A stretch of 64,000 bases of DNA from Bigelowiella natans CCMP2755 (taxonomy: Eukaryota > Protista > Cercozoa). The notes beneath the pieces were generated by a model. That model searched no databases. It was not told where the DNA came from and saw only the letters and a program-made list of their open reading frames with translations. Below are positions 1 through 64,000 of this stretch, one piece after another. Positions within the stretch are counted from its first letter, which is position 1; each line of letters opens with the position of its first letter. Location: positions 1-64,000 of the forward strand of contig ADNK01002279.1 in the NCBI GenBank assembly GCA_000320545.1. The letters are read 5' to 3'. A program made the translations under genes and the position numbers.

Positions 1-4
1 ATCG

Positions 5-63
<59 letters not shown>

Positions 64-278
64 ATGCAGAGAGAGAGGGAGAGGGAGAGAGATGGGTTTT
101 TACAGGTTGATATCAGCGTATGTAATATACAATCAACTGCCACCCAAAAACTATGAAAATCATCATCATCGTCCTCATCCTTATCCATCCTCATATCATC
201 ATCATCAGCATCACCATCATCATCATGTGCGCACAGGTGTATTCGCAGTAGACAGCAGCAATTCTTCTCCTTATGTAC

Positions 279-823
279 CGAGAGTCGCGCCAAGACCTGT
301 TTCCCCGTGCTAAGGCCAAACCGCATGAACAAAACTGGATATCCTTCCTGCACAACAATCAACCATTAACCCCGCCGGTCCAAACACGCACTCTCGCACG
401 CAAGGGCCGCGACACATGGCTACTAGCAAATGCCCCTCAAAGACCGAACTCTCTCCCCGCAAGCTCAAGCCAGATCCCGCGGCACGATCTTCGTTAGATC
501 GAGCGACAGGGAGGTCTGTGGTCTCTGAATCTATTTTTTGTTTTTGTTTATTATTATTATATAAATTATAATGGGGGCTGCAGCTGTAATGCCCCTGTAA
601 AGCGAGCGATCCACGTGCTATTTCACGAAGAGTAGTTGTGCTTTCGACTCGCATTCCTCCTCCTCCTCCTCCTCCTTCTCTTCCTCCTTCTTCTTGATGT
701 TATTCTTCTTCTTCTTCGTCTCACCTTATCAACGCAGCCGAAGTTGAGCTCGGGCATAAGCATGTTCATTATGTGCAGCTTGCCGGGAGGGTGTCGTAGC
801 ATCTGATGAATTTGTGACACTGA

Positions 824-857
<34 letters not shown>

Positions 858-1196
858 GATGATGAATGGCGGTGATATCCACATTAGAAATTATATCTTC
901 TTCCAATAAAAGAGCATGTTACAAACCCCAACCCCCAACCCCCAACCCCCCCATTCACTCGTTATTTCTTTCTTCTTTCGTTTGGTCAGCTATCTCTTCT
1001 TCTTCTTCAGTTGTCAGCGGATGATAAAAATCCTCGATGCATCATCTATCTTCCTACATACGTGCTCGCAGTGGAAGGACTCCCTCCACTCGACTGTTTC
1101 TTGATAAAACCGAGCTGCTTTCTCATGGTTGAACCCATTCTTTGGCCGCACCTCTCTCATTACCACCTACAAGCCATCATTTGTGATTCGTTAGCA

Positions 1197-1235
<39 letters not shown>

Positions 1236-1239
1236 CACA

Positions 1240-1278
<39 letters not shown>

Positions 1279-1470
1279 ACGCAAAAATCCAACAAAATGA
1301 TGAATGTAATATCGGCACAGGCTTAAGTACACGCAGCCGTTGTATATCGTTCGCACGGAAATTCGCGCAAAGACGACTTACGCGAGAGATCTTGTGCGGA
1401 TCGGATCGATACCGCTTTAGCAGCGTCGGGTCTCTCTTGTTTATCAGCTGTATTGTTTTCTCGATCGACT
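279..1470 (-). CDS. SEC14/CRAL-TRIO domain protein, multi-exon, partial (further exons likely up to about 2.8 kb and beyond the left edge)
   Basis: Spliced GT-AG exons give ...RYRSDPHKISR|VVMREVRPKNGFNHEKAARFYQETVEWRESFHCEH... (CRAL-TRIO N-terminal-like EKA...EWR) and ...ELNFGCVDK|EGYPVLFMRFG (exon ends 725, next exon 347-279, phase 0). The latter matches the SEC14 'G.DK.GRPV' motif. Confidence 0.7.
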
Positions 1471-2436
1471 GAGAACGAGGAAGAAGGAGGGGGGGGGGGG
1501 AAGAGGTACCAGGAGCGTGAGGCAAAGGAGAGAATTATTTCTTTCCTTATGCTATATTGAAAAGTCATTACAACCCACGGGAAACACTCCTTGACCCTTG
1601 TTTCTACCATAGTCCTCCCTCCTCGTTTCTTCTTCTTCTTCTCCTTCTTCCTTTTCTTCCTCCTCCTCTTCATCCCATTCGCTCACTACCTGTAGCTCCT
1701 CCTGCCCTCTCTTGACGGGGTACTTCAATGGGTCAAGGAGCGCTAAATCCTTGCCGTCTACACGTATTGTTGTTTCGTGTGTGTGCGCACCGATAGCATA
1801 ATAGAACAACTCTTTAAAAACAAAAGAGACGATTTCCAAACAATAGGTATATCGTCGTTGTGGCGGAGCTGTTTGTTCCAGATGAAGCAAACTACTAGTA
1901 TAGAGTAACGATATTACCCCCGTATATTCTCTGTTTAAACTCTCACAAAACGACCCCACAACACAATTGCGTGTGAGATTGGAAAAGCCAATACAACGCG
2001 CTGCTACTCACCGTCGGACTTTTGCCTCCCTCCTAAATCTGCGCTTTTGCCGTGGCCACCGCCCAGTAATTTACTAGAAAATTTAGGCAAGAAAAGACGC
2101 GCGGAGAGAGGTCAACTGCAATAGGGTCGGGGTGAAAACGAGCTCGGTTTGCATGCAACTATACGGCAGCAGAAGGATGTTTTTGAGGCTCACCATCACT
2201 GATCTTATACACTCCTGAATACCTTTCATCATCTTTTCCGTGGTTGGATGATTTTGGCGGACTAATCGGAGCATGCTTTGGAGGCTCGGGTGTGTTGCGT
2301 CCTTCGGAGATGTTATTGTAATGCAATCATGGCTTGTGCGCAATAACGATGATGAGAAGAACTCTTTATACAATCAATATATCTACACTGGCTCGCACAT
2401 ATATGCACACACACATACACATACACATACACGCAC

Positions 2437-2476
<40 letters not shown>

Positions 2477-4199
2477 TCATCTTCCCCATACAATCATATC
2501 CGAACACCATCTCAACTTTGCTCTTCACGGTTTCTCATTGAGCATTAGTACCTCCGGTGGGGGGGCTCGATTTGCTCTCCGGAATAAATTGATTTTCCCG
2601 CGGAAATGACTTTGATATACCCGTGTCAATGGAGCTAAACGGGCGCGCCAGGTCCCCCCCAAGCTTGTTTGAACTGCCGACTTCCCTCCAGTCAGTCCTC
2701 TGGGAGGCAGACATGCTGGAGGAGGGGGAAGGGAGGGGGGGTTGTGCGTGTAGAAAGGATCCGCCGGCCGGGTTTGTAGTGCTGTGTGAAAGGCATCTTT
2801 AGTAAACATAAAATCTCGGTTGGGACAATTCGTAATTCTTATATAGAGTAAGAGAACGAAGTATATATACTTGATCATGTTCAAGCAGGCAAGAATGCGT
2901 AACACGCATTGATTGGAATGGGAGGAAAGGACGGCACGCAACTACACGCACACCCTCGGAGGAATAAGTAAACGGAGTACAAGTATCAATTTGCCTATCG
3001 CAAATGTTTTTGTATTATTTTATTTTTTTAATTCTTATTTGGAAGTCAGTGAGACGAGGAAAGACAAACAAGAAAATGAAGAGAATATCCGAAGTCACAC
3101 AGTATAGAGTGTTATGAAAACGTCTTGTGCACATCATTTGGTGTAATTGATTGTTTAGCACCAAAACGCATAACGCATACAACGCGTGGATTGTGAATTA
3201 CCCTTCCGTTAAGAGGAGATCCTGTCTTCAGTGTCAGAAAGTGCTATTAGCTACAGGCAAAGAGATTAGCCATTAACTACATTGATTTCGATAACAAAGA
3301 GGAATGAGAAATTTGTCTATAAATGATCGTGGTCCACAACTGATATGCAGTCATGTGTTATAAAGGGGGTGATTCTTTCCTAGCGCAAAATGAAGGCGGG
3401 ATGGGCACTTCCGCCTTGCAAAAACGTAGTAAAAATGTGGCGACACTAACAAAATTCTCTCTAGAATATCAATTCTACAGATTATCTGAAGAATTCGAAA
3501 TGCCTTTGGAGCAATGACGCTATCACACCAGCCGATGACCTCCTCTTTACACAGAAGGAAGTTGAGCGGTGAAAAAGTGTCTTTGTCCACACAGGTCCGG
3601 AGCGAAGATGGGCTTGGCCCGTAAAATTTGTGCATACATTTTATTTATTTGTAAATTAATTCATTTCTGTGATTGCATCCCCTGAGGCAGGCTGCAACCG
3701 CGTGTTTCATCTTTCAAGCTCACCGGTGCCAGGTCTGCCCCATTATGCCGGCATATTCAGCCCTAACACTTTAGTGTACGCTCGCGAAGATCAGAAGTTT
3801 GAGGTCTATTTTCTTGATACGACATGTGATATTTTCAGTCGAAAGAAAAATATCAGGGCTTGCAATCCAACAATGGAATGGAAGGTTACTTCCGGTTGTT
3901 TTGAAAAGAATCGAATTGGGATTGCCCTCCTTCGTTCCTCGTTTTTCTGCACAGGTTTAAATCTGCATGGCGTTGTCGCTTGTGATGAACGCCTGGTCAA
4001 TGTGCTTTCTTCTTGTGTCAAACTAAGCCGACACTAAGATCTTTTTTGCCGTTTGCTGTTCATTGAAGGAAGGCTAGAAGGGCCCTGTCACCGAACCGCG
4101 TGTTGTGTTTGTGCATTTGGTGCGGATTGATGCAGCTTCCTAGCAATCTTTAGTGCTTATGCTCTACCTGGACCAGCTTTGCTATGCTCTTCGTCTCTG

Positions 4200-5250
4200 C
4201 GTGCTGGTTGTGCCGGAGGCACGCACAGCGGCAAGCTTTGTCGTTCATGTGGTTCTTGCTCGTGTGGTTTTTGCATCAATGCTTCATTCATTTTTCATTG
4301 TTCATTGTTCGCATGAACTTGTTCTGTTGCAAAGGCATTCAGAGTTTCACTTACATCTTTGGTGTTCGCCACATGTGGATGATGTGTTTTCTGGTTTTGT
4401 CCGTTTCTAGGTTTGACGTTGTCACGTTGCGCGTTGGCACTCCAGCACTGAACACCCAGCATTGAACACTGCTAGACTGAACTGAGCACACACACTGTCC
4501 GGCTGAACTACAAAATAGCGTGCGCAACAACCAAACGAGATGCGTGCATTTGGCACTAGTTGTGGAACAATGCCAGAATGGTCGTTCGATCTTCCTTGCA
4601 AGAATGACTCCAAGCTGGCAATCCAGCAGTGCGGCTGGAGTGCTGGAGTGCAAGTAGGTCGCATCACAGCTAGACAGCTAGACGCAACAGCGCTAGCAGC
4701 GCACTGGCGTGCAACGCACCAGCTAGCCAGGTAGCCACAGCTAGACAGAGCGTTCAACATCATCACCACACAGCTAGCTAGCTAGACAGCGCACTGCAGA
4801 CACACCTAGACATGCCAGCATGCAAGCATGGCTAGGTGGTCCCACAAGGGCACAACGTGACCACTGCATGGCTCTCTCTAGCTCTAGATGTCTTGCTGAA
4901 AACTGCTCATTGGCATTGCTAGATTGCTAGATTGTGGATTCGCGCGTGGACAATGCATTTCATTGTCAAACTAGCGCATGCTAGCATCTAGCTAGCTAGG
5001 CATGGCTGCCATGCTGCTACCAAACTCTAGAACTAGCAAATGCCATGTAGTAATGCGCTACTAGATTGCTTAGGGTTCCATTCTCACTGCGCATGCGCGA
5101 TTGCATTTCGTCTGTATCAATTGAAACAGCCAAAAACGGTCGCAGCACATCTAGATGTGCACACGCAACTAGGCAATATAGTTGCCAACAACGACGCTTT
5201 GAATTGTATGGCAGCTCAGAACTCCAATGTCATGTAAATCCTGTAAGAAT
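4200..5250. repeat. TpA-depleted, CTAG-rich degenerate repeat tract A
   Basis: In 4201-5040 nearly all TA steps are in CTAG (about 21 CTAG in 4670-5036). Shares a 39-bp motif with tracts at about 16970 and 49000. Confidence 0.8.
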
Positions 5251-5330
5251 CTAGGGCCAAAAATGACATCTGCAACATGATGGCGAAATTTCCATGGCAT
5301 CAACTTCTACACCATTACTACTACTTTCCA

Positions 5331-6844
5331 TTATTCACCACCATCTTCATTTATTGAAGTGCCCCACGAACTAGCTGGTAAGACAAATGCTCGACCCAAT
5401 CGTCTATCAAGAGCTAAACTTGCGTTTATTCTTAATTCGCACTTTTCATCCCAGTTGATATCAAGAGTTGCTTCTTTAGCCTCACTAACTCTTGGTTTAA
5501 GACTACTGTATGGATTTGCGATCTTGTAAGAACTCCGTTTCAGCTCAAATGCACCGAAATGAATCCCCTCTTTTTTATCAATTGTGTATGTTTTGGAGTT
5601 TAAATCTCGAATAGAAAGATGAAATCTGGGGCCCAGCGTAATATTTTCTACCCCCTTTTTTACACTTTTACATTTTCTGACGATCACCTGACGCAATATT
5701 AAAACTTGATTACTATCAAACTCTTGTTGGAAACCCATTATCTGAGTTTGTTGTCCCTCGTAATATCCGACGACTTGAAATACTTGCCATGTATTCTTTG
5801 GATTTATTCGTAGGTATATTTTTAATGGATTTTGCTCCTTGGATTCATATTTCTTTGTTGCTTTAAAAAAATCTATAACTGCTGTTTTAGGGTCCCAGTT
5901 TCTTACCAAACCACCATAACACCATGCCTGAGTAGATGAGTAACATATGTCGCATTAATCGGAAATCCTTGCGGCTAATGAACTTACTTCGTCTCCAACA
6001 GCATGAAGTATTTCGTCGTACAGCATATGAATCATCGAAATGTCTCTACAAAGCTTCCTTTTCAATACCTATTTTGCGTTTCTTGTTAGGTTTAGCATGT
6101 TACTATTGTCAGCGAAGAGAGTTTAATATTGCCTTCCAATGTCATTCTCTATGACAACTACCTTTTGGTGTTCGCCAAGTAAAACTTGAATTGAATTTAT
6201 TGCAAGTGTCGGATCCTTTTCCCATGAGCTGCTGACTTCAGATGGAAAATGAAGCTTAGCAGCTTGGAGAGCGTTTGTACCTGCCTCAGTCGAGTTGCAT
6301 ATTCTGCGAGATTTCACAGCTACGGAACCGTCAACTCCATAGCAACCATAATCATATCTCAAAACGCTTTCTCCAATAATCTTCCGAGCAGGGGAAGTAT
6401 GCATGATATCAGCACCACTTTCGATCAAGGAGAGAATGGCTTTGGAATTCCCACCTCGTGCTGCCAACCAAAGGGCCTATCAACAAATAAAGAAAGCATT
6501 TAAATTTTTAACGAGAAATGCTTCAACACATAACACATACCGAATTCCCAAAAGCATCCTTTGCATTTGGATCGGCTTTAGCTCGTAATAGAGCATTCAC
6601 AAACTCAGGATGAGCTAAAAACGCAGTTAAAATATGGTTTCCATTTTTGCATGTGGAATTGACGTCCACGTTGTAAGAAATAAACAATTTTAGTATTTGA
6701 AGTCCTTTCTTTGTGCTTCGGCAAGAGAACATTGGTGGGTCATGCCGTCCATCAAATGACATTCCATTTAAATTGAGATTGGGATTTTCTACCAAAAGAG
6801 TTTTTACACCTCGAAAACAATCATTTGAGGCGAGATATTGCAAC
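5331..6844 (-). CDS. Ankyrin-repeat protein with uncharacterised C-terminal domain (spliced; N-terminus unresolved)
   Basis: Exon 6844-6541 joins exon starting 6476 across a gtatgt...gatag intron to give KADPNAKDAFGNS|ALWLAARGGNSKAILSLIESGADIMH, a canonical ankyrin repeat. A later junction reads HAVGDE|AWCYGGLVRNWDP into the 5909-5331 ORF. Confidence 0.75.
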
Positions 6845-7244
6845 CTGCAAAAGGCTAATTTAGGGATGTTGGAATGAAAGAAGTGTCGTCATCGATGTGC
6901 TGTAACAACGTGTAAAAGGCAAGCAAGCAACCCTCCGCAGGTTTGACATCATCTGCGCACATTTGATCGACAAAATATAGTGTCACACATCCCAATCGGT
7001 CACCTTCGAATCAAAATATATTCCTCCGTTTTTTCTTCGTTGCAATTTCTCCAACCGGAAATGAACTGCATGGACGCAGACCGACAGTCATTCGCCACCG
7101 CACTTCGTTTCCCAGAGCATTTTCTGTCATTGAGGCTATGCGCAGACCGCAGTGTTGACCTGTTTCCATGAAACCTCCCGTTAGTTGCTCCCATGCGAGG
7201 CAGTTTTTTCCTCCCTCACTTTTTCTCATTCGGTGAACTAATTG

Positions 7245-7860
7245 CATGCACTTGCTTTGCTCGGAACAAAGGCTTCATGCGGCTTGGATGCACCACAGTT
7301 GTCGCAGCGGAAAAACGCCCTTGATCCAATGGAGACACTGAAGCAATGGATGCGCCTGCGCCGAGTGCTTGCCGCAACGGATGTTCATTGTCGCATCACC
7401 AAAACTGGAGATGGAGCAATGCTAGCCAGTTTCCACTGAATTGGGACACGCACGGTGTTCATGACGTCGTCCAAACATTTGTGGAGTGAGTGTGTGGGCT
7501 AGCGGGATGCATGTGCTCATTTGCTTTCGCCAGCTAGCTGGTCATCGACACGAGCACACCAATGCATTCTGCACCCAGATGACCAATTCGCTAGTTCGGG
7601 TGCGATGGAGAACAAACGAAAGGCGCAAGGCCAGGGAGTGCACGTTGGTGCGCGGAAGTGGAGTCTCAGGCTTGATTCCTCTGCTCAGCTAGTTGCGTTC
7701 GTAATGCATTGTTTTGTCGCGTGCGTGGTGCGTCTCCGCTTTCGCATCATGCACGCAAACAGAGGTGACGATCGGGGTGTTTGTTTTTTTGCGGTTGCGT
7801 GTGACTCCATTGCAACGCACGCACGCATGCCAGCATGGCTCCACTTTGACAGGTCACATC
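7245..7860. repeat. TpA-depleted tract B
   Basis: Hand count in about 615 bp: 5 CTAG and only 1 other TA (GTAA near 7700). TA reappears abruptly at 7862. Confidence 0.8.
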
Positions 7861-7934
7861 TTAAACATCTCAAAAATAGGTTTTGTTCGGTGTACATCTT
7901 GCTAAAATTGTGTGCATTTGATGCAACATGAGAA

Positions 7935-9779
7935 TTAATGTGCAGGGGGATAAAACAGCGACTCTACATCATCAGGAGGTTCGCACAACAGCCACCGCAC
8001 TCGTTGTGCTACATCGGCAGGGAGGGGCGGCAAGTAGTCTTCATCTGTGTCTGGCACACGTGTGTCTACATTCTTGTATAAATCCTAGGCAAAAACAAAG
8101 AACCGATAGGGATTAGCATTATCTCACGAACTACGAGCAACGAACCATTCACAAAGATCGCTAAGGCCAAGCGAAAATAAAGTGTCAACTGTTCAATATG
8201 TTTTATTTCTCTTAAAATTCTAGGCTTACTTTTACGTGCAGCGCATCCTCGTTGGGAATGTACGGAAACATCCTGAAGTATTTGCCAGCACAACGTAAGG
8301 TCCTTTTGTGATTGTCACTCTAAAACTAGGAAAACGAAGAAAAGTAAATCAATATTGCTTACCATGCGCCTGTGGAGAGTTCTTGTGTAGGCTGGATTGC
8401 ATATCTATGGGATGGTTTTTCAAAATCAAATTGATGAAATCTCTTGGGATGCCTCCAAAACGTTATTATCATTTTGATTCCTTGGTGCTGTGTTTGCGTG
8501 CATTCGCATTCGATCAGTACAAGATATATATTCACATACCTGAAAGGAAAATAGTAGTCCAGCGCGTTGGGTACTCCTCTGCTGTTCGTGCTCGCCGATA
8601 ATCTGAGGTACAAAAGCGCGGGGAAAACAGGTATGGACATTGCTCTTTGCTCTTAAAATATCCATAAGGTTGAAATGAAAGGCGTGAATAGTATTCCTCG
8701 AAATAGAAACAAGGGAAAAATACAAATGCACGAACAGAAGAACAAAACCCTACGAAAAATCGATGCCATGTAAGGTAAAACATAAGACATGAAAGACGTT
8801 CACTCACGGAGAGGTCCCATTGTCCTTCTCATCTAATTGAGTATGAGCAAGCAAAAGCAACAACATCAAACAACCGGAAACAGCAAAATAAACATCAACG
8901 TTTTCACCCAACAAATTTTAAAAAAAAAATCGCAAATCCTAAGAGTTTCACAAGGCGTAGATTTCTCTCTTCAACAGGAACATCCAAGTCTCCATCAGGA
9001 ACCATTCGAATAGCTGCGATGCGCTTGCATGCATGGTACCACCCTGTAGTCGGAATCGAATCGTGTGTGCCTGGATAAAACGGAAGAACCGAGCATCGTG
9101 CGCTAATCGAAACCTACGCACAAAATATGTACTGAATACGTGCAGCAGAAGCACATGAAATTACAGCATTTGAAGAGAAACGTGATTCAAGCGCAAATGA
9201 ATAAGCTCCGGCTCTATACGCAACGTATTCATGCGGCGCGGAACGGTTTGGTGCTCTCACAAAGCAAACGCCGTTTTCGGCTGTCTCTATGTAGGCATTC
9301 ATTGCAGCTTCAAGCCCCTTATGAATACTAAATGCGAGGTGAGAAGCGAGGCAATCAACAACGGCATCATGTATCCTCTGTACCGATGATCTCGCAGCAA
9401 GTCATTGGACACAAGGTACACTCTCGAGCGTCCTGGAAAAAATGCGAAACTATATAAAATTGGGCGGGGAAACAACCAAAAGCTGAACGCGCACGCGTGT
9501 ATTATGCCTCTGCACACAGTCAGTATCACATCAACTAGCTTCTCTGACCGTCGTCGGAGTTGTAACGTAAGAAATCGTTCGCACTTCGAATCGCTCCGTA
9601 CCTGTTAGTTGGCATTGCACAACATATCAGAAAAACATGTAACAGAAAGCTAATTATAGAGACTACGAGGCCCCTCTCCCCGTGTGACTTGTATCTCCTC
9701 GACGAAAGGGGGAGGGACGAAGGGCAAGAAGAGCTGTTTATCTATATCTATACATATATCACATATGTTTAAATAGAAG

Positions 9780-9818
<39 letters not shown>

Positions 9819-9824
9819 AGAGAG

Positions 9825-9870
<46 letters not shown>

Positions 9871-10085
9871 GCTTACATCCAGAAGTGGTCGTCGTTCAGT
9901 CCGCTAGGAGTCAAATATAACGCGCCTTCCTTCCTCCATTTCTATCCAGGAAATGCAAACGGAAAATCACGCGAAAGAAATACAGACACTCCCGTATCAA
10001 AAATCAAATATATGTAATATATAAATACATATATGTATAACATACATATAGAGAGAAATAAAGAAAGAGAAAGCGAGAGATAGAT

Positions 10086-10116
<31 letters not shown>

Positions 10117-10547
10117 AAGAGAAGATATCTTAAACATATTCTCTATCCTAATGTATCATTAGTCTCCGTTGCATCCTAAAGGTGTTTTGTGGAATCGTTC
10201 GGTCTAACTCTCTTTCCCATACACTAGAATAAATAAAGCGATGCTACAAGCAGCACCGAAACTACAAAACTGCTACTGGTGATAACAACGACGCTCATAT
10301 GTATTGTTAGGATAAATGGCCATGGTTGCCCTTACAATTCATCGTATTTCTAGCTTTACGAGAGAATCACTACCTCGACTATTGTCTGAGCGCTCTCACG
10401 CTTCTGGCGCTCCTTCTCTTTCTTGCCTGCAGCAAATTATGCAAAAATTGAAAATCAGAAATGGATTCGAAAGAAGGCTGTCGTAAGAAACAGAGGACCG
10501 AGATATGGCCAATTTGCTCGATTTTCGTTTAGAACCTGTAGATATAT

Positions 10548-10588
<41 letters not shown>

Positions 10589-12101
10589 TATATATATGTA
10601 GCAAATTGTACAGCACATGAAATCTTTAAAGTGGCTGTACACACATCATCTCCACGCATTAATATGGTAGATAGTTAACATTTAGGCAATTCAATGTGTG
10701 CGACTGATGAAAATTAGTATTAAGGAGCATGCAAAAACAGACATTCGAGGGCCATAGCTATTATCAATTGCCTACCATTTTTTTCAAAAAGCAACATACA
10801 CACACGTATAGACAAAATTATAATAACATTATAGATAGTCATATCGTTCATATACTGTAAATATATCGTGCAATATATTCCCCACCAGTCTTGTCTTTTG
10901 GAAAATATTCTTAAAGTGCTCATAAACCTCATCGACCTAAATGATGCAAAAAATGTCATTGTGCAATAATCCGCAAGAGAAGAATCACTCTAACCGAGGC
11001 CAGAATAGAACTGCAGTAATTGAGGTAAACTTACGAAAGGTTTCGCTTCCACATTTTGATGCTTTGTTTATATAAAAATACACCAACCACCTGCTCGTAG
11101 CAGAAGCTGCCTCCTTGCTTAAAAAAGCCTACATTAGCAGCATCGATCCAAACCTCTGCGCCTGAAAGCAACACGCATTGGCAAACTATCACGAACCACC
11201 CACCCACCCTAGCATTCTTCTTCGATGCCAAGCACACATTTCCTATTTGCATCGCGCTTTCGCAGGATGCGCGATTTCATCAAGAAAGCTGTTGAAGCAA
11301 CGTCTCAAAAGAACGTTTTCGATCGCGTGCGAACTCGCAGAAGTTCCATCGATTCTCGACTCAAAAAGCAACAAATAGGCCTTTGCCAAAGGCTGCAGCG
11401 AGGGCCGCTGCTGTCGCTACCTTGCTCGGTCTCGAGCTTTCTTACGAAGCCTCGTATCTTGTTCTATATTGTGAAGCATCATCGCAATCGTAAGTTGCAT
11501 ATCACCAAAGGTAGTCAGAGCTGCTATACACTTTTCAAAAAAGACGGCTGCATGTGGTTTTTCTTGGCTCTCTGCCTTTTCCGCACGATCGCAATTGCAT
11601 GCTTGCTCATCACCTGAAACTTGTCTTCAGCTTTGCTGTTGTCCGGTAGCAGTAGCTCGTCTTTGAGAAGAGCGACGAAGGCCTCGTCCATAGTGTAGGA
11701 GGGCAAGGCTAACGATGTCGGCAAGAACGGCAATTGTATTTAAACGCAATTGACGGAAACGAGAATGATTTACATCGAAGTTACCCGACCGAAGGACGCT
11801 CAAGACACAAAGTTGTAGCGAAATAACGTTTTTTTTGAAACGCGCTGACAACGCCTCTCACACTCCGCAAAAGTCGCAAAAACGGATTTAATTAAAAAAA
11901 AAAACAGGACGCTGACATTCTTCACGGCAGATTCACCACCAGGATAAGTCCGAAAATGAAAAGTCAAACGCACCAAGAGCTTTTTTCCCGGTTCCGAATA
12001 TCTCCAGAGCGGCCTTCGAGTATGGGTCGGTGTCCGTACTACGACGTTCATAAAACGAAGAAAATCAAGGAGCATCCACACACACACACACACATACACA
12101 A

Positions 12102-12147
<46 letters not shown>

Positions 12148-12181
12148 GAACATATATATTCACACACACGCAAAAACAAAC

Positions 12182-12222
<41 letters not shown>

Positions 12223-12400
12223 TGTATATATTTAAATATATGTAATTATATTCACCTATTCTTTGGGGAATTTGCCGGAAATTCTCCGGTCAATGTGCCA
12301 TCAGCACAGGCTCTTAGATCTTCTCGTATCGTGTATCTTTCAGAAGCAATGTAGGATTAGGGAAAATGGCGATATTTTTGTTGTATATGGCGTCATTGGC

Positions 12401-12448
<48 letters not shown>

Positions 12449-13023
12449 GTGTGTGTGTGTGTGCGTGCGTGAAATATAAACAGTAGCATAAATGTTTATT
12501 CATCAATTAGGACAAGCTTTGTTGCGAAACGAATCGTCAAGAGACTTATCGTTATTGTTGTCGGGTGGGAGGAGCAAACAAGTGCATTGCCCCTTATAGA
12601 TAGATAATACCCCAACTTTTGAAAATGCTCTGCCAAGGCCTCCTGAGAGCATCGATTAAATGCAAACAGTACGACAGAGGTAATGCCATTTAGCAGTGCG
12701 ATAGCACGTGTAAGAAATGTCTTATTAGAGAATACGGCACTGCCTTGAGTGATGCTCCGACAACAGTCAGTTGGGCGTTGATATCTTCGAGAATTCTGTG
12801 CGCACACATACACACACACACACACGCACACATAAACACACACCAAAATTTTATTTATTCATTCATTTGGCGATTTCGCGATTAATATTTCTTCATGGGA
12901 ACTCGATCGTGTGCTTGGTTAAGCGCGGGATTTAAGAGAGATAATACATGGACTATTGAGGGAATTATGTAACTGAACTATAAACTGTAACTTATACCAT
13001 AGTCACAAATACAATTACAATAT

Positions 13024-13096
<73 letters not shown>

Positions 13097-13504
13097 TATT
13101 GGCAGTTTTCCCTGCATTAAAAACTACCAATCATCTACCTTCTTATCATCATCACACGCTTTGGAGAGTTCCCTGGCATTTGCGCTGATGTTATTCAAAA
13201 AGCATATAACCCAAATGCAACGCTGCATCTCGGTGTCCTACCCCCCCCCACCCCCCCCCCTTCTTCTTTCCCCATTCTCCTTCTGCAACCTGTGATCTTC
13301 AGCATTGTTTGAAACTCAACGTCCGTCCACGGTATCTAGCGAAAACGCACCCATTTTCCAATCATTACGAGCATAAGACAGCCAACTCGATACTCACAAC
13401 AATACAGTATGTTTCAAGAAGTCAGGCTCTTTCGAGGCCGTCAGCAGAAGGCGAACGCGAATATGATGCAAAGCAGCGAGAGATAAAGAAAGGTAGATAG
13501 ATAT

Positions 13505-13546
<42 letters not shown>

Positions 13547-14100
13547 GAGTTGGGGGGGGGGGGGAAGAGAAGGGTGACCAACGCCCCGCTTTCCCTACAA
13601 ACACGCATTGAGCTACTCACCTTATGCGCAGTGCCGTCGTTGTACAAATCGCACGCAAGGTCGTAGAGCCCCATGCTCCTGATGGGGAGGGGTAAGATGG
13701 CAAGGAGGGCAAGACTCATGTACGTAAAGAAATCATTGTATCTTGTCGGAAGCGGACAGGTGGCGCAGAGTAGGTGCATCGTGTAGCGCCTTTGACACTC
13801 GCGTATATTCAGCGGTAGCGACAAGGGGGAAAACACCACCTGCAAGCTTCTAGCATGGGCGAGAAGATACGTCGGTCTGGTTTCAGATTCCTGAGGAAAT
13901 AACGACTCGCAATGATCACCAAGAGCCTCGCGTGTGCATGCATCAGTGCCCTACCTATTGTGCACCATATCCTTGTAGAGTTTCAATGCTGTTTGGAAGC
14001 CTAATGGTGAGGAATGAAAAACACACTCGAATGAGGAGGAAAAATGGTGTCGTTTCGATATTTGTATTATTTTTATATACACACAAACCCAAACAATTAC

Positions 14101-14143
<43 letters not shown>

Positions 14144-14960
14144 TATTTGTATAATACACAGTTATTCATCGCGTCCATTGTACTGCATGTGAAACCCAAG
14201 CAGTAATTGCGGCCTGACCTTCCTCCCCATTGAGCGAGTAAGCTCTTATTCGAACCTGGCGGCATTTGAAGGCATGCACACAACGTTATAAAAAAAAAAA
14301 AAAGCATTCTTGAAGATTGTACTCAGTTGCATAATCTGTATCGACGATAGGAAATATGCAGCAATGCTCGAAGACTAGCTGTCGGTGATTTTCCTCAATA
14401 GAATGAGAAAAACAACTGCACGCATACATTATACTCTCCAGAAAACTACACGTTTGTGATTTCCATCATGTGGTTATTCGCGGTGTGGAATAGCTCATTT
14501 GTACCCCTATGGTCTTCGAGTAGAACTGCTTTTCGTCGTAGGCTGATTGTAAAGCCTCCATGATCTCTTCCAATATCGGCAGCCGCCCCTCACCCGCGCA
14601 CAGAAATAGCACCTAATCCCGACGATTCATCGATGCATCTTGCTCAGCTAAATCGAAAACTTCCATCGATCTGTTACGATGTGCAAAGTACCTGCTGGTA
14701 GCGTGCTAGAAGAAGCTTTTCCTTGGATTTTACGCTGGAATTCCGGAGGCGCGGGACGAGGCGCTCTGCATCGTGGAAAGAGTAGTTGTGTTTATCGTTG
14801 CCACCCCCTGCGCAGCTCGACACACGCTCAGCATGAAGCGTTTGTATTTGCACTTGCGTACGTCCTTACCTAAAAGAGCGAATGCCTCTTCGTATCTGTC
14901 CTCCTTTGTGCACGCATCGATGCCTGAAAACACGTTGCATTGATGTGTGAAGCTTGTCAT
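7935..14960 (-). CDS. PRORP: Proteinaceous RNase P (PPR + NYN metallonuclease), multi-exon; start codon probably further upstream
   Basis: Phase-consistent exons give EVWIDAANVGFFKQ (11161-11091), AQTIVE|KWRKEGALYLTPSGLNDDHFWM|YGAIRS (9941-9877), VYLVSNDLLRDHRY, AIQPTQELSTGAW|MFP and RVRWLLC...TAA (7935). PPR-like N-terminal exons include LKPDRRIFSPMLEAC and GIDACTKEDRYEEAFALL. These match the PRORP motifs DGAN, TP.GSNDDWYWLYAA, TNDEMRDH and WLC. Confidence 0.92.
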
Positions 14961-16029
14961 CGAGTGTTATCCGAATGACTATTTGCCTTTCATTATCTCG
15001 ATGTCTTCGGCGTCGAGGGTTTTCTTCACTTTACTGTCCGCACTGCTGTGATCTGGAGCATCCTTGTTTCTCTTCTCTCCGCCTCCCCCCACTGCAAATA
15101 ACTCGGTCGATGGCCGCTTCTTTGCCCCACCTCGGAGTACCCCTCTAAAAATGTCTAAGTAGCTCTGGAGAGCTACACGTTCTATTCTAGGTTTACCATG
15201 CGAAACACTATTGAATAGTAAACCCGTCAGCCTGTGCCCGGAGGGTACGATAACAGATGCTGGCCTTGAGGCACTCAAGCGGCGCTGTGAGCACGGGGAG
15301 AGATTCACGCTCCCCGTCCTTTCCGCGGTCTTCGAAGAGGGCTGGTGCAAACACATGATGAAGGCAAAGAGGAGGAGCCACCAGAGCCTACACGATGTTG
15401 CGTGAAGCTACGTCAGCAAGGCAAGCATGCAGCGCTCACAACATACTCTACAAAATCTACCCCAGCCGGAGGGACCCTGCGCCCACCATCATCGTCGTTA
15501 GCAGAATCTTCAAAAACGGACTGTATTTCAGAAAAAATATTGGCAAAAATTGAATTTTCCAAAAAAAATCGCCTCTTCCGCGACCCACATCCGAAGACCA
15601 AACGGTCCTCCTCCTTCCCCCCCGCTGGCTCTTCGGAGCAATCTAGATGGCCAGCTCCTCGTCCAGCCCGGCCGATTACTAAGAAAAATTGGACGAATGC
15701 AAGAAGAGGCAGGCTGCAACTTTGGATGATCTGCGTGCTCAGGAGGGGAGGAGAGCGACTGCAGCGAAGAAGTGCAAAACCCTCAAGATGGGCGGGTTTG
15801 GTGCCATCGAGGATGAAGTTGAAGGAAAGCTGAAACAGTTTCGCTCCTTCATTTCAACGCAGATCGAACAAAACATCTTCCGGGTGTGATTGACAAAGTC
15901 AGAACGTCCCAAAACTGCGCCCATTTTCTCTTTTTTTCCTTCTGAGCGCAAAAGGTGGAGGGGCGTTGTGTCAGCGTCCTTGAGGAGCACACCGAAGAAA
16001 TTGTGTCCTGCAATGCGAAGCCTGCTGAG

Positions 16030-17400
16030 TCACCACACTGAAGTTGTCAAGTAGCAGTTGATCATCAACGTGTGTGACACACTACCACACACAGCAAAAA
16101 AAAGAGAGAAAGACACTGCAACACGGTGATGTGGTGCACGACAGGCGCAGGCAAAGAAACATCGTTCACTGTCACTCCTTGTGTGTGATTGTGGTTTGCC
16201 AGAGCATTGGCACACCCGGATGCGGGGAGCACATGGGAACAGTGTGTGAGCATTGCATTGGAGCTTCTAGTTTTTGGTGAGACACCAATGAAGGTGTCTT
16301 TGTTGCGTCGCTTTCACGATCATTTTCGCTAGTTTGGGGTGTTTGCTCGAACACTTCTACAAAATTGCCACTTCTGGCTAGCTGGCGCGCTTCATTGTCG
16401 GTGAATTGGGCACTTTGTGAGTGTGCTAGTGTGAGAGCGAGGCGTGGACTGCCGCACCACCTTTGGATCACACATGACCTGCCAGAATTGGAGAGCCCCT
16501 GGAGCGCCGGCAAATGACAAATCTAGAAATACGACCGTCTTTTTGACCTGTCACTGAGCAACTCCACGATCCATCGAGTCGCTTCGAGACTTCGAGACTT
16601 CAGACCAGCTGGTGGGCGAGCTGCGCTGCGCGGCCACCTGTTTCACCTGTGGAACAGGTCGACTTGCTAGCTTGGGGTTGGAGAAAACTTGGTGGAGCCG
16701 CTAGGCCGCCCTGTTTGACAAGGAGGGCTCGCAGGGCTAGCTAGCTAGAGGGATTGCTAGTGACCCCTAGACCCAGCCGGTGGTCATTCGCGCTAGCTCG
16801 CCTACGCTCTCGAAACGGTGAAGCACCGAACACGTTGAATTGAACGTTGAATTGAAGATCAATGCATGCAAAAATGACATGCAGCGTCGTGAACATGTTT
16901 GACATTGAACATTGAAAGAACATGGAACATTGAACATTGAACACAATGATGAACATTGGACAAATCATCAATGCAAAAACTACATGAGCATGAACCACAT
17001 GGGAGACAAGCGCCAACACAAGTGCACAACGTGCGCGTGAACCGCACTTCAGCATTGAACTCTGAACACTGAAAGTTGAACTGAGCATTCCAGCATTGCC
17101 TAGATTGCTGGATGGGTGCAACACAAAATGTGCGAAAGAACCACATGGGAGACACACATTTGCACGCAGCAGAACCTGCAAACAAAAATCATTGCGAGGA
17201 CTTGTCAGCACCCTCTAGTCCTCTAGCCCTGTCCAGCTGTTGGTGGTGATTGTTGTCAAGGCTGGCTAGCTGGTCACCACGCGATGCGAAGTCTGCTTCC
17301 TCTTTTTTCACCACCACCCAAATCTTAGCAAGTTTGAAGAACAGAAGAATCTCATCAAAACTAAAGTGCGCCCGCGGTGTGTCTAGGTGCCGCATCTAGC
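16030..17400. repeat. TpA-depleted degenerate repeat tract C with TGAACAT heptamer array
   Basis: TA is almost confined to CTAG (e.g. gggctagctagctagag at about 16735-16750). Imperfect (TGAACAT)n at about 16835-16960. Homologous motif to tracts A and H. Confidence 0.8.
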
Positions 17401-17879
17401 CCTTGAGGGAGGCGAGCAAGGTGGATTTGAGCCTCTCAGTGACTTCCGACTCCATCATCTATTCTGAGTCGCAAATTGAACCGAAAACACAACTGCGACA
17501 TGAAATTAGAGTAGATTTTGCCCAAAAAAGGAGAAGTTCCCCATTCCCATTTGAAACGCCACCCCCAAAGGAAGCCACCACTGTCTGTCCTCCAGTAGGC
17601 ATTCCGAGGTCAGCGCATGCATTCGAGATTTGCACTGGGAATCCTGTTAGCATGTTTTTGTTTCGCTTCGATGTATTTCTGCAAACACTCTCCCGTCGCC
17701 CCTGCCCCCTTTCAACCTTTCAACCAAGGATAGGGTTAAACTTTCCAGGTAACTTAACCGTGCGGTCCGATCAGAACACCAGCGTTCGAGTTCGGAAGCT
17801 CATTTGCTGCAATGAGTCGAGTAAGAATACTCATTAAATATAAACAGTGTTGGTACTCTAAAGAACTATTCAGTCGAAA

Positions 17880-19057
17880 CTCCAAAATGCACTAAAGAAG
17901 TATATCAGAGTTTCAGAGAACCATTTGTGGCACCATACATTGCATGCCAGGTTACATCTACGATACTAGGCGACGAGAAGAGCCAAACAGAGTTCAAGTG
18001 AGATGCTGCACTGATCTCAATGATATACTGTCGCATCAACCATACTCATGCATATCGTAAACCGCACATCCAGGCTGAAGAAAGGAGAATTGTTTGCCAA
18101 TACGAACGGTGTACTCGAAGGAAAAATCATCGAGTTCAACTACATTCCTCGCTCAGGGTAAACAATACAAAATATACATTACGGTGGCTTCTCTATATTT
18201 GCTAGTCCTTGGTAATTTGGGTTATTGTGGTCACAGAATATGCAATCGATCTGCATAGAAGATGAAATATCCCTTCGTCTAATCTCGCAAAATATGATTA
18301 TGCTGTGCTGATAATACACAGCAAACGTTCGAAATTCCATACGCTTGTTCGCCGTGTCTTCACCCCGTATGGGAATAAAGTCATCACCCAAAAGCTCACA
18401 GATGTCTCTAAAATCGAATCCCTGGCCAGGATGGCGACGCTTGCAGGTGTCGTTTCACCATCGATCATATACTTTCAAATGTAAGAGTTTTACTGCATAT
18501 ACGTATGTTGAGGCCTGTCTTTACCAATAAAGCAAAAAAAGAGCGTAATTGACTACAGAGGCCGATAAGCATTTTGTCCGAATAATTAGGAGTAAAAGGC
18601 TTGGAGAACGTATCAGATAGCACCACGAGCGGCAACAACCCGCCCCCACCGCCGTTTCGAACCAAGTACCTAACGAAAAGCACTCGTTCTCTCCTTTTTT
18701 CATCCGCCTTGAAACACTTTGAAACGGAATGCTGCGAATGCCAAAATAAGAAATAATGTCAAATAATATGAGTCGCGGGCAAGGAAGGGGGTACTTCCGC
18801 GAGTCAGGGATGCATACTTCAGCATATACTGTCACGATTTAAATAAGTAAATTTCCCACAGTGCACAGATTGCTCATCTATATGAAGCGTTGCGTGACGG
18901 TAGGATTGCTGCAATGGCTCTATATTTGTCAATAATGCTGTTGTAGGCGAATGTCAAGCAACCCGCCACCACCTCCAAGAACCGCCAAAGATATTGTGCA
19001 AGAGCTGCCTTCGGTTCAACGGAGGTTAGAACAGTAGATTAACCCTATTATAAATAA

Positions 19058-19104
<47 letters not shown>

Positions 19105-19386
19105 TATGATTATATTAATATACATATATCATAAACTCTAATGTAATATGGTAAAATGAATTGACGTGAATACTCGCGCGCGTGTGCATTATCCAAATAT
19201 CTAATTAGCCGGTTTCGATATGCATTTTATGGTTTGCGTTCCTATTCCCTCCCTCACAGCAGCAGCTTAGAATCAACGGCTACGCAGCATACGGATACTC
19301 AGCAGGTAAATTGCTACAAATCATTTAAGACTACTGCTTTTATAGTATTTTATTATCATCCATGGTTTGTTTGGAGGTAGCTTAAT

Positions 19387-19427
<41 letters not shown>

Positions 19428-19571
19428 CATGCATTAACGCACACACATATTTACTGGACTGCTACACACACACGCACTTGTGTGTGTGTGTGTATATATA
19501 TATACTACATAATTGTGTTAAATGGGCTTCATGTTTGTTTCTTACTCTGGTTTGTATAACGAGCATCTTTG

Positions 19572-19622
<51 letters not shown>

Positions 19623-19770
19623 TTACTTTGGTAAAATCTTCAATTGCAGCCATTTCTTCGAGACTCTTCGGACAATTTGCTACCTGGCGAGGGAAGAAGG
19701 AGGTTGGTACTAATGCTGCAAGAATTCAAACCCATGTGCATTTGTCTTAGAAAACAGTAGAGAACGAGCG

Positions 19771-19811
<41 letters not shown>

Positions 19812-20422
19812 TTTACATGTCATCTCGCGTAATAGTAGCGATTGAAGCATTAGAGTCGCACTCGGTCATGTCCGCCACCAACGACGATTTTCCATAACAT
19901 TATGAATTGGAACTGTATGCCAAGTTCGGTGCGAATGCCTCACGACGTAATAATCCTGATTGAATCTCAGCCGTCGATCGTCCAGCGTCCCCCCCCCCCC
20001 TCCCGAGGGTGACCGATCCAGGTTTGATTGATAGTCTCTAGTCTCTCCCATTCACCAGAAAGCGAGCATCACAGATACGATTGTTTGGTGGATTGTTTAT
20101 CGCTTTGAAGAAATATCCAAAACTCTTCTAGTGTAGTACGTGTCACGTGCGAGCGCTCTTTGAGTTCCTTCACTAGTGGCGTCAGTCTTTTGTGTTCCGT
20201 TTTATTCCGCCATTCATATCTTCAAAATATTTAGTGCATTTTGTACTCTATGATCTTTTCCCCCGCCCCCACTGCTCCTGATGTGGTAGGAGCCCACCTG
20301 CGTCCAATCGACGTAACCACCACGCGACTCATAGAGGCGAAAACCAGCGTGATGTTAAGACGAATGCGGACCGTGACGAATGTAGTCATACTCCTCTTCC
20401 TCTCTCTCCGTCTCCATCTCTA

Positions 20423-20480
<58 letters not shown>

Positions 20481-20795
20481 TGGTCGATCTTTAAAAATAA
20501 ATGCCACCGGCGCAAAGAATTCTCCTTCGAAGTAGCGTACATCGCCCAAACTCCACACCTTTGCTACTTGCTGCCTTGCTTGTAAAGCATATGTGTTTCT
20601 TGATTGGCATTAACGTTTGCTGTGATGGTTGTTTTTCCTGGTCGGACTGCAGCTGTCACCCCCCCCCCTGTTCCGAAGTTGGTACGCATACGGGGGAATC
20701 GAAGCTCGGCTCAGAGCTCAGAGGCGCCGCCCTCTAGTAATTGTGTGTGGAAGTATGCGTGTTATAAAAATGTTTATTTTTTCTGTATGCTTGTG

Positions 20796-20845
<50 letters not shown>

Positions 20846-21098
20846 GAGGGGATAGGAGGGGGACAGAGAGAAAGAGAGGTAGAGGAAGTGAGAAAAAAGA
20901 GAGAAGGATAATTCCGAGCTCAAGAATTGCGTTATTTGTCATCTCCCAACCTCTTTCTTCTTGTTCTTCGCGCATTTGCACGCTAAACCAAAGGGCCCCC
21001 ACCTCGCCTACCGAGTTCTTCCACCTCCCCATCGTCGAGGAGACGTACACAGAGCTCCGTCGCCCCACCACCCAGTACTACCGAAGCTTACTCAATAT

Positions 21099-21139
<41 letters not shown>

Positions 21140-21330
21140 TTGTTTCACATCTCCTTTTTCTACCACTTTTTTTTCTGTCCAAAGGGCCGCCCCCCCCCCT
21201 GCCTGATCCCCCGCTAAGAAAGAGAACTCAGAGCTCCATCGTACCACCGCCAAGTAACCTTAGGAGGCGACATATTAATGCAATACACAAACATAGATAT
21301 GTTATATATCAAAAATATATGCATATTATA

Positions 21331-21379
<49 letters not shown>

Positions 21380-22679
21380 ATACTCATGTGCTTGTGTGCG
21401 TGTGTTGTTTTGCGCCCTTGTTGGTTGACTCTCGTGTGTGCTCAGGGATACCCTCATCAGTGTCTCATTCAACGGATGGCGACTCCGCACAGGTAGGTAG
21501 AGGGGGGAGGGGGGAGGGGAACAGAGGTACTGCCCCAGAACTTTGGGGAAGCACATAATACTGAAGATTGATTGGGATCGTTCTCGGTGACCTTTGGGGC
21601 CATTTTTGAGGGAGACAAAACTATTTTTCAGGGTAAATGATAGATTTCGGCCTTTGGGGATGTTGGTGATTGAGCACACGCATTGTTTATCATTCACTGA
21701 AAGTGAGATCGTATGCTCATCAGCTGAGAGACTCGGTGGCGAGCACATACATCCCTCCCCCCCCTCCCGCACGGCAGCAAGAGCTGCATCCTCAGACCGC
21801 CCTTAAGGTGAAGTAGTAATGTGAAGATGATCGTATCGATTTGAGATGTGCCGAGAACATATCAGATGATATTTTGTTACAACCCTTAGATTCTCCCGCT
21901 CATAGTCGGTGAGAAGGACCATGCGTCTGCAAAACCGAGAAGGTAGGGAAAAGCGGGGGAGAGGGAAAGAGAGGGAGGGAGAGAGAGAGGAGAGGGAGAG
22001 GGCAAGAACGCTTTTCCAATTGTACTAGCAGCTGCGGACAAGAAAGGGATAAAAACTACCTCTTCAACAGCTAACATATAGTTCCACAATCCCTCCTCCT
22101 TTAGTATCAAAAGCCATTTATGTTTCCAATAAGTCGTCTCTAAATCGCCCCCCCCCCCAACCCCCCATTGGATTCAGAGGGAAGAAGAAGAGCTTCCACA
22201 AAATCAGCGGGAGTGCTAATCTAATCCGCACAGAAGGGTGGTTAAAAGAGTAAAAATGACGAGGAGCCTATTCAGCAATAGCCCACAAATCTTCCCCGGT
22301 TTTTATTCTAAGCATTCGTTCCCCCGCCCCCTTCCAATATCGAATATACTCGTTGTTTTCGTACTTTTTGGGTATTTTCTTGATTTTGCGCTGCAAGCTT
22401 TGGAGATCGAACGATTCTTCTTGTTGGCAGGGATTAGTGACCTACGAACGACCAACACCAACGTGGAGGGAGGGGGGGAGAAAGCTCAGGAAGATGACGA
22501 CGAGAATGAGATGTACAAACAGGTGAAGTCAGATCGAGAGCATAAACAAATTGATGCAAGCCATCTTAAGCCCCATTACAAGCATTGCAGCTCAAAAGCT
22601 TCTCCTCCTTGTTAATATTGTCTATGTTAAACTCACTGCATTGCAGATGAAGGCCATTCTAGAGGCGGATGTAGCATCG

Positions 22680-22716
<37 letters not shown>

Positions 22717-24805
22717 TGGTATTTGTCGTGGTAGTTACCAATTCAACTTTGGATCTTCGCCGAGTGCATAAGACGATGGGAAAGAGAGTAAAAGGAGAGA
22801 GTGAGCGCGCGCGCGCGAGAGAGAGAAAGAGAGAGAGGGAGAGAGAGAGGAAGGGGTGGGTAGCAAGAGGCGTCAAAGGCAGCATTTCCTTTCGCCAAAC
22901 CGCGAAATCACAGCCTCTCAGGCATACGACACACAAGCACGATGCACACACGCGTAACCCTACTTTCTAACCTCTGCAGGGAGCTATCACAGCCGGAGAG
23001 AAGGACGTCATTTTGTCCAAACTGGCGAAATCGCAGGTTGTTGACTATGGCCTTCTGCTCGAGCCGCAAATGTGAAGATCGTTTTGTGCATTACCTTACT
23101 CTGTTTTGGGTCGTTGGTTAGGACGAGGGCATGCAGATGGAGATAGAAGACATTCCTAGCTACATGTACCTCCCCCGCTGCTTGATCACTGATAAAATCA
23201 AAGGTCCAGTACCCCCTGCCCACCGCTGATTGCCACAGCGCCGCCGTTAATCATATCACATCGTGCTGACGGCGAGAGTGAGTGTGTGTGAGCTAACCCG
23301 CCGGTGTAGGTGAGTGTTTGGCCATTTGTGGTTTGACTTGCGTGCACGCCTTCTTCGGCCACTTAGATGGGTACTTCTCCGAAATAATTGGGAGCGGCAG
23401 CTATGAGGACGCGGATGTGACCCCCAATGCAGCAGTGCTGATGATTGACAGTCTCTACAAGCAAGTACGGAATCAGCTCTATGTTCTTTCTTTGACCAGA
23501 AAATGCACGCGTGTAGAGACGCATAAACAATACAAATCGCTGTTTATTCACGCTGCTTATACACAGCATATGTACAAGCATCCTCCCCCCCGCCGCCCCC
23601 CTTTACAGACAAGGAGCACACTCTGGTAGTTTGTTGATATGAGCAATATATTCTCTTTTTGCATGTGAAGGTGAAGGAATTGAGTCTTGAGATCTCGCAA
23701 ATGAATGCCGAATTCCATTCCTTTCTCGTGAAGGTAGAAAAACATCACCGTCTAGAAACAGAACGTGTACTAACTAATGTCGTGAGACGGGGTGTGTGGA
23801 AGGAATATACACAACAGCTGCAGCCTTTGCGCTGCGCAATTCGCAACTACGCTTTTAGATTTGACTTGACCGTTTCTTGCAGAACGAAGGTGCCTCTGAG
23901 GTAGCGACGGAGCATCTAAGCAACAGGTGCGAAGAATTCGCATTTAATGCGCCATTGATGGCAGTCCCACAGTGTTTCTTTTACAAAACAAAACAACTGT
24001 CGCAAAGATCCAACATCGGCCTTAATGCGTGCTACGTGCCCTTTGACGTGAGAAGATCTACCGCGTCATTCCCTTTCCGCAGCTTGTTCTCCAATCCTGT
24101 GGAACACGTGTGTGCATGCTGCCTCAGTGCATTGCTGGCCGAAATGTTCCTTACACTTTGCTCTTTTGTCCACAGAATATCCGTGTTAGCCGGGTACATG
24201 GAGGAGTGCGATGAAGTTCTTGTTAGCAAGACAAAGCCGTCCGTTTTAAGCAGATCGGGCAGCAGTATGAATAGTAACGAAGCTGCGTCGGCTTCGCCCC
24301 ATTGTAAGTTTTCCTCTACCCGAGACTTGATATGCATTCTGACGTCGATATGTTTTATTTTGGCTAATAGTTGTGTTTTTATATCATCTTCGTAACTGAG
24401 AGCGTCGCATCTGTGTTTGGGGGATGCATCCAATGAACTGAACTAACGCCACATTGTTTCCTTTACCGCTCTCCAACGCAATTCTTCTTAGCGGGCTCAT
24501 TGGGGAGAAACAATAACACGAGCACAAAAGCTACAACAGAGGAGTACGGTTGGATCAGCAAGCCGGCCAGGTCAGCAAAGCCAACTGTCAATGCTTCTCC
24601 TTCCAGGAAAGTGAAAGAGAGGTGAGTGGGGGGCGGTGTTTGGTAAACGATAAAATGGGATGGGGGAGGGGTGGGGTTGGGGTTAGAGAGGGGCATGGGA
24701 TCTATCTTGATCGATACGAATAAACGACAAATACTTTAAGATCTAAGATGTGTATGGGAATATTGCTCGTATGATCCATCTCCAACTCACAAAAAAATCA
24801 TATTT

Positions 24806-24853
<48 letters not shown>

Positions 24854-26720
24854 TTCATGAAAACTTCGCTTCATAAAGCGCTCACACACGCCGTATGTAC
24901 CCAGATCGCCTACGAGTAAGCATGTACCGCCCCCTCTCTCATTAAGTCGTTCCGCGCCGCAAGTTTCCTCCCGCTCTCGCGGCGCAATTCATCGAAGGCG
25001 AAAGCGAGTCCCCAGCCTCCAAGAACACGGAGGTAATCAGGTCTCTTCCTCCTTGGTCGAGAGTCTTGTAAAGAGCCTGAATCAACCGATGGATGGTCGC
25101 GCCTCACCCGTTGGTACTAAAAGTACGATAATTCCTGCATCGTGACGTCCTCCTCGGGACAGCTAGAGCAAGCTGCTGTTGTGTAGAGCGATGTGTGGTT
25201 GCTATGAAGACGTGTTGTTTTTTGGGGAAAGAAAGGCCTGTGCGTTAATTCTTTGTGTTCGTTGTGATCTGCGTGCGTAGCAGCGTCATGGAGAAATCCC
25301 AACGCAAAGACCCAAGCCCCTGGTAAAAGGACATGAAGCTATTCTAGATGATGGATGAATGTGTATACGACCGAGGTGGAGATGGTTGCGAGAGTGAGGG
25401 AGAAATTGGGAATATACCGAAATTCTGAGCGTGATTTATTGCCTAGATGCGTCGCATCCTGTTCTTCGCTCGGCCCCAATGTTTGGAGCGATGGAGAGGG
25501 TATTGCGCTTACTTCCATGTGTTTCATCAACATCCACCGTGGCATCGAAGTCTAAAAAGCTGTGTGCGCCATGTTCTCCCTCGTTTTGCCGTGGTGACCT
25601 GCGATTAAGATCGAGCGTAGTGGCCCCCTTTTTTTATTTCAAAAATGAATTTGTGCATCTAAGAGAGGAATCTTCACAAGAAGAGAGAGTGCATTTGAGA
25701 AACGTGCGAATCCTGTTCTTCGCTATTTGGGTATTACAAGCGGAATCGATGGAAGCAGTCCCTATTACGATGATAGTGAGGAGAAGATATGTGCAGGAGC
25801 CTCAAGTGCAATGCCCATGCGTACATGTCTAAATTTGATGATAAACTATCCGTTTCCAGGCTATCGAAAAGGGAAATCCAGAGGAGTGCAAAAGGTTGAG
25901 TTGTTTAGTAGTTCAGATATTATATATATATGTATTTTCAAATATATATTCTTAATTTTATATACTAGCGCATTTACCATGAAAATATGTTCATTGACAA
26001 TCTCACTCTCCCAAACACTCGACAGCAGCGGAGATCTTCGCGCGAAATTACTGCTACCCATGGCTTCGGAAGGTAGGGCCAAACGATGAGAAAGTGGGCG
26101 GTCACTGGATTTCGTTTTACGCTATCTTTCCGGGAACAGAGGCCGCGTGCGACGAGCTCTTTCTTCTTGTTTGAAATGATGGCGTGAGTTGGCATTTTGA
26201 TATCTGTCAAACAGGGCCGAGAAGGTTGAGACTACGGGAGAGGAAAATCGGTACTAACTTCATACATTTCGAATTAGATTTAGAATGGTCATCGTCTGGC
26301 GGTGGGTCCTCCTAGAAGTGGGGGGGGCGAGGGTGGGAGTAAGAAGGTTTTTCGTTGTTCGTTTTCTGATTCTTTAGAGGGATCTCTGTTTCGGTGTTTG
26401 TCTCCATAATTGTGATGGATATGCCTTTCTTTTTTCACCTTGCAAAGTCGGTTCTAACGTGACGAATAGCCTTGAGAGCATAAGGTAGCAACACGGATGC
26501 AGGGCTACCAGCAGTCACCATTGCAAAAACTATCATTGCCATTATTATTATTTTTTTATTATTATTATTATTATAAACATAAAAACTATGGATATGGTTC
26601 TTCGGAAACGACAGATACATCGCTAGCACAGAGCAGTTATAGAGCGTGTCTTTGTCGCATGTGCTCAGTGATGACGGGGAAAAGGATGCAAAAGTACGGA
26701 AGAATGGCAAAAGCACGTCT
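17880..26720 (+). CDS. Multi-exon gene(s) of unknown product with a proline-rich linker; may be more than one gene
   Basis: Many short ag...gt-bounded open exons. Example: 21724-21807 (LRDSVASTYIPPPPPARQQELHPQTALK) joins in phase 0 to 21890 (ILPLIVGEKDH). Others read DGYFSEIIGSGSYEDADVTPNAAVLMIDSLYKQ and VKELSLEISQMNAEFHSFLVK. No family recognised; boundaries are approximate. Confidence 0.45.
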
Positions 26721-26899
26721 ATGGCTTCCGATGTAGGAACGGTACGCTGTCGGCAAGTGCCGTATTATTAGTTCTAATTGTAAGTTTCTCCTGCAAATTG
26801 GGTGCAAGTTTATGCGTAGTCTTCTTCAAGTTAGCCCCTCGTAAATATCCATATTTTGCGAAGGAAAAATATGGAAAAAAGAAAAAGTAGCGATGTACG

Positions 26900-27688
26900 A
26901 GGTTTCTCGGTTATGTTCTTGTTTTCAAGACATCCAAAACCAAAGGGAAAGCAGAGTTGTTTTCGCACATACTTGGCATATTTGCGGTGTTGCTGTTTCC
27001 TTGATTCCGTTTGTTTTGTTTTCTCACTCCTTCGCTTCTTTTTGCATTGGTCTCGGTGTCAGTTCTGCAACTTTCAGCCGATTTTGTCCAAAAAGAACAT
27101 GAGTCCTGCTCGGGATGGGGTTTTGCTACGGTTAGGAACGTCTGCTGCACATCATATCGTTCAATCTCTGAGCGCGTTGTATCGCTAAGATAAAAAATGA
27201 ATAGATGAGTTCTTTTCTAGGTTTGTGGGTGGTTTTTTTTTTCTTTTTAAGAAAACAGAATAATACACGTGAATTGTATATGCTTGCATTCTGGGGTCGT
27301 ACGACCCCATCACACACAAACCAAAGCTGCCAATGGTATGGTTCTTATTGAGATGTACGGCTTGAAGGTCAATGACGAATAGCCCTGGTTTACTGGGATC
27401 GAAGAAAAGCGTTAGGGAGGACCTCATCAGACTATGGTTGTTGCGTGCGTAGTGAGCATAGCATTCTTACGAGAAACACACACACAAACCGTTCGAAGCT
27501 TTGGCGCAGAATGGAGGGAGATGGAATCGATTTCCCCGAGCAATCGGTTTGCTCAAGCGACGTTAAGACGCCTTTTGGATAGAAATCGTCTCTTTTTTAT
27601 AGCCACGAATACTGAAGCTTTCGGATTTTTCTGTCCTATTGATCGGTGTACTTACGAAGTTTAGATTATATATAATATTTATACATAT

Positions 27689-27736
<48 letters not shown>

Positions 27737-28631
27737 ATGTGTGTGTGTGTGTGTGTGTGTAATTATGAATGCCGTGATATAAACGTCGGTGTGCAATACC
27801 GAAGGATCTTCACGTACGACTGCGGAAAGAAGAGAATGAAGAATCGCGAACTAGAGCACTGGTCCCTAAATACTCTACTTTCATCAATGCCAAAGCACCA
27901 ACGTGCAAACGCCAAACCGTTTCGCTATTCCTATATCTCTCCTCTCATTTCTGCCATCTTGTCGTTTCGCGAAGGCTGCAGCTTGTGCGCGAAAGCGTGG
28001 GGAAGCAGTACATAAACTTCATGGGCGGAGAGCTCAAATGTAGGTGCTTTAGAGGAAGTATAATGATGAATGTTCGTGGTGATTTACGGTCTTCGTCTTC
28101 GTATCAACTAGGGAATCGTTCTTCACGAGAATGCCTCGTGTTTAAGTATCTCCCAATATAATGAATTCCTTGAGTTAGCTCTCTTTTTCTCGTCGCTCTT
28201 TTATTCCCCCTCTCTGTCTGACTTCCCCCTCCCCCTCCCTCCACACTATGCGTATTTGCCTCGGACGCGTCTTGACTCGAAGCACACAAGTCAATGATTC
28301 ACCAGGTTTTCTCCCCCTCCTTTCCCTCCGCTCTGCTTTTGTGAGGCTCTGTTTTGTGGGGGTGGGAACGTCACGCTCCTTGACAGCTACGAGCCATGAC
28401 ATTCCTTGCTTCCAATTGTTTTTTACCTACTTAGGCTGATGAGGTACAGCAATCTTCCTCAAGTATCCGTGTTTCCTCGATGAGGCAGCGGAGGGTTGGG
28501 CGCCACAGGCGCAGCACGAACTCCCTGTCGCTCTCCCCCGTTTCTTCTTCACGCTTGAATTCGACTACGCGCCCCTCGATGGTACGCATGGTTGCATCTG
28601 ATCATTGAAAGGGCTTGTAAGAGAGAGGGAA

Positions 28632-28667
<36 letters not shown>

Positions 28668-28843
28668 GATGATGTGATTCTGGACCAGTACTGCCATGTT
28701 TCTCTGGCCCTGTCTTAATGCTATGCGTTTAGTGAAAAATATGTGTCGAACACATCTAAGGTTGTCATCAATCTGCAAAACGCATGCTCAGATGCAGAAT
28801 CGCAGGTTTGATATCCTGATAGATGTCTATCAATATTATATAA

Positions 28844-28878
<35 letters not shown>

Positions 28879-29027
28879 GTGTGTGTGTGTGTGTGTGTGT
28901 TATTTCTCCTTTGTGCTGTCTGAGTTTTCCCCGAAAAGCAAATAATACGAATTTCACAAACACTACAAATGGTAGATCAAGGCGATTCTATGCTCCTCCT
29001 CCTCTCCCAAATTCAGCTTGGTCAAAA

Positions 29028-29076
<49 letters not shown>

Positions 29077-29777
29077 TGTCATCAAACGCACATAAATTAT
29101 TCGTCATCTCATAAAGCTAAATTGGAGAGTACCAAAATGTTGTAACTCGAGAATGCGTATCCGCTAGATGCCTTTTGTGTGCGTACTGTGCGTCTGTGTT
29201 TGTGTTTCAATGAACATGTTAACGAATGGGTGGGTTTAAGGTCAAATCCACGTCGGCCAAGAACGTTACTACACTGCTATTCACCCAATCGAGCAGCGAT
29301 TTTCGAGTAAGCAAATCACGAACCAATCGCTGTGCTGCAAACCGTGTTAAGTCCCAATTTCATAGAACGGCCATTATTCCAGCATTTCACTACCATTGCT
29401 GCCTTATTCGGAGAGATTCCTCGTAGTTTCTCGATGAGGAGTTTGGGCATTGAATTGGGCCAATAGCACTCCGTTTTATTCTATGCTCTGCTCTCCGAAA
29501 ACAGGTTTCTGATATTCGAACGAGCTCCGTCAATATCAAGGGTAAAAACGCGCGTGTAGATCGCTGCAAGCCGCTCAAGCGTTCCGTTGCGAAAATGATT
29601 TTCCTTTTTGCTTCAATGGACACCCCCGCCCTCCGACTGATATCCTCTCCAGGGAGCGAAGCCTCATTTGAATTCGCATCTAAAATTGTAGGGAAAGTAG
29701 ACACCTTAGCACTGAGTGCACGGGTGAATGACACATATGTTTGCGTGGCAAATGTGCTATTCGGCGCTAAGGTATTC

Positions 29778-29837
<60 letters not shown>

Positions 29838-29851
29838 GTCTCTCTCTCTCT

Positions 29852-29882
<31 letters not shown>

Positions 29883-30443
29883 CCTCTCTCTTTCTCGCTA
29901 CATCGATGTACGCATATGCATCCTCCCGCAAATGCGTTGGATCATTAGTTTCCATTTTTCCCCGAAAGGCGTCGATGAAAGAGGCGTACAGCCTGCTCGT
30001 CGATAACATCAAATTTAGCCAATCGAGCGACAAGGCTGGGTTGTATAACTTCAACCCAACAGGTATTTGCCACCCCTGCGAGTGCTAGGAAGACATGACG
30101 AGGGCTGCATATCTCTGTTCTCTTTCGATTCTTTTCTCTATTTTTCTCGCCGTCTTTCTCATTCCCTGCTTTGCTCTGCGTCGTTGACTCCCTTCCCCCC
30201 CCTTGCCTATGCAAAAAAGAACCGTTCTTTGCCTTCAGTTCCTCAGTTTATGTTTGTCTGCATTATTGTACCTCAATCCACCTCTCTCCCCCTCCCTCGT
30301 GTTTGACGTATAATCCCAGAAACACTCTTCAAACGGCCCACACTGATTCGAGAGCACCCAATCGTGTTCGTTGCCGGCGATTTGAACAGCAAGGTAGAAA
30401 CAATTTGCACTATTTTTTCCAAGATATAATAATAAGAATATGG

Positions 30444-30497
<54 letters not shown>

Positions 30498-31025
30498 CGC
30501 GCGCGTGTACAGCATATGATGCATGGATGGGTATGAATATCAATGAGAGTCGATAGTGGCGCTAGTAGGTCTTTGTATCAATTCTCACTTGCTTGTGCCT
30601 TAATAACTTTGCTAGATCATGGAGGAAAAGGTGTTTGTCTCTGCTGATGAGTCGGCCGGAATGACGGTTGATTAACCATATATAGATGCGTCGGAAAAGA
30701 TGCGGAGATTTTCTCCCAATGAATTGAACTTGTGCCGCGCTGAATTGGACTTGTGCCGCGCACACGATCGCGTTGGTTTTGAGTCGGACAAGCGCCCGTT
30801 TATCTCTGATGTTGGTTGTGTTCTTTCCCCCTGCCAATTTCTTTCATACTTTGCCTCTCCGCCCCCCACCCCTCCCCGTTCCCCAAGGAGAAAAAGGCTA
30901 GAGTATCGAAGATCTGGAAAGTGGCCATAGGTATTAGCATCAGTAGATGTAGGATAACGACGCAAAGGGGGAAAGCTGTTTTTCGAGAGTATGAATAGGC
31001 TAACCACGCCAAAAAAATCATTCTT

Positions 31026-31063
<38 letters not shown>

Positions 31064-32400
31064 ATGTCCAAAGACAATTTTTTGGTTACATTCCTTGCGA
31101 GCGCAGCATATGCGTGGATTGCTCTGTTTCGTGAGGCGATGTGTTTCTATGTATGCGTTTTGTGTTGTCATCAGGCGGAGGGACTTTCCAAGATGACTTG
31201 CAGCAGTTTGACGAGCTACACATTTATCAGGAAAATAGCTCCGCATTTCTTGAGTAATATTTCACCAGAAAACACCGATAAATATTGGCCAAATCAGCAT
31301 AGAGGGGGGGAGACAGAGTAAAGTTAAATGATAATGTATTTGTATGTGAGTGGATGATGCGCTAGTGGTTCTATTTGCTACGAGAGTGCGTACAGTGTAG
31401 CAAATGCAGCATAACCTACAAATGCCAAAAACAAACAAAATTTTGCCACGTCAGAACTCACTAATATTTGTATGGCCATTTATTTCTCTTCGCGATAATT
31501 GATGGTCGCATCTTGGTTTCATTGCCTGATAACCATCTAAAATTTGTGTTTCCCAGTTTCGTCGAGCCGAAGATATCCTTTGGGCCGACAGCGCATTTCA
31601 AGGCGAAGTCAAACGTTCTCAATCCGAAGCTGTGAGTTAGCCCCCCCTCCCCCCCCCATCCTTTTCTTTTGGAAAGATAGACGAGTTGTCTGAGAAGCTG
31701 GCTGTTTTAGCTCGGTTTTCTCGTTGTGCTCATTCGGTTCAGATTGTTTTTCGCATTGATGAGACTACAATATTTGGGCAGAGAGGATTTTGGTTTTCCT
31801 CTTCACTGCGAACATTTTACGCGCGATGAAAATGTTTGTTGAAGTCGATATGTGTGCGCGTGCCTGTGTACGTCATTTATATATATTATCTGCCAATTAC
31901 CGCCAACGTTCAGCTGTTGTGATAGAATTATATTTGAGCTTTGTGTTGCTTGTGATTTCCCATTGTCGGTATGTGAAAAACGCTTGTTTGATCATATAAG
32001 AAATGGCCACTGTTTTCGTTGGTAGGGTTCCATGCTGGCGGCACCGAATCGTCCATTCTTCTATGGATAGAAGGGCGGTTTCCAATCTGAAGTATGAATA
32101 CGTGTCGTTATGTTTGGTTATGTGTGTGAGAAAGAGAAAGAGAGAGAGAATGATGGCCGTTTTGTTTGTGAGTGTTTGTTTATATGTGCCTTTGTGCGCG
32201 TGCGCGTGTTGATCGGTTTGCTTATCTAAATCGTTAAAGTTAGTGGGAGAAGCATTATTCGTAGTTCCAAGTGGCTGTTTCACCGTTTCAAATGGCTGCA
32301 TATTTTGACCGAACAGTTACGCTATCGGAAGGCTCACAACTTCGACCAGCAGGCCGATCTCCTCCTGCTACTTGATAAATACCACTACCCCCAACGTCAG
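26900..32400 (-). CDS. Multi-exon gene of unknown product, possibly containing a C2-like domain
   Basis: Pyrimidine-tract/cag-bounded exons such as KPGLFVIDLQAVHLNKNHTIGSF, SYVKILR and DATMRTIEGRVVEFKREEETGESDREFVLRLWRP. The C2 resemblance is weak and boundaries are approximate. Confidence 0.4.
30720..30761. repeat. 21-bp tandem duplication
   Basis: tgaattgaacttgtgccgcgc / tgaattggacttgtgccgcgc, differing by one A/G. Confidence 0.9.
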
Positions 32401-32899
32401 AGGCAGCCAACGAAGAAGTAAAATGGCGGAATGTATGGGGAAATGAGTATGGGAGGGAAAGTGAGGGGGGGTTTGGTCCGAAAGAGCGCTGAAACTCTTA
32501 CTATTGATGAAGCAGTGATGTGTGAGCAGATGATACTACTTTTTGCTATTTCGTAGTAGTAATAGCGTGGGAGGCGTTAGAACTCCCTTTTATCTGGATT
32601 AGTAGGCGCATATGGGAGGCTGTTTGGGAGAGTCGCACATGCGTTGTTTGCTGGATTCGCTGCGCCGCCAATCTGTCTGTTCTTGGTGTGAGTTTACGGT
32701 TTGATGCTTTGCTGCTGTTAGGGTCAAATGCCAGCCGCCGATCGTCTGTGGAATCTACTCTTACAAATTGAGAAAATAGGAGCAAAACTTCGCAAGCTTG
32801 TGATTACTAAATTAAACATGCTGTGCAATGAAAAAGCAATATTGTACAGTGCACTAAAAGTCATGCAGTCATTTGCACAACACGTAAGTAATTATGTCC

Positions 32900-33720
32900 A
32901 TGCATGTGGCATGTGTCCTACCTAGTGTTAGTCATCTACGCGCACATGCCAGACGATGATAGTGCTGCTATGCTATGTAGAGTACACATACCTAGACACG
33001 CGCACGCAAGCTTTGCTAGTGTGACTGGCCAAAGTTCTAAAGGTCTATAGGTGAGCCTTTCGATGCGCGGCGCTGTCAGAATGTCGACAACGTCATTGCA
33101 ACGCATCGCTGTTCTGCGGTCTCATATATTGTCGCACTAGCTAGCTAAGTAGCACGAATGTGATAAATGACATATATAGCAGATATGTGCTAGCATGTGC
33201 TAGCTAGCTAGTGTGCATGCACGCATGTCAACATCGCACGTTGTTTGTTGTGTTGCTTGCATCTAGCATATGTGAATGACTGCATGGAGCCTTGTACCCT
33301 TCTAGCCTTGCTATCCTAGCTAGCTAGCTAGCTAGTCGCCGTAGGTAGCTGATATTTTGATGTTATCAAAATAAAACTATTTACTTGCTAGCGGACGACA
33401 TGATTATACATTTCTAGATTTACATGCTACTAGGCTAGCGCATACTGCGCACTAGCACAAATGCTTATTAGACATGCACTAATATAAGGCATGGTCCCAT
33501 GTGCACGAGTTTGGTACACGCCAACACACTACTACTGATAGCTAGCTGGCTAGATAGCGCAAGCAATGCAACGCGCGCTCTCATCGCACAGCATCGCTAG
33601 CATAGAATAAGAAAACGTGGTCGCGTCGTCACCCTGGAGAGCTAGATCGAAAGATCGCTAACAGAATTCACTTGCCTATCACGATCCCCGCTGCGCGACA
33701 GAGAGCAACACGTTACGCAA
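32900..33720. repeat. Partially converted, CTAG-rich intergenic tract D
   Basis: Roughly 20 CTAG in about 800 bp, including cctagctagctagctagctag at about 33315-33336. TTAG and CTAA occur but I saw no TTAA. Many other TA steps remain. Confidence 0.7.
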
Positions 33721-33802
33721 ACCAAAGAAGAATTGTTAGATAGATGTACACGATGGAACAGCCCATACATGGCCATGGCTAGGACGCTCGCTCAGCCTTT
33801 AT

Positions 33803-35400
33803 TCACTTCGCATCTACTTCAGCCGCAGCTTCCTCTGCGGTGACGGGCTTGCGGTGGTTCTCATTGCTCATGTCGGAGCGACCTCGATTCGGAAACTTCT
33901 CTAATATACCTGGCGAATTCATGTGATGTTGGGTGGTTAGAACCGACGTGTCAGGATCGTAAAAACTTCATCTAAAATGACTCTCTCTACCAAGTCGGGG
34001 GAGAGTAAAAAAAAAACCGGGGGGGAAACTAAAACCAATGAAGACTTACGCAGTGCGCGATCGTAGATGAGATGGTTCTGGTGCGACTGCAGCCTTTCGA
34101 TTACTTGCAAGACGCCGGAATTTGTGACTGGCTTCATATACCTGGGAGCACGGTGGAGACCGATGGAAAAAAACAAGGAAACAACAGAAAGATAAGGAAA
34201 ACTAAACAAATCCAAAAGAAAACAGTAAATAAATACACCGCGACGGATGAAAACAGCACGGCCAAAGCGGCGGAGCTCTGATCGAAACTTGCAGCGGTAA
34301 AGCGCGTAGGTGCACCGCTCATCGGCACGAGAAACCATTCACGTGGATCCAAGGGCGTTAAGAGAATCAATAAAAATACAGCACTAACGAATCACACCAC
34401 CAAACCCCAAAAACAGGAAGGCTGGAAGCGGCCAGGACAAGGGATTTGGCAACACCGCGGCGCATCGTACCTGTTAGGCGTCTCGTCACTTCCGTCCTGC
34501 AGCACGTTGTATATCGTCCGCAGCGAGTTCATGAGGATGTCCAGTCTGGGGTCTGTGATGTGTGGGTTTAGCAGCTGCGCGACCTTCGATATCAACCCTG
34601 ATAGTAGTGGTATTAGCAGTAGTAGTAGTAGAAAAACAGCGCACACAGAAACGACAACAGGCGTCAGCAGATCTCCCATTACCAATGATAAAATGGCGCA
34701 GAGAGAGAGGGAGAGAGAGAGAGAGAGAGGGGGGGGGAGGAGGGGATCGTAGTATGCATAGTTTCGAGGAAGTGCTTCTTGGTGCGAGTGGGCTTGCCCC
34801 TCACCTCTTTTGACGAGATTTCTCATAGCTTCCTTTTGACTCACAGCGGCAATGGCCTTCACGGTCTTGGCTTTGACCTCAATATCGTCTGAGCGAAGGC
34901 CTTCTATCATGCCCTTAACATCCACCTCTTCAGTGTCATCGTCATCTTGATCGCCCTGCGGTGATGATGGCGATTAGTTGCGATAGTAATAAGACAAAGG
35001 AGGTTTCTCAAAAAGAATAAAACTGCGTTTGGTTCTCATAACCATTAGCAATATTATCATTATCATGGTAATCGGCATTGTTTTAGGCAAAAGTACCTCG
35101 ATCGAGCGGGTCGGAGAATCTATCGTTTTGGGCGTTTGGTCGGTATCTGTGTCGCCCGGTTCTTTTTTGCCATCCTCGCCTTCTTGCGCCTCCCCACCTC
35201 CGTCCTCGTCCACCACGTACACTGCATCTTCTAGGTTTACGAGGCCTGGATTTCAAACGCGACAGCAGCATTGGATTTTAAAAAAACTTGAATGAGAAAG
35301 CTAAACAAGCGACGCAATAGCAACCACCCTCGATCACCCCCACTTAAAATTGCGCGAAGGGAGGAAAATGAGGATGGGGAAGAGGGAGTCATCATCATCG

Positions 35401-35433
<33 letters not shown>

Positions 35434-36999
35434 CGCACCTGAGTCTGGATTGATCATTCCTTTGTTCGACCCGAATTCCGAAATGCCCAAGTCGTCCACT
35501 ATACAACCCGATTTGACCTCTTGCGCGTCCGCTATCTTCGGAGTGCTGTAGTAGTAGGAGTTGGTGACTTTGGGGGCCTCTGGCCTCGGGGTCCTGAGGT
35601 AGTACGGCGTCTGGAAGGGGAGCCGCTGATCGGGGGGGGGGCGTCTGTTTTGAGGCGTCGTCGTCCTGATGCTGCTGCTCGACTCGCTGTGGTCAGGAAT
35701 CATCGGAGGGGGAGGCATCAATGACCCTCCTTGGTATCGATCATACAAAACATCGACGATCTTCCCCGCCGCGCGCCACACTCGCCCCACGGTCTTCCCG
35801 ATGACTACCTCAATCAACGGCACCTTCTGGTCGTAGTGGCTCACGAAGTTCTTCACCTTGAGGGAGGCGTCCGACTCCTTGCGGATGCCCTCGATCGTCC
35901 TCCCCTGGGGCCCGATCACCGCTCCTTTGATGTGCTTTTCCACCAGGATTATAGCAGAAGCTGCGAGCTGGTCAGAGTCAGCCTCGGACGACTCTCCTCC
36001 TCCTCCTCCTCCTCCTCCTCCGGTTTTGATATCACTACTTCTCTCACCGTCATTTCCATCGTTCATACCACCTTCGAATATCTCCCCTGCCTCTCGGGGG
36101 TCGTCTGCGCCCCCCCCCGCCCCTGGACTGGGGATTGGACTGGGTATAGGGCTGGGTATAGGGCTAGGAATGGGGCTAACGCTGCTGCTGCTGGGTACAG
36201 TAGATGGGCGAGAAGAGGAGAAGTCTAATGCGACAGCAGGATTGTTGCTAGGCTCCGTGCTGCTGCTGCTTTGCACGTGCGCAAGACTACCTTCTTCTCC
36301 ATTCTCGACTTTCAGGTCGTCGATTTGCTGGCCGATGTTGGTGACGAGGAGTCGGATCGCCTCGTTTATCTGCTTGGTCTCGCCGTAGATCCGAAGAATG
36401 CGCGGTCGGCCCATCTTCCCGCCCTCATCTGTAAAAGTCAATCTACATCCTGTCCTCTGAGCGTAGTCGGCAATGGTGGCCCCCTTTCTACCTACTATAC
36501 CAGCTCTATACTGTGCAAGGACGAGCAGCCTCACAAAGAACTCTCCGTCTTCTTGCCTAGGCCGCTGTCTCTGAGGCGTGGGTCGTCTTCTTGGCCTGGG
36601 ACCTCTCGCCTGGGGTGTTGATGGCCCCCCCCTCCGCCGCATATCCTGCGACATCGGTGGAACAAACTGCGTGTGCATAGAAAAATTGTTAGGGCCAAAG
36701 TTTGGCGAATGAGGATGGTTATTCTGAGAAGGGGAGTAGTTGCGCCGTCGGATCTTCCGTCCTCCTCTAGCAGAATAAGAGTGTGGGTCATCCCTGATAT
36801 GATGTTCGTCTCTTGAGTTTGACCGTTGTCTTCGGTTAAGATCTCTAGGGTTTGACCTTTCCCTCCTCTCCCGTTTGCGGCGTATGGAGGGACTATCCAT
36901 ACTTGGAGACAGGCCAGGGGTATACCACCGGTTGCTGTAATTCTTCTTCGGGCCATTTCTCCCATTATGATTCGGGAGCTTTGACGGCCTTTTGCTCAT
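33803..36999 (-). CDS. RNA-binding protein with two KH domains fused to an importin-alpha-like C-terminal ARM module (6 exons)
   Basis: Exons 36999-35439, 35245-35097, 34955-34805, 34597-34471, 34141-34050 and 33909-33803 all join in phase at GT-AG sites. KH motifs: AGIVGRKGATI and GAVIGPQGRTI. The C-terminus SGVLQVIERLQSHQNHLIYDRALRILEKF matches importin-alpha 'IE.LQ.H.N..IY..A..I.E.YF'. Confidence 0.85.
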
Positions 37000-37299
37000 T
37001 TCCACGAACGTCGACGGCGAAAGCACCCGCTAAACCTCCTCGCTCCTTCCTCGGCCACGCTCTTTCTCCGGAACTGATGGCGCCCCTTGAGAACTATGAC
37101 AAAAAAAAAACCTTTGCAAGTGTATCGAAACCTTTGCAAGTGTATTGGAACCTCGGGGCGCGGATCAGGATAGCTTTGGGGCCAAAAGTAACAGGGTTCG
37201 GGTGATGGGTGCCCGGTCTCTCAAGTGGCGGTGGGGGAAGGGCAGGTCTTAAATATGTTAGTGATAACTATTTAATCCATAGGAGAATTCAGAAGAAAA

Positions 37300-38200
37300 T
37301 ACGCTCTAATATCAGATAGAGACATGTATTTTATCACTAATTATCACTAACGTGCCTGGTCATATTGCCAGGAAAGGATAGGAATCATGCTTAGATCTAG
37401 TGTAAAGCTTCCCTCAAACCTTTTCTACTTTGATTTTTTCGGTGGGACTGATGTTAAAAAAAATCGAATAGAAATAGGTCGATTTTGTACCCGTTTAGAA
37501 CCTAGCCGTGAGGTAATACAGAATGAATCAAGGAGGAGAAGACTACTTTGTCCTGAGATATATCTCCAAGAACAAGTTCGCTCGATGAGAAATTACCTAA
37601 GGAAAATAGCCACAAATCAAACCACGAAAACATCATTGAGGATTTTACAGGTTATCGTCGGAAAGCTTGTCGTCAGATATTTTGTAAGAATGTAGACCTT
37701 CCAGTCAGATTCGATTTGCTTCTTAATAAAGCATTTGCGACTTGAAACATGTCCTTATTTTCCTTTTTTAGTACGTTCGTAACCTGCATTTCCACAGATT
37801 TCATCGAAATAGTAATCAGGTAAATAAATCTTAAATATGTCCCAGTGGTTCGCGTAAGACGTGCGTGAATAATAATTCGGAATAAATTAAAATTCGGCTA
37901 TTCTTCGAAGGCGATGGGAGATCATCAACTTGGACCCTGATATCCGATCAATATTACTATACGACAATAAAGAAACAAAATATTTACATAAAAAGAAAGG
38001 CAATCCTTATTTCCGAGTCTATTCAGTAAGTCTGAATTAATCCTTGAATGGCTTCCTGACCGGCAAGTGTTGCAGAGAAGCATTCGTGTGACAATAGCGA
38101 GGCCTAGAAAATACCAGAATAATCTATTAGGACCACCGCCAGTTGATTTTTATCACTGCTCGAATTTAGTTTTTTTGATAAAAGGCCTTCTGTTTTATAT
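37300..38200 (-). pseudogene. AT-rich, intron-free degenerate reading frame, possibly organelle-derived (NUMT-like)
   Basis: One minus-strand frame reads as protein-like text for about 250 codons (..SYANHWDIFKIYLPDYYFDEICGNAGYERTKKGK..) with scattered TAA/TAG, and several TGA that could be Trp. No family recognised. Confidence 0.25.
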
Positions 38201-38441
38201 TTTAAATATGCATGTAGTAGTAGTTCATGCCGCTAGTGCGTGAAGGCGATAGAACTTTCCGAGAATACAAAATAAAAGAAAAGTTTAAGTCACTCGCACT
38301 TTCGGGGTTTAACATAACTTCTAATTCCTTTTGAATGACAGAATTTCCAATAACAAAACGGATAGACTGAGGAAAGAAAAGGTCTGAACGTAACCTGAAA
38401 ACTATCAGCATTTGCTAACCCTCTTTCTACCCGCAGCCATC

Positions 38442-38677
38442 ATGACCGAGCGATTCAATATCCATAGCCAGCTTGAGCATCTTCAAATGAAGTATGTAGG
38501 TAAGATCCAGCTCTCTTTGTACGCTTGATATCGTCAAAAAAATGCGAGGAAGAAATAGTATCTCATAGCATGCGCATGTTCTTTCTTTCAGGGACAGGGC
38601 ATCCGGATATCACACGTTACGAATGGTACACATATAGAGCAACCTCCATCTATACCACTGCTGCTATCACACACACA

Positions 38678-38719
<42 letters not shown>

Positions 38720-39306
38720 CACACATACATACATAGACACATACCATCACACACATCACACACACACACACACACACATACAAACGTACCGGAAATCGCA
38801 CCTTACAAAACATTACAATACTTCAGGGTTGTCAACCATCATCGTGACTCTGCTGCCTCGTACATCGGCCACCACCATATGCTGCTAATGTTCGGTACGC
38901 AAAGTAGGGATTAGATAAGATGAATCAGTAGTTTCATGAATTTGGTGAAAATGGATAGTATCATATATCGGCATTGCATGTATAATGAATCAACTATATA
39001 TTGAACAATTTGCACTATATGCACGGCGAATCGAAGTTGATAATCAATCATCCCAATATTCTTTACAATGCTACAGGTACGGCTGAAAACGAATCCATGG
39101 GACGCGTGAAACACCGCTTATTAGCTCAGATGGTAGTTAAGCAACACTGTGGTGAAATAAACAAAGCTATACATATATCTGGAGCAATGACAATAGAAGA
39201 ATCTGGTCGTTATTTGTTTACAAGCTCTTTTTGGTCTCAGGTTGCTCCTTGCGGAAAAGAACCGAAGGGAGCTGAGGAGGAAGATGATGAAGACGAATTA
39301 GAATGA
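38442..39306 (+). CDS. SF3B5: Splicing factor 3B subunit 5 (SF3b10), 5 exons
   Basis: Spliced product MTERFNIHSQLEHLQMKYVGTGHPDITRYEWVVNHHRDSAASYIGHHHMLLMFGTAENESMGRVKHRLLAQMVAPCGKEPKGAEEEDDEDELE*, which follows the SF3B5 consensus (SQLEHLQ.KY.GTGH.D...EW..N.HRDS..SY.GH; AENES..RV). Confidence 0.97.
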
Positions 39307-40709
39307 GAAAGACAAACGGACGAAGTTCGGAGCCTTGACCGTTATCGACAAAGGTGCAATATGTTCTACTTGCCAAAAAGAATTGTTACCTAAGATAAAA
39401 TGGTGTAATAGTAACCTCTTCTTTTGAACCGATGTGCAATCTCATTACATTTCGAGTTGTTAAAGTGTCAATGAGCGAGGCGCATAGCATAGCACGCCAT
39501 GTCCAGCATCTGATAGCCTGTAACTAAATGGTCCATGTTGCAGCAATGCAGCCAGACATTTTGTGAAAATGCGTCAGATTTTTAATCAGAGCAACTTGTT
39601 CACACCAACAACTCCCTCAAATTCTGCTAACGAACTAGCTACAAGCCCGTCGCCTAAATTACATGCGTCATGTCCATCATCATTGGACTGCACCAGCACG
39701 TGCATGCGCACAGCGCGCAATGCACATGCTAGCATGTTCATGATGGACGACGCTCATTGTTTGCATGCGCATGCGTGCGATGCGGCAATTCTGTGCACTT
39801 TCATGATGAATGACTGACGTGACAGTCTAGCAGGCCATGAGAATGATGGACATGTGACAGCAGTCTGTGCATTCTAGCATTGCACGACAGTGTGCCATTG
39901 CTGTGTCTGTGATCAGTGCACAGCAAAAAAAAAATTGAATTCAGGCGACACTGATGTGATGGACATGTGATGTCACATGCACATTGCACACATCCAGACA
40001 TGCCATTGCTGTGTCCACAATGAGAGGCATGATGCGGATGCACTCAGCAGAACAAGCATGTTGTCCAAAGACAAAGACGCCATGATTGAAAAAATGATGC
40101 CAATTTGGACAATGCTGATGTGCTCAGCAGGACAAGTCTAGAAGTGCATCATCTGAAGACAAGGGCCCGTTTGCGCCTTCATCAGGCTTCGCTGGTGCAG
40201 CGCCAAATGGATTTGCCGAATGTGAATCGAGGTTGCACCCTCCACTACCCCCCACTTTCATTGCATCCACATCCATCCTGCTGATTTTTGCAAATTCAGA
40301 GCCAGCCTCTAACTGTTGCATCCGAAGGTGTCACTTCAACAGAAAATGGGGGAGGTGGTGTTGGATGCTGTGATTGAAAATGCAAATGACACTGATGGAT
40401 TGAAACATTGCACAAAAGCACAAAGTGCATCCATTTCCATGCATTTTTTCCCAAAATCAAGGCAACGGCTAGAACGGGTGCAAGTGTGGCAGTCGTCATC
40501 ATCTTGATTCCATTGCACTTTGAACATGAATCGAGAACTCTGTTCCCAACTTGAAAAAATCATGTCAACTCTGGAACAACTTCAAAAAAGTGTTCAATTG
40601 TTCCACGCCCAAGCCTTTTCAACATTGGCCGGACCACCATGAGGATTGGACAATTTGGGTGCTCCATCACACTGACAGACTTTGCCATGAAATGACAATG
40701 AGAGGCGCA

Positions 40710-42159
40710 TCAAGATCTGGGCGGGCGAACAACTCCAGCTCTTTTCACTTCTTCCACCAAATGCGAACGGAGGTCCACCGCATGAGCCACCCTTTGAAGG
40801 TTCAGCTCAACGTGTTCATCGTTTAGCAATTCAATCGGTGTCAAGCCCAATTTGCAACACTTCGGTGGCTTCACAGCCTCTGCCCTGCTGTCTTTCACTT
40901 CGGTGTGCCCGGCCTTGCATTCTTCAATGAGCTCTGACACCTGAGCGACCCCTTCCTTTGCATCGATTCTCTTTCTCCTCAGTTCTGCAATTGTTTCATC
41001 CTTGATCCTCATCATCCCTCCCTCATCGTCACGTGCTGTGTCGCTTCTGTCTCGTTCAACGGCCTTCGCAATGTCATGGGAATTTGTGAGGTTGTGCAGC
41101 TTCGTGCATGCGAACACGATCTTGCCTGCCTTCCTGTGATGAAACCTCATTGGAGACCACAAAATGCCGAATCTTCCAACCAGACGACCGAAGGCGCATT
41201 CTGTGGTGATTCTCAATTGACTCACTGCAAAGTTGCAATTCGATTTCTCATCACCCAGGTCTGACCCGGTGAAAGGCGACGTCAAAAGTTCATGGACCCC
41301 GCAAGCCGCGTCCCCGATCAGGAAATGACCAACCTCGAGAGCTCCATTCAGCAACTCTGAAGCTGCTTGTGTGACTTCATCATCTTCCATGCGACAGAGT
41401 TGGAGCCGGAGCCTCCTGTTGCTGTGCTGGCAGCGATGAAACGACAGTCAGAGTCGCAGACGGCCTGCAGGTTCAACGCATGATGGTGCTGCCTGCAGTG
41501 GAATCTTTTGACATGCTGTGTTTCTTTGTCGCTGGGTCTCCGCATCTTCACTGACAATCCGTCCATGGCTCCTGTGCAACCTTTGATTGCTTGGTTCATG
41601 CTGAGGCCTCCAAACCCAGCTTCAACTTCTTGTCGACCTGTGTTTCATTCGAAGGATCAAACCCAATTTTGCAGCACTCGTTTGTTGCATCCAATGTCCT
41701 CCAGAAATTGTGGTGGACGGAACGTTCCGCCACACCATGCAGGTCAGCTGTCCAGCTGTGTCTGGGCACGATCCTCCTGCTGGTAACCTGAGCGTCATTG
41801 ACAATGAAAGTTTGTGGGGATGCAATCTTCGCTGCTTGAATGCCGTTCATGCTTCTCTGACCGGGGTCCAATGCCAGAGTGTCGTCACAAGTTTTGTGGA
41901 ACAACTCCAAGGGCATCCTGTGTCTGCGTCTGAAAGCCATTGGAGACAGCCTGTCGATTCTCTTGATCCAATCCAGCCTGTTCGCATGTGATCTGGGCTT
42001 CGGCTTCCTTCTCTTCTTGTTCTTCAGGTGATCCACATGCTCGAGCACTTCCAATGCGTCAATGGCACGTTCAGCATCAAACCCCACCAAGTCCCATGGT
42101 GCAATGGAAGACGGGTCAAACGTGGGTGTCAACAAACCAGCGAGCATCATGGGCATCAA
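40710..42159 (-). pseudogene. PIF/Harbinger (DDE_Tnp_4 / HARBI1-like) transposase, frameshifted and missense-riddled
   Basis: Frameshift-linked frames retain RLDW..., FRRRHRM, LRLPAGGSCPDTA, GCTGAMDG, ALNLQAVCDSDCRF, FLIGDAACG, NCNF...RITTECAFGRLVGRFGILW and KLHN. An apparent 8-nt duplication (ggacagct) lies near 41750. Confidence 0.92.
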
Positions 42160-43119
42160 AACGTGAGGTGTGGGTGGTGAGAGTCATTGTTGCCCGACGC
42201 AGCGGAGGATGACCTGTGATCTGCCCAGTTGAATGCCGCCCTGCGTGATTCCGGGTGGACCAACATGACTTGCTTCACGTGCCACACCTTGTCGAAGTGC
42301 AAGCCGATGAACTGCCTCGGGATTCGGGATCAGATTTGGATGCATGAACAATGAACAATGATGATGAACCACACTTCCAAAACGTGACAAGACACTTGCA
42401 GTGTGCGAAGTGCAGTGCCTCGAACCAACTTCAGTGAGGTCCAACACAACCAGTGAAACCATGAGGAATCAAGAATGGCATTCTGGCCACTCCTCCGTTC
42501 CTAGTTTCATTGTCTTCAGTGCCTGACATTTGCCAACTTCAGGACCACGCATCCCCAAATCATGCCGCGATGGTTTGCTCATGCTTGGAGATCACCAAGC
42601 AAGAACACCACACCTGCGAACCCCAAGCGAACAATCCCGTGGACCACACCTTCATGGTCTGCTTCACACCTGCCACAATTTCCCCGGCTTTTGCGGAGAC
42701 ATTGCCCTCACTGGAAGGCATGAAGATGGAGGAGGATGCATTCTTCGTTCCCAGTCCACTTGGACAACGAGCTTCGCAATGACCACAGTCGGGCACTTTG
42801 TCGGATGCATCCCCGGCTTTTGCGGATGCAAAGCCCCAATCATTGCAATTGGAAGCACTAGCTTCACGCCAACCACAACATCCCCGGTCCAATGGAGACA
42901 TTGCCTGGAGGGCATGAAGTTTGAGAAGGACACCTTCATCCTGACGGGATTCATCCGGGATGAATCTTGGATGCAGACCCGAAAATCCTTCACTTGGCAG
43001 CCAATTCGCCGGTGGCCTGCCCCATCGGTGAACAGGAAAGTGGCACAGGGATGAGGGGAAAAGCCACCCTCGCAACCGAAAAACCCCCCGCCCAGTGCCA
43101 CGTCGGCGAATGCAACTTC

Positions 43120-43445
43120 AAATCTTGAACACAGATCCATGCATCCTTCATCTGGCTACCGAGTCACCGGTGGCTGGGGCGACAAGTCTGTCTACCCCAC
43201 CAGTGACCAGGAATGTGGTTCAGGGGTGGGAGGTGACCAACCCCCCCTGCACATTGCCGCATCGCGCCAATTTTTTCCGAACGTGCATGACTCTGAATCT
43301 TGAATGCCGATCCACACATCCTTCATCTGGCTACCTAGTCACCGGTGGCTAGGGCGACATGTCTGTCCATCCCACCAGTGTCCAGAAATGTGGTTCAGGG
43401 GTAAGAGGTGATCAAACCCCCCGCCCATTGCCGCATCGCGCGCCG
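43120..43445 (+). repeat. Two imperfect direct repeats of about 150 bp (about 43120-43268 and 43296-43443) at the end of the Harbinger tract
   Basis: Shared text aatcttgaa...gatcca..catccttcatctggctacc.agtcaccggtggct.gggcgaca.gtctgtc...ccaccagtg.ccag.aatgtggttcaggggt..gaggtga.caa.ccccc...cattgccgcatcgcgc. Confidence 0.92.
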
Positions 43446-43768
43446 CATCGGCGGCAACTGCCAGACTGGACAATGCATGCACTTGCATTTTTTCGTTGTC
43501 GCAGCTCGTCATCCATTTTTCAACTGACGACAATACCACGGAGTTTGTCTCTATGATAAAACGCAAAACAAACACATCACTACATAAAATCCAGTCAACT
43601 TCTCATCTACGAGCACATACCACAGGATTACAGGTGGCTAGTGCAAGTGCGACAATGTGTCTGTTACTGCCGGGATTTAACAGAATATTGTTGGCCACCA
43701 GACCTTTTTTGTTATTATTTTCCCCAAATTTTGAATTTTTAAATCGAGACCCGTATTCAATTGGGCGA

Positions 43769-43956
43769 ATGCTGCGGCTGGTTCGCGGCCTGGCCCTCGC
43801 TTGGGTATTGGTGGTAACACGGCTGCTGCCCTCAGTTCTAGCGTTTAGAAGTCCCGGAGAACTGAAGATATTGCACGGAAATCGTTCTTTCGATATTGAC
43901 GATGTTGGGTAGGGATTACTTTCAATTGTTCGAACATGTTTTTCGGTTTGTATGTG

Positions 43957-44000
<44 letters not shown>

Positions 44001-45569
44001 ACATGTTGAGAAAAAACAAGTGCAGGCAACTGCAAGCTACTTGATTTTTTCTACAGTGAGATTGCTAACTATGATGTTGTTGATGTAATTCATCTAGACC
44101 TCTTCAAGATCCAGATATCGAATATAGACATAGGCTTGACAAGTGCATGGTGGACATTGACCTCGCCAATTACAAGCCACAAGAGGAAAGAATAGTTTAT
44201 TACATGCCGAAAATGAGTAATGGAATTCGCGATGGACTTCGAATGATGACTTACCTTCGCAAAATTGCTGTTCAAAACAATGCGACAGTATGCATTTCAG
44301 GCGGGAAGGAGGGGGCAACAAACTTCCTCACGTCTAAGCACTCAGCGGTGATCCATCCTAGTTGGGAACAATATTTCGATATAGACTTTGCGGTATGCAA
44401 TTCGGATATTACCCAAAAGCATTCTGATTGCAACACAGTCACAAAATCTAGCGAGAATGTGGACAATTTGAATATGTTCGAGAACGAGGTCAAGTGCGTA
44501 AACCTTGAGGTGGACTGGTACAGTTCCAAGATCAAGGAGGAAATTAACCCGATATCGCATCCGGAATGCTACACTAGGCTATCTGGTGTGATGTGTGGTG
44601 TGGTGTCTAGGACTTGTGGTGTGTGACAGCGATGCGTGATGCGTCTAATGTGTTATGTATGATGTAGGCATATGCTGTGTAATGTATTATGCATAACTCT
44701 GTTGTATGATGCATGATGTAAGAATATGTTATGCAAAGTGTGCTGCATAACATTGATGTATGTATTTTGTGTGAGAACATATTGTGTAACAATTTCTACA
44801 TCACACGTTTTGTGTGACGTATAATGCAAGGAAATGTTGTATCATATGTGATGCATAATCCATTATATGTAATGCATGATCTTAGGAAATGTAAAGGATC
44901 TATTCTCCAAACTTCTTGCTGCTAACAATCTAGTTAAGCACGAATATGGACACGTGCACATCCGAAGGAGGGACAAAATCCTGAACAATGCCAATTGCAC
45001 CAAGATTGAAGCGGTCATCAGTGACATTAGGCGATTCCCAGAAGTCAAGACGTGGGTTGTGGATTACTATGCTTCCGACAAGTTTAAGAATGAATTTAGG
45101 ACGGCATTGAAGCAGGATTTACCGGATCATAGGTTTGTGTTTGAAGAGGAAATCAACATTTTTGAGCAGGGTGACCAGTACACAAAGGTAATTCTACTTG
45201 ACATAAATCGATAAACAACGAATTCGCGGACGCCGTCCGAATTTTTGACTGATCTCCTTGCTTTTTTGATGTATCGGCTCGTGATAAAATACCTAATCTG
45301 GTAATATGAATGTGAGTAAGGTTTCATGAATTCTTATGGCCTCAATATTTGCTCGTGACATCTTGAACCCATCTGCCCCACAACAGGCCTTGGTGATGAT
45401 GATGCTCCAACAAAATGCAGCGATAGAACGCGAGACCCATAATTGTGTGCCAGATTCCGATAAAGCCCTGTTGTTTTGTCGTGGGCATTTATACGATCAA
45501 TGCCATCAAACAGAAGATGACGATGTCAGCAATACTCTTCCAAAGTCGACGTGCATACAGCTTGGTTGA
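43769..45569 (+). CDS. GDP-fucose-dependent fucosyltransferase-like protein (FUT8/NodZ/O-FucT-type GT-B fold), 4 exons
   Basis: Exons 43769-43908, 44098-44585, 44886-45187 and 45387-45569 join in phase. N-terminal hydrophobic signal/anchor; SNGIRDGLRMMTYLRKIAVQNNATV; motif I GHVHIRRRD; YYASD. Confidence 0.75.
44586..44885 (+). other. Intron made of formerly AT-rich low-complexity sequence, partly converted TA>TG
   Basis: gtgtgatgtgtggtgtggtgtctagg... grades into TA-containing atatgttatgc...; GT...AG ends are intact and in phase. Confidence 0.7.
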
Positions 45570-46159
45570 AAGAAAGGGAATTGTAAATTGAGAGTGTGGT
45601 ATAAAAGAGACAGGTTCATGTATCATGTATAGCACGCTCAGTGTGTGTGTTGTTTTTCATAGATGCTTAATTGGCAAATGTGGGTGCAGCCACAATCTCA
45701 TATTTGGGTAAATACGGCGTGTTTAGTTTAGTTTTTAGCCAGAAAGCGGGCCCTTGTTGAAGGCAAGCCAAAGCCTTCCTTCTTACCGTGAACTATCTCT
45801 CGAACCATCTCTCTAGCTTCTAAGGCATCACGTGATATCATATTTTAGAGGGAAGTGAATATTTAGGTCGCTAGAAATAGAAGACGACCACATGAATGCC
45901 CGTGACGTCCCTGAAGAAGAACGGGTGCTGCTAATTACACGACGCTATACTTTGATGAATCGGTATCGGATATCTCGCTGAATGCAAACGCATTTAACAG
46001 AAAATACGTCAAAATGTAGAGATGTTATAATGAATAAACGCTTGAAATAATAAAACGTTAAAAGTGAAGTGAAAATCATAGAGCACAATAGAGTTACGTG
46101 GACGTAAAATGTTTGGCAAAATTTTCTGGCTCTTGCCTGAAATTCTATACACGACTGGA

Positions 46160-47490
46160 TGCATTGATGGCATCATGCATCGATCTGGGCGCGCATGCAC
46201 ATGCGATGGCATGCAAGCAATGTTGTGTGCACATCTACGCAAGAAGCGAAGCATAGCTATCATTAGAGATTATAGCCTTCATTTGTGCATGCGTAAACCC
46301 ACACGTTTCATTGTTTCCATGTGTGTGATTACGTGCACACATGTTCTCTTCCACTAGCATGTAGCACACATGCACTGACGAACATGTGAAATGTCCGATG
46401 ATTTGCGTAGCTCAGACCATGGTGTACACGAATAGAGACATTAGCGTCTACATCTAGACATGCCGCCTCTGACTTGCATCGCCATCGCAGATGTTGCAAT
46501 GTGACATGACTAGCTAGATGTCCATGTGGTCGCGATTCACGGCGACAAATCAGCATGCACAACGAATCACAACGATCAAATCAAGCATCAAACGGCTCTA
46601 AAAGCTCAACTTGTGCGCACATGCTGGTGAACATTGTCGCGTGCCTTTGAAAATCATTGAACATTTGACAAACGATCATTGTGCTCATCTGTTTGTAACA
46701 ATTTACGCTCTTTCGTGACCATGATCTTTGTGTCAACGCACTACACAACATGAGTAAGTGATGATGAAATCATGACTACCACGACTTTTGTGTCTGGCAG
46801 TCCTGCTTTGCAGGACTAGCGGTTGGCGACCTGGAGGAGAGCGAGGAAGAATGTGTTGAGGATGCTTGGAAATCCGATTCATATTCTTTCAAATGAGGGA
46901 TGTCGATTGCAGAACTAGAGGACGATGAACACGACGAAAAAGTCATTGTTTCCAACAAGGGAGGTGTCGTCTCTGACAAGAAGCTGAGAGCTTCATCTAT
47001 GTGCGTACGTCTTACTCGTGGAATTTCTCAAAACCGCTTCGATTCCGCAGCTCGACGCCAGTGATGCATGTTCGGAAACTCGCAGCACTTTAGTCCGAAG
47101 CTTGTGGTGCACAACAGCGCACGTGCACAGAGGGACACACATGCATACATGCATGTACATGCATGTATGCATGCACATCCATTGCGTGCGTGTCATCATG
47201 TGTGCACGTCATGCCCGCGATGCGCACACGTACATGTGCCTGTCAAAGTAGCATTGTTGCTTGCATGCCCACGTAGTGCTAGCAGGCATGCATGCAAGGT
47301 CGAGCGTCTAGAACATGTATGTGTGCATGGTTTTCGCGTCTTCTTGTCGTCTGAATCAGACCATGCGCTGAGCTGCATCAAATGTCTGAGTGAAACCGAG
47401 CAAAGCGTGCAAGTCGCAATTTCCAGACGATTATTGGGCACGGCTGTGGGATGCATGCATCGTACGCACCGCCATGCTACGTGCGATCAA
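46160..47490. repeat. Partially TpA-depleted intergenic tract G, including a fossil (TA)n microsatellite at 47135-47178
   Basis: Strong CATG/TGCA excess. 47135-47178 is a strictly alternating purine/pyrimidine run built only from CA, TG and TA steps. Confidence 0.7.
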
Positions 47491-48060
47491 TGAGCAAGGT
47501 TTATTTCGGTCATATACCCTTCGCTTAAATGACGTAGGGAGATTTATCGCAATCACTTTGAGCAACATCAATGGACTTGCGCAGCAGGCAGGCAAAGAAA
47601 GGTCAAACTCATCATGTTTTTATTAAACAAATCGAGTGGGGCGGTGTTTCTTGCGCGTATCCTTTCGCATGACATGCGCCATGCGCGATCCACCGACTCG
47701 CACATGTCGCTGATCACATGTTTAATGATTTTCTGAGCACATTGAGGCGTGTTTGACAGGCAGACTATGATTCTACTTGGATGTAATTCAGAAAACACAA
47801 GCGAACTGGTCATTCATGTAAAAACTGGAGCTCAGACGTAGGATGTTTATTTGTAGACCGCGAGCAGTAAACGATCTCATGAAGCCCCAAAAAATCAAGT
47901 TAGATTTCGTAATCTACACTTTTCGTCCCCAAATATCCTCTTCGGTTATTTTCCCTTGATTCAAATTTGTTTGAATTCGTGCTCGCTACGAAGCCCCCCA
48001 ATAAGGTCAGTTCCGCCAAGATCATCTTTGAGCCTCGCAAAACAATCAACGATCCAACGA

Positions 48061-48660
48061 TCAAGGGAGCAAGTGATTTTCGAAATTTTTCAATATGGAT
48101 AGAATCAGCGTGAGATCGAACGTCTTCTCAGTCATCATTAGCTTCAAGAATTCCGGCATGGTTGAGAAGGACACCACATGCTGGTGGATGGTTTTCATGA
48201 CGAGTTTGAGCATTCCTAAACTAGGAACCGCGCGAGAATCTGGTTTGGCCTTCTTTTTGGCCTCCAAAAATTCACTGTGCAACGTTTCTGCCCAAGCCTC
48301 AGCTTTTACGGAATTGCCAGACACTCTCTGCCTGTTGCCTTTCACGATCATCTTGCAAATGGCATTGATTAAGTTGGGAGCATCCGAGTCCGTTTTGAAA
48401 TCTTCGTCAGTGAAGAGCTCTTCGTCTATCACCTTATCTCGCCATTTGGAAGGAAACCTCTGTGTATCTTCAAGGAATTCCAACAAAACTTCTCTTCCGT
48501 TTGGAAGTGTGTCAAAGTCCACACGGCGTCCCTCAGTAGAGTTGCTGTGCACGAGCGTCCTCTCATCATGTACAATAGCCGCATTGGATGCACCGATGTT
48601 GAGAAGAATCGGAAGCAGCCATAAGGCAGCGGTAGCAACATCACACATTCGTTTTGCCAT
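48061..48660 (-). pseudogene. Tyrosine-free 199-aa intronless ORF in a partly converted tract; probable degenerate mobile-element or captured gene
   Basis: No Tyr in 199 aa. A frameshifted continuation (LDRWIVDCFARLKDDLGG...) follows. No family recognised. Confidence 0.4.
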
Positions 48661-48859
48661 GGTTGGGGGGTCTGCTTTCCCTGATCCTCGGAGTTTGAAC
48701 GAGCCGAGTGTTTTGGAATTTTTGAATTTTTTGAATTCGAAACCGCGCCTTCGGTTGTCATTACATTTTGATCATAAAAGTGTTGTCGCACGTGTAGTTT
48801 CCCCTTGAAATGTGAAAACATGAACAATGCAATCAGGCGTTTTTTGCTTGAGTCCTTGC

Positions 48860-49600
48860 AACGACTGTTGTTGAGGCTCTGTTACGTGCACACGCCTGTC
48901 ATCATGCATTTCGGTTGCACGCTTGCAACGTTTTGGAAATGCAGTTCATCATCATTGCTCATTGCACACTTGTCTCCCAATTGTTGTCTCCCACGTGGTT
49001 CTTGTGAACGTGGATTTGCATCAATGCTTTGTTCTGCTGCGTTCTGCTCTGGTTGCAAAAATCGGAATCTGGCCATGAAATTGTTCGACCGAATTGGTGA
49101 CAACAATCAGAGCGCAGGTCTGCTGAGGAGTGAAGCGCTAGCCCCAATGCTGCGTGCCCACGCTTGTCTTCCATGTGGTTCTGTGGTTCTCGCAGCTAGC
49201 TAGCTAGACGAATTGCAGAATCTTGGAAAAAAAGTTGCACAAAAAATTCCATCTCGAATCGAACACACAAACTAGCAAACGCCATGTGTGTGGTTTGAGC
49301 TGGCTGTGGTGGTCCCTAGCAATTTGATCTGCACGCACGCACGTGTGCATTCTTTGGCGATCATGATCACAATCGCCAGCAATGGCGATGCGTTCTGGCG
49401 TTGCATCTAGAAATGCTCAATCAAAACGTCCAGATTTGCAATGGACATGTGCACCGCATCCACGGCATTTGCTGCGCGAGCTAGCGAGCAGCGTGACATT
49501 CCAGCATTGACAACCGAAGCTGCACACGACGACGACTGATGCTCATTCACACATGTGGTTTTGTGCTCTAGATGTCATGCAATGGCGCCGCAAACGCTAA
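48860..49600. repeat. TpA-depleted tract H
   Basis: In 48860-49590 every TA I found is in CTAG (about 9). Shares the repeat motif with tracts A and C at 48991-49029. Confidence 0.8.
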
Positions 49601-50291
49601 AATGACAGCTATGCCATTATTGAATGCGTTTGCCGCATGTACATCAATCCGCTTCACAGATTCTTTAGCTACAAGTTTTAAGTTCCTCTAGAGCATTGTT
49701 CATTCCATCAGTACGCCTTGTTGCTGTGCCTGACATGAAGTTACGTAAATATTCGTCCTTCTTTAGCAACGAACATACAATGATGGTCGGGTCAAAATCT
49801 TTCAACAATTAGATGGTGCATGAAGAAAACAGCATGCATAATACAATACGAAAAGAACCTGTGAAGAAAAAACTCGATCGTATATTTTCTAACAACTTCT
49901 CTCGCGCACGCAACATGACCTTGAGCGTGTCGTAAGCATCTTTCCATCGAGTCATTACATCCAAGTTCATTCCGTCCACTTGACGGTAAATCTAATGGAG
50001 AAAAGAAATTCATTCGAAACAAAGCGTACACGACACAGTGAATGCTGGCGACGGGGCATCTTAACAAAAGCGGAATGGCCACGACGACAACTCGCGCGAG
50101 TGCTACGGCGCGCTATTCAGACCTGCTGATTGTACTTCCCCGTTTTGGATGCTGACAAAAATCAAAAGATGGATGGAAATTAGAAGGATAACTGCCAGTA
50201 GGTTATATCGTCACAGGGCACAGCATAACCCCCTTTGCACCTAATACATGCATCGAGCTGCGGTTGATTGTAAGAATACTCTCTCGGCGTG

Positions 50292-50699
50292 TTACGATCG
50301 GTTTTTAGAAATCCGAGGACGACCTGATATTCTAAGCTTTCTCCCCGACGACAACCTCGGTTTGCCTTCGCAGGAGGGAAAAATCAAGAGCAAAGGGGGG
50401 GGGGGGGGGGAGAACAAAGCAGGACAGGAAGAGAGAGAAGTTTCTTCATTATAAACACAACATATCACACTTACTAGTTTGTTGCCTACATATGCAAACA
50501 TATTAAAGGCATGTAGCTCTCACCGAAAACTACAAAATAGAGTCGGTAAGCTGAGTGCCTGATCTCTTCGTCTGGATCAAAACAAAACAACATCGATTAT
50601 ATCTCGTCGCGAAACTAACGAGGTGATGGCGGTTTGGCGGTTGTTGTTGTCAATACTCTGCATGTTTCTACAACGTAATGTCAATCGGCATATGCAGTG

Positions 50700-50741
<42 letters not shown>

Positions 50742-52279
50742 TCTAAGAATACTATAAATAAAACGTATATAAATAATCAGTTTATTTATTTTGAGCGTTT
50801 TTGAGTTCTCCTCACCGCCATCATTGTTAAGAACCCTCCACAGCCATTTCCGCCAATGCCTCACAGCTCTTCGCACTGGGCGATCCTCCGACCTCTCCGC
50901 TACGGACACACACACACACACACAGAGAGAGACGAAACAAATCAAGACGCAGTCCCCGCACCCGCAAGACGTCAGCCGCGCCATTACAACAGGATAGACA
51001 CACTTACGCACGCAACGGCAAGTCACGCACCCCTGTGATACATCTTCGAGACCCCAGGCAGCCTCTCCCACGACTCCGCCCAACTCCTTAAAAACACATT
51101 CATACATGAATGGGTTGTACGCGTATGCTGCTTTGGGCGCGCAGCGATAAACAAACCATGCGCCCGAACCTAATCATCCTTCGCTTTACCCCTGGAGCAC
51201 GCTCACAGTCGATGCAGCCCTGCAGGTGGCGCACTTCTGCAGCGAAGATGCTGGCTATCTGAACCTGCTCGAGTGTAGGCATGAAGCTGAGCACGGAGAA
51301 CAACACCGCCTTCCACAAAACGTGCGAACACGGAAAAATACCAAATCATGTAGTGTGCTTATAAACATTACGATGCGAGTGTTTTTGCGCTTTTCATAAT
51401 TCATATCGAATGCAAGCGGTGTTTTTCTTCCACCATGCACTTGACGGCTGATTCTCGTATTTTCTCGTAGTTTGGATATGCAGCAAACCTAAGGATACCG
51501 TGCGAGAAAATTATGATGACGACGCTGCTCAGCTGCTGTATGGGCGCGTTGCTAGATTGAGGTTTTGGTTGAAAAGAAAATGTGTGAGAATATGCATACG
51601 CAAGAACACAAAATCCATTGTTTTCCTATCCACCTTTCCTTTATATTACTCAACGTGTAACCCTAGAATATCTATATTTATCGATCCCTCCCCCCGCCCC
51701 ACCCCCCCCCGTCTATCTCTTAATATATGTTCGTAATACGGCGTGTATTTCTTGCAGCGTTCATTCCTCAACTCCTCGTCCTTGGTCCACTTAAGCATAC
51801 CGGATACCTGCAGCGAATGGTTGGCGAGAGGTGACGATCTACCCTTGCAATCTCGCAGCAAAAACAACTCCCCTGAACAACGAGAATCAGGAGACAAAAC
51901 AAACTGGAAACATAGGCAGGATCTTCGGTGCGAAGGCTACTACACAGCGACGCAATCCCCAGCGGAAGTACTTCCATGACACCAAACAACTCTTCACTGC
52001 TGCTTGGCTAGCTCACCTCTAACTCGCACTTGGCTTCTAAACACGCACAGGATACGAGGTTCTGGTACGAGGGGAGGACTTGATCGTAACTGTGAGGGCC
52101 GTTTGAATTGTTAGCGTCGATTGATTATCTTCACTCATAATGCACAAACTTCGCAAACTGCGCATCGTGCACGTCTCATGCTCGTTTGAGGCGGCGCAGC
52201 CGGCGCTGCTACGAAATGTGCGATGTTCGATAGGTCAGTGAGTGCGTGCGTGTATGTGTGTGTGTGAGGTGTGTGTATG

Positions 52280-52331
<52 letters not shown>

Positions 52332-53087
52332 AATATCCAATTATTAATTCGTTTAAAGATGATTACTTAAGATATCTAGCGATTTGATTCCGAATCTCGT
52401 CTCGATCTTCCGTTTCAGAGAGACGAATGCGGCCCAAACCTAACCCACCATGATCACGCCGGATTCACGCATATTCATGCATTTTAAAATCTGGGGGAGG
52501 GAGGGAGGGGCAAAGAGGATCATGCCGAAAACCAACTCACATCTGATGAGGTCGGCCAAATAGTGCGAGTCGGAATACGCATTGCCCGTGTTGTCGTTTT
52601 TCTGTTTGCAAGGAAGAAAGGGCACAGCTCGAAAAGTTAAATATCGCATCAACGACTCATCACGTATGTACGGCGGCTTTATTGCAGCAGAGCGCGCACA
52701 GAAACACGCATTTGAATGCTCTCTGAAGAAACGCGCGCTGGCTCTACCTGTAGGAGCTGCTTTATCATGGTGACGACGCGTGTATCCTATAACACGGAGA
52801 AATGATTCGGTAAAAACACAATCGGTCTTTTAACGGTTGCTGCTGCATTGAACCAAGTACATTTAGAACCTCCCACATAACGACTTAGTTGAGTTTTATC
52901 ATATATTTTGGGAGGGCATTTTCAGTATCTCCACAGCAGCCGAAGTAGCATTTTTCGAGCATAGTGAGAACATAGTGTATGTATAAGGGGGGGGGGCACG
53001 GGCACGGACGCGACGTACCGTCAGGCCTTGGATGTCCTTGATTCTGCTCAGTGCTGTTATGACGCCCCTGTTAATAATGTGAAAATT

Positions 53088-53129
<42 letters not shown>

Positions 53130-53181
53130 ATATTTATATCCATTTCATCATCGCTGTACTGCGGAAGGGACCAATATATGA

Positions 53182-53219
<38 letters not shown>

Positions 53220-54343
53220 GTGCAAGTTGGAGGTGTGGAATCGACCTCTTGAGGAAGTATTCGGGGAGATCTTTGAAGTCATTCGCCTTCCACAAGGTGT
53301 TAGCTTGGTCGTAATACCTTTTGGTAATGAAGGACTTGTTTTAAGATGCGGCGGCTCACCAACGCACCAATGTTATGCCTTTTGGACTCGAAGGAACATA
53401 ATGAGGATGCACACCAACAATTGCTGCGCGCGATGATATTTTCGCGCGATGATATTCTTAATCACTCGCTTTCTTCTAATTAAAAAACGGTAGATGTCCA
53501 CCCGTATAACTACTGCAATCTATCATTTGCGCCGAGTCTCCACCTATTCTTGAGGAATTCATAGAGAGAACGGAATGCGACAAACGGAGCGCTGTGCTGC
53601 TCGACTTTCCTGTTTACGTGAAATGCCAAAAATCGCATCATTTGAGCGCCACATATCAAATACAAAACACTATGAATCCCTTTAGGTTTTTCTCATTCTC
53701 TTTCGCCTCAATGCGGACATATGAAGATTTAAAGGAGCAAGGGCAGCTCACCATTCTCCGGTGATGGAGGCGTCTGTCTCGTCGCGACTTATACGCTGTC
53801 GCTTATTGCTAGATGACTCCGCTGGAAATCCGCATGCACACACGCACAATCACACAAATATCATTATGAGACGGAAAATAAGATGTCAAAAAACGCATGA
53901 TTGAACCCTTCTCAAGACGGCCTCCAGATGCCAACGACGCCGCAGCTTCCGCAGCCGCTATGCGAACCTTTTGTGTGTGAAATACCATACTGTGTTGTGC
54001 AACTACAACACCGACAAACAACAATGGAAACACGCGCGCATACACACACGCCTCTATCGGCCATGGTTTTGGTACATAGAACCCAGCTGGTACTTGAAAT
54101 CAAAAACACACGCGCTACAACGCCAAATCACACTCTAGCATGCACAAGATGTGAGGAAAGTGACCTGGTAGTAGTATTTCGGATCTAACAGCGTTTGGTC
54201 GAGTGCTTTTGGCGCAAGTAGCGGATCGGGGTTTTCTACGAGATTACAGTAAAATAATGAACTAACACTATCACCATTGCATCATCAAATTCTCGAAGCT
54301 TTTCACTTATATAGCATCACCATCCGCAATATACGACATATAA

Positions 54344-54395
<52 letters not shown>

Positions 54396-54688
54396 TCAAA
54401 GGGTAGACCGATTTTGCGAAGGCCCTCAACCGCATCAAGCTGCGACACCACGTTCTAATTGTATATCGTTGTTTTTGAGGATTGAAAAGAAAAATGAGGA
54501 GGAGGGACACCATGGCAAATCAATAAATTCGAAAAGAGAGTAGCAGTACTACACCTACCTTGGAATAAAGAAGCTGGTATATCCACATGACCTCGTGCTG
54601 GGTAACCTGATAATGGCATTTTATAAAATGAATCGGCGACGTATTAAAAAACAGCATTACGCGCGAATTACACATAAACATAAATATA

Positions 54689-54730
<42 letters not shown>

Positions 54731-57199
54731 AATATCTACACACAAGTAACTGATAAATGCAAAGTTTTAGTCTAGATCTTCTTTTTGTAAATTCCGTGGC
54801 GAAATGGCATGTACGATATGTACGCGACTCTTGGCAACAAGCAAACAACAACAGCGACCTGGATCGGTCGGATCCACAGTCTGAGCAGCAGAGCAAACCA
54901 GATTCAAGCGAAACGCAAAAAGAAAGAGGAGAGAGAACGAATCGAGGAGGAGACAAAACACGATAATCGTACACATAAACTCACACATTGCTCGATGTAT
55001 GTTCCTGCACAGTTTTCGCGTGTGCATCTCGCAACTATAAAGCAGATACTGTATATACTCGTCGTCGCAATGTCTATATTATTCGTCCTTCTCCTTGCAT
55101 GCGGTCTCGGTATACATTCAGTACAAACAGAGCACATGGTGCATTTTTCAAAACGAATGATCTTGAGGGGAGACGTTGGCTATGTGAGGTGGCACTTCGC
55201 AATATTCTCACCCGTCGGGATCGGCTCTAACCCAGTCCACCTAACAAACCGCGTTGCGTAACAGCACACGTAAACAACACTATCGCTAGAATCTATTGCG
55301 TATTGCCGGCACTAAATAGCAGTAGCCGCTCACACGCCCGGGCTAAAAGGGATCTTCGCAAGTGTAGCACTCAATTGTTACCGGGGTCTTTACGCGCCTT
55401 GGAAGCAACAATTCGAGGTTCAGTGTAGCCTAATTTTGGCACAAATCACCGATTTCAAAACAAACCTCTTTCCTTAACTAGCGAAGTATTGCCAATGTGC
55501 GATCGAAGACAATAACAATGACACATTTCGCGCGAACGGGTAGCGTTTATCGCAAGCCGTTGTTGCGTGTATGGCATGCTCCGAACATTACCTCGTCTTC
55601 TTTCTTCCTTGATTTGTTTCTTGGGAGACGCGATGAGCACTTTAGCCTTGTGACCTCACTCCGGCACTAGCACAATTGCCACGTGACAGCATCCATCCCA
55701 CGTGCAAAACAAACACCATCAGAACATCGCCGCGGTACCACTTCACAAAAGCGAGAGATACGCATGCTTGCATCATGTTACGAAGCAAAAAGCCGCCGGA
55801 TTCTACCAAAGGCACATCTACCTACCGAGAAGCCAAAGCAGTGCCTCTCTCTACATCGTAAAAGCTACACTTGCAATGCATTCAAGTCACCAGCGCAAAC
55901 ACACACACACACACACACACACCTGGCGGCCATCGACTGGGATAATCTTTTGGAACTCTTTAAACTTCTCCTTCACCTACACACCATCCAAACGAAACCC
56001 GCTCACAACCAACACACACACCTTTTTTCCCTCGCCAAAGGCCTCAGGAGCAGCATTATATGATACAATAAAAAAACGCGATCTGAAGACGACGCCCTCT
56101 CGGCTTCTAGCAAATACCAAAACAGCAAGAGCTCCTTTAAACCGCACTCCGTCCTCCCCGGCCTCCGCATTGGGGTCGGTAAAATCGGCGGATTCCTTGG
56201 TGTCCCCCATACCGCTATAAATATTATTATTGCATGCATGTTTCGATTGTCTCAGTTACCCGATCATACGGCGCAGAACGAAGTGTAAGAGTGGCATTAC
56301 GCTATCAAAGTTTTAAGGGAGGGAGGGGTACCCGTACCCTAGCTTGTGTGCGGGAGTGCCGATTCGGCGCATCGGTGACTTGCGGCGCGCTGGTGAAGGC
56401 CTAATGTTGTTTTTGTCATCTCACGGGCAATAGCGTCCAAATCATTGGTAGGAGGCTGAACGCTCCGTCACGTTTATAAGTGTATTTCAATGTATGTATT
56501 ATAGAAATATTATATATATATATGTGTACAACTTGATATATATTTTAATTCAATACAATGTATTTATGTGTGTGTGTGTGTGTGCGTGTGTGTGTGTGTG
56601 CGTGTTTTTGTGATCTAAACATATTAATGGGATTGGTTCTTGGCAATGATGCCGCATCTACCCTCGTCCTTGGCTCAGCCGCCGTGCTGCGTATTCGAGA
56701 GAGAAAACATACGACATTCGCTTAAAAATGCAGAATGCAAAAAGCTAATGACGATGAAACTACTAGTATCTTATACACTTTGAATAAGCAATAGAAGTGA
56801 GGAAAAAGTGAGGACTAATGCCGCAGAATGCGCGTGTGTGTAAACGTTAATAACTGCGACATCGTGAACGACCTGAATTGGGGCTTTTGTTACGCTTTTG
56901 CAGAGTTTGCTTCTCCGGTGGTAGTAGCAGCTGTACCATTTTGACAATGTACCAGCACACACAATAAATGAGAATCAGCCCCGCAAAACACGCACAAGAG
57001 AGTAAACTTGGGAATGGCAGTGTGAAGGCCTTCTAGAGGCTGCGGCAGAATACCTTGCCCGATTCGTACTCCTTTGGCGATCGAAAATCCTACCACCAAA
57101 ACACACAAAGATGAGCAATCGCGCGCAAGGGCATCATCCTTAGGTTGAGAGTCTTTACATTTCCATATGGATTTTTAAGAATCGTATCTATCTATTATG

Positions 57200-57245
<46 letters not shown>

Positions 57246-57750
57246 ACAATAAATGTATATATTGTTTGATATATTGGTGTATTAATATATAGGTAAAGGC
57301 GAGTTTATTACCATCACCCATTCAAGAACCGTTTCATGTCGTTTTTCCTTATATGTAAATCTGGGAAACAAACCGACTCAATCGAAGCAATGGCCAATAC
57401 CCCCAAATAACAGCACTCAACTTGTTCTTCAAAACAAAATCAAGTCAAATATCCCCAAAACGCAATCGAGACGGTTGGGGGGGGGGGGGGGGATGGGGTC
57501 TAAGACGTATTTATTTTCCTTTTTTTGGCAGTAGAAGGGTGGGGCTAATCGTGCTGAATGAACCTTAGATTTAGACGAGGAAAGTGGGTTCCTTTTATGA
57601 ATTGATTGATGAAGTCCATGATCTTGTTTGTCTGTTGGTAGAAGAACAAGCAAGAATAAATAACTTCCTAAATAATGCCGATGTAACGGCACGCAAACAT
57701 GTCGGGATCTCTCTAGGATGCTGAATATTCATGAACTCATCAACGAGACA

Positions 57751-57792
<42 letters not shown>

Positions 57793-59383
57793 CTCTTCTC
57801 TCTCCTGCTCTTACGCTATGCGTGGTAGACAATGGCATGCGTGTGCCTTCTACCCACCCAAATGCGAAAATGGCATGAAGGGAAGCGATAAAATGACCTC
57901 TGAGTTGTTCGAAATCTTCGATTTCTTGCACAGTTTCACGAAGTCTTTAGTCCCTTTGGCCAGGATTTCCTTGTCTTAGGAAGATAAGGGGGGGCGAGGC
58001 AGTTGTTGGAATAGGGAAAGATCATACACACGCTTGGAATTGCAGCTACTCTGCCCGCAATGGGAGAGACTGGCTAAGGCAGTATGGTAGTGGCTTTTAG
58101 ATTTGCTACTCTACATAGTCGCACTCATCGAGAAGTACCTCCTGCTCCGTTTACGGATGGGTTTGTTTTCTGAGACGAGAACAGACAATTCAGAGCGATG
58201 CAATGCAATGTAATGAAGGATTCACTATTCGAAGGGAATAGCATGCGTCGTTTTGGACGATTTAGCATCATCCGCAGACGACTTAGGATTTAATCAAACA
58301 CCGCGAACGCTACATCATTTACTTTGCTTTCTTTAATGTGTGTTTTATTTCGTTTGCCCTGTGCATTCTCGGCTGCTATGCGCGGTATGTGATCGCTCCT
58401 ATCAGCAGCAGCAGCACCTTAATCCATTTGAAGAGAATGTCGTTGAAACCGTTCTCTGCGTGGTGGGAGATTTCGCAAAAAACAAGGAGGCAAATGAATT
58501 GATGCACAATGGGAGATCAAATTTCGAAGCAAATGGTTTGCGCCTTCTATATGCACAGAGGGGAAAAGAGGGAGGGGGTGGTGAAGAGCTATCGGAAGAA
58601 TTCTATTCCTTTAAAAAAAATCTATTACAGCTTTAACTATTAAGCACTACTACTACTATTACTACTTCTACTACTACTACCTCCAATAATCTCCTGCAGA
58701 CGAATCATTACAACGACGGAGCGATATTCTCGAGAAGGGATATTCGTCTCCCCATATGTGCTGGCAAGATAAGATACAGGCAGCAACGTGCAAATAGCTC
58801 ATCACGACAACGAACATGATGATATAATCGATTTTTCGGGCAAAAGAAACCACCAGAGACTATAACTCGATTGTTGTTGGATCTTATTGCAAAACGTATT
58901 TGCTTGCTTTCGACTTTAGTATCATTCTTAAAGCTTTGTTTTCCAATCTATCTGCCCCCCCCCCTCTCCCCTTTACCTCTTTCCTCCTTGTCCCCTCCCC
59001 TCTCTATCGTCTTACTTTTCCTCTCTCTGCGTAAAAAAGTCCTCTCGCGCGCGCATCTACTATTTAAATTCTAACGAAGATACGGCGGAGATGGAGGTGT
59101 TGGTTGCGGTGTTGTTTACAGAAATCCTTTGAAGTTGAGGGGGAGGATGGGGTGTTTCGTGGTCAGGCTCTTAGACATCTCCGGCTCGAATGCCAAAGTA
59201 CTAGCGGCTTCATTGCTGTTTCTCGCTGCGGCCTTATGGACTTCGGCAGGGTAGGTTGGGTCTTCGTACCTGCAAATGGCAGTTCAAATAATGAGGAAAT
59301 TCCCCGATCCGCGCTGCTATAAGAGAGACACGATCAAATTCTTCGATACTGCAAAATAACAAATGCTGTGCACATATACAAGT

Positions 59384-59426
<43 letters not shown>

Positions 59427-59980
59427 TTGGCATTACGTGCTGAAACTACTTAGGTTAAGTTATAGTGCGAAAGGATCACAAAATCAGCCTCGAAACAAAG
59501 CACACGTCCAAACACACATTAGAATAAAAATCACACGGATACGAATGCAAGCCGTGACTGCCATTACTCTAAAATGTCAAAGACTTTGTTCCTCCTGACA
59601 ACGTATATAAATGCACGATATATCAGAGACCATTCTGAATGTTCTCCAAATGCAAGTAATTGAATTTATATCAGATCTACAATACTGACGATTTTTCGTA
59701 ATAGAATCATATCGCACAACAAATTTCATCTGCGTTTTTTTCGCAGCTGCGGCGCTATATTCTAAGCTGCAGCAGCTGTACTTGACTTCTAGTTGGGAGA
59801 ACAGAAGATAAAAGAGGTACATTATCTCCCTTTGTCTATCTACATCTTCTCTTTTTAGAACTTTGGAAATACGCTGCTGCTTTGTCCACTGCGACAAGGC
59901 ATAGTGCATGCCGCTGATTACCCAAGAAACGTCGCGATTCGAATATTACAAGAAAAAGTGCTAATGTTTTTTATCTTCAC

Positions 59981-60033
<53 letters not shown>

Positions 60034-60035
60034 AG

Positions 60036-60071
<36 letters not shown>

Positions 60072-60703
60072 CGTGTCAGGATCATGCTGGTACTTACAGG
60101 AGGAAAATAGCTTCATTGTTTCCGAACACCTCTCGTATGTATCTTTTGGATCAGAAAAACACAACAGTTGGCGCATTAGAGCCGTGTAAGAGAGAAACAC
60201 AACGAATTGCACATATACATACACACAGACATACACACGGCCATAGACAAAATGCGAGAGAATCTTTGAATATCACCAAGTCTTCGTCATTCAAGAAAAC
60301 AGGTGCACAATGATGGAAACGCTGTACCGAAAGAAATCATGAACACATTGATCGATGGCAACAACAATTTGGAAACATGCCTATATGACGTAACAAATGC
60401 GTGTTTGTTTTCGGTACTTATGCACTATTATCCCCACGAAGCCATCCACCATCCAAGAATCAGAATGGCTTTTCAACTATTTTGCACACACACACACACA
60501 CACACGCACACACACACACACACACACATAACATCAAACGCGTTTACAGTAGAAACACAGTTAAACGCTCGGTATTAGGCGGAATAACATTCTCTTCTTT
60601 CATTAAAATGCTCTGCAGCGTTAGTGGCATTTTTAACTACACTGTACTTCTAAGCTTTCATACCATTTGCGTGTGCATAAGCCAGGCTGATGCAACCGCC
60701 TGA

Positions 60704-60742
<39 letters not shown>

Positions 60743-60924
60743 TAATTATATACATTCTGTGTGTGTGCGTGCGTAAGTGTGTGTTTGTGTGTGTGTGTAT
60801 TTTCATGCATATATTATCCATATATCATGTATATCTGTACCAACATAGACTATATTATATGCAAGCAAAGCAACAATGAGCACGTAGAGAGGAAGAATGA
60901 TTACTAAAGATTATGATAAATAAA

Positions 60925-60960
<36 letters not shown>

Positions 60961-61422
60961 TAAGTAAAGCCTTGGATGGCATCAGAAAGAAGAATCATTG
61001 CCATTTAAAATACCTTCACTAGTAGACGTCTCGTAAGGTACACCTGAAATTAGTAGCAGTTGTAGAAGTAGCAGCACAAAGGTGTGGGGGTATTGTTTGG
61101 TGATGACTATTTTCACACCAACACATGGCGATCTTATCTAACGCTCTACATAAAAAAGAATATGATTATGCATGTATGCATGCTATTGGCACATCAAGTT
61201 TGTTTTCCTTTCTTGGTCTCTCTCACTCCTCCCTAACCCAGGTTGACCGAACATCATACGAAAAATTGTATAATCGATAGTAAGCATTACACATGCAGCT
61301 CTCCGATGTGTCACAAGCATCAGCTATCCCCCCCCCCTCCCCCCCACACCTGGTCTATGATGTGCGAGTCGTGCAGAGTCTCCACGTGGCATATACTTTC
61401 CAAAATTGTAAAACAGAGCATA

Positions 61423-61458
<36 letters not shown>

Positions 61459-61800
61459 CACACACAAATATGTGCAAATATGGACCCGAAGAGATAAACG
61501 AACGTGGTTCCCCACGATTCTTATTCGCACTTCCACAAAATGTAAACGACACGAAGGTCGTCATCTCAACCAAAAAGTTTGTTGTGTGTAAAAAACAGCA
61601 GCAGCAGTCATGATGATGTGAAATCGCTGATTACGCCATGCCGGTGTACGCCTCGACGTCCCTTACGGCCTCCCTAACGAAGACCTGTGCAATGATGCAA
61701 ACAAACACGATGACACAATGCAAAAATGCCTTCTTTCCCGGTTGCTCTTGCATTCTCTCTTTATTCCTTTCTTTCTCTCTTTCTCTTTCTCTTTCTCTCC

Positions 61801-61847
<47 letters not shown>

Positions 61848-62414
61848 CATCCATGTCTAACCTCATCATGTACCTGTCTAAAGGTTTTTGTAGGAAATGG
61901 TGTGCGGCGAAGATAATTCGAGACGAAATCAAGGATCTTCGCAAGATGCTGGCAGGTGTATCTAATTTTTGTCATATTCATATTTGTTGTTTGAGGGGGA
62001 GAGAGAGGGGGAGAGAGAGAGGGAGAGAGAGAGGGAGAGAGAGAGAGAGAGAGAGAGAGAAAGTGTGTGTGTGCATGCATTGTGATGAGTTGTTAGAATG
62101 GTGTATTCTAAACACAAATATTCGTGGACGCGCACTCTCGATACGGATTCCTACCTAACGTAAGTTTGCATTCTTGTGCGTAGAATGTCCTTCTTTTTCC
62201 GACCTATGTATGGGAGATAAAGAAACGAATATTAATGGTATTAGTATAATAAATTCTCGCGTATAAATGTATGGTAAGGCAAAAATGCCAGTTTACATCT
62301 AGTGTACCAAGATTGACGTGTTTGGGTTCCCAAGGAATGTATCTGTTAGTAGTTATCATCGAAGAAATCAATACATAGGTAAACATTAAAAACAATTAAG
62401 TCAGATGGGTACGT

Positions 62415-62458
<44 letters not shown>

Positions 62459-63950
62459 TTTATATTATATAGACTGTAGTAATAGTAGCTTTGATCATTT
62501 TGCATTCAGCACGTGCGTGTCAGTACATTTCAATAGGCACGGGGCTGTCGACACTAGCGAGATCGTCCACAATGCCGATGTCGTCGAGCGTGAACTTCTC
62601 AAAAGGGCCTGCGGCGAAGCCGATCTTGGGGGGGGGGGGAGGCAAGGGGTATGAAAGTGTAGATTAATGAGATTTTTTTTTTTTTAAAAAAAATGTACGT
62701 CAGAGGCATGCTCCAGTGATATGTATACATGGTGGGATGATGACGTGTAGCATAAATACCCCACGCGCATTCACTAGCTGCTCCTTGGTGTCGTACTTAA
62801 ATGTCTTATATTTCACCGGTAGACCTGCGAAACAACGCGTTGAAAATGCATATATACACGCTGGTTTTTTGGCATGGATATATCAACTGACCCCCCTCTC
62901 TAGACGTGTGCTCTTCGACGGATATTGGGTCGCCGGAGGCCACGACCGAATACCGCTCGGAACAATGAAACGTCATTTCGAACGTGGACAAGGCGTTGCT
63001 ATGCTCCTGGAGAGCAAACGGGAGTGGGGGGGGCGAATGCGGGTTATGGAAATGTACATACAATACAGAAACATATAAATGACAAAATATTCAAAGCCTT
63101 CAACCTTGCTCATCTTACCCCCACCCACCCCGACACACAGTTCCACACAAACACCTTCTGTGTAATCATGCGAAGAGTTGAAAAGTGATTGGATTGTATA
63201 GTGTTCATCTTCGTCATTTGTCTGTGATGGGCATTCTTGCTCTTACGTTGCACGGAAACCATGAGGAAGGCCGCCCCCGAGACGTGTAGGTGAATAAGTG
63301 CCTGTACCAACGACTCGTTTAGTAGTCTTTCCATATCGACGATGAGGATGGTGATGATGACGAAGGTAGAATGGGCAGAGAACAATGATGATGATGATGA
63401 TGATAATGCTTTTATCAATACTTCGGTTGTGATGAAGAAAGGGTGAGTAATTCAATCTCGAGCCAAGAACGAATTAGCTTATCGTTGCGCTCTCGGAAAA
63501 TACATGTTCTATATGCGAATTATGGCATTACAACAACGTACTTGGGTCGTATTTCATACGCTCCATTTCTTGGGAGAACACTGTGCATCCCTGTACGCGG
63601 ACTTCTGCCGTCGCCTTTCAGTCGGTAATCAATCCTAACCTAAGCGGTAGAGAGCCGAGAAGGGGGGGGGGGTGGAGGGGGGATGTAGAGTTTTCTGTCA
63701 TTCGTCAAAAAATCTACGAAAAGATCCAGAGTTTAATACGATATGATTTTGGTCTTAACAGGGATATAACAGGACGATGTGCTGCAAGGAGCATCGTCAT
63801 CACGGAGCATTAAGCACGCATCAATGAGAGAAAGTGCGATTGAATTTCGATGGTATGATTCGACTTCTATCAATTGATAGCACTTCAATACCACAAGTCG
63901 TAGTTTGACTTCGCTCACGTCATCATCAACTTTGGCCTGATAACATCGAT
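50292..63950 (-). CDS. TAF2: TFIID subunit 2 (M1-aminopeptidase fold), many exons; 5' end beyond the right edge, 3' end approximate
   Basis: Spliced motifs in TAF2 order: GPFEK; PFPTKTFRQ|VFVREA; LHDSHIIDQ|VYLTRRLLVK; SDSWMVDGFVG..|YIREVFGNNE; VVMIRLQEIIG; WVRADPDG|LWIRPIQ|VTQHEVMWIYQLLYSK (54606-54559)|NVVSQLDAVEGL; LLDPKYYYQ|VRIAAAEA; NDFKDLPEYFLK; NDNTGNAYSDSHYLADLI; VLPSYQNLVSCACL. Confidence 0.93.
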
Positions 63951-64000
63951 AAGTCAGTTGGGGCTGCATTGTAAGAGCATGCTGCTTCTTTAGGGTGTAT

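Follow-up and report, generated by a model that had tools for sequence, protein, structure and literature searches.

Mettrop et al. (bioRxiv 2026, 10.64898/2026.01.13.699255) described a hypermutation, specific to TpA, of NCLDV and virophage sequences integrated in Bigelowiella natans, and our literature search found the process in that preprint alone; TpA hypermutation is barely described so far. In two viral regions, 230 of the 231 de novo changes were A>G or T>C, all at TpA. The process is active in B. natans today, and its NCLDV target is single-copy. TpA-depleted CDS are enriched in DDE endonucleases and also include reverse transcriptases. Bn78255 is named as a candidate deaminase, with amphioxus ADAT2 as the model enzyme. 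The terms CTAG, trinucleotide, tetranucleotide, context and Harbinger each have 0 occurrences in the main text (10.64898/2026.01.13.699255), and the available part of PMC13101598 contains nothing on context.

The locus described here lies in a stretch of 64,000 nucleotides from the same organism (the window) and carries the same change, TpA to TpG or CpA. The signature is clustered in both studies, a loss of TpA with a gain of CpA+TpG, although it was computed here over 3750 bp whereas the preprint uses 1-kb windows. In both, the target is foreign or mobile DNA and host genes are spared. However, the erasure is near complete here (O/E for TA 0.07; NCLDV region, 0.45), and a named transposon type could be compared copy against copy, with a context effect in the form of slow conversion at CTAG. 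New beyond the preprint are the survival of CTAG, which was repeated in five other segments, and a DNA transposon edited on both strands.

Fungal RIP also consists of dinucleotide-specific transitions on both strands that ruin mobile DNA in the chromosome and spare the neighbouring genes, but it changes C>T at CpA and creates TpA, whereas here TA is lost and CA is gained. RIP requires duplicated sequence. In contrast, the element fully erased here is low-copy, and the NCLDV target of the preprint is single-copy. APOBEC3 and ADAR are likewise host editors with a neighbour preference and a fingerprint left in dead elements, but their substrate is RNA or a single strand of a replication intermediate, whereas the DNA transposon here is changed on both strands. 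For deaminases of the ADAT2/TadA type, A-to-I conversion in DNA would give exactly A>G. However, BjADAT2 of amphioxus prefers adenine in GAA, not TA, and also deaminates C at TCG, according to the available part of PMC10354150, whereas the process seen here acts at TA only.

Extent and composition of the TA-depleted block

A recount over 39781-43530 (3750 bp) gave 16 TA, where about 227 are expected because the background density is 60.6 TA/kb with microsatellites masked. The surviving sites comprise 8 CTAG, 4 CTAC, 1 CTAA, 1 TTAG and 2 GTAA. These figures are identical to those of the initial annotation, whose two long TA-free stretches were also found, bounded by the TA at 40824, 41784 and 42502, and whose estimate of about 28 TA in the putative exon downstream agreed with the recount (Table 1). 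CTAG makes up half of the survivors and only 159 of the 3118 background TA (5.1%; binomial p 4e-7). The products of conversion are in excess, with an O/E of 1.53 for CA and 1.69 for TG, and that of AA is 1.19. CpG, which had been described as still common, is indeed present (n=155) but mildly depleted, with an O/E of 0.63, or 0.74 when corrected for the C and G that conversion of TA has added, versus 1.01 in the background. The limits of the TA-poor region lie slightly outside those annotated. Just outside them the TA density is back to 4-7 per 100 bp. The flanking SF3b10-like gene has an ordinary TA content and is expressed in RNA run X21, and for the putative exon at 44098-44585 no Pfam family was matched.

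Table 1. Features in and around the TA-depleted block (positions in the window).
Feature	Position	Strand	Remarks
Flanking host gene, SF3b10 (SF3B5)-like, unedited control	38442..39306	+	Two exon pieces match PF07189 below cut-off (E 3e-4 and 0.02)
TpA-erased block (TA to TG or CA, both strands; CTAG mostly kept)	39662..43533	.	Ordinary TA at 39660 and 43534 bound the block
Low-copy repeat containing the transposase	39700..42340	.	Summed contig depth 236-423 (X1) vs 129-134 in unique flanks
Frameshifted PIF/Harbinger-type DDE transposase (DDE_Tnp_4), without tyrosine codons	40710..42156	-	Pfam PF13359, E 1e-10 and 6.7e-12, two frames
High-copy retroposon-like repeat, 3' part, 5' end approximate	42344..43470	-	Summed depth in thousands, falling away from 42344
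Two 147-bp internal repeats of the high-copy element, 175-bp spacing	43121..43441	.	Differ at TA/TG/CA steps
Single-copy putative exon, unedited control	44098..44585	+	28 TA in 488 bp; depth 134 over 44041-44400

Genome-wide there is a mild shortage of TA (background O/E 0.79), which could suggest ordinary compositional bias or selection against TA, or else the block could be an artefact of assembly. We regard the chance of any of these as negligible. The computed O/E bears out the view of the initial annotation that the loss goes far beyond ordinary under-representation, and a GC-rich host exon still keeps 58 TA in 1596 bp. Contigs assembled from DNA runs X1 and X2 showed 0 differences from the window over 39001-39706, 39740-40193, 40181-40556, 41542-41952 and 43424-43945, in a comparison that covered 24 of 2016 pieces, each spanning less than the whole block. 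Two further runs, X19 and X20, contained just a small share of words and were set aside as evidence of habitat. Since two DNA runs repeat the same letters, the depletion is not an assembly error. Further copies of the transposase, described below, are free of tyrosine as well, and the loss of conserved tyrosines and the frameshifts cannot be selected for. We count artefact and bias as refuted by the contig matches and the copy comparison.

Two mobile elements and the direction of conversion

The transposase was recognized by PF13359 matches above the cut-off in two frames, with 4726 relatives, and three of its frames align to the B. natans gene model P0001, the only close match in a protein search of a large database. 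The repeat that contains it yields almost no RNA (X21 depth 0-0.28 over 39721-42240). A search for its TIR and TSD returned inverted matches of just 11-17 bp, none at both block edges; the 3-bp target duplication typical of PIF/Harbinger elements, TAA/TTA, itself holds a TA, and editing would erase it. No Pfam family was found in 12 frames over 39600-40800 for a second ORF with a Myb/SANT-like domain, which decay could hide.

The transposase records the conversion in its amino acid composition. Its three in-frame pieces contain 0 Tyr in 388 residues, and there are again 0 in 489, whereas homologues have 3.1%. P0001, a second copy, carries His or Cys at 6 of 7 Tyr-rich columns (3.5% in 146 homologues). 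His and Cys occupy Tyr positions inside one ORF, and Met/Thr swaps are found too. Among the 43 amino acid differences between the window and P0001, 13 fit a TG/CA swap, while control swaps account for 4, 1 and 3. Against the intact relative P0003 (41% identical), 5 of 13 Tyr align to His or Cys and 8 to other residues. A distant second Harbinger lineage, P0026, shows the same loss of Tyr to His or Cys. No relative of P0003 was found in viral_contigs.

The neighbouring high-copy repeat is retroposon-like. Its copies have a common 3' end, at 42344, that carries a short tandem tail, the depth falls towards the 5' end, and 24 contigs continue at 42344 into unrelated DNA. The family is transcribed from the minus strand towards the tail, as X21 first mates fall on minus; in a strand control, first mates of the plus-strand SF3b10 gene fall on plus. 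Neither Pfam nor Rfam gave a match for a reverse transcriptase or a SINE RNA-derived head in 42344-43470. Rfam returned 0 matches in 39000-44500, and 3 of 66 short frames and models matched Pfam, all below cut-off. An RNase H-like identity for the frame at 42667-43155 was dropped, as no Pfam match supported it. A search for a target duplication gave one match, a 7-bp low-complexity direct repeat at 42340 and 43473.

TA/TG/CA interchanges account for 7 of the 17 mismatches between the two internal repeats. Copies of the high-copy repeat in the protein search were the B. natans models P0154 and P0155 alone; all three named close relatives (P0001, P0154 and P0155) are B. natans gene models, at 80-86% identity, in keeping with B. 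natans or a very close relative as the host. The repeat pattern had 0 matches in viral_contigs and one locus, L001, in metagenome_contigs. This copy is unedited and sets the direction of the change: at its 10 aligned TA, the window has TG or CA at 9 and a retained CTAG at 1, with 0 changes in reverse, while 11 of the 20 mismatches between the two are other than TA interchanges. TA was therefore converted to TG or CA, and the presence of both products within one copy upholds the earlier claim that either strand is converted.

This last observation bears on a different route, in which RNA of the element would undergo A-to-I editing by an ADAR-like enzyme and be copied back into DNA. The 5' U preference would match, as the preprint discusses, and one of the two elements is retroposon-like. 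However, TG and CA stand on one strand of one copy, and of the two elements it is the DNA transposon that has been erased more completely; transposons of this class do not pass through RNA. Furthermore, at 5 of 7 comparable sites the ancestral A/T was more frequent in RNA reads than in DNA contigs (the opposite held at 2 of 7), in a comparison of reads with contig depths that possibly come from different strains, and the published de novo changes occurred in a silent single-copy integrated virus. Editing through RNA is already contradicted for the transposase region, and we consider it extremely unlikely overall. The process can strip a class II transposon of nearly all its TA, on both strands and as far as the adjoining unedited host genes; this points to editing in the chromosome rather than in RNA.

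Sequence context of the surviving sites

The initial annotation had proposed that A is spared when followed by G, so that CTAG alone, protected on both strands, would be refractory. CTAG is indeed the typical survivor. In addition to its share of the block, it makes up 28 of the 48 TA counted over five other TA-poor segments versus 136 of 3016 (4.5%); a further TA-poor segment at 35626-35950, a GC-rich host exon with 0 of 4 CTAG and no gain of TG/CA, was excluded from this pool and would bring it to 28 of 52. However, CTAG is slow to convert, not refractory. A likelihood fit gives a survival of ~0.55, i.e. about half of the sites survive. Two CTAG sites are converted in the window copy, where the ancestral base still accounts for 58% and 67% of the DNA contig depth.

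The rule itself did not hold. Other copies allowed 21 conversions in the window to be polarised, and 8 of them lie at an A followed by G (6 DTAG to DTGG and 2 CTAG). DTGG products are in excess as well, at 247 versus 180 expected. ATAG/CTAT, which the rule would half-protect, survives at 0.05, no better than TTAA at 0.07, whereas GTAA/TTAC, which it leaves unprotected, survives at 0.17. In a rough likelihood fit with baselines borrowed from host DNA, a 5' C rule fits better than a 3' G rule: the AIC was 177.6 for 5' C, 178.1 for both flanks, 178.6 for both flanks plus CTAG, 188.3 for CTAG only and 196.1 for 3' G.

Alternatively, CTAG may be shielded as a whole palindrome, through modification of the DNA, protein binding or a repair that restores TA, and not by a neighbour preference of the editor. 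Half-sites are edited on either strand (6:3, or 6:4 on adding one L001 site that was left out, compatible with 50:50), and CTAG in edited segments is at or above its expected number (37 vs 21), both of which would suit such a shield. On the other hand, the CTAG-only model fits worse than 5' C, a CTAG term gives no gain when added to the two-flank model, and CTAC and CTAA, too, outlast most contexts. We find a palindrome shield doubtful. The available part of the ChlorV preprint reports no CTAG methylation (10.1101/2025.11.19.688996).

Proposed route of conversion and its meaning

We hold with good confidence that the locus consists of a broken DNA transposon of the Harbinger type and, next to it, a high-copy retroposon-like repeat, and that almost every TA was converted on both strands. 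This likely took place in the chromosome through host TpA hypermutation, most likely via deamination of A. The erasure is likely the work of the mutation process against foreign DNA already published for this host. It would act on silenced mobile DNA in place. The lesion would fall on the A of TpA, with A deaminated to inosine, and replication would then fix inosine as G, turning TA into TG or CA. The enzyme would read the flanking bases, and a C before TA, or the full CTAG, would slow it about four- to five-fold.

The same targets and outcome would arise if an error-prone polymerase, similar to polymerase eta or iota, inserted G across from T while marked chromatin underwent patch repair. Such enzymes make A>G changes at TA hot spots on both strands, and a new DNA adenine deaminase would not be needed, while the model enzyme ADAT2 has the wrong context. 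However, polymerase eta also targets AA and makes other changes, whereas AA is not depleted in the block and the published de novo changes are all at TpA. This makes a polymerase unlikely.

Which member of the base pair is altered cannot be read from sequence, and an enzyme could oxidise the thymine of TpA to a G-pairing base, with T>C as the outcome. A 5' C adjoins the modified T in this case, and the 5' C model is the best fit; enzymatic thymine oxidation exists in other protists. However, hydroxymethyluracil is only weakly miscoding, and our analysis gave no sign of modified thymine or of a thymine-oxidising enzyme in B. natans. A lesion on T is distinctly improbable, and deamination of adenine in DNA appears to be the likeliest cause.

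The CTAG or 5' C effect provides a sequence fingerprint for assaying candidate enzymes such as Bn78255, and the existence of a natural adenine editor of DNA would matter to work on genome defence and on base editing. Tentatively, algae of unrelated lineages might share a defence that is the inverse of RIP, in which a natural adenine deaminase of DNA would be directed at silenced mobile DNA whatever its copy number and would act on both strands at TA with a species-specific neighbour fingerprint. If so, that fingerprint (here, slow CTAG) would pick out the enzyme. Also of note is that edited repeats lose TAA and TAG stops, which leads to false tyrosine-free gene models.

TA depletion of the block and the elements within it

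The 16 TA dinucleotides counted by hand between 39781 and 43530 in the initial annotation were recovered by computation with the same contexts (8 CTAG, 4 CTAC, 1 CTAA, 1 TTAG and 2 GTAA), as were the 28 TA of the 488-bp comparison exon at 44098-44585. With a masked background of 60.6 TA/kb, about 227 TA would be expected in this stretch, and the observed/expected ratio (O/E) is 0.07 for TA, 1.53 for CA, 1.69 for TG and 1.19 for AA. CpG, which had been described as still common, is mildly depleted, its O/E being 0.63 (0.74 corrected) against 1.01 in the background. The true span of the block is 39662-43533. Its edges are sharp, and an ordinary TA content is kept by both flanks, the SF3b10-like gene on the left and the exon on the right. 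The contigs of two DNA runs matched the window letter for letter in five stretches within the block and over its edges (24 of 2016 pieces were listed, none spanning the block, and the sequencing platform is not on record). The alternating TG/CA step runs at 39690-39790 and 47130-47200 resemble TA-rich microsatellites that have been edited; (TA)n tracts in other parts of the window remain intact.

The block carries a transposase whose top match, at 86% identity, is P0001, a gene model of Bigelowiella natans, and a neighboring repeat whose sole two matches, P0154 and P0155, are both B. natans models. Because these named relatives are B. natans models, the window comes from this chlorarachniophyte or a very close relative. 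Pfam and Rfam searches of the repeat returned no match. Summed contig depth, which is not equivalent to copy number, rises from 129-134 in the flanks to 236-423 over 39721-42240, and it reaches the thousands to the right of 42344. A short tandem tail lies at 42344, and 24 contigs depart from the window at this point. Over the repeat, contig depth drops as 43500 is approached and RNA reads align to the minus strand; next to none cover the transposase part. In these respects the repeat resembles the 3' part of a non-LTR retroposon that runs on the minus strand. As a search for terminal repeats and a target duplication found neither, the retroposon may either be inserted in the Harbinger element or lie next to it. 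The 3' tail of the repeat has a second short copy at 48922-48981 (78% to 42334-42391).

Features of the window, with CTAG counts for the TA-poor segments
Feature	Positions	Strand	CTAG/TA
Frameshifted DDE_Tnp_4 transposase, PIF/Harbinger type	42156-40710	minus	
TA-poor, TG/CA-rich segment, CTAG kept	4176-4500		2/4
TA-poor, TG/CA-rich segment, CTAG kept	7026-7875		5/10
TA-poor, TG/CA-rich segment, CTAG kept	15526-16700		7/14
TA-poor, TG/CA-rich segment, CTAG kept	16776-17325		5/7
TA-poor, TG/CA-rich segment, CTAG kept	48651-49575		9/13
Ankyrin repeats, host gene	6526-6888	minus	
Arm repeat, host gene	33940-34338	minus	
KH-domain protein, host gene	35434-37029	minus	

Two further stretches, 46150-47550 and 48000-48650, are partly TA-poor and are perhaps less completely edited elements. 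Positions 4238-4310 and 16932-17009 are 74% alike and differ at TA/TG/CA steps. Inside a TA-poor segment, 15742-16029 (minus strand) has a zf-C17orf113 match below the cut-off (E 0.002); fingers of this type are found in hAT-type transposases. A PF03496 match at 15683-15886 (plus strand, E 0.019) is far below the cut-off and most likely due to chance.

Direction of change and loss of tyrosine

The metagenome contig L001 terminates in 168 aligned bases of the high-copy repeat in unedited form. Its 10 aligned TA (a count that omits one further CTAG at a gap edge) correspond to TG or CA in the window at nine positions and to a retained CTAG at the tenth, and no window TA lies opposite TG or CA. 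Mismatches of kinds other than TA interchange make up 11 of 20. L001 (1-1565) joins this piece of the algal repeat to AT-rich phage-like genes, presumably with a lysozyme-like motif, and is probably a chimeric assembly.

Tyrosine is absent from the 388 residues of the window transposase and the 489 of P0001, as compared to 3.1% in homologues. At six of seven Tyr-rich columns P0001 has His or Cys, which occur there at 3.5% in 146 homologues. Against P0003, an intact relative of 41% identity, 5 of its 13 Tyr are opposite His or Cys and 8 opposite other residues. A TG/CA swap explains 13 of the 43 amino-acid differences between the window transposase and P0001, with 4, 1 and 3 for control swaps, which means that the same ancestral TA was independently resolved on opposite strands in the two copies. 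P0154, P0155 and P0001 are all tyrosine-free models on edited repeats, and the loss of TAA and TAG stops in such repeats likely gives rise to false gene models.

Survival of CTAG

CTAG as the surviving context proved real: its share of TA is 8/16 in the block against 5.1% in the background (p 4e-7), and 28/48 pooled over the five other segments against 136/3016 (the pooled count leaves out a host-exon segment with 0/4). The rule initially proposed, that A is spared before G, fails. Other copies polarize 21 window conversions, which on the edited strand comprise 6 DTAG, 2 CTAG, 3 CTAH and 10 DTAH (D, not C; H, not G; contexts read from the window's own flanks, with one further CTAH site from L001 omitted), and DTGG is in excess (247 vs 180 expected). 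In the pooled data, about 0.55 of CTAG survives; the corresponding values are 0.19 for CTAC, 0.10 for CTAA, 0.08 for CTAT and TTAC, and 0-0.07 for the others; TTAA is seen once where 15 are expected. At two CTAG sites converted in the window copy, the ancestral base makes up 58% and 67% of DNA contig depth, whereas TA accounts for about 19% at a CTAC site and about 23% at one ATAT site.

In a rough Poisson fit, with baselines taken from host DNA and copies related by descent, a 5' C effect did best (AIC 177.6, rate x0.20), followed by both flanks (178.1; 5' C x0.26, 3' G x0.77), both flanks plus CTAG (178.6), CTAG only (188.3), 3' G (196.1) and a uniform rate (258.1). Since the baselines are host-derived and the copies share ancestry, the safe statement is that CTAG converts several-fold more slowly and that a 3' G by itself fails to explain this. 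The slowness could be either an effect of the 5' C or of the whole palindrome.

Relation to the published process and its chemistry

The depletion is real, and a 2026 preprint on this alga already accounts for it in broad terms. Mettrop et al. (bioRxiv 10.64898/2026.01.13.699255), using mutation-accumulation lines of B. natans, report that two viral regions integrated in its genome gained 231 mutations, at about 1000 times the background rate; 230 were A>G or T>C changes, and every one of the 230 was at TpA. They also describe 124 TpA-poor clusters, with TpA-poor CDS enriched in DDE endonuclease and reverse transcriptase domains. The block has the composition by which that process is defined there, and we consider it very probably a product of the same process. 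CTAG or flanking context is not mentioned in the main text of the preprint, although its supplements may hold it, and a literature search listed no other description. What the block adds to the published process is the slow conversion of CTAG and the erasure of a DNA transposon on both strands; these additions make the question of the enzyme testable.

Both products occur on the same strand of a single copy, and the element has no RNA stage. The conversions would therefore reflect repeated rounds of editing that hit both strands of the DNA in the chromosome. The repeat family speaks against RNA editing as their source, for in it the share of the ancestral base is higher in RNA reads than in DNA contigs at five of seven comparable sites and lower at two; at site 42616 it reaches 88% of RNA reads vs 22% in DNA contigs. 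This suggests that editing has gone less far in the active copies of the repeat. The process does not depend on a high copy number, as erasure is most complete in a low-copy element; the NCLDV target of Mettrop et al. is single-copy and silent. For the chemistry of the TA conversion we lean moderately toward adenine deamination, the rivals being an error-prone polymerase and a modification of thymine. The candidate enzyme named in the preprint is an ADAT2 homologue. However, amphioxus BjADAT2 is reported to prefer adenine in GAA (PMC10354150), unlike the TA of the block, and hence the candidate gains no support from context.

Similar replacements were seen in further Harbinger transposases, which come from ENA assemblies. 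P0026, from a separate lineage, has no Tyr in 340 residues; in a relative that shares 48% identity with it, 8 of 11 Tyr are opposite His or Cys (hand count on the alignment). P0009, P0135 and P0152, also Harbinger transposases, have His or Cys at some conserved Tyr columns. Judging from these protein sequences, the TA-erasing process may extend to other hosts.

Follow-up and report, generated by a model that had tools for sequence, protein, structure and literature searches.

Background

Hypermutation of integrated foreign DNA, in which TpA is changed to TpG or CpA, has been reported in Bigelowiella natans by Mettrop et al. 2026 (bioRxiv 10.64898/2026.01.13.699255). In mutation-accumulation lines, integrated viral DNA mutated at about 1000 times the rate of the rest of the genome and almost only at TpA; the de novo mutations were A>G/T>C, and 206 of 211 experimental mutations fell at this dinucleotide (Mettrop et al. 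2026). Ongoing mutation was demonstrated for NCLDV and virophage inserts only, and older targets were inferred from composition, with 124 clusters that passed thresholds of Rho_TA<=0.43 and Rho_CA+TG>=1.52 and with PF13359 enriched in low-TpA CDS (5 observed, 0.19 expected; Mettrop et al. 2026). The experimentally hypermutating NCLDV insert was single-copy, and hypermutation was turned on in only some lines (Mettrop et al. 2026), which suggests epigenetic or RNA-guided targeting. The same preprint names an ADAT2-like candidate deaminase, Bn78255, with residues linked to DNA editing and states that amphioxus ADAT2 acts on DNA (bioRxiv 10.64898/2026.01.13.699255).

The locus described here is a transposon relic within a 64,000-nt stretch of DNA, which was analysed as a whole and is referred to as the window. 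In composition the window fits the nuclear genome of B. natans, a circumstantial link: its GC content was 44.85% (44.87% in that genome) and its TpA frequency 6.2% (6.0%). The initial annotation, which was made from the sequence alone, knew of no named description of such a system; the 2026 preprint, candidate deaminase included, overtakes that statement. The phenomenon is thus already reported, and the present locus is a confirmation and not a discovery. Added here are a codon-level demonstration on a transposon and borders whose sharpness speaks for targeting delimited by the element.

Extent and composition of the depleted island

Dinucleotide counts placed the depletion as follows.

39661 to 43533, no strand: TpA-purged island, corresponding to the whole degenerate element

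This 3.9-kb island contained 17 TpA where about 258 were predicted at background density (TpA o/e 0.07, as against 0.81 in the rest of the window), with CpA and TpG raised to o/e 1.56 and 1.70, a GC content of 51%, and near-equal numbers on the two strands (403 CpA, 384 TpG). The depletion had been placed at 40710-42159, where it is real (2 TpA across 1450 bp against about 68 expected at the window background o/e, giving o/e 0.02, Poisson p ~7e-27; CpA o/e 1.55, TpG o/e 1.52), although the island is wider, and it spans the non-coding parts of the island and both strands as well. The borders were sharp: TpA per 300 bp dropped from 19 to 3 at the left edge and rose from 4 to 18 at the right, so that both 300-bp flanks had normal density (19 left, 18 right). 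With CpA+TpG taken as the mean of the two o/e values, the windows starting at 40001, 41001 and 42001 (together 40001-43000) gave TpA and CpA+TpG values of 0.07/1.63, 0.02/1.55 and 0.04/1.59, which lie within the cluster thresholds of Mettrop et al. 2026.

CpG was also low in the island (o/e 0.65), and a second process besides TpA loss may have added to its composition. CpG decay was considered as such a contributor and rejected, as CpG-restoring changes recovered no conserved residues in the profile reversion test described below.

The TpA process removes TAA and TAG and creates neither stops nor frameshifts, and purged DNA therefore has few stops except TGA. Stop-free stretches of at least 100 codons numbered 2.6 per kb in the island and 1.6 per kb elsewhere, a modest inflation, and long overlapping ORFs in such DNA should be annotated with caution. 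Overlapping ORFs of about 160-175 aa were observed on both strands of the island.

The transposase pseudogene

The island represents a PIF/Harbinger DNA transposon in degenerate form, and the target of the process at this locus is mobile DNA. The following features were assigned to the element.

40713 to 42027, minus strand: Harbinger/PIF transposase pseudogene, aligned with positions 39-429 of a family profile that has 435 positions
41091 to 41566, minus strand: DDE_Tnp_4 (PF13359) catalytic domain (Pfam), split by a frameshift near 41340-41370
39773 to 39789, with a partner at 43427-43443, no strand: candidate subterminal inverted repeat, 17 nt, 94% complementary

The Harbinger-type identity proposed earlier was borne out by Pfam DDE_Tnp_4 matches in two of the pieces (83 aa, E=4e-12; 226 aa, E=2e-10) and by alignment to a family profile of 35 full-length relatives, which does not depend on the consensus residues given in the initial annotation. 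The codons of the catalytic D, D and E were intact at 41561-63, 41310-12 and 41199-201 (minus strand); the PIF/Harbinger catalytic motifs GAMDG, GDAAC and RITTECAFG were present, with D27 and E64 invariant across the alignment. No Pfam match was obtained for any other ORF of the island, and a second, Myb/SANT-like ORF was accordingly not found; it may have been degraded past recognition or be absent, and it is not decisive for the relic. The motif of the subterminal repeat appeared again at 43254-43268. A transition-tolerant alignment of the ends for terminal inverted repeats scored 34.5, which is within the shuffle range (maximum 41). Apart from the 17-nt subterminal repeat, the true termini of the element and its target-site duplication could not be defined; the 3-bp TWA target sites of the family would themselves have been mutated by the TpA process.

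The three ORFs in which the gene had been described (187, 83 and 226 aa) exist and contain no Tyr; the gene itself spans five frame segments, none of which contains Tyr, and the motif LRLPAGGSCPDTA lies in a 67-aa ORF in another frame. Tyr makes up 3.3% of residues in the relatives, and the probability of finding none in 496 residues is about 6e-8. All eleven codons that had been listed as altered were found where they had been placed; for each, a single CA>TA or TG>TA change gives a residue that the family profile scores higher, and the restored residue is usually the commonest in the profile. Four examples are given below.

41920 to 41922, minus strand: His (CAC) in the FRRxYRM motif, where Tyr has a profile value of 0.58; restored to Tyr by a single CA>TA change
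41301 to 41303, minus strand: Cys (TGC) at a family Tyr (profile 0.67) in the GDxAY motif, from the profile and relatives
41781 to 41783, minus strand: Pro (CCA) where the family profile has Leu (0.51)
41202 to 41204, minus strand: Thr (ACA) where the family profile has Ile (0.43)

At 41301-03, Tyr occurred in 6 of 6 TpA-normal relatives and Cys in 4 of 4 TpA-purged sequences. The missense outcomes of the process are Tyr>His/Cys, Ile>Thr/Met and Leu>Pro/Ser.

Evidence that TpA was lost by mutation

Ancestral states were taken from the family profile, the nearest relative being ~48-49% identical and no close unmutated copy having been found. In the reversion test (35-sequence profile, fit improved by more than 1 bit), 25 of 115 nonsynonymous TA-restoring changes improved the fit, as against 116 of 2384 other changes (OR 5.4, p=1.4e-9). 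Only CA>TA (p=5e-8) and TG>TA (p=0.004) among the 16 transition contexts recovered family-conserved residues, and two intact relatives used as controls showed no effect (OR 1.3 for P0003 and 0.9 for P0005). The alignment to relatives that had been proposed as a check thus gave improvements enriched at TA-restoring changes only, in agreement with the claim that conserved residues had been replaced by TpA changes.

Two further comparisons did not depend on the protein profile. The first used the following feature.

43121 to 43441, plus strand: tandem duplication (copies 43121-43267 and 43296-43441), 88% identical

Pairs within the TA/CA/TG family accounted for 7 of the 17 differences between the copies (null mean 2.4, P=0.004), and two CA-versus-TG double mismatches were among the differences. 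The second used 8-bp insertion scars of the form N4-CTAG-N4 as a tracer: these were found as N4-CCAG-N4 (12) and N4-CTGG-N4 (4), with 0-1 for control cores. Reversion test, tandem copies and scar tracer agree on TpA-specific A:T>G:C transitions on both strands, as had been claimed, and together they show that the TpA of the element was lost by mutation and was not natively absent.

Frameshifts and the question of inactivation

The transposase gene carries at least four frameshifts.

41748 to 41759, minus strand: frameshifting 8-bp insertion scar, coding strand ACAG-CTGG-ACAG
41815 to 41825, minus strand: frameshift, approximate site
41620 to 41640, minus strand: frameshift separating the N-terminal region from the DDE domain, approximate site
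41340 to 41370, minus strand: frameshift within the DDE domain, approximate site

The scar consists of a 4-bp duplication and a CTAG later changed to CTGG, and conceptual removal of its 8 bp gave a continuous profile match (...PDTA|DLHGV...). TpA transitions cannot create frameshifts, and those of the gene are therefore separate events, which may predate the hypermutation. The statement that TpA hypermutation had inactivated the transposase is for this reason not supported, the DDE triad being intact as well.

Flanking context of the residual TpA

The TpA left in the main island had the context C-TA in 24 of 34 strand contexts, as against 19% elsewhere (p=8e-11). The bias persisted when CTAG sites were left out (OR 7.5, p=0.009) and was present in the other islands of the window (OR 2.9, p=3e-5). 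T after C, or equivalently A before G, is several-fold less mutable, and about 99% of the TpA lacking this protective flank is gone from the main island. Some of the leftover CTAG may be younger insertion scars instead of survivors. In Table S2 of the preprint, TAG/CTA was the rarest class, at 20 of 206 by our own hand tally (Mettrop et al. 2026). The quantitative flank rule is a constraint that any candidate enzyme must reproduce.

Other islands in the window and CTAG scars

Five further TpA-poor islands with the same signature were found in the window.

15251 to 17400, no strand: TpA-poor island, o/e 0.31; 68% of residual strand contexts C-TA; 20 CTAG
48001 to 49600, no strand: TpA-poor island, o/e 0.27; CTA-sparing signature
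6901 to 7900, no strand: TpA-poor island, o/e 0.30; same CTA-sparing signature
4101 to 4600, no strand: TpA-poor island, o/e 0.35; inside a 4.0-5.2 kb cluster of N4-CTAG-N4 scars
46501 to 47000, no strand: TpA-poor island, o/e 0.32; same CTA-sparing signature

A (CTAG)3 motif was common to the islands at 48001-49600 and 15251-17400. The ORFs of these islands, including those of 15251-17400, had no protein domain recognisable by Pfam; a KH-domain ORF elsewhere in the window is a host ORF. The 8-bp N4-CTAG-N4 scars were about 7-fold denser in purged islands and were also present in TpA-purged environmental contigs. A search for an intact donor (CT...AG ends, 4-bp TSD) gave nothing convincing, and a literature search gave no family matching the scars.

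Relatives in marine metagenomes

A word-based homology search with the 226-aa piece gave one relative, and an exhaustive search found more; among 1.84 billion representative proteins no relative was closer than ~49%. Cluster records placed the relatives in environmental or MMETSP sources only, and the window's own protein in EukProt. Harbinger fragments with zero TpA were present on a Tara Oceans contig (L005) and on other marine metagenome contigs (L004, L001), which is evidence of this signature in natural marine sequences. Their identity to the window protein, measured on the C-terminal portion that aligned, was just 31-45%, and they would therefore represent independent hits. A broader reading is possible but doubtful, in which the TpA mutator is a widespread genome defence of marine protists, spares TpA with a 3' G (equivalently a 5' C), and is accompanied by an undescribed lesion type, the 8-bp N4-CTAG-N4 scars.

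Proposed mechanism

The direction of change, the dinucleotide specificity, the equal effect on both strands, the sharp confinement, the recurrence at five other segments and the flank rule are observed. The Harbinger relic was very probably struck by a locus-confined process that changes TpA to TpG or CpA, most likely that of the B. natans mutation-accumulation lines. The element would have arrived in the genome, after which this process would have converted TpA on both strands, almost to saturation. As to chemistry, the tentative preference, held at a little under even confidence, is for a TadA/ADAT2-like enzyme that is guided to foreign chromatin in its silenced state and deaminates the adenine of 5'-TA-3' in DNA; the resulting hypoxanthine would then pair with C at replication. 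If this is correct, A:T to G:C editing of foreign DNA would be a mechanistically new eukaryotic genome defence, similar in role to RIP and APOBEC and opposite in direction, and DNA adenine editors of natural origin could come from it.

The best-surviving alternative, itself rather unlikely, keeps the same TpA process and places the damage on thymine, for example by TET/JBP-like oxidation to 5-hydroxymethyluracil or by some other modification that leads to pairing with G and hence to T>C. Because TpA is palindromic, the sequence fits a damaged A as well as a damaged T, and the excess of trinucleotide products did not separate the two. TA>CA and TA>TG are one event on opposite strands, and the flank rule can equally be read as the sparing of T preceded by C. 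The adenine mutator of the initial annotation accordingly stands as A:T>G:C change at TpA and falls short as an identification of the damaged base. In dinoflagellates 5hmU is found by preference at TpA and TpC, which favours thymine, whereas TadA/ADAT enzymes naturally target A preceded by U in tRNA, a preference that fits TpA. The DNA-editing-linked residues of the ADAT2-like protein (Mettrop et al. 2026) also weigh against the damaged-thymine reading.

A process triggered by duplication, as in fungal RIP, is quite improbable. In its favour, the process strikes mobile elements, of which a genome often has several copies, and the island contains an internal tandem duplication, yet no second copy of the element was found within the 64-kb window, the protein search gave no close relative, and (TA)n microsatellites and other simple repeats near the island retain TpA. 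In addition, the hypermutating insert of the preprint was single-copy, and its hypermutation was on in only some lines (Mettrop et al. 2026). The description of the locus as repeat-targeted 'inverse RIP' is on these grounds unsupported.

It is very unlikely that the changes are errors made by a Pol-eta-like polymerase during repair of a locus that is often damaged. Pol eta misreads A within WA, giving A>G and more strongly so at TA, and had been listed as a candidate for this reason; such WA>WG errors should also consume ApA, which was not depleted, nor was TpT (o/e 1.16 and 1.10 in the island, as against 1.05 and 1.02 elsewhere; ApA 1.38 in the transposase gene). AA>AG-type reversions recovered conserved residues in 0 of 59 cases, and the concentration of experimental mutations at TpA (206 of 211; Mettrop et al. 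2026) is likewise contrary to it. The candidate is disfavoured.

That the element was natively free of TpA, through a TpA-avoiding donor or selection against UpA in mRNA, is effectively refuted by the reversion test with its controls, the tandem copies and the scar tracer. TpA is mildly under-represented in most genomes, as in the rest of the window, and an expressed relative (L003) had a TpA o/e of 0.42 with no sign of damage; however, no ordinary bias comes near o/e values of 0.02-0.07, the depletion extends to non-coding sequence and to both strands, the residues that stand at conserved Tyr, Ile and Leu positions are exactly those expected from TA>CA/TG while intact controls are null, and changes of this type followed both the duplication and the insertion.

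ADAR-like editing of a dsRNA copy, followed by reverse transcription and integration, is scarcely credible: ADARs share the 5' U preference and hyper-edit repeat-derived dsRNA, but they favour a 3' G, which is disfavoured here, Harbinger is a cut-and-paste DNA transposon, and the signature covers the whole element, strand-symmetrically and with sharp genomic borders. The mutations in the preprint, moreover, arose in genomic DNA in culture (Mettrop et al. 2026).

Comparison with known systems

Fungal RIP resembles the process at this locus as a host process that acts by one transition class at one dinucleotide, on both strands, in sharply bounded mobile DNA. It changes C:G to T:A at CpA and so creates TpA, whereas here TpA is destroyed (o/e 0.07), CpA and TpG are enriched and GC is raised; it makes stop codons, whereas TAA and TAG are removed here; and it depends on sequence duplication and on a sexual cycle, for neither of which there is an indication here. 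AID/APOBEC3 enzymes are alike in context-specific base editing of foreign nucleic acid as defence, with a fossil dinucleotide signature in integrated copies. APOBEC, however, is a cytosine deaminase of the single-stranded DNA formed in reverse transcription, and its changes are strand-asymmetric (plus-strand G>A), whereas the change here is A:T>G:C, symmetric, and on resident chromosomal DNA.

ADAR hyper-editing likewise leaves clustered A>G changes in repeats, preferentially after a U, but it acts at the RNA level, is known only from metazoans, favours a 3' G, and is heritable only if retro-copied. TadA and ADAT2-ADAT3 deaminate A after U/T (tRNA U33-A34), engineered TadA acts on DNA, and these enzymes would on that analogy be the leading candidate chemistry, although to our knowledge no natural genome-defence role has been established for them. 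Several ADAT2/3 tRNA substrates have G35, and the disfavour of a 3' G seen here is thus not an obvious property of the enzyme.

The closest likeness is to the B. natans system (bioRxiv 10.64898/2026.01.13.699255), which shares the dinucleotide target, the products on both strands, the compositional footprint, PF13359 among the low-TpA genes, CTA/TAG as the least-mutated context, and the genome GC and TpA frequency. The present locus differs in offering a transposon relic at codon level, a quantified flank rule, sharp borders, and TpA-free fragments from the sea.

TpA depletion in the transposon relic

The region 40710-42159, to which the initial annotation had assigned a loss of TpA, contains 2 TpA in 1450 bp (observed/expected ratio (o/e) 0.02; ~68 expected, p ~7e-27), and both CpA (o/e 1.55) and TpG (o/e 1.52) are raised. 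The depletion was confirmed but its true span is wider, ~39661-43533: this main island, a relic of a PIF/Harbinger DNA transposon, has 17 TpA in 3873 bp (o/e 0.07). Its edges are sharp, with 19 and 18 TpA in the 300-bp blocks directly outside and 3 and 4 in those directly inside; the process of TpA loss is confined to the element and, judging from 403 CpA versus 384 TpG in the main island, is strand-symmetric. The GC content of the window (44.85%) and its TpA frequency outside the main island (6.2%) agree with the nuclear values of B. natans, 44.87% and 6.0% (Mettrop et al. 2026, bioRxiv 10.64898/2026.01.13.699255). CpG o/e is 0.65 in the main island (0.51 in 40001-41000) versus 0.97 elsewhere. 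The window has many compound microsatellites of the (CA)n(TA)n and (TA)n(TG)n types (12077-12141, 13028-13094, 27691-27755), and their long (TA)n tracts are intact, which shows that TpA is not a target of the process wherever it occurs.

Stop codons in the main island occur at 1.0 (TAA), 6.2 (TAG), and 53 (TGA) per kb, versus 27, 24, and 32 in the background. This shifted spectrum gives rise to long overlapping ORFs on both strands, which gene callers may list as unannotated genes.

Examples of long overlapping ORFs in the main island
42530-43054, plus strand
42560-43075, minus strand
42664-43140, minus strand

Transposase gene and its relatives

Pfam DDE_Tnp_4 matched two pieces of the main-island gene. 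The three transposase ORFs reported initially are present and lack Tyr entirely (3.3% in relatives); a protein database entry exists for the window's own 226-aa fragment, and the source of the window's protein is EukProt. The gene spans five frame segments and therefore carries at least four frameshifts, and its DDE triad is intact. An exhaustive HMMER search returned 1506 relatives, the closest of which are only ~48-49% identical.

Relatives among the closest to the transposase
P0003, 462 aa, MMETSP transcriptome, TpA o/e 0.85 (normal), Tyr 4.3%
P0005, 517 aa
P0002, marine metagenome

P0003 and P0005 could be aligned over the whole length, conserved C-terminal tail included. A family profile built from 35 full-length relatives reproduced the consensus motifs given in the initial annotation (FkrrYRM, LrwLaGgsyldia, gcvgAlDG, gyflvGDaAY, FNfylSqlRiriE), and all 11 codons listed as altered read as described. 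No termini, target-site duplication or Myb-like second ORF were identified for the main-island element.

Loss of TpA by mutation

Three independent tests agree that TpA was lost by mutation. In the reversion test, all single-base changes that the aligned codons allow were scored for their effect on profile fit. A gain of more than 1 bit was obtained for 25 of 115 nonsynonymous TA-restoring changes (CA>TA, TG>TA) and for 116 of the 2384 remaining changes (OR 5.4, p=1.4e-9). When the 16 transition contexts were split, only CA>TA (p=5e-8) and TG>TA (p=0.004) were significant; family-conserved residues of the transposase gene were recovered by these transitions only, and none by CpG-restoring changes. 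The same test with leave-one-out profiles was flat in intact relatives (OR 1.3 and 0.9), so the effect is not made by the genetic code.

The second test used a 147-bp tandem duplication in the main island, in which 7 of the 17 differences between copies belong to the TA/CA/TG family (null mean 2.4, P=0.004). These include two CA-versus-TG double mismatches, each explicable only by an ancestral TA in which T was mutated in one copy and A in the second.

The third used the 8-bp insertion structure N4-CTAG-N4, termed a scar. With non-repetitive flanks, 26 scars have a CTAG core, 12 CCAG, and 4 CTGG, compared with 0-1 for control cores; the CCAG and CTGG forms arose from CTAG scars through TA>CA or TA>TG changes. 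The central proposal of the initial annotation, that a Harbinger relic underwent TpA-directed A:T>G:C hypermutation, is upheld by these tests, and native avoidance of TpA is excluded by them.

Context specificity

At conserved residues, ApA, ApT, and CpG contexts were untouched by the process. Within the main island, 9 of the 17 surviving TpA lie in CTAG, and C precedes T in 24 of 34 residual strand contexts versus 19% elsewhere (p=8e-11). The flank bias is also found without CTAG sites, both in the main island (OR 7.5, p=0.009) and in the other islands described below (OR 2.9, p=3e-5). A two-rate model gave ~10-fold protection and predicted 63% survival of CTAG, with 87% observed.

CTAG scars

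Identical 4-nt direct repeats flank 36 of the 197 CTAG in the window (chance rate ~0.4-1.5%), and the pattern is that of 8 bp inserted, namely CTAG together with a duplicated 4-bp target. The scar resembles the footprint left by transposon excision; neither a donor element nor a corresponding family was found. Scars are clustered across the window, at ~7-fold higher density in TpA-poor islands, and can be reiterated in tandem, as ATTG-CTAG-ATTG-CTAG-ATTG at 4915-4934 and in (CTAG)3-4 arrays.

Scar clusters
4074-5169
16329-17396
33141-33452
39729-40138
49196-49481

Inside the islands, converted scars on the plus strand number 9 CCAG versus 1 CTGG (binomial p ~0.02). The skew may reflect chance or a strand bias that applies to the CTAG context alone; overall, CpA and TpG are balanced.

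Converted scars in the islands, plus strand
CCAG: 4442, 4573, 7830, 17090, 17233, 39994, 41752, 43461, 49501
CTGG: 49395

Inactivation of the transposase

The gene had been described as inactivated by hypermutation. TpA transitions replaced 4 strongly conserved residues, with ~25 profile-disfavoured residues in all. Neither stops nor frameshifts can arise from TpA transitions, and the frameshifts are separate events, one of them a scar.

41748-41759, 8-bp scar causing a frameshift; coding strand reads ACAG-CTGG-ACAG

Conceptual omission of 8 bp yielded an uninterrupted profile match. The insertion is older than at least part of the hypermutation, which has turned its CTAG into CTGG. No cause was identified for the other three frameshifts.

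Other islands and environmental relatives

Five further segments have the TpA loss, CpA/TpG gain, and CTA-sparing of the main island; the six islands together make up ~15% of the window.

TpA-poor islands with the CTA-sparing signature
4101-4600
6901-7900
15251-17400
46501-47000
48001-49600

The ORFs of these five contain no recognisable Pfam domain. The 15-17 kb and 48-49.6 kb islands may be one element family, as they have in common (CTAG)3 followed by ...ATTG.

Tyr-free relatives pointed to two marine metagenome contigs with Harbinger fragments and no TpA, L004 and L005; L001 is a third TpA-depleted contig.

Metagenome contigs
L004, ENA ERZ27291013, 0 TpA in 801 bp, CpG o/e 0.11
L005, Tara Oceans PRJEB4352, ERR1726717, 0 TpA in 523 bp
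L001, ENA ERZ23491953, TpA o/e 0.28, reversion test positive (OR 7.8, p=5.5e-5)

The near absence of CpG from L004 suggests a second, CpG-directed decay in its genome. The tyrosine position of GDxAY is Cys in 4/4 TpA-purged sequences and Tyr in 6/6 TpA-normal relatives. Two N4-C[TC][AG]G-N4 scars occur in 3.35 kb of TpA-purged contigs (~0.13 expected by chance) and none in four TpA-normal contigs (9.3 kb).

An ORF at 35431-37026 (minus strand, 531 aa) encodes two KH domains with long low-complexity linkers; word-based homology searches, one with the KH domain alone included, returned no relatives.

Mechanism

The transitions are A:T>G:C and TpA-specific, affect both strands, stop at the borders of the element, and follow a flank rule. 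An enzyme targeted to foreign DNA that has been silenced may be responsible, and adenine deamination by a TadA/ADAT2-like enzyme would fit the requirement for T before A. Thymine-directed chemistry is not separable from adenine deamination, because TpA is palindromic and damage to A or to T has the same sequence outcome. Pol-eta errors at WA>WG are disfavoured, since ApA is not depleted in the island; ADAR-type RNA editing is likewise disfavoured by the symmetric signature, the sparing of 3' G, and the element being a DNA transposon. The repeat-targeted mutator ("inverse RIP") of the initial annotation is unproven and without support: no second copy was found in the 64-kb window or the exhaustive relative search, TA microsatellites are intact, and the experimental target of Mettrop et al. 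was single-copy. If the rate in that preprint applies, each mutable base would change at ~6e-6 per generation, and the depletion (k*t ~2.2) would represent roughly 4e5 generations.

Comparison with hypermutation reported in B. natans

The initial annotation knew of no named description; a literature check showed that the phenomenon was reported in 2026 (bioRxiv 10.64898/2026.01.13.699255). In B. natans mutation-accumulation lines, integrated NCLDV and virophage mutated at ~4-6e-7 per site per generation, ~1000x background, almost exclusively by A>G or T>C at TpA and in some lines only. Mettrop et al. also listed 324 low-TpA CDS, enriched for PF13359 (5 observed, 0.19 expected) and reverse transcriptases, 124 clusters of TpA-depleted 1-kb windows, and an ADAT2-like candidate deaminase. 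The 40001-43000 windows pass their cluster thresholds.

Table S2 of the preprint gives the base adjoining each mutated base, and scaffold 10 was tallied by hand. Of its 211 mutations, 4 are T>C changes not followed by A in the reference (ATG x3, ATT x1), and one of these has a neighbouring mutation from the same line at a distance of 2 bp. The preprint text, by contrast, places all GC-biased mutations on TpA.

Added here to a phenomenon known since 2026 are the codon-level proof, flank rule, sharp borders, additional islands, environmental occurrences, and CTAG scars. Flanking bases are not discussed in the preprint's main text; its scaffold-10 tally is TAT/ATA 67, TAA/TTA 67, TAC/GTA 52, TAG/CTA 20, and non-TpA 5, so that the rarest TpA class, TAG/CTA, is the context spared in the window.

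What the first reader, a model, noticed from the sequence alone, without database searches (positions are those of the whole stretch)
43120..43445. Internal control: duplicate copies differ by reciprocal CA vs TG at the same sites
Seen: gaaCAc (43130-31) vs gaaTGc (43305-06); gatccaTGcatcc (43140-41) vs gatccaCAcatcc (43315-16); gtcTAc vs gtcCAt; ggcTGggg vs ggcTAggg; ggggTGGg vs ggggTAAg. CA and TG at one site differ by two substitutions, but each is one step from TA. Inference: the copies were mutated independently after duplication. This evidence does not rely on protein consensus, and it shows that CTAG is slowed but not immune.
Basis: seen in the sequence. Interest (0 to 1): 0.8.

Follow-up and report, generated by a model that had tools for sequence, protein, structure and literature searches.

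The report
TA-erasing mutation caught between repeat copies
In this protist DNA, one copy of a repeat beside a broken transposon has had most of its TA letter pairs rewritten to CA or TG while related copies keep them, likely the work of a host mutator aimed at selfish DNA like the one recently reported in the alga Bigelowiella natans, and the word CTAG is partly spared.

Summary
All five columns are real. Outgroup copies of the same repeat (L001-L003) settle polarity: they carry TA, never CG, at both reciprocal CA/TG columns and at two of the three single-step columns. Across the 1.1-kb repeat the window changed 21 of 25 shared TA (11 CA, 10 TG) but only 2 of 30 shared CG, so CpG deamination is refuted. 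One cited column is backwards: at 43175-76/43350-51 the family has TG, so that CTAG was gained. 'CTAG slowed, not immune' still holds on other columns (42751-54 clearly, 42483-86 probably). The duplication is an old part of the repeat family, not local. The repeat abuts a broken PIF/Harbinger transposase inside a 3.8-kb TpA-erased domain. The process matches TpA hypermutation reported in Bigelowiella natans (bioRxiv 10.64898/2026.01.13.699255), probably this host (not established). The scan noted it before in diatom-like genomes. New here: polarised proof in transposon-type DNA and a CTAG protection rule absent from the preprint's main text. The enzyme (adenine deaminase) is inferred.

The parts
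43119..43267 (.). Tandem unit 1 of the repeat. Derived TA>CA at 43130-31; TA>TG at 43140-41, 43227-28 and 43255-56; TA kept at 43157 and 43193 (both CTAC).
43294..43441 (.). Tandem unit 2. Derived TA>TG at 43305-06; TA>CA at 43315-16 and 43368-69; CTAG gained at 43349-52 by G>A.
42961..43118 (.). Third, more diverged unit (70-77% over its first 56 nt). It has TG at the column where unit 1 has TA and unit 2 has CA.
42344..43453 (-). High-copy non-coding repeat holding the units. Contig depth is about 20-500 times single-copy and highest near the 42344 end, which has a short tandem tail; minus-strand RNA lies at about 42380-42533. It resembles the 3' part of a non-LTR retroelement-like repeat (inferred). 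8 TA here against 39 in L001.
42751..42754 (.). CTAG in both outgroups, CCAG in the window: the clearest case that CTAG is not immune.
42483..42486 (.). CTGG in the window, CTAG in L003, GTAG in L001: probable second converted CTAG.
42501..42504 (.). CTAG kept in the window and both outgroups. Also kept at 42858-61 and 43335-38, each shared with one outgroup.
40710..41644 (-). Broken PIF/Harbinger-type transposase: two DDE_Tnp_4 pieces in different frames, no tyrosine, Tyr columns read His or Cys.
41596..42183 (-). Probable N-terminal piece of the same transposase (no Pfam hit; 12 weak matches among the 149 relatives).
39640..43480 (.). TpA-erased domain: 11 non-CTAG TA against about 216 expected from host DNA, and 9 CTAG against 8.8 expected.

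Best explanation
TA dinucleotides in this repeat copy were converted to CA or TG on both DNA strands after it diverged from related copies, likely by a host activity aimed at this transposon-derived domain, predicted to be an adenine deaminase of the TadA/ADAT2 kind acting on chromosomal DNA. Shown: TA is the ancestral state; products are CA and TG in equal numbers; CG is not hit; the change is confined to blocks of selfish DNA, while the host gene next door keeps its TA and tyrosines; CTAG is lost more slowly. Inferred: deamination of the A in 5'-TA-3' gives inosine, which is copied as G. A hit on the top strand leaves TG and a hit on the bottom strand leaves CA, and either hit destroys the target, so homologous sites end as reciprocal CA/TG. 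A 5' C or 3' G slows the reaction, so the palindrome CTAG is slowed on both strands and becomes a sink for newly made TA. Targeting is inferred to be by domain (chromatin or RNA guided), because erasure is nearly complete over the transposase and fades at the edges.
For: Outgroup units carry TA at four of the five cited columns. 21 of 25 TA shared by L001 and L003 are changed in the window, against 2 of 30 CG (22 of 26, Fisher p=1.6e-9). Per base, transitions hit 25 of 64 TpA bases, 14 of 376 other A/T, 2 of 75 CpG bases and 7 of 393 other G/C. Products are 11 CA and 10 TG. L001 and L003 keep 25 TA in common although the three sequences are about equally distant (89-91%). Majority alleles in the organism's own runs match both outgroups at 19 of 20 listed rows, and L001 alone at the 20th. 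At 43193-94 the family shows C in 60-65% and G in 22-27% of depth, leaving at least 9% TA; at 43228 A is 56-67%. In the transposase, Tyr columns read His or Cys, four Ile/Val/Leu columns read ACA or ATG, and three CGN Arg codons at Arg-rich or relative-matched columns are kept. Survival by context in six TpA-poor blocks relative to host DNA: CTAG 3.2, CTAC/GTAG 0.39, CTAA/TTAG 0.34, all others 0.06-0.20. The same spectrum was measured directly in a mutation-accumulation experiment in B. natans (bioRxiv 10.64898/2026.01.13.699255).
Against: No enzyme, guide or chromatin mark was seen; sequence alone cannot tell A>G from T>C chemistry. The host species is not established: both searches with the KH-domain host protein returned nothing, and no genome is held. 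L001-L003 are metagenome contigs of unknown organism and were picked by a pattern. The CTAG rate rests on few polarised sites: 2 kept and 2 lost against 2 kept and 20 lost, p=0.10, and only two sites are CTAG in both outgroups (1 kept, 1 lost). Whether 5' C or 3' G protects is undecided (7 vs 3 products, p=0.34). Copy selectivity is uneven: family depth keeps T at 42426 and 43044 in 80-89% but A at 42616 in only about 20%. Non-TpA A:T>G:C changes (14 of 376) are also slightly above G:C>A:T. The blocks were drawn by eye on TA density, which inflates their depletion.
Confidence: 0.7

Rival explanations
1. Same TpA-targeted process, but the chemistry is on thymine (oxidation to a form that pairs with G) or an error-prone polymerase or repair step working in silenced domains, not adenine deamination.
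For: It predicts the same TA>CA/TG spectrum on both strands. The ADAT2 candidate in the preprint is a prediction only. Thymine modification in repeats of other protists is recalled, not from a call.
Against: TadA/ADAR-type enzymes favour a U or T before the edited A (stated for ADAR in the preprint), which fits the motif. Nothing in the window points to thymine modification.
Confidence: 0.2
2. CpG methylation-deamination: ancestral CG decayed to CA in one unit and TG in the other.
For: CG observed/expected is 0.4-0.8 in the domain, and CG>CA/TG also gives reciprocal columns. CA/CG polymorphisms exist in the family at 43150 and 43202.
Against: No outgroup unit has CG at any cited column. 28 of 30 shared CG are intact. 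Best likelihood 2e-4 against 0.10 for the TA model. Part of the low CG ratio follows from the added C and G (inference).
Confidence: 0.02
3. Opposite polarity: the window is ancestral and the outgroups gained TA by RIP-like C>T at CpA.
For: One cited column (43350-51) does run TG>TA. Only two long outgroups are available.
Against: Outgroups have TA in both units where the window has CA in one and TG in the other. The window domain is far below host TA levels while the outgroups are near 0.5-0.6. Transposase relatives have Tyr where the window has His or Cys.
Confidence: 0.02
4. Editing of an RNA or cDNA intermediate of a retroelement (ADAR-like) before insertion, or selection on an active element to avoid UpA.
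For: The repeat looks retroelement-like and part of it is transcribed.
Against: Editing one strand gives one product, but 11 CA and 10 TG are seen. The adjacent DNA transposase shows both His and Cys at Tyr columns and is broken by the changes and a frameshift.
Confidence: 0.04

Closest known systems
TpA hypermutation of integrated viral DNA in Bigelowiella natans (Mettrop et al., bioRxiv 10.64898/2026.01.13.699255; whole main text read; supplements not seen)
   Same: TpA>TpG and TpA>CpA on both strands, confined to foreign-derived regions. The preprint also finds TpA-poor predicted genes enriched for DDE endonuclease and reverse transcriptase domains.
   Different: There the directly measured targets are a single-copy NCLDV insert and a virophage insert, and transposons are inferred from composition only. 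Here the target is a DNA transposon plus a multi-copy repeat, polarised with outgroup copies, and CTAG is protected; 'CTAG' and 'context' occur 0 times in its main text. No de novo rate was measured here.
Fungal repeat-induced point mutation (RIP)
   Same: Dense, dinucleotide-specific transitions on both strands of repeats that break transposon genes (described in the preprint; details recalled).
   Different: RIP is C>T and creates TpA from CpA; this destroys TpA and raises G+C.
PIF/Harbinger DNA transposon (Pfam PF13359 DDE_Tnp_4)
   Same: Two transposase pieces pass the Pfam cut-off (41.9 and 45.7 bits against 24.8).
   Different: Broken. Terminal repeats and target duplication were not resolved. 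The duplicated units belong to a separate high-copy repeat next to it.
Earlier notes of this scan on TpA-erased transposons in diatom-like genomes (unchecked AI notes)
   Same: Same TA>CA/TG signature in transposons; some notes mention CTAG survival.
   Different: Those notes stress TTAA survival. Here TTAA is not protected (ratio 0.09) and CTAG stands alone (3.2).

Membership tests
B. natans-type TpA hypermutation | A:T>G:C transitions concentrated on TpA | tested here: met
   25 of 64 TpA bases against 14 of 376 other A/T bases, p=4e-14
B. natans-type TpA hypermutation | Both products, TpG and CpA (both strands) | tested here: met
   10 TG and 11 CA among 21 converted sites
B. natans-type TpA hypermutation | Confined to foreign or selfish DNA | tested here: met
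   Domain covers a DDE_Tnp_4 transposase and a high-copy repeat; flanking host DNA returns to normal TA levels
B. natans-type TpA hypermutation | [quoted passage not shown] | tested here: inconclusive
   rho TpA 0.23, 0.02, 0.02, 0.16 (4 of 4 pass); rho CpA+TpG 1.91, 1.49, 1.63, 1.47 (2 of 4 pass) with my formula and window phase
B. natans-type TpA hypermutation | Host is B. natans or a close chlorarachniophyte | tested here: inconclusive
   Four short introns in an SF3B5-like gene read by eye, many (AC)n arrays, run contig totals 103-158 Mb and EukProt-sourced protein models fit B. natans (94.7 Mb, 8 introns per gene, 182 bp mean, highest ACn density; PMC13746701 passages). No named homolog was obtained
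B. natans-type TpA hypermutation | Raised de novo mutation rate today | not testable with these tools
   Needs mutation-accumulation or strain data mapped to this locus
B. natans-type TpA hypermutation | ADAT2-like deaminase as the agent (proposed, not shown, in the preprint) | not testable with these tools
   No genome held; needs experiment
Fungal RIP | C>T transitions creating TpA | tested here: not met
   TA is ancestral and lost; G:C>A:T at 9 of 468 G/C bases
CpG methylation decay | Ancestral CG lost to TG/CA | tested here: not met
   28 of 30 shared CG intact; no CG at the cited columns
ADAR-type editing of a retroelement RNA | A>G on one strand only | tested here: not met
   11 T>C and 10 A>G on the + strand
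PIF/Harbinger transposon | DDE_Tnp_4 transposase | tested here: met
PIF/Harbinger transposon | Terminal inverted repeats and 3-bp TAA/TTA target duplication (recalled feature) | tested here: inconclusive
   Only short inverted matches of 17-19 nt between 39773-39965 and 43364-43443; no long arm
PIF/Harbinger transposon | Second Myb/SANT-type gene (recalled feature) | tested here: inconclusive
   No Pfam hit in the frames scanned around the transposase; not all frames were scanned and decay may hide it

The most novel reading that the evidence does not exclude
The mutator is a general 'reverse RIP' for selfish DNA, not a virus-specific one. It is loaded on silenced domains, spreads from a transposon core into whatever repeat lies beside it, leaves other copies of the same repeat largely alone, and is blocked on both strands at CTAG. 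CTAG then marks old targets and gives a substrate rule for finding the enzyme. If the scan's diatom-like cases are the same system with a different flank preference, it would be an old genome defence shared by Rhizaria and stramenopiles.
Probability: 0.3. Interest if true: 0.8.

Novelty: new member of a known kind. Interest (0 to 1): 0.45.

Why it matters
The one published report shows the process directly only on two viral inserts and infers transposon targets from base composition. This locus gives copy-against-copy proof that transposon-type DNA is hit, that both strands of the chromosome are hit, and that sister copies can escape. The CTAG rule is a concrete prediction: it can be checked at once against the preprint's list of de novo mutations and used as a substrate panel for the candidate deaminase. 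The core phenomenon is not new, and the scan has met it several times, which caps the score.

Tried and rejected
No whole genome is held. Word-based homolog search for the transposase returned only itself; the HMMER search gave 149 relatives. Two searches with the KH-domain host protein found nothing, the Atlas gave only generic KH clusters under 0.9, and cluster look-ups gave no names, so the species was not established. The first pattern scan of metagenome contigs was empty; viral contigs were empty. The second read lay could not list 43130-31 or 43140-41, apparently because they lie within 31 letters of the stretch's start; these columns were polarised from L001-L003 instead. No RNA holder was listed for the stretch. 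Rfam: 0 matches in the window and the three loci. No long terminal inverted repeat was found. Deciding between a 5' C block and a 3' G block from product asymmetry was inconclusive. One 2x2 table (flanked vs unflanked sites) was mistyped; corrected it is 4 of 16 vs 0 of 10 kept, p=0.14, not significant. In one search I left out two poorly aligned patches (42436-42462, 43268-43292) and the ragged ends; this drops one converted TA site and the CTAG candidate at 42450-53. Literature: searches for CTAG with TpA/adenine deaminase/repeats/protist and for diatom TpA hypermutation each returned 0 papers at 4 of 5 terms; some searches gave the one relevant preprint plus background. bioRxiv 10.1101/2025.11.19.688996 (passages) has no CTAG motif; 10.64898/2026.08.24.746577 (abstract and outline) and PMC6260743 (passages) were not useful. 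The preprint's supplements were not seen and may contain flank information.

Full report
Observation. The two units align over 148 columns with 19 differences. Position shuffles that keep the substitution types give two or more reciprocal doublets in about 0.5% of trials, and three or more in under 0.05%. The pattern is more than chance.

Setting. The window is eukaryotic, intron-rich and full of microsatellites. From about 39640 to 43480 TpA is almost absent: 11 non-CTAG TA against about 216 expected from host DNA, while CTAG is at the host level, 9 against 8.8. The domain holds a PIF/Harbinger-type transposase in two frames (DDE_Tnp_4). The duplicated units are not in that gene. They lie in a separate repeat, 42344-43453, whose contig depth is about 20-500 times single-copy and highest near the 42344 end, against about two copies for the transposase. 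The depth gradient, a short tandem tail and minus-strand RNA near that end suggest the 3' part of a non-LTR retroelement-like repeat; this is inference. Five more TpA-poor, CTAG-rich blocks occur in the window.

Polarising the columns. A pattern scan of metagenome contigs gave three loci. L001 and L003 cover the repeat at about 86% BLAST identity and contain the same tandem pair; L002 has one unit. At 43130-31 all 5 outgroup units have TA. At 43140-41, 3 have TA, 1 CA, 1 AA and none CG. At 43193-94 all 5 have TA, and the window's own third unit has TG there, so the window shows all three states. At 43227-28 the 4 covering units have TA followed by G, so unit 1 is derived and the A at 43404 is a separate G>A. 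At 43175-76 all 5 have TG. Four of these were selected by my pattern, but L003 unit 1 was not, and contigs of the window's own organism show neither G>A at 43176 nor T>C at 43175 at a 6% threshold where depth is greatest. At 43119-20 the four L001/L003 units have TG, so that reciprocal column came from TG by two steps (TG>TA>CA or TG>CG>CA); reciprocity alone does not prove a TA ancestor.

Spectrum over the whole repeat. With two poorly aligned patches left out, 21 of 25 TA shared by L001 and L003 are changed in the window (11 CA, 10 TG), against 2 of 30 CG (22 of 26 in the first alignment). Per base the transition rates are 25 of 64 in TpA, 14 of 376 in other A/T, 2 of 75 in CpG and 7 of 393 in other G/C. 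The three copies are about equally distant (89-91%), yet the outgroups share 25 TA, so the loss is specific to the window's lineage. The outgroups are themselves partly eroded (TA observed/expected 0.5-0.6). Majority alleles in runs of the window's organism agree with both outgroups at 19 of 20 listed rows, so they are fair stand-ins for the family. The family is a mixture: 80-89% of depth keeps T at 42426 and 43044, 56-67% keeps A at 43228, but only about 20% keeps A at 42616. Independently, the transposase has no tyrosine; columns where relatives have Tyr read His or Cys, and CGN arginine codons persist.

CTAG. Relative to host DNA, survival in the six blocks is 3.2 for CTAG, 0.39 for CTAC/GTAG, 0.34 for CTAA/TTAG and 0.06-0.20 for the rest. 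All four surviving shared TA have a 5' C. CTAG is not immune: 42751-54 is CTAG in both outgroups and CCAG here, and 42483-86 is probably a second case. It is kept at 42501-04, 42858-61 and 43335-38. The polarised numbers are small (2 of 4 lost against 20 of 22, p=0.10). The graded pattern fits a flank effect that acts per strand and so is doubled in the palindrome. Whether 5' C or 3' G is responsible could not be decided (7 vs 3, p=0.34). The gained CTAG at 43349-52 shows why CTAG can pile up: new TA made by ordinary G>A or C>T change is removed again except in this context (inference).

Mechanism. Shown: direction, dinucleotide target, strand symmetry, local confinement and CTAG slowing. Inferred: adenine deamination to inosine in chromosomal DNA by a TadA/ADAT2-like enzyme, guided to a silenced domain. 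Erasure is near total over the transposase and incomplete at both edges, which suggests domain-level targeting. Thymine chemistry or error-prone repair would give the same spectrum and remains open. CpG decay, RIP-like gain of TA in the outgroups and one-strand RNA editing are each contradicted by the counts above.

What is known. Mettrop et al. (bioRxiv 10.64898/2026.01.13.699255; whole main text read; supplements not seen) measured TpA>TpG/CpA hypermutation at about 1000 times the background rate in two viral inserts of B. natans. They found TpA-poor genes enriched for DDE and reverse-transcriptase domains and proposed an ADAT2 homologue without testing it. The main text does not mention CTAG or flanking context, and two targeted searches found no paper at 4 of 5 terms. 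The host here fits B. natans in intron density, (AC)n abundance and genome scale (PMC13746701 passages), and its protein models come from EukProt, but no call names it. I put it at roughly 85%. The scan has earlier, unchecked notes on the same signature in diatom-like genomes; they describe TTAA as spared, which does not hold here.

Verdict. Observation confirmed; interpretation right on TA ancestry and wrong on the one CTAG column, though its conclusion survives on other sites. This is a new, well polarised case of a recently reported process, extended to transposon-type DNA with a testable flank rule. Interest 0.45.

Noticed in passing
window 4000-5150, 7000-7950, 15450-17600, 46450-47500, 48000-49600: Five more TpA-poor blocks, most rich in CTAG, some with GCTAGCTAG runs; 69 of the 78 CTAG in the six blocks lie here. 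Blocks at 4238-4310 and 16932-17009 share a motif, and 48922-48964 matches the 42349-42391 end of the repeat.
   Followed up: partly
window 33000-33650: Very CTAG-rich (24 in 33001-34000) but other TA are not depleted: perhaps an old erased block that has since regained TA, or a slippage expansion.
   Followed up: no
window 42380-42533: Highest-copy part of the repeat, with abundant minus-strand RNA reads that carry the TA-type allele at 42426, 42451 and 42616 in 86-89% of reads: the transcribed copies appear to be the less mutated ones.
   Followed up: no
L003:1609-1788 and L003:577-636; L001:1-84: DNA next to or inside the outgroup repeat copies is itself TA-poor (2 TA, both CTAG, against 14.7 expected; 0 against 3.7; 0 against 5.6), so these contigs come from an organism with the same process, and a little-mutated copy can sit beside erased DNA.
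   Followed up: partly
L001:1145-1192: After its second unit L001 runs straight into sequence like window 42452-42489, so the 1-kb repeat can occur in tandem.
   Followed up: no
window 48061-48771 (-): Tyrosine-free 199-aa open frame of unknown family inside a TpA-poor block, with a 96% identical relative on another contig.
   Followed up: partly
window 38441-39307 (+): SF3B5-like splicing factor gene with four short introns, normal TA content and intact tyrosines, ending about 350 bases from the erased domain.
   Followed up: partly
window 15739-16029 (-): Weak match to a C17orf113-type zinc finger (E=0.002, under the cut-off) in a TpA-poor block; may be a remnant of a transposon gene.
   Followed up: no
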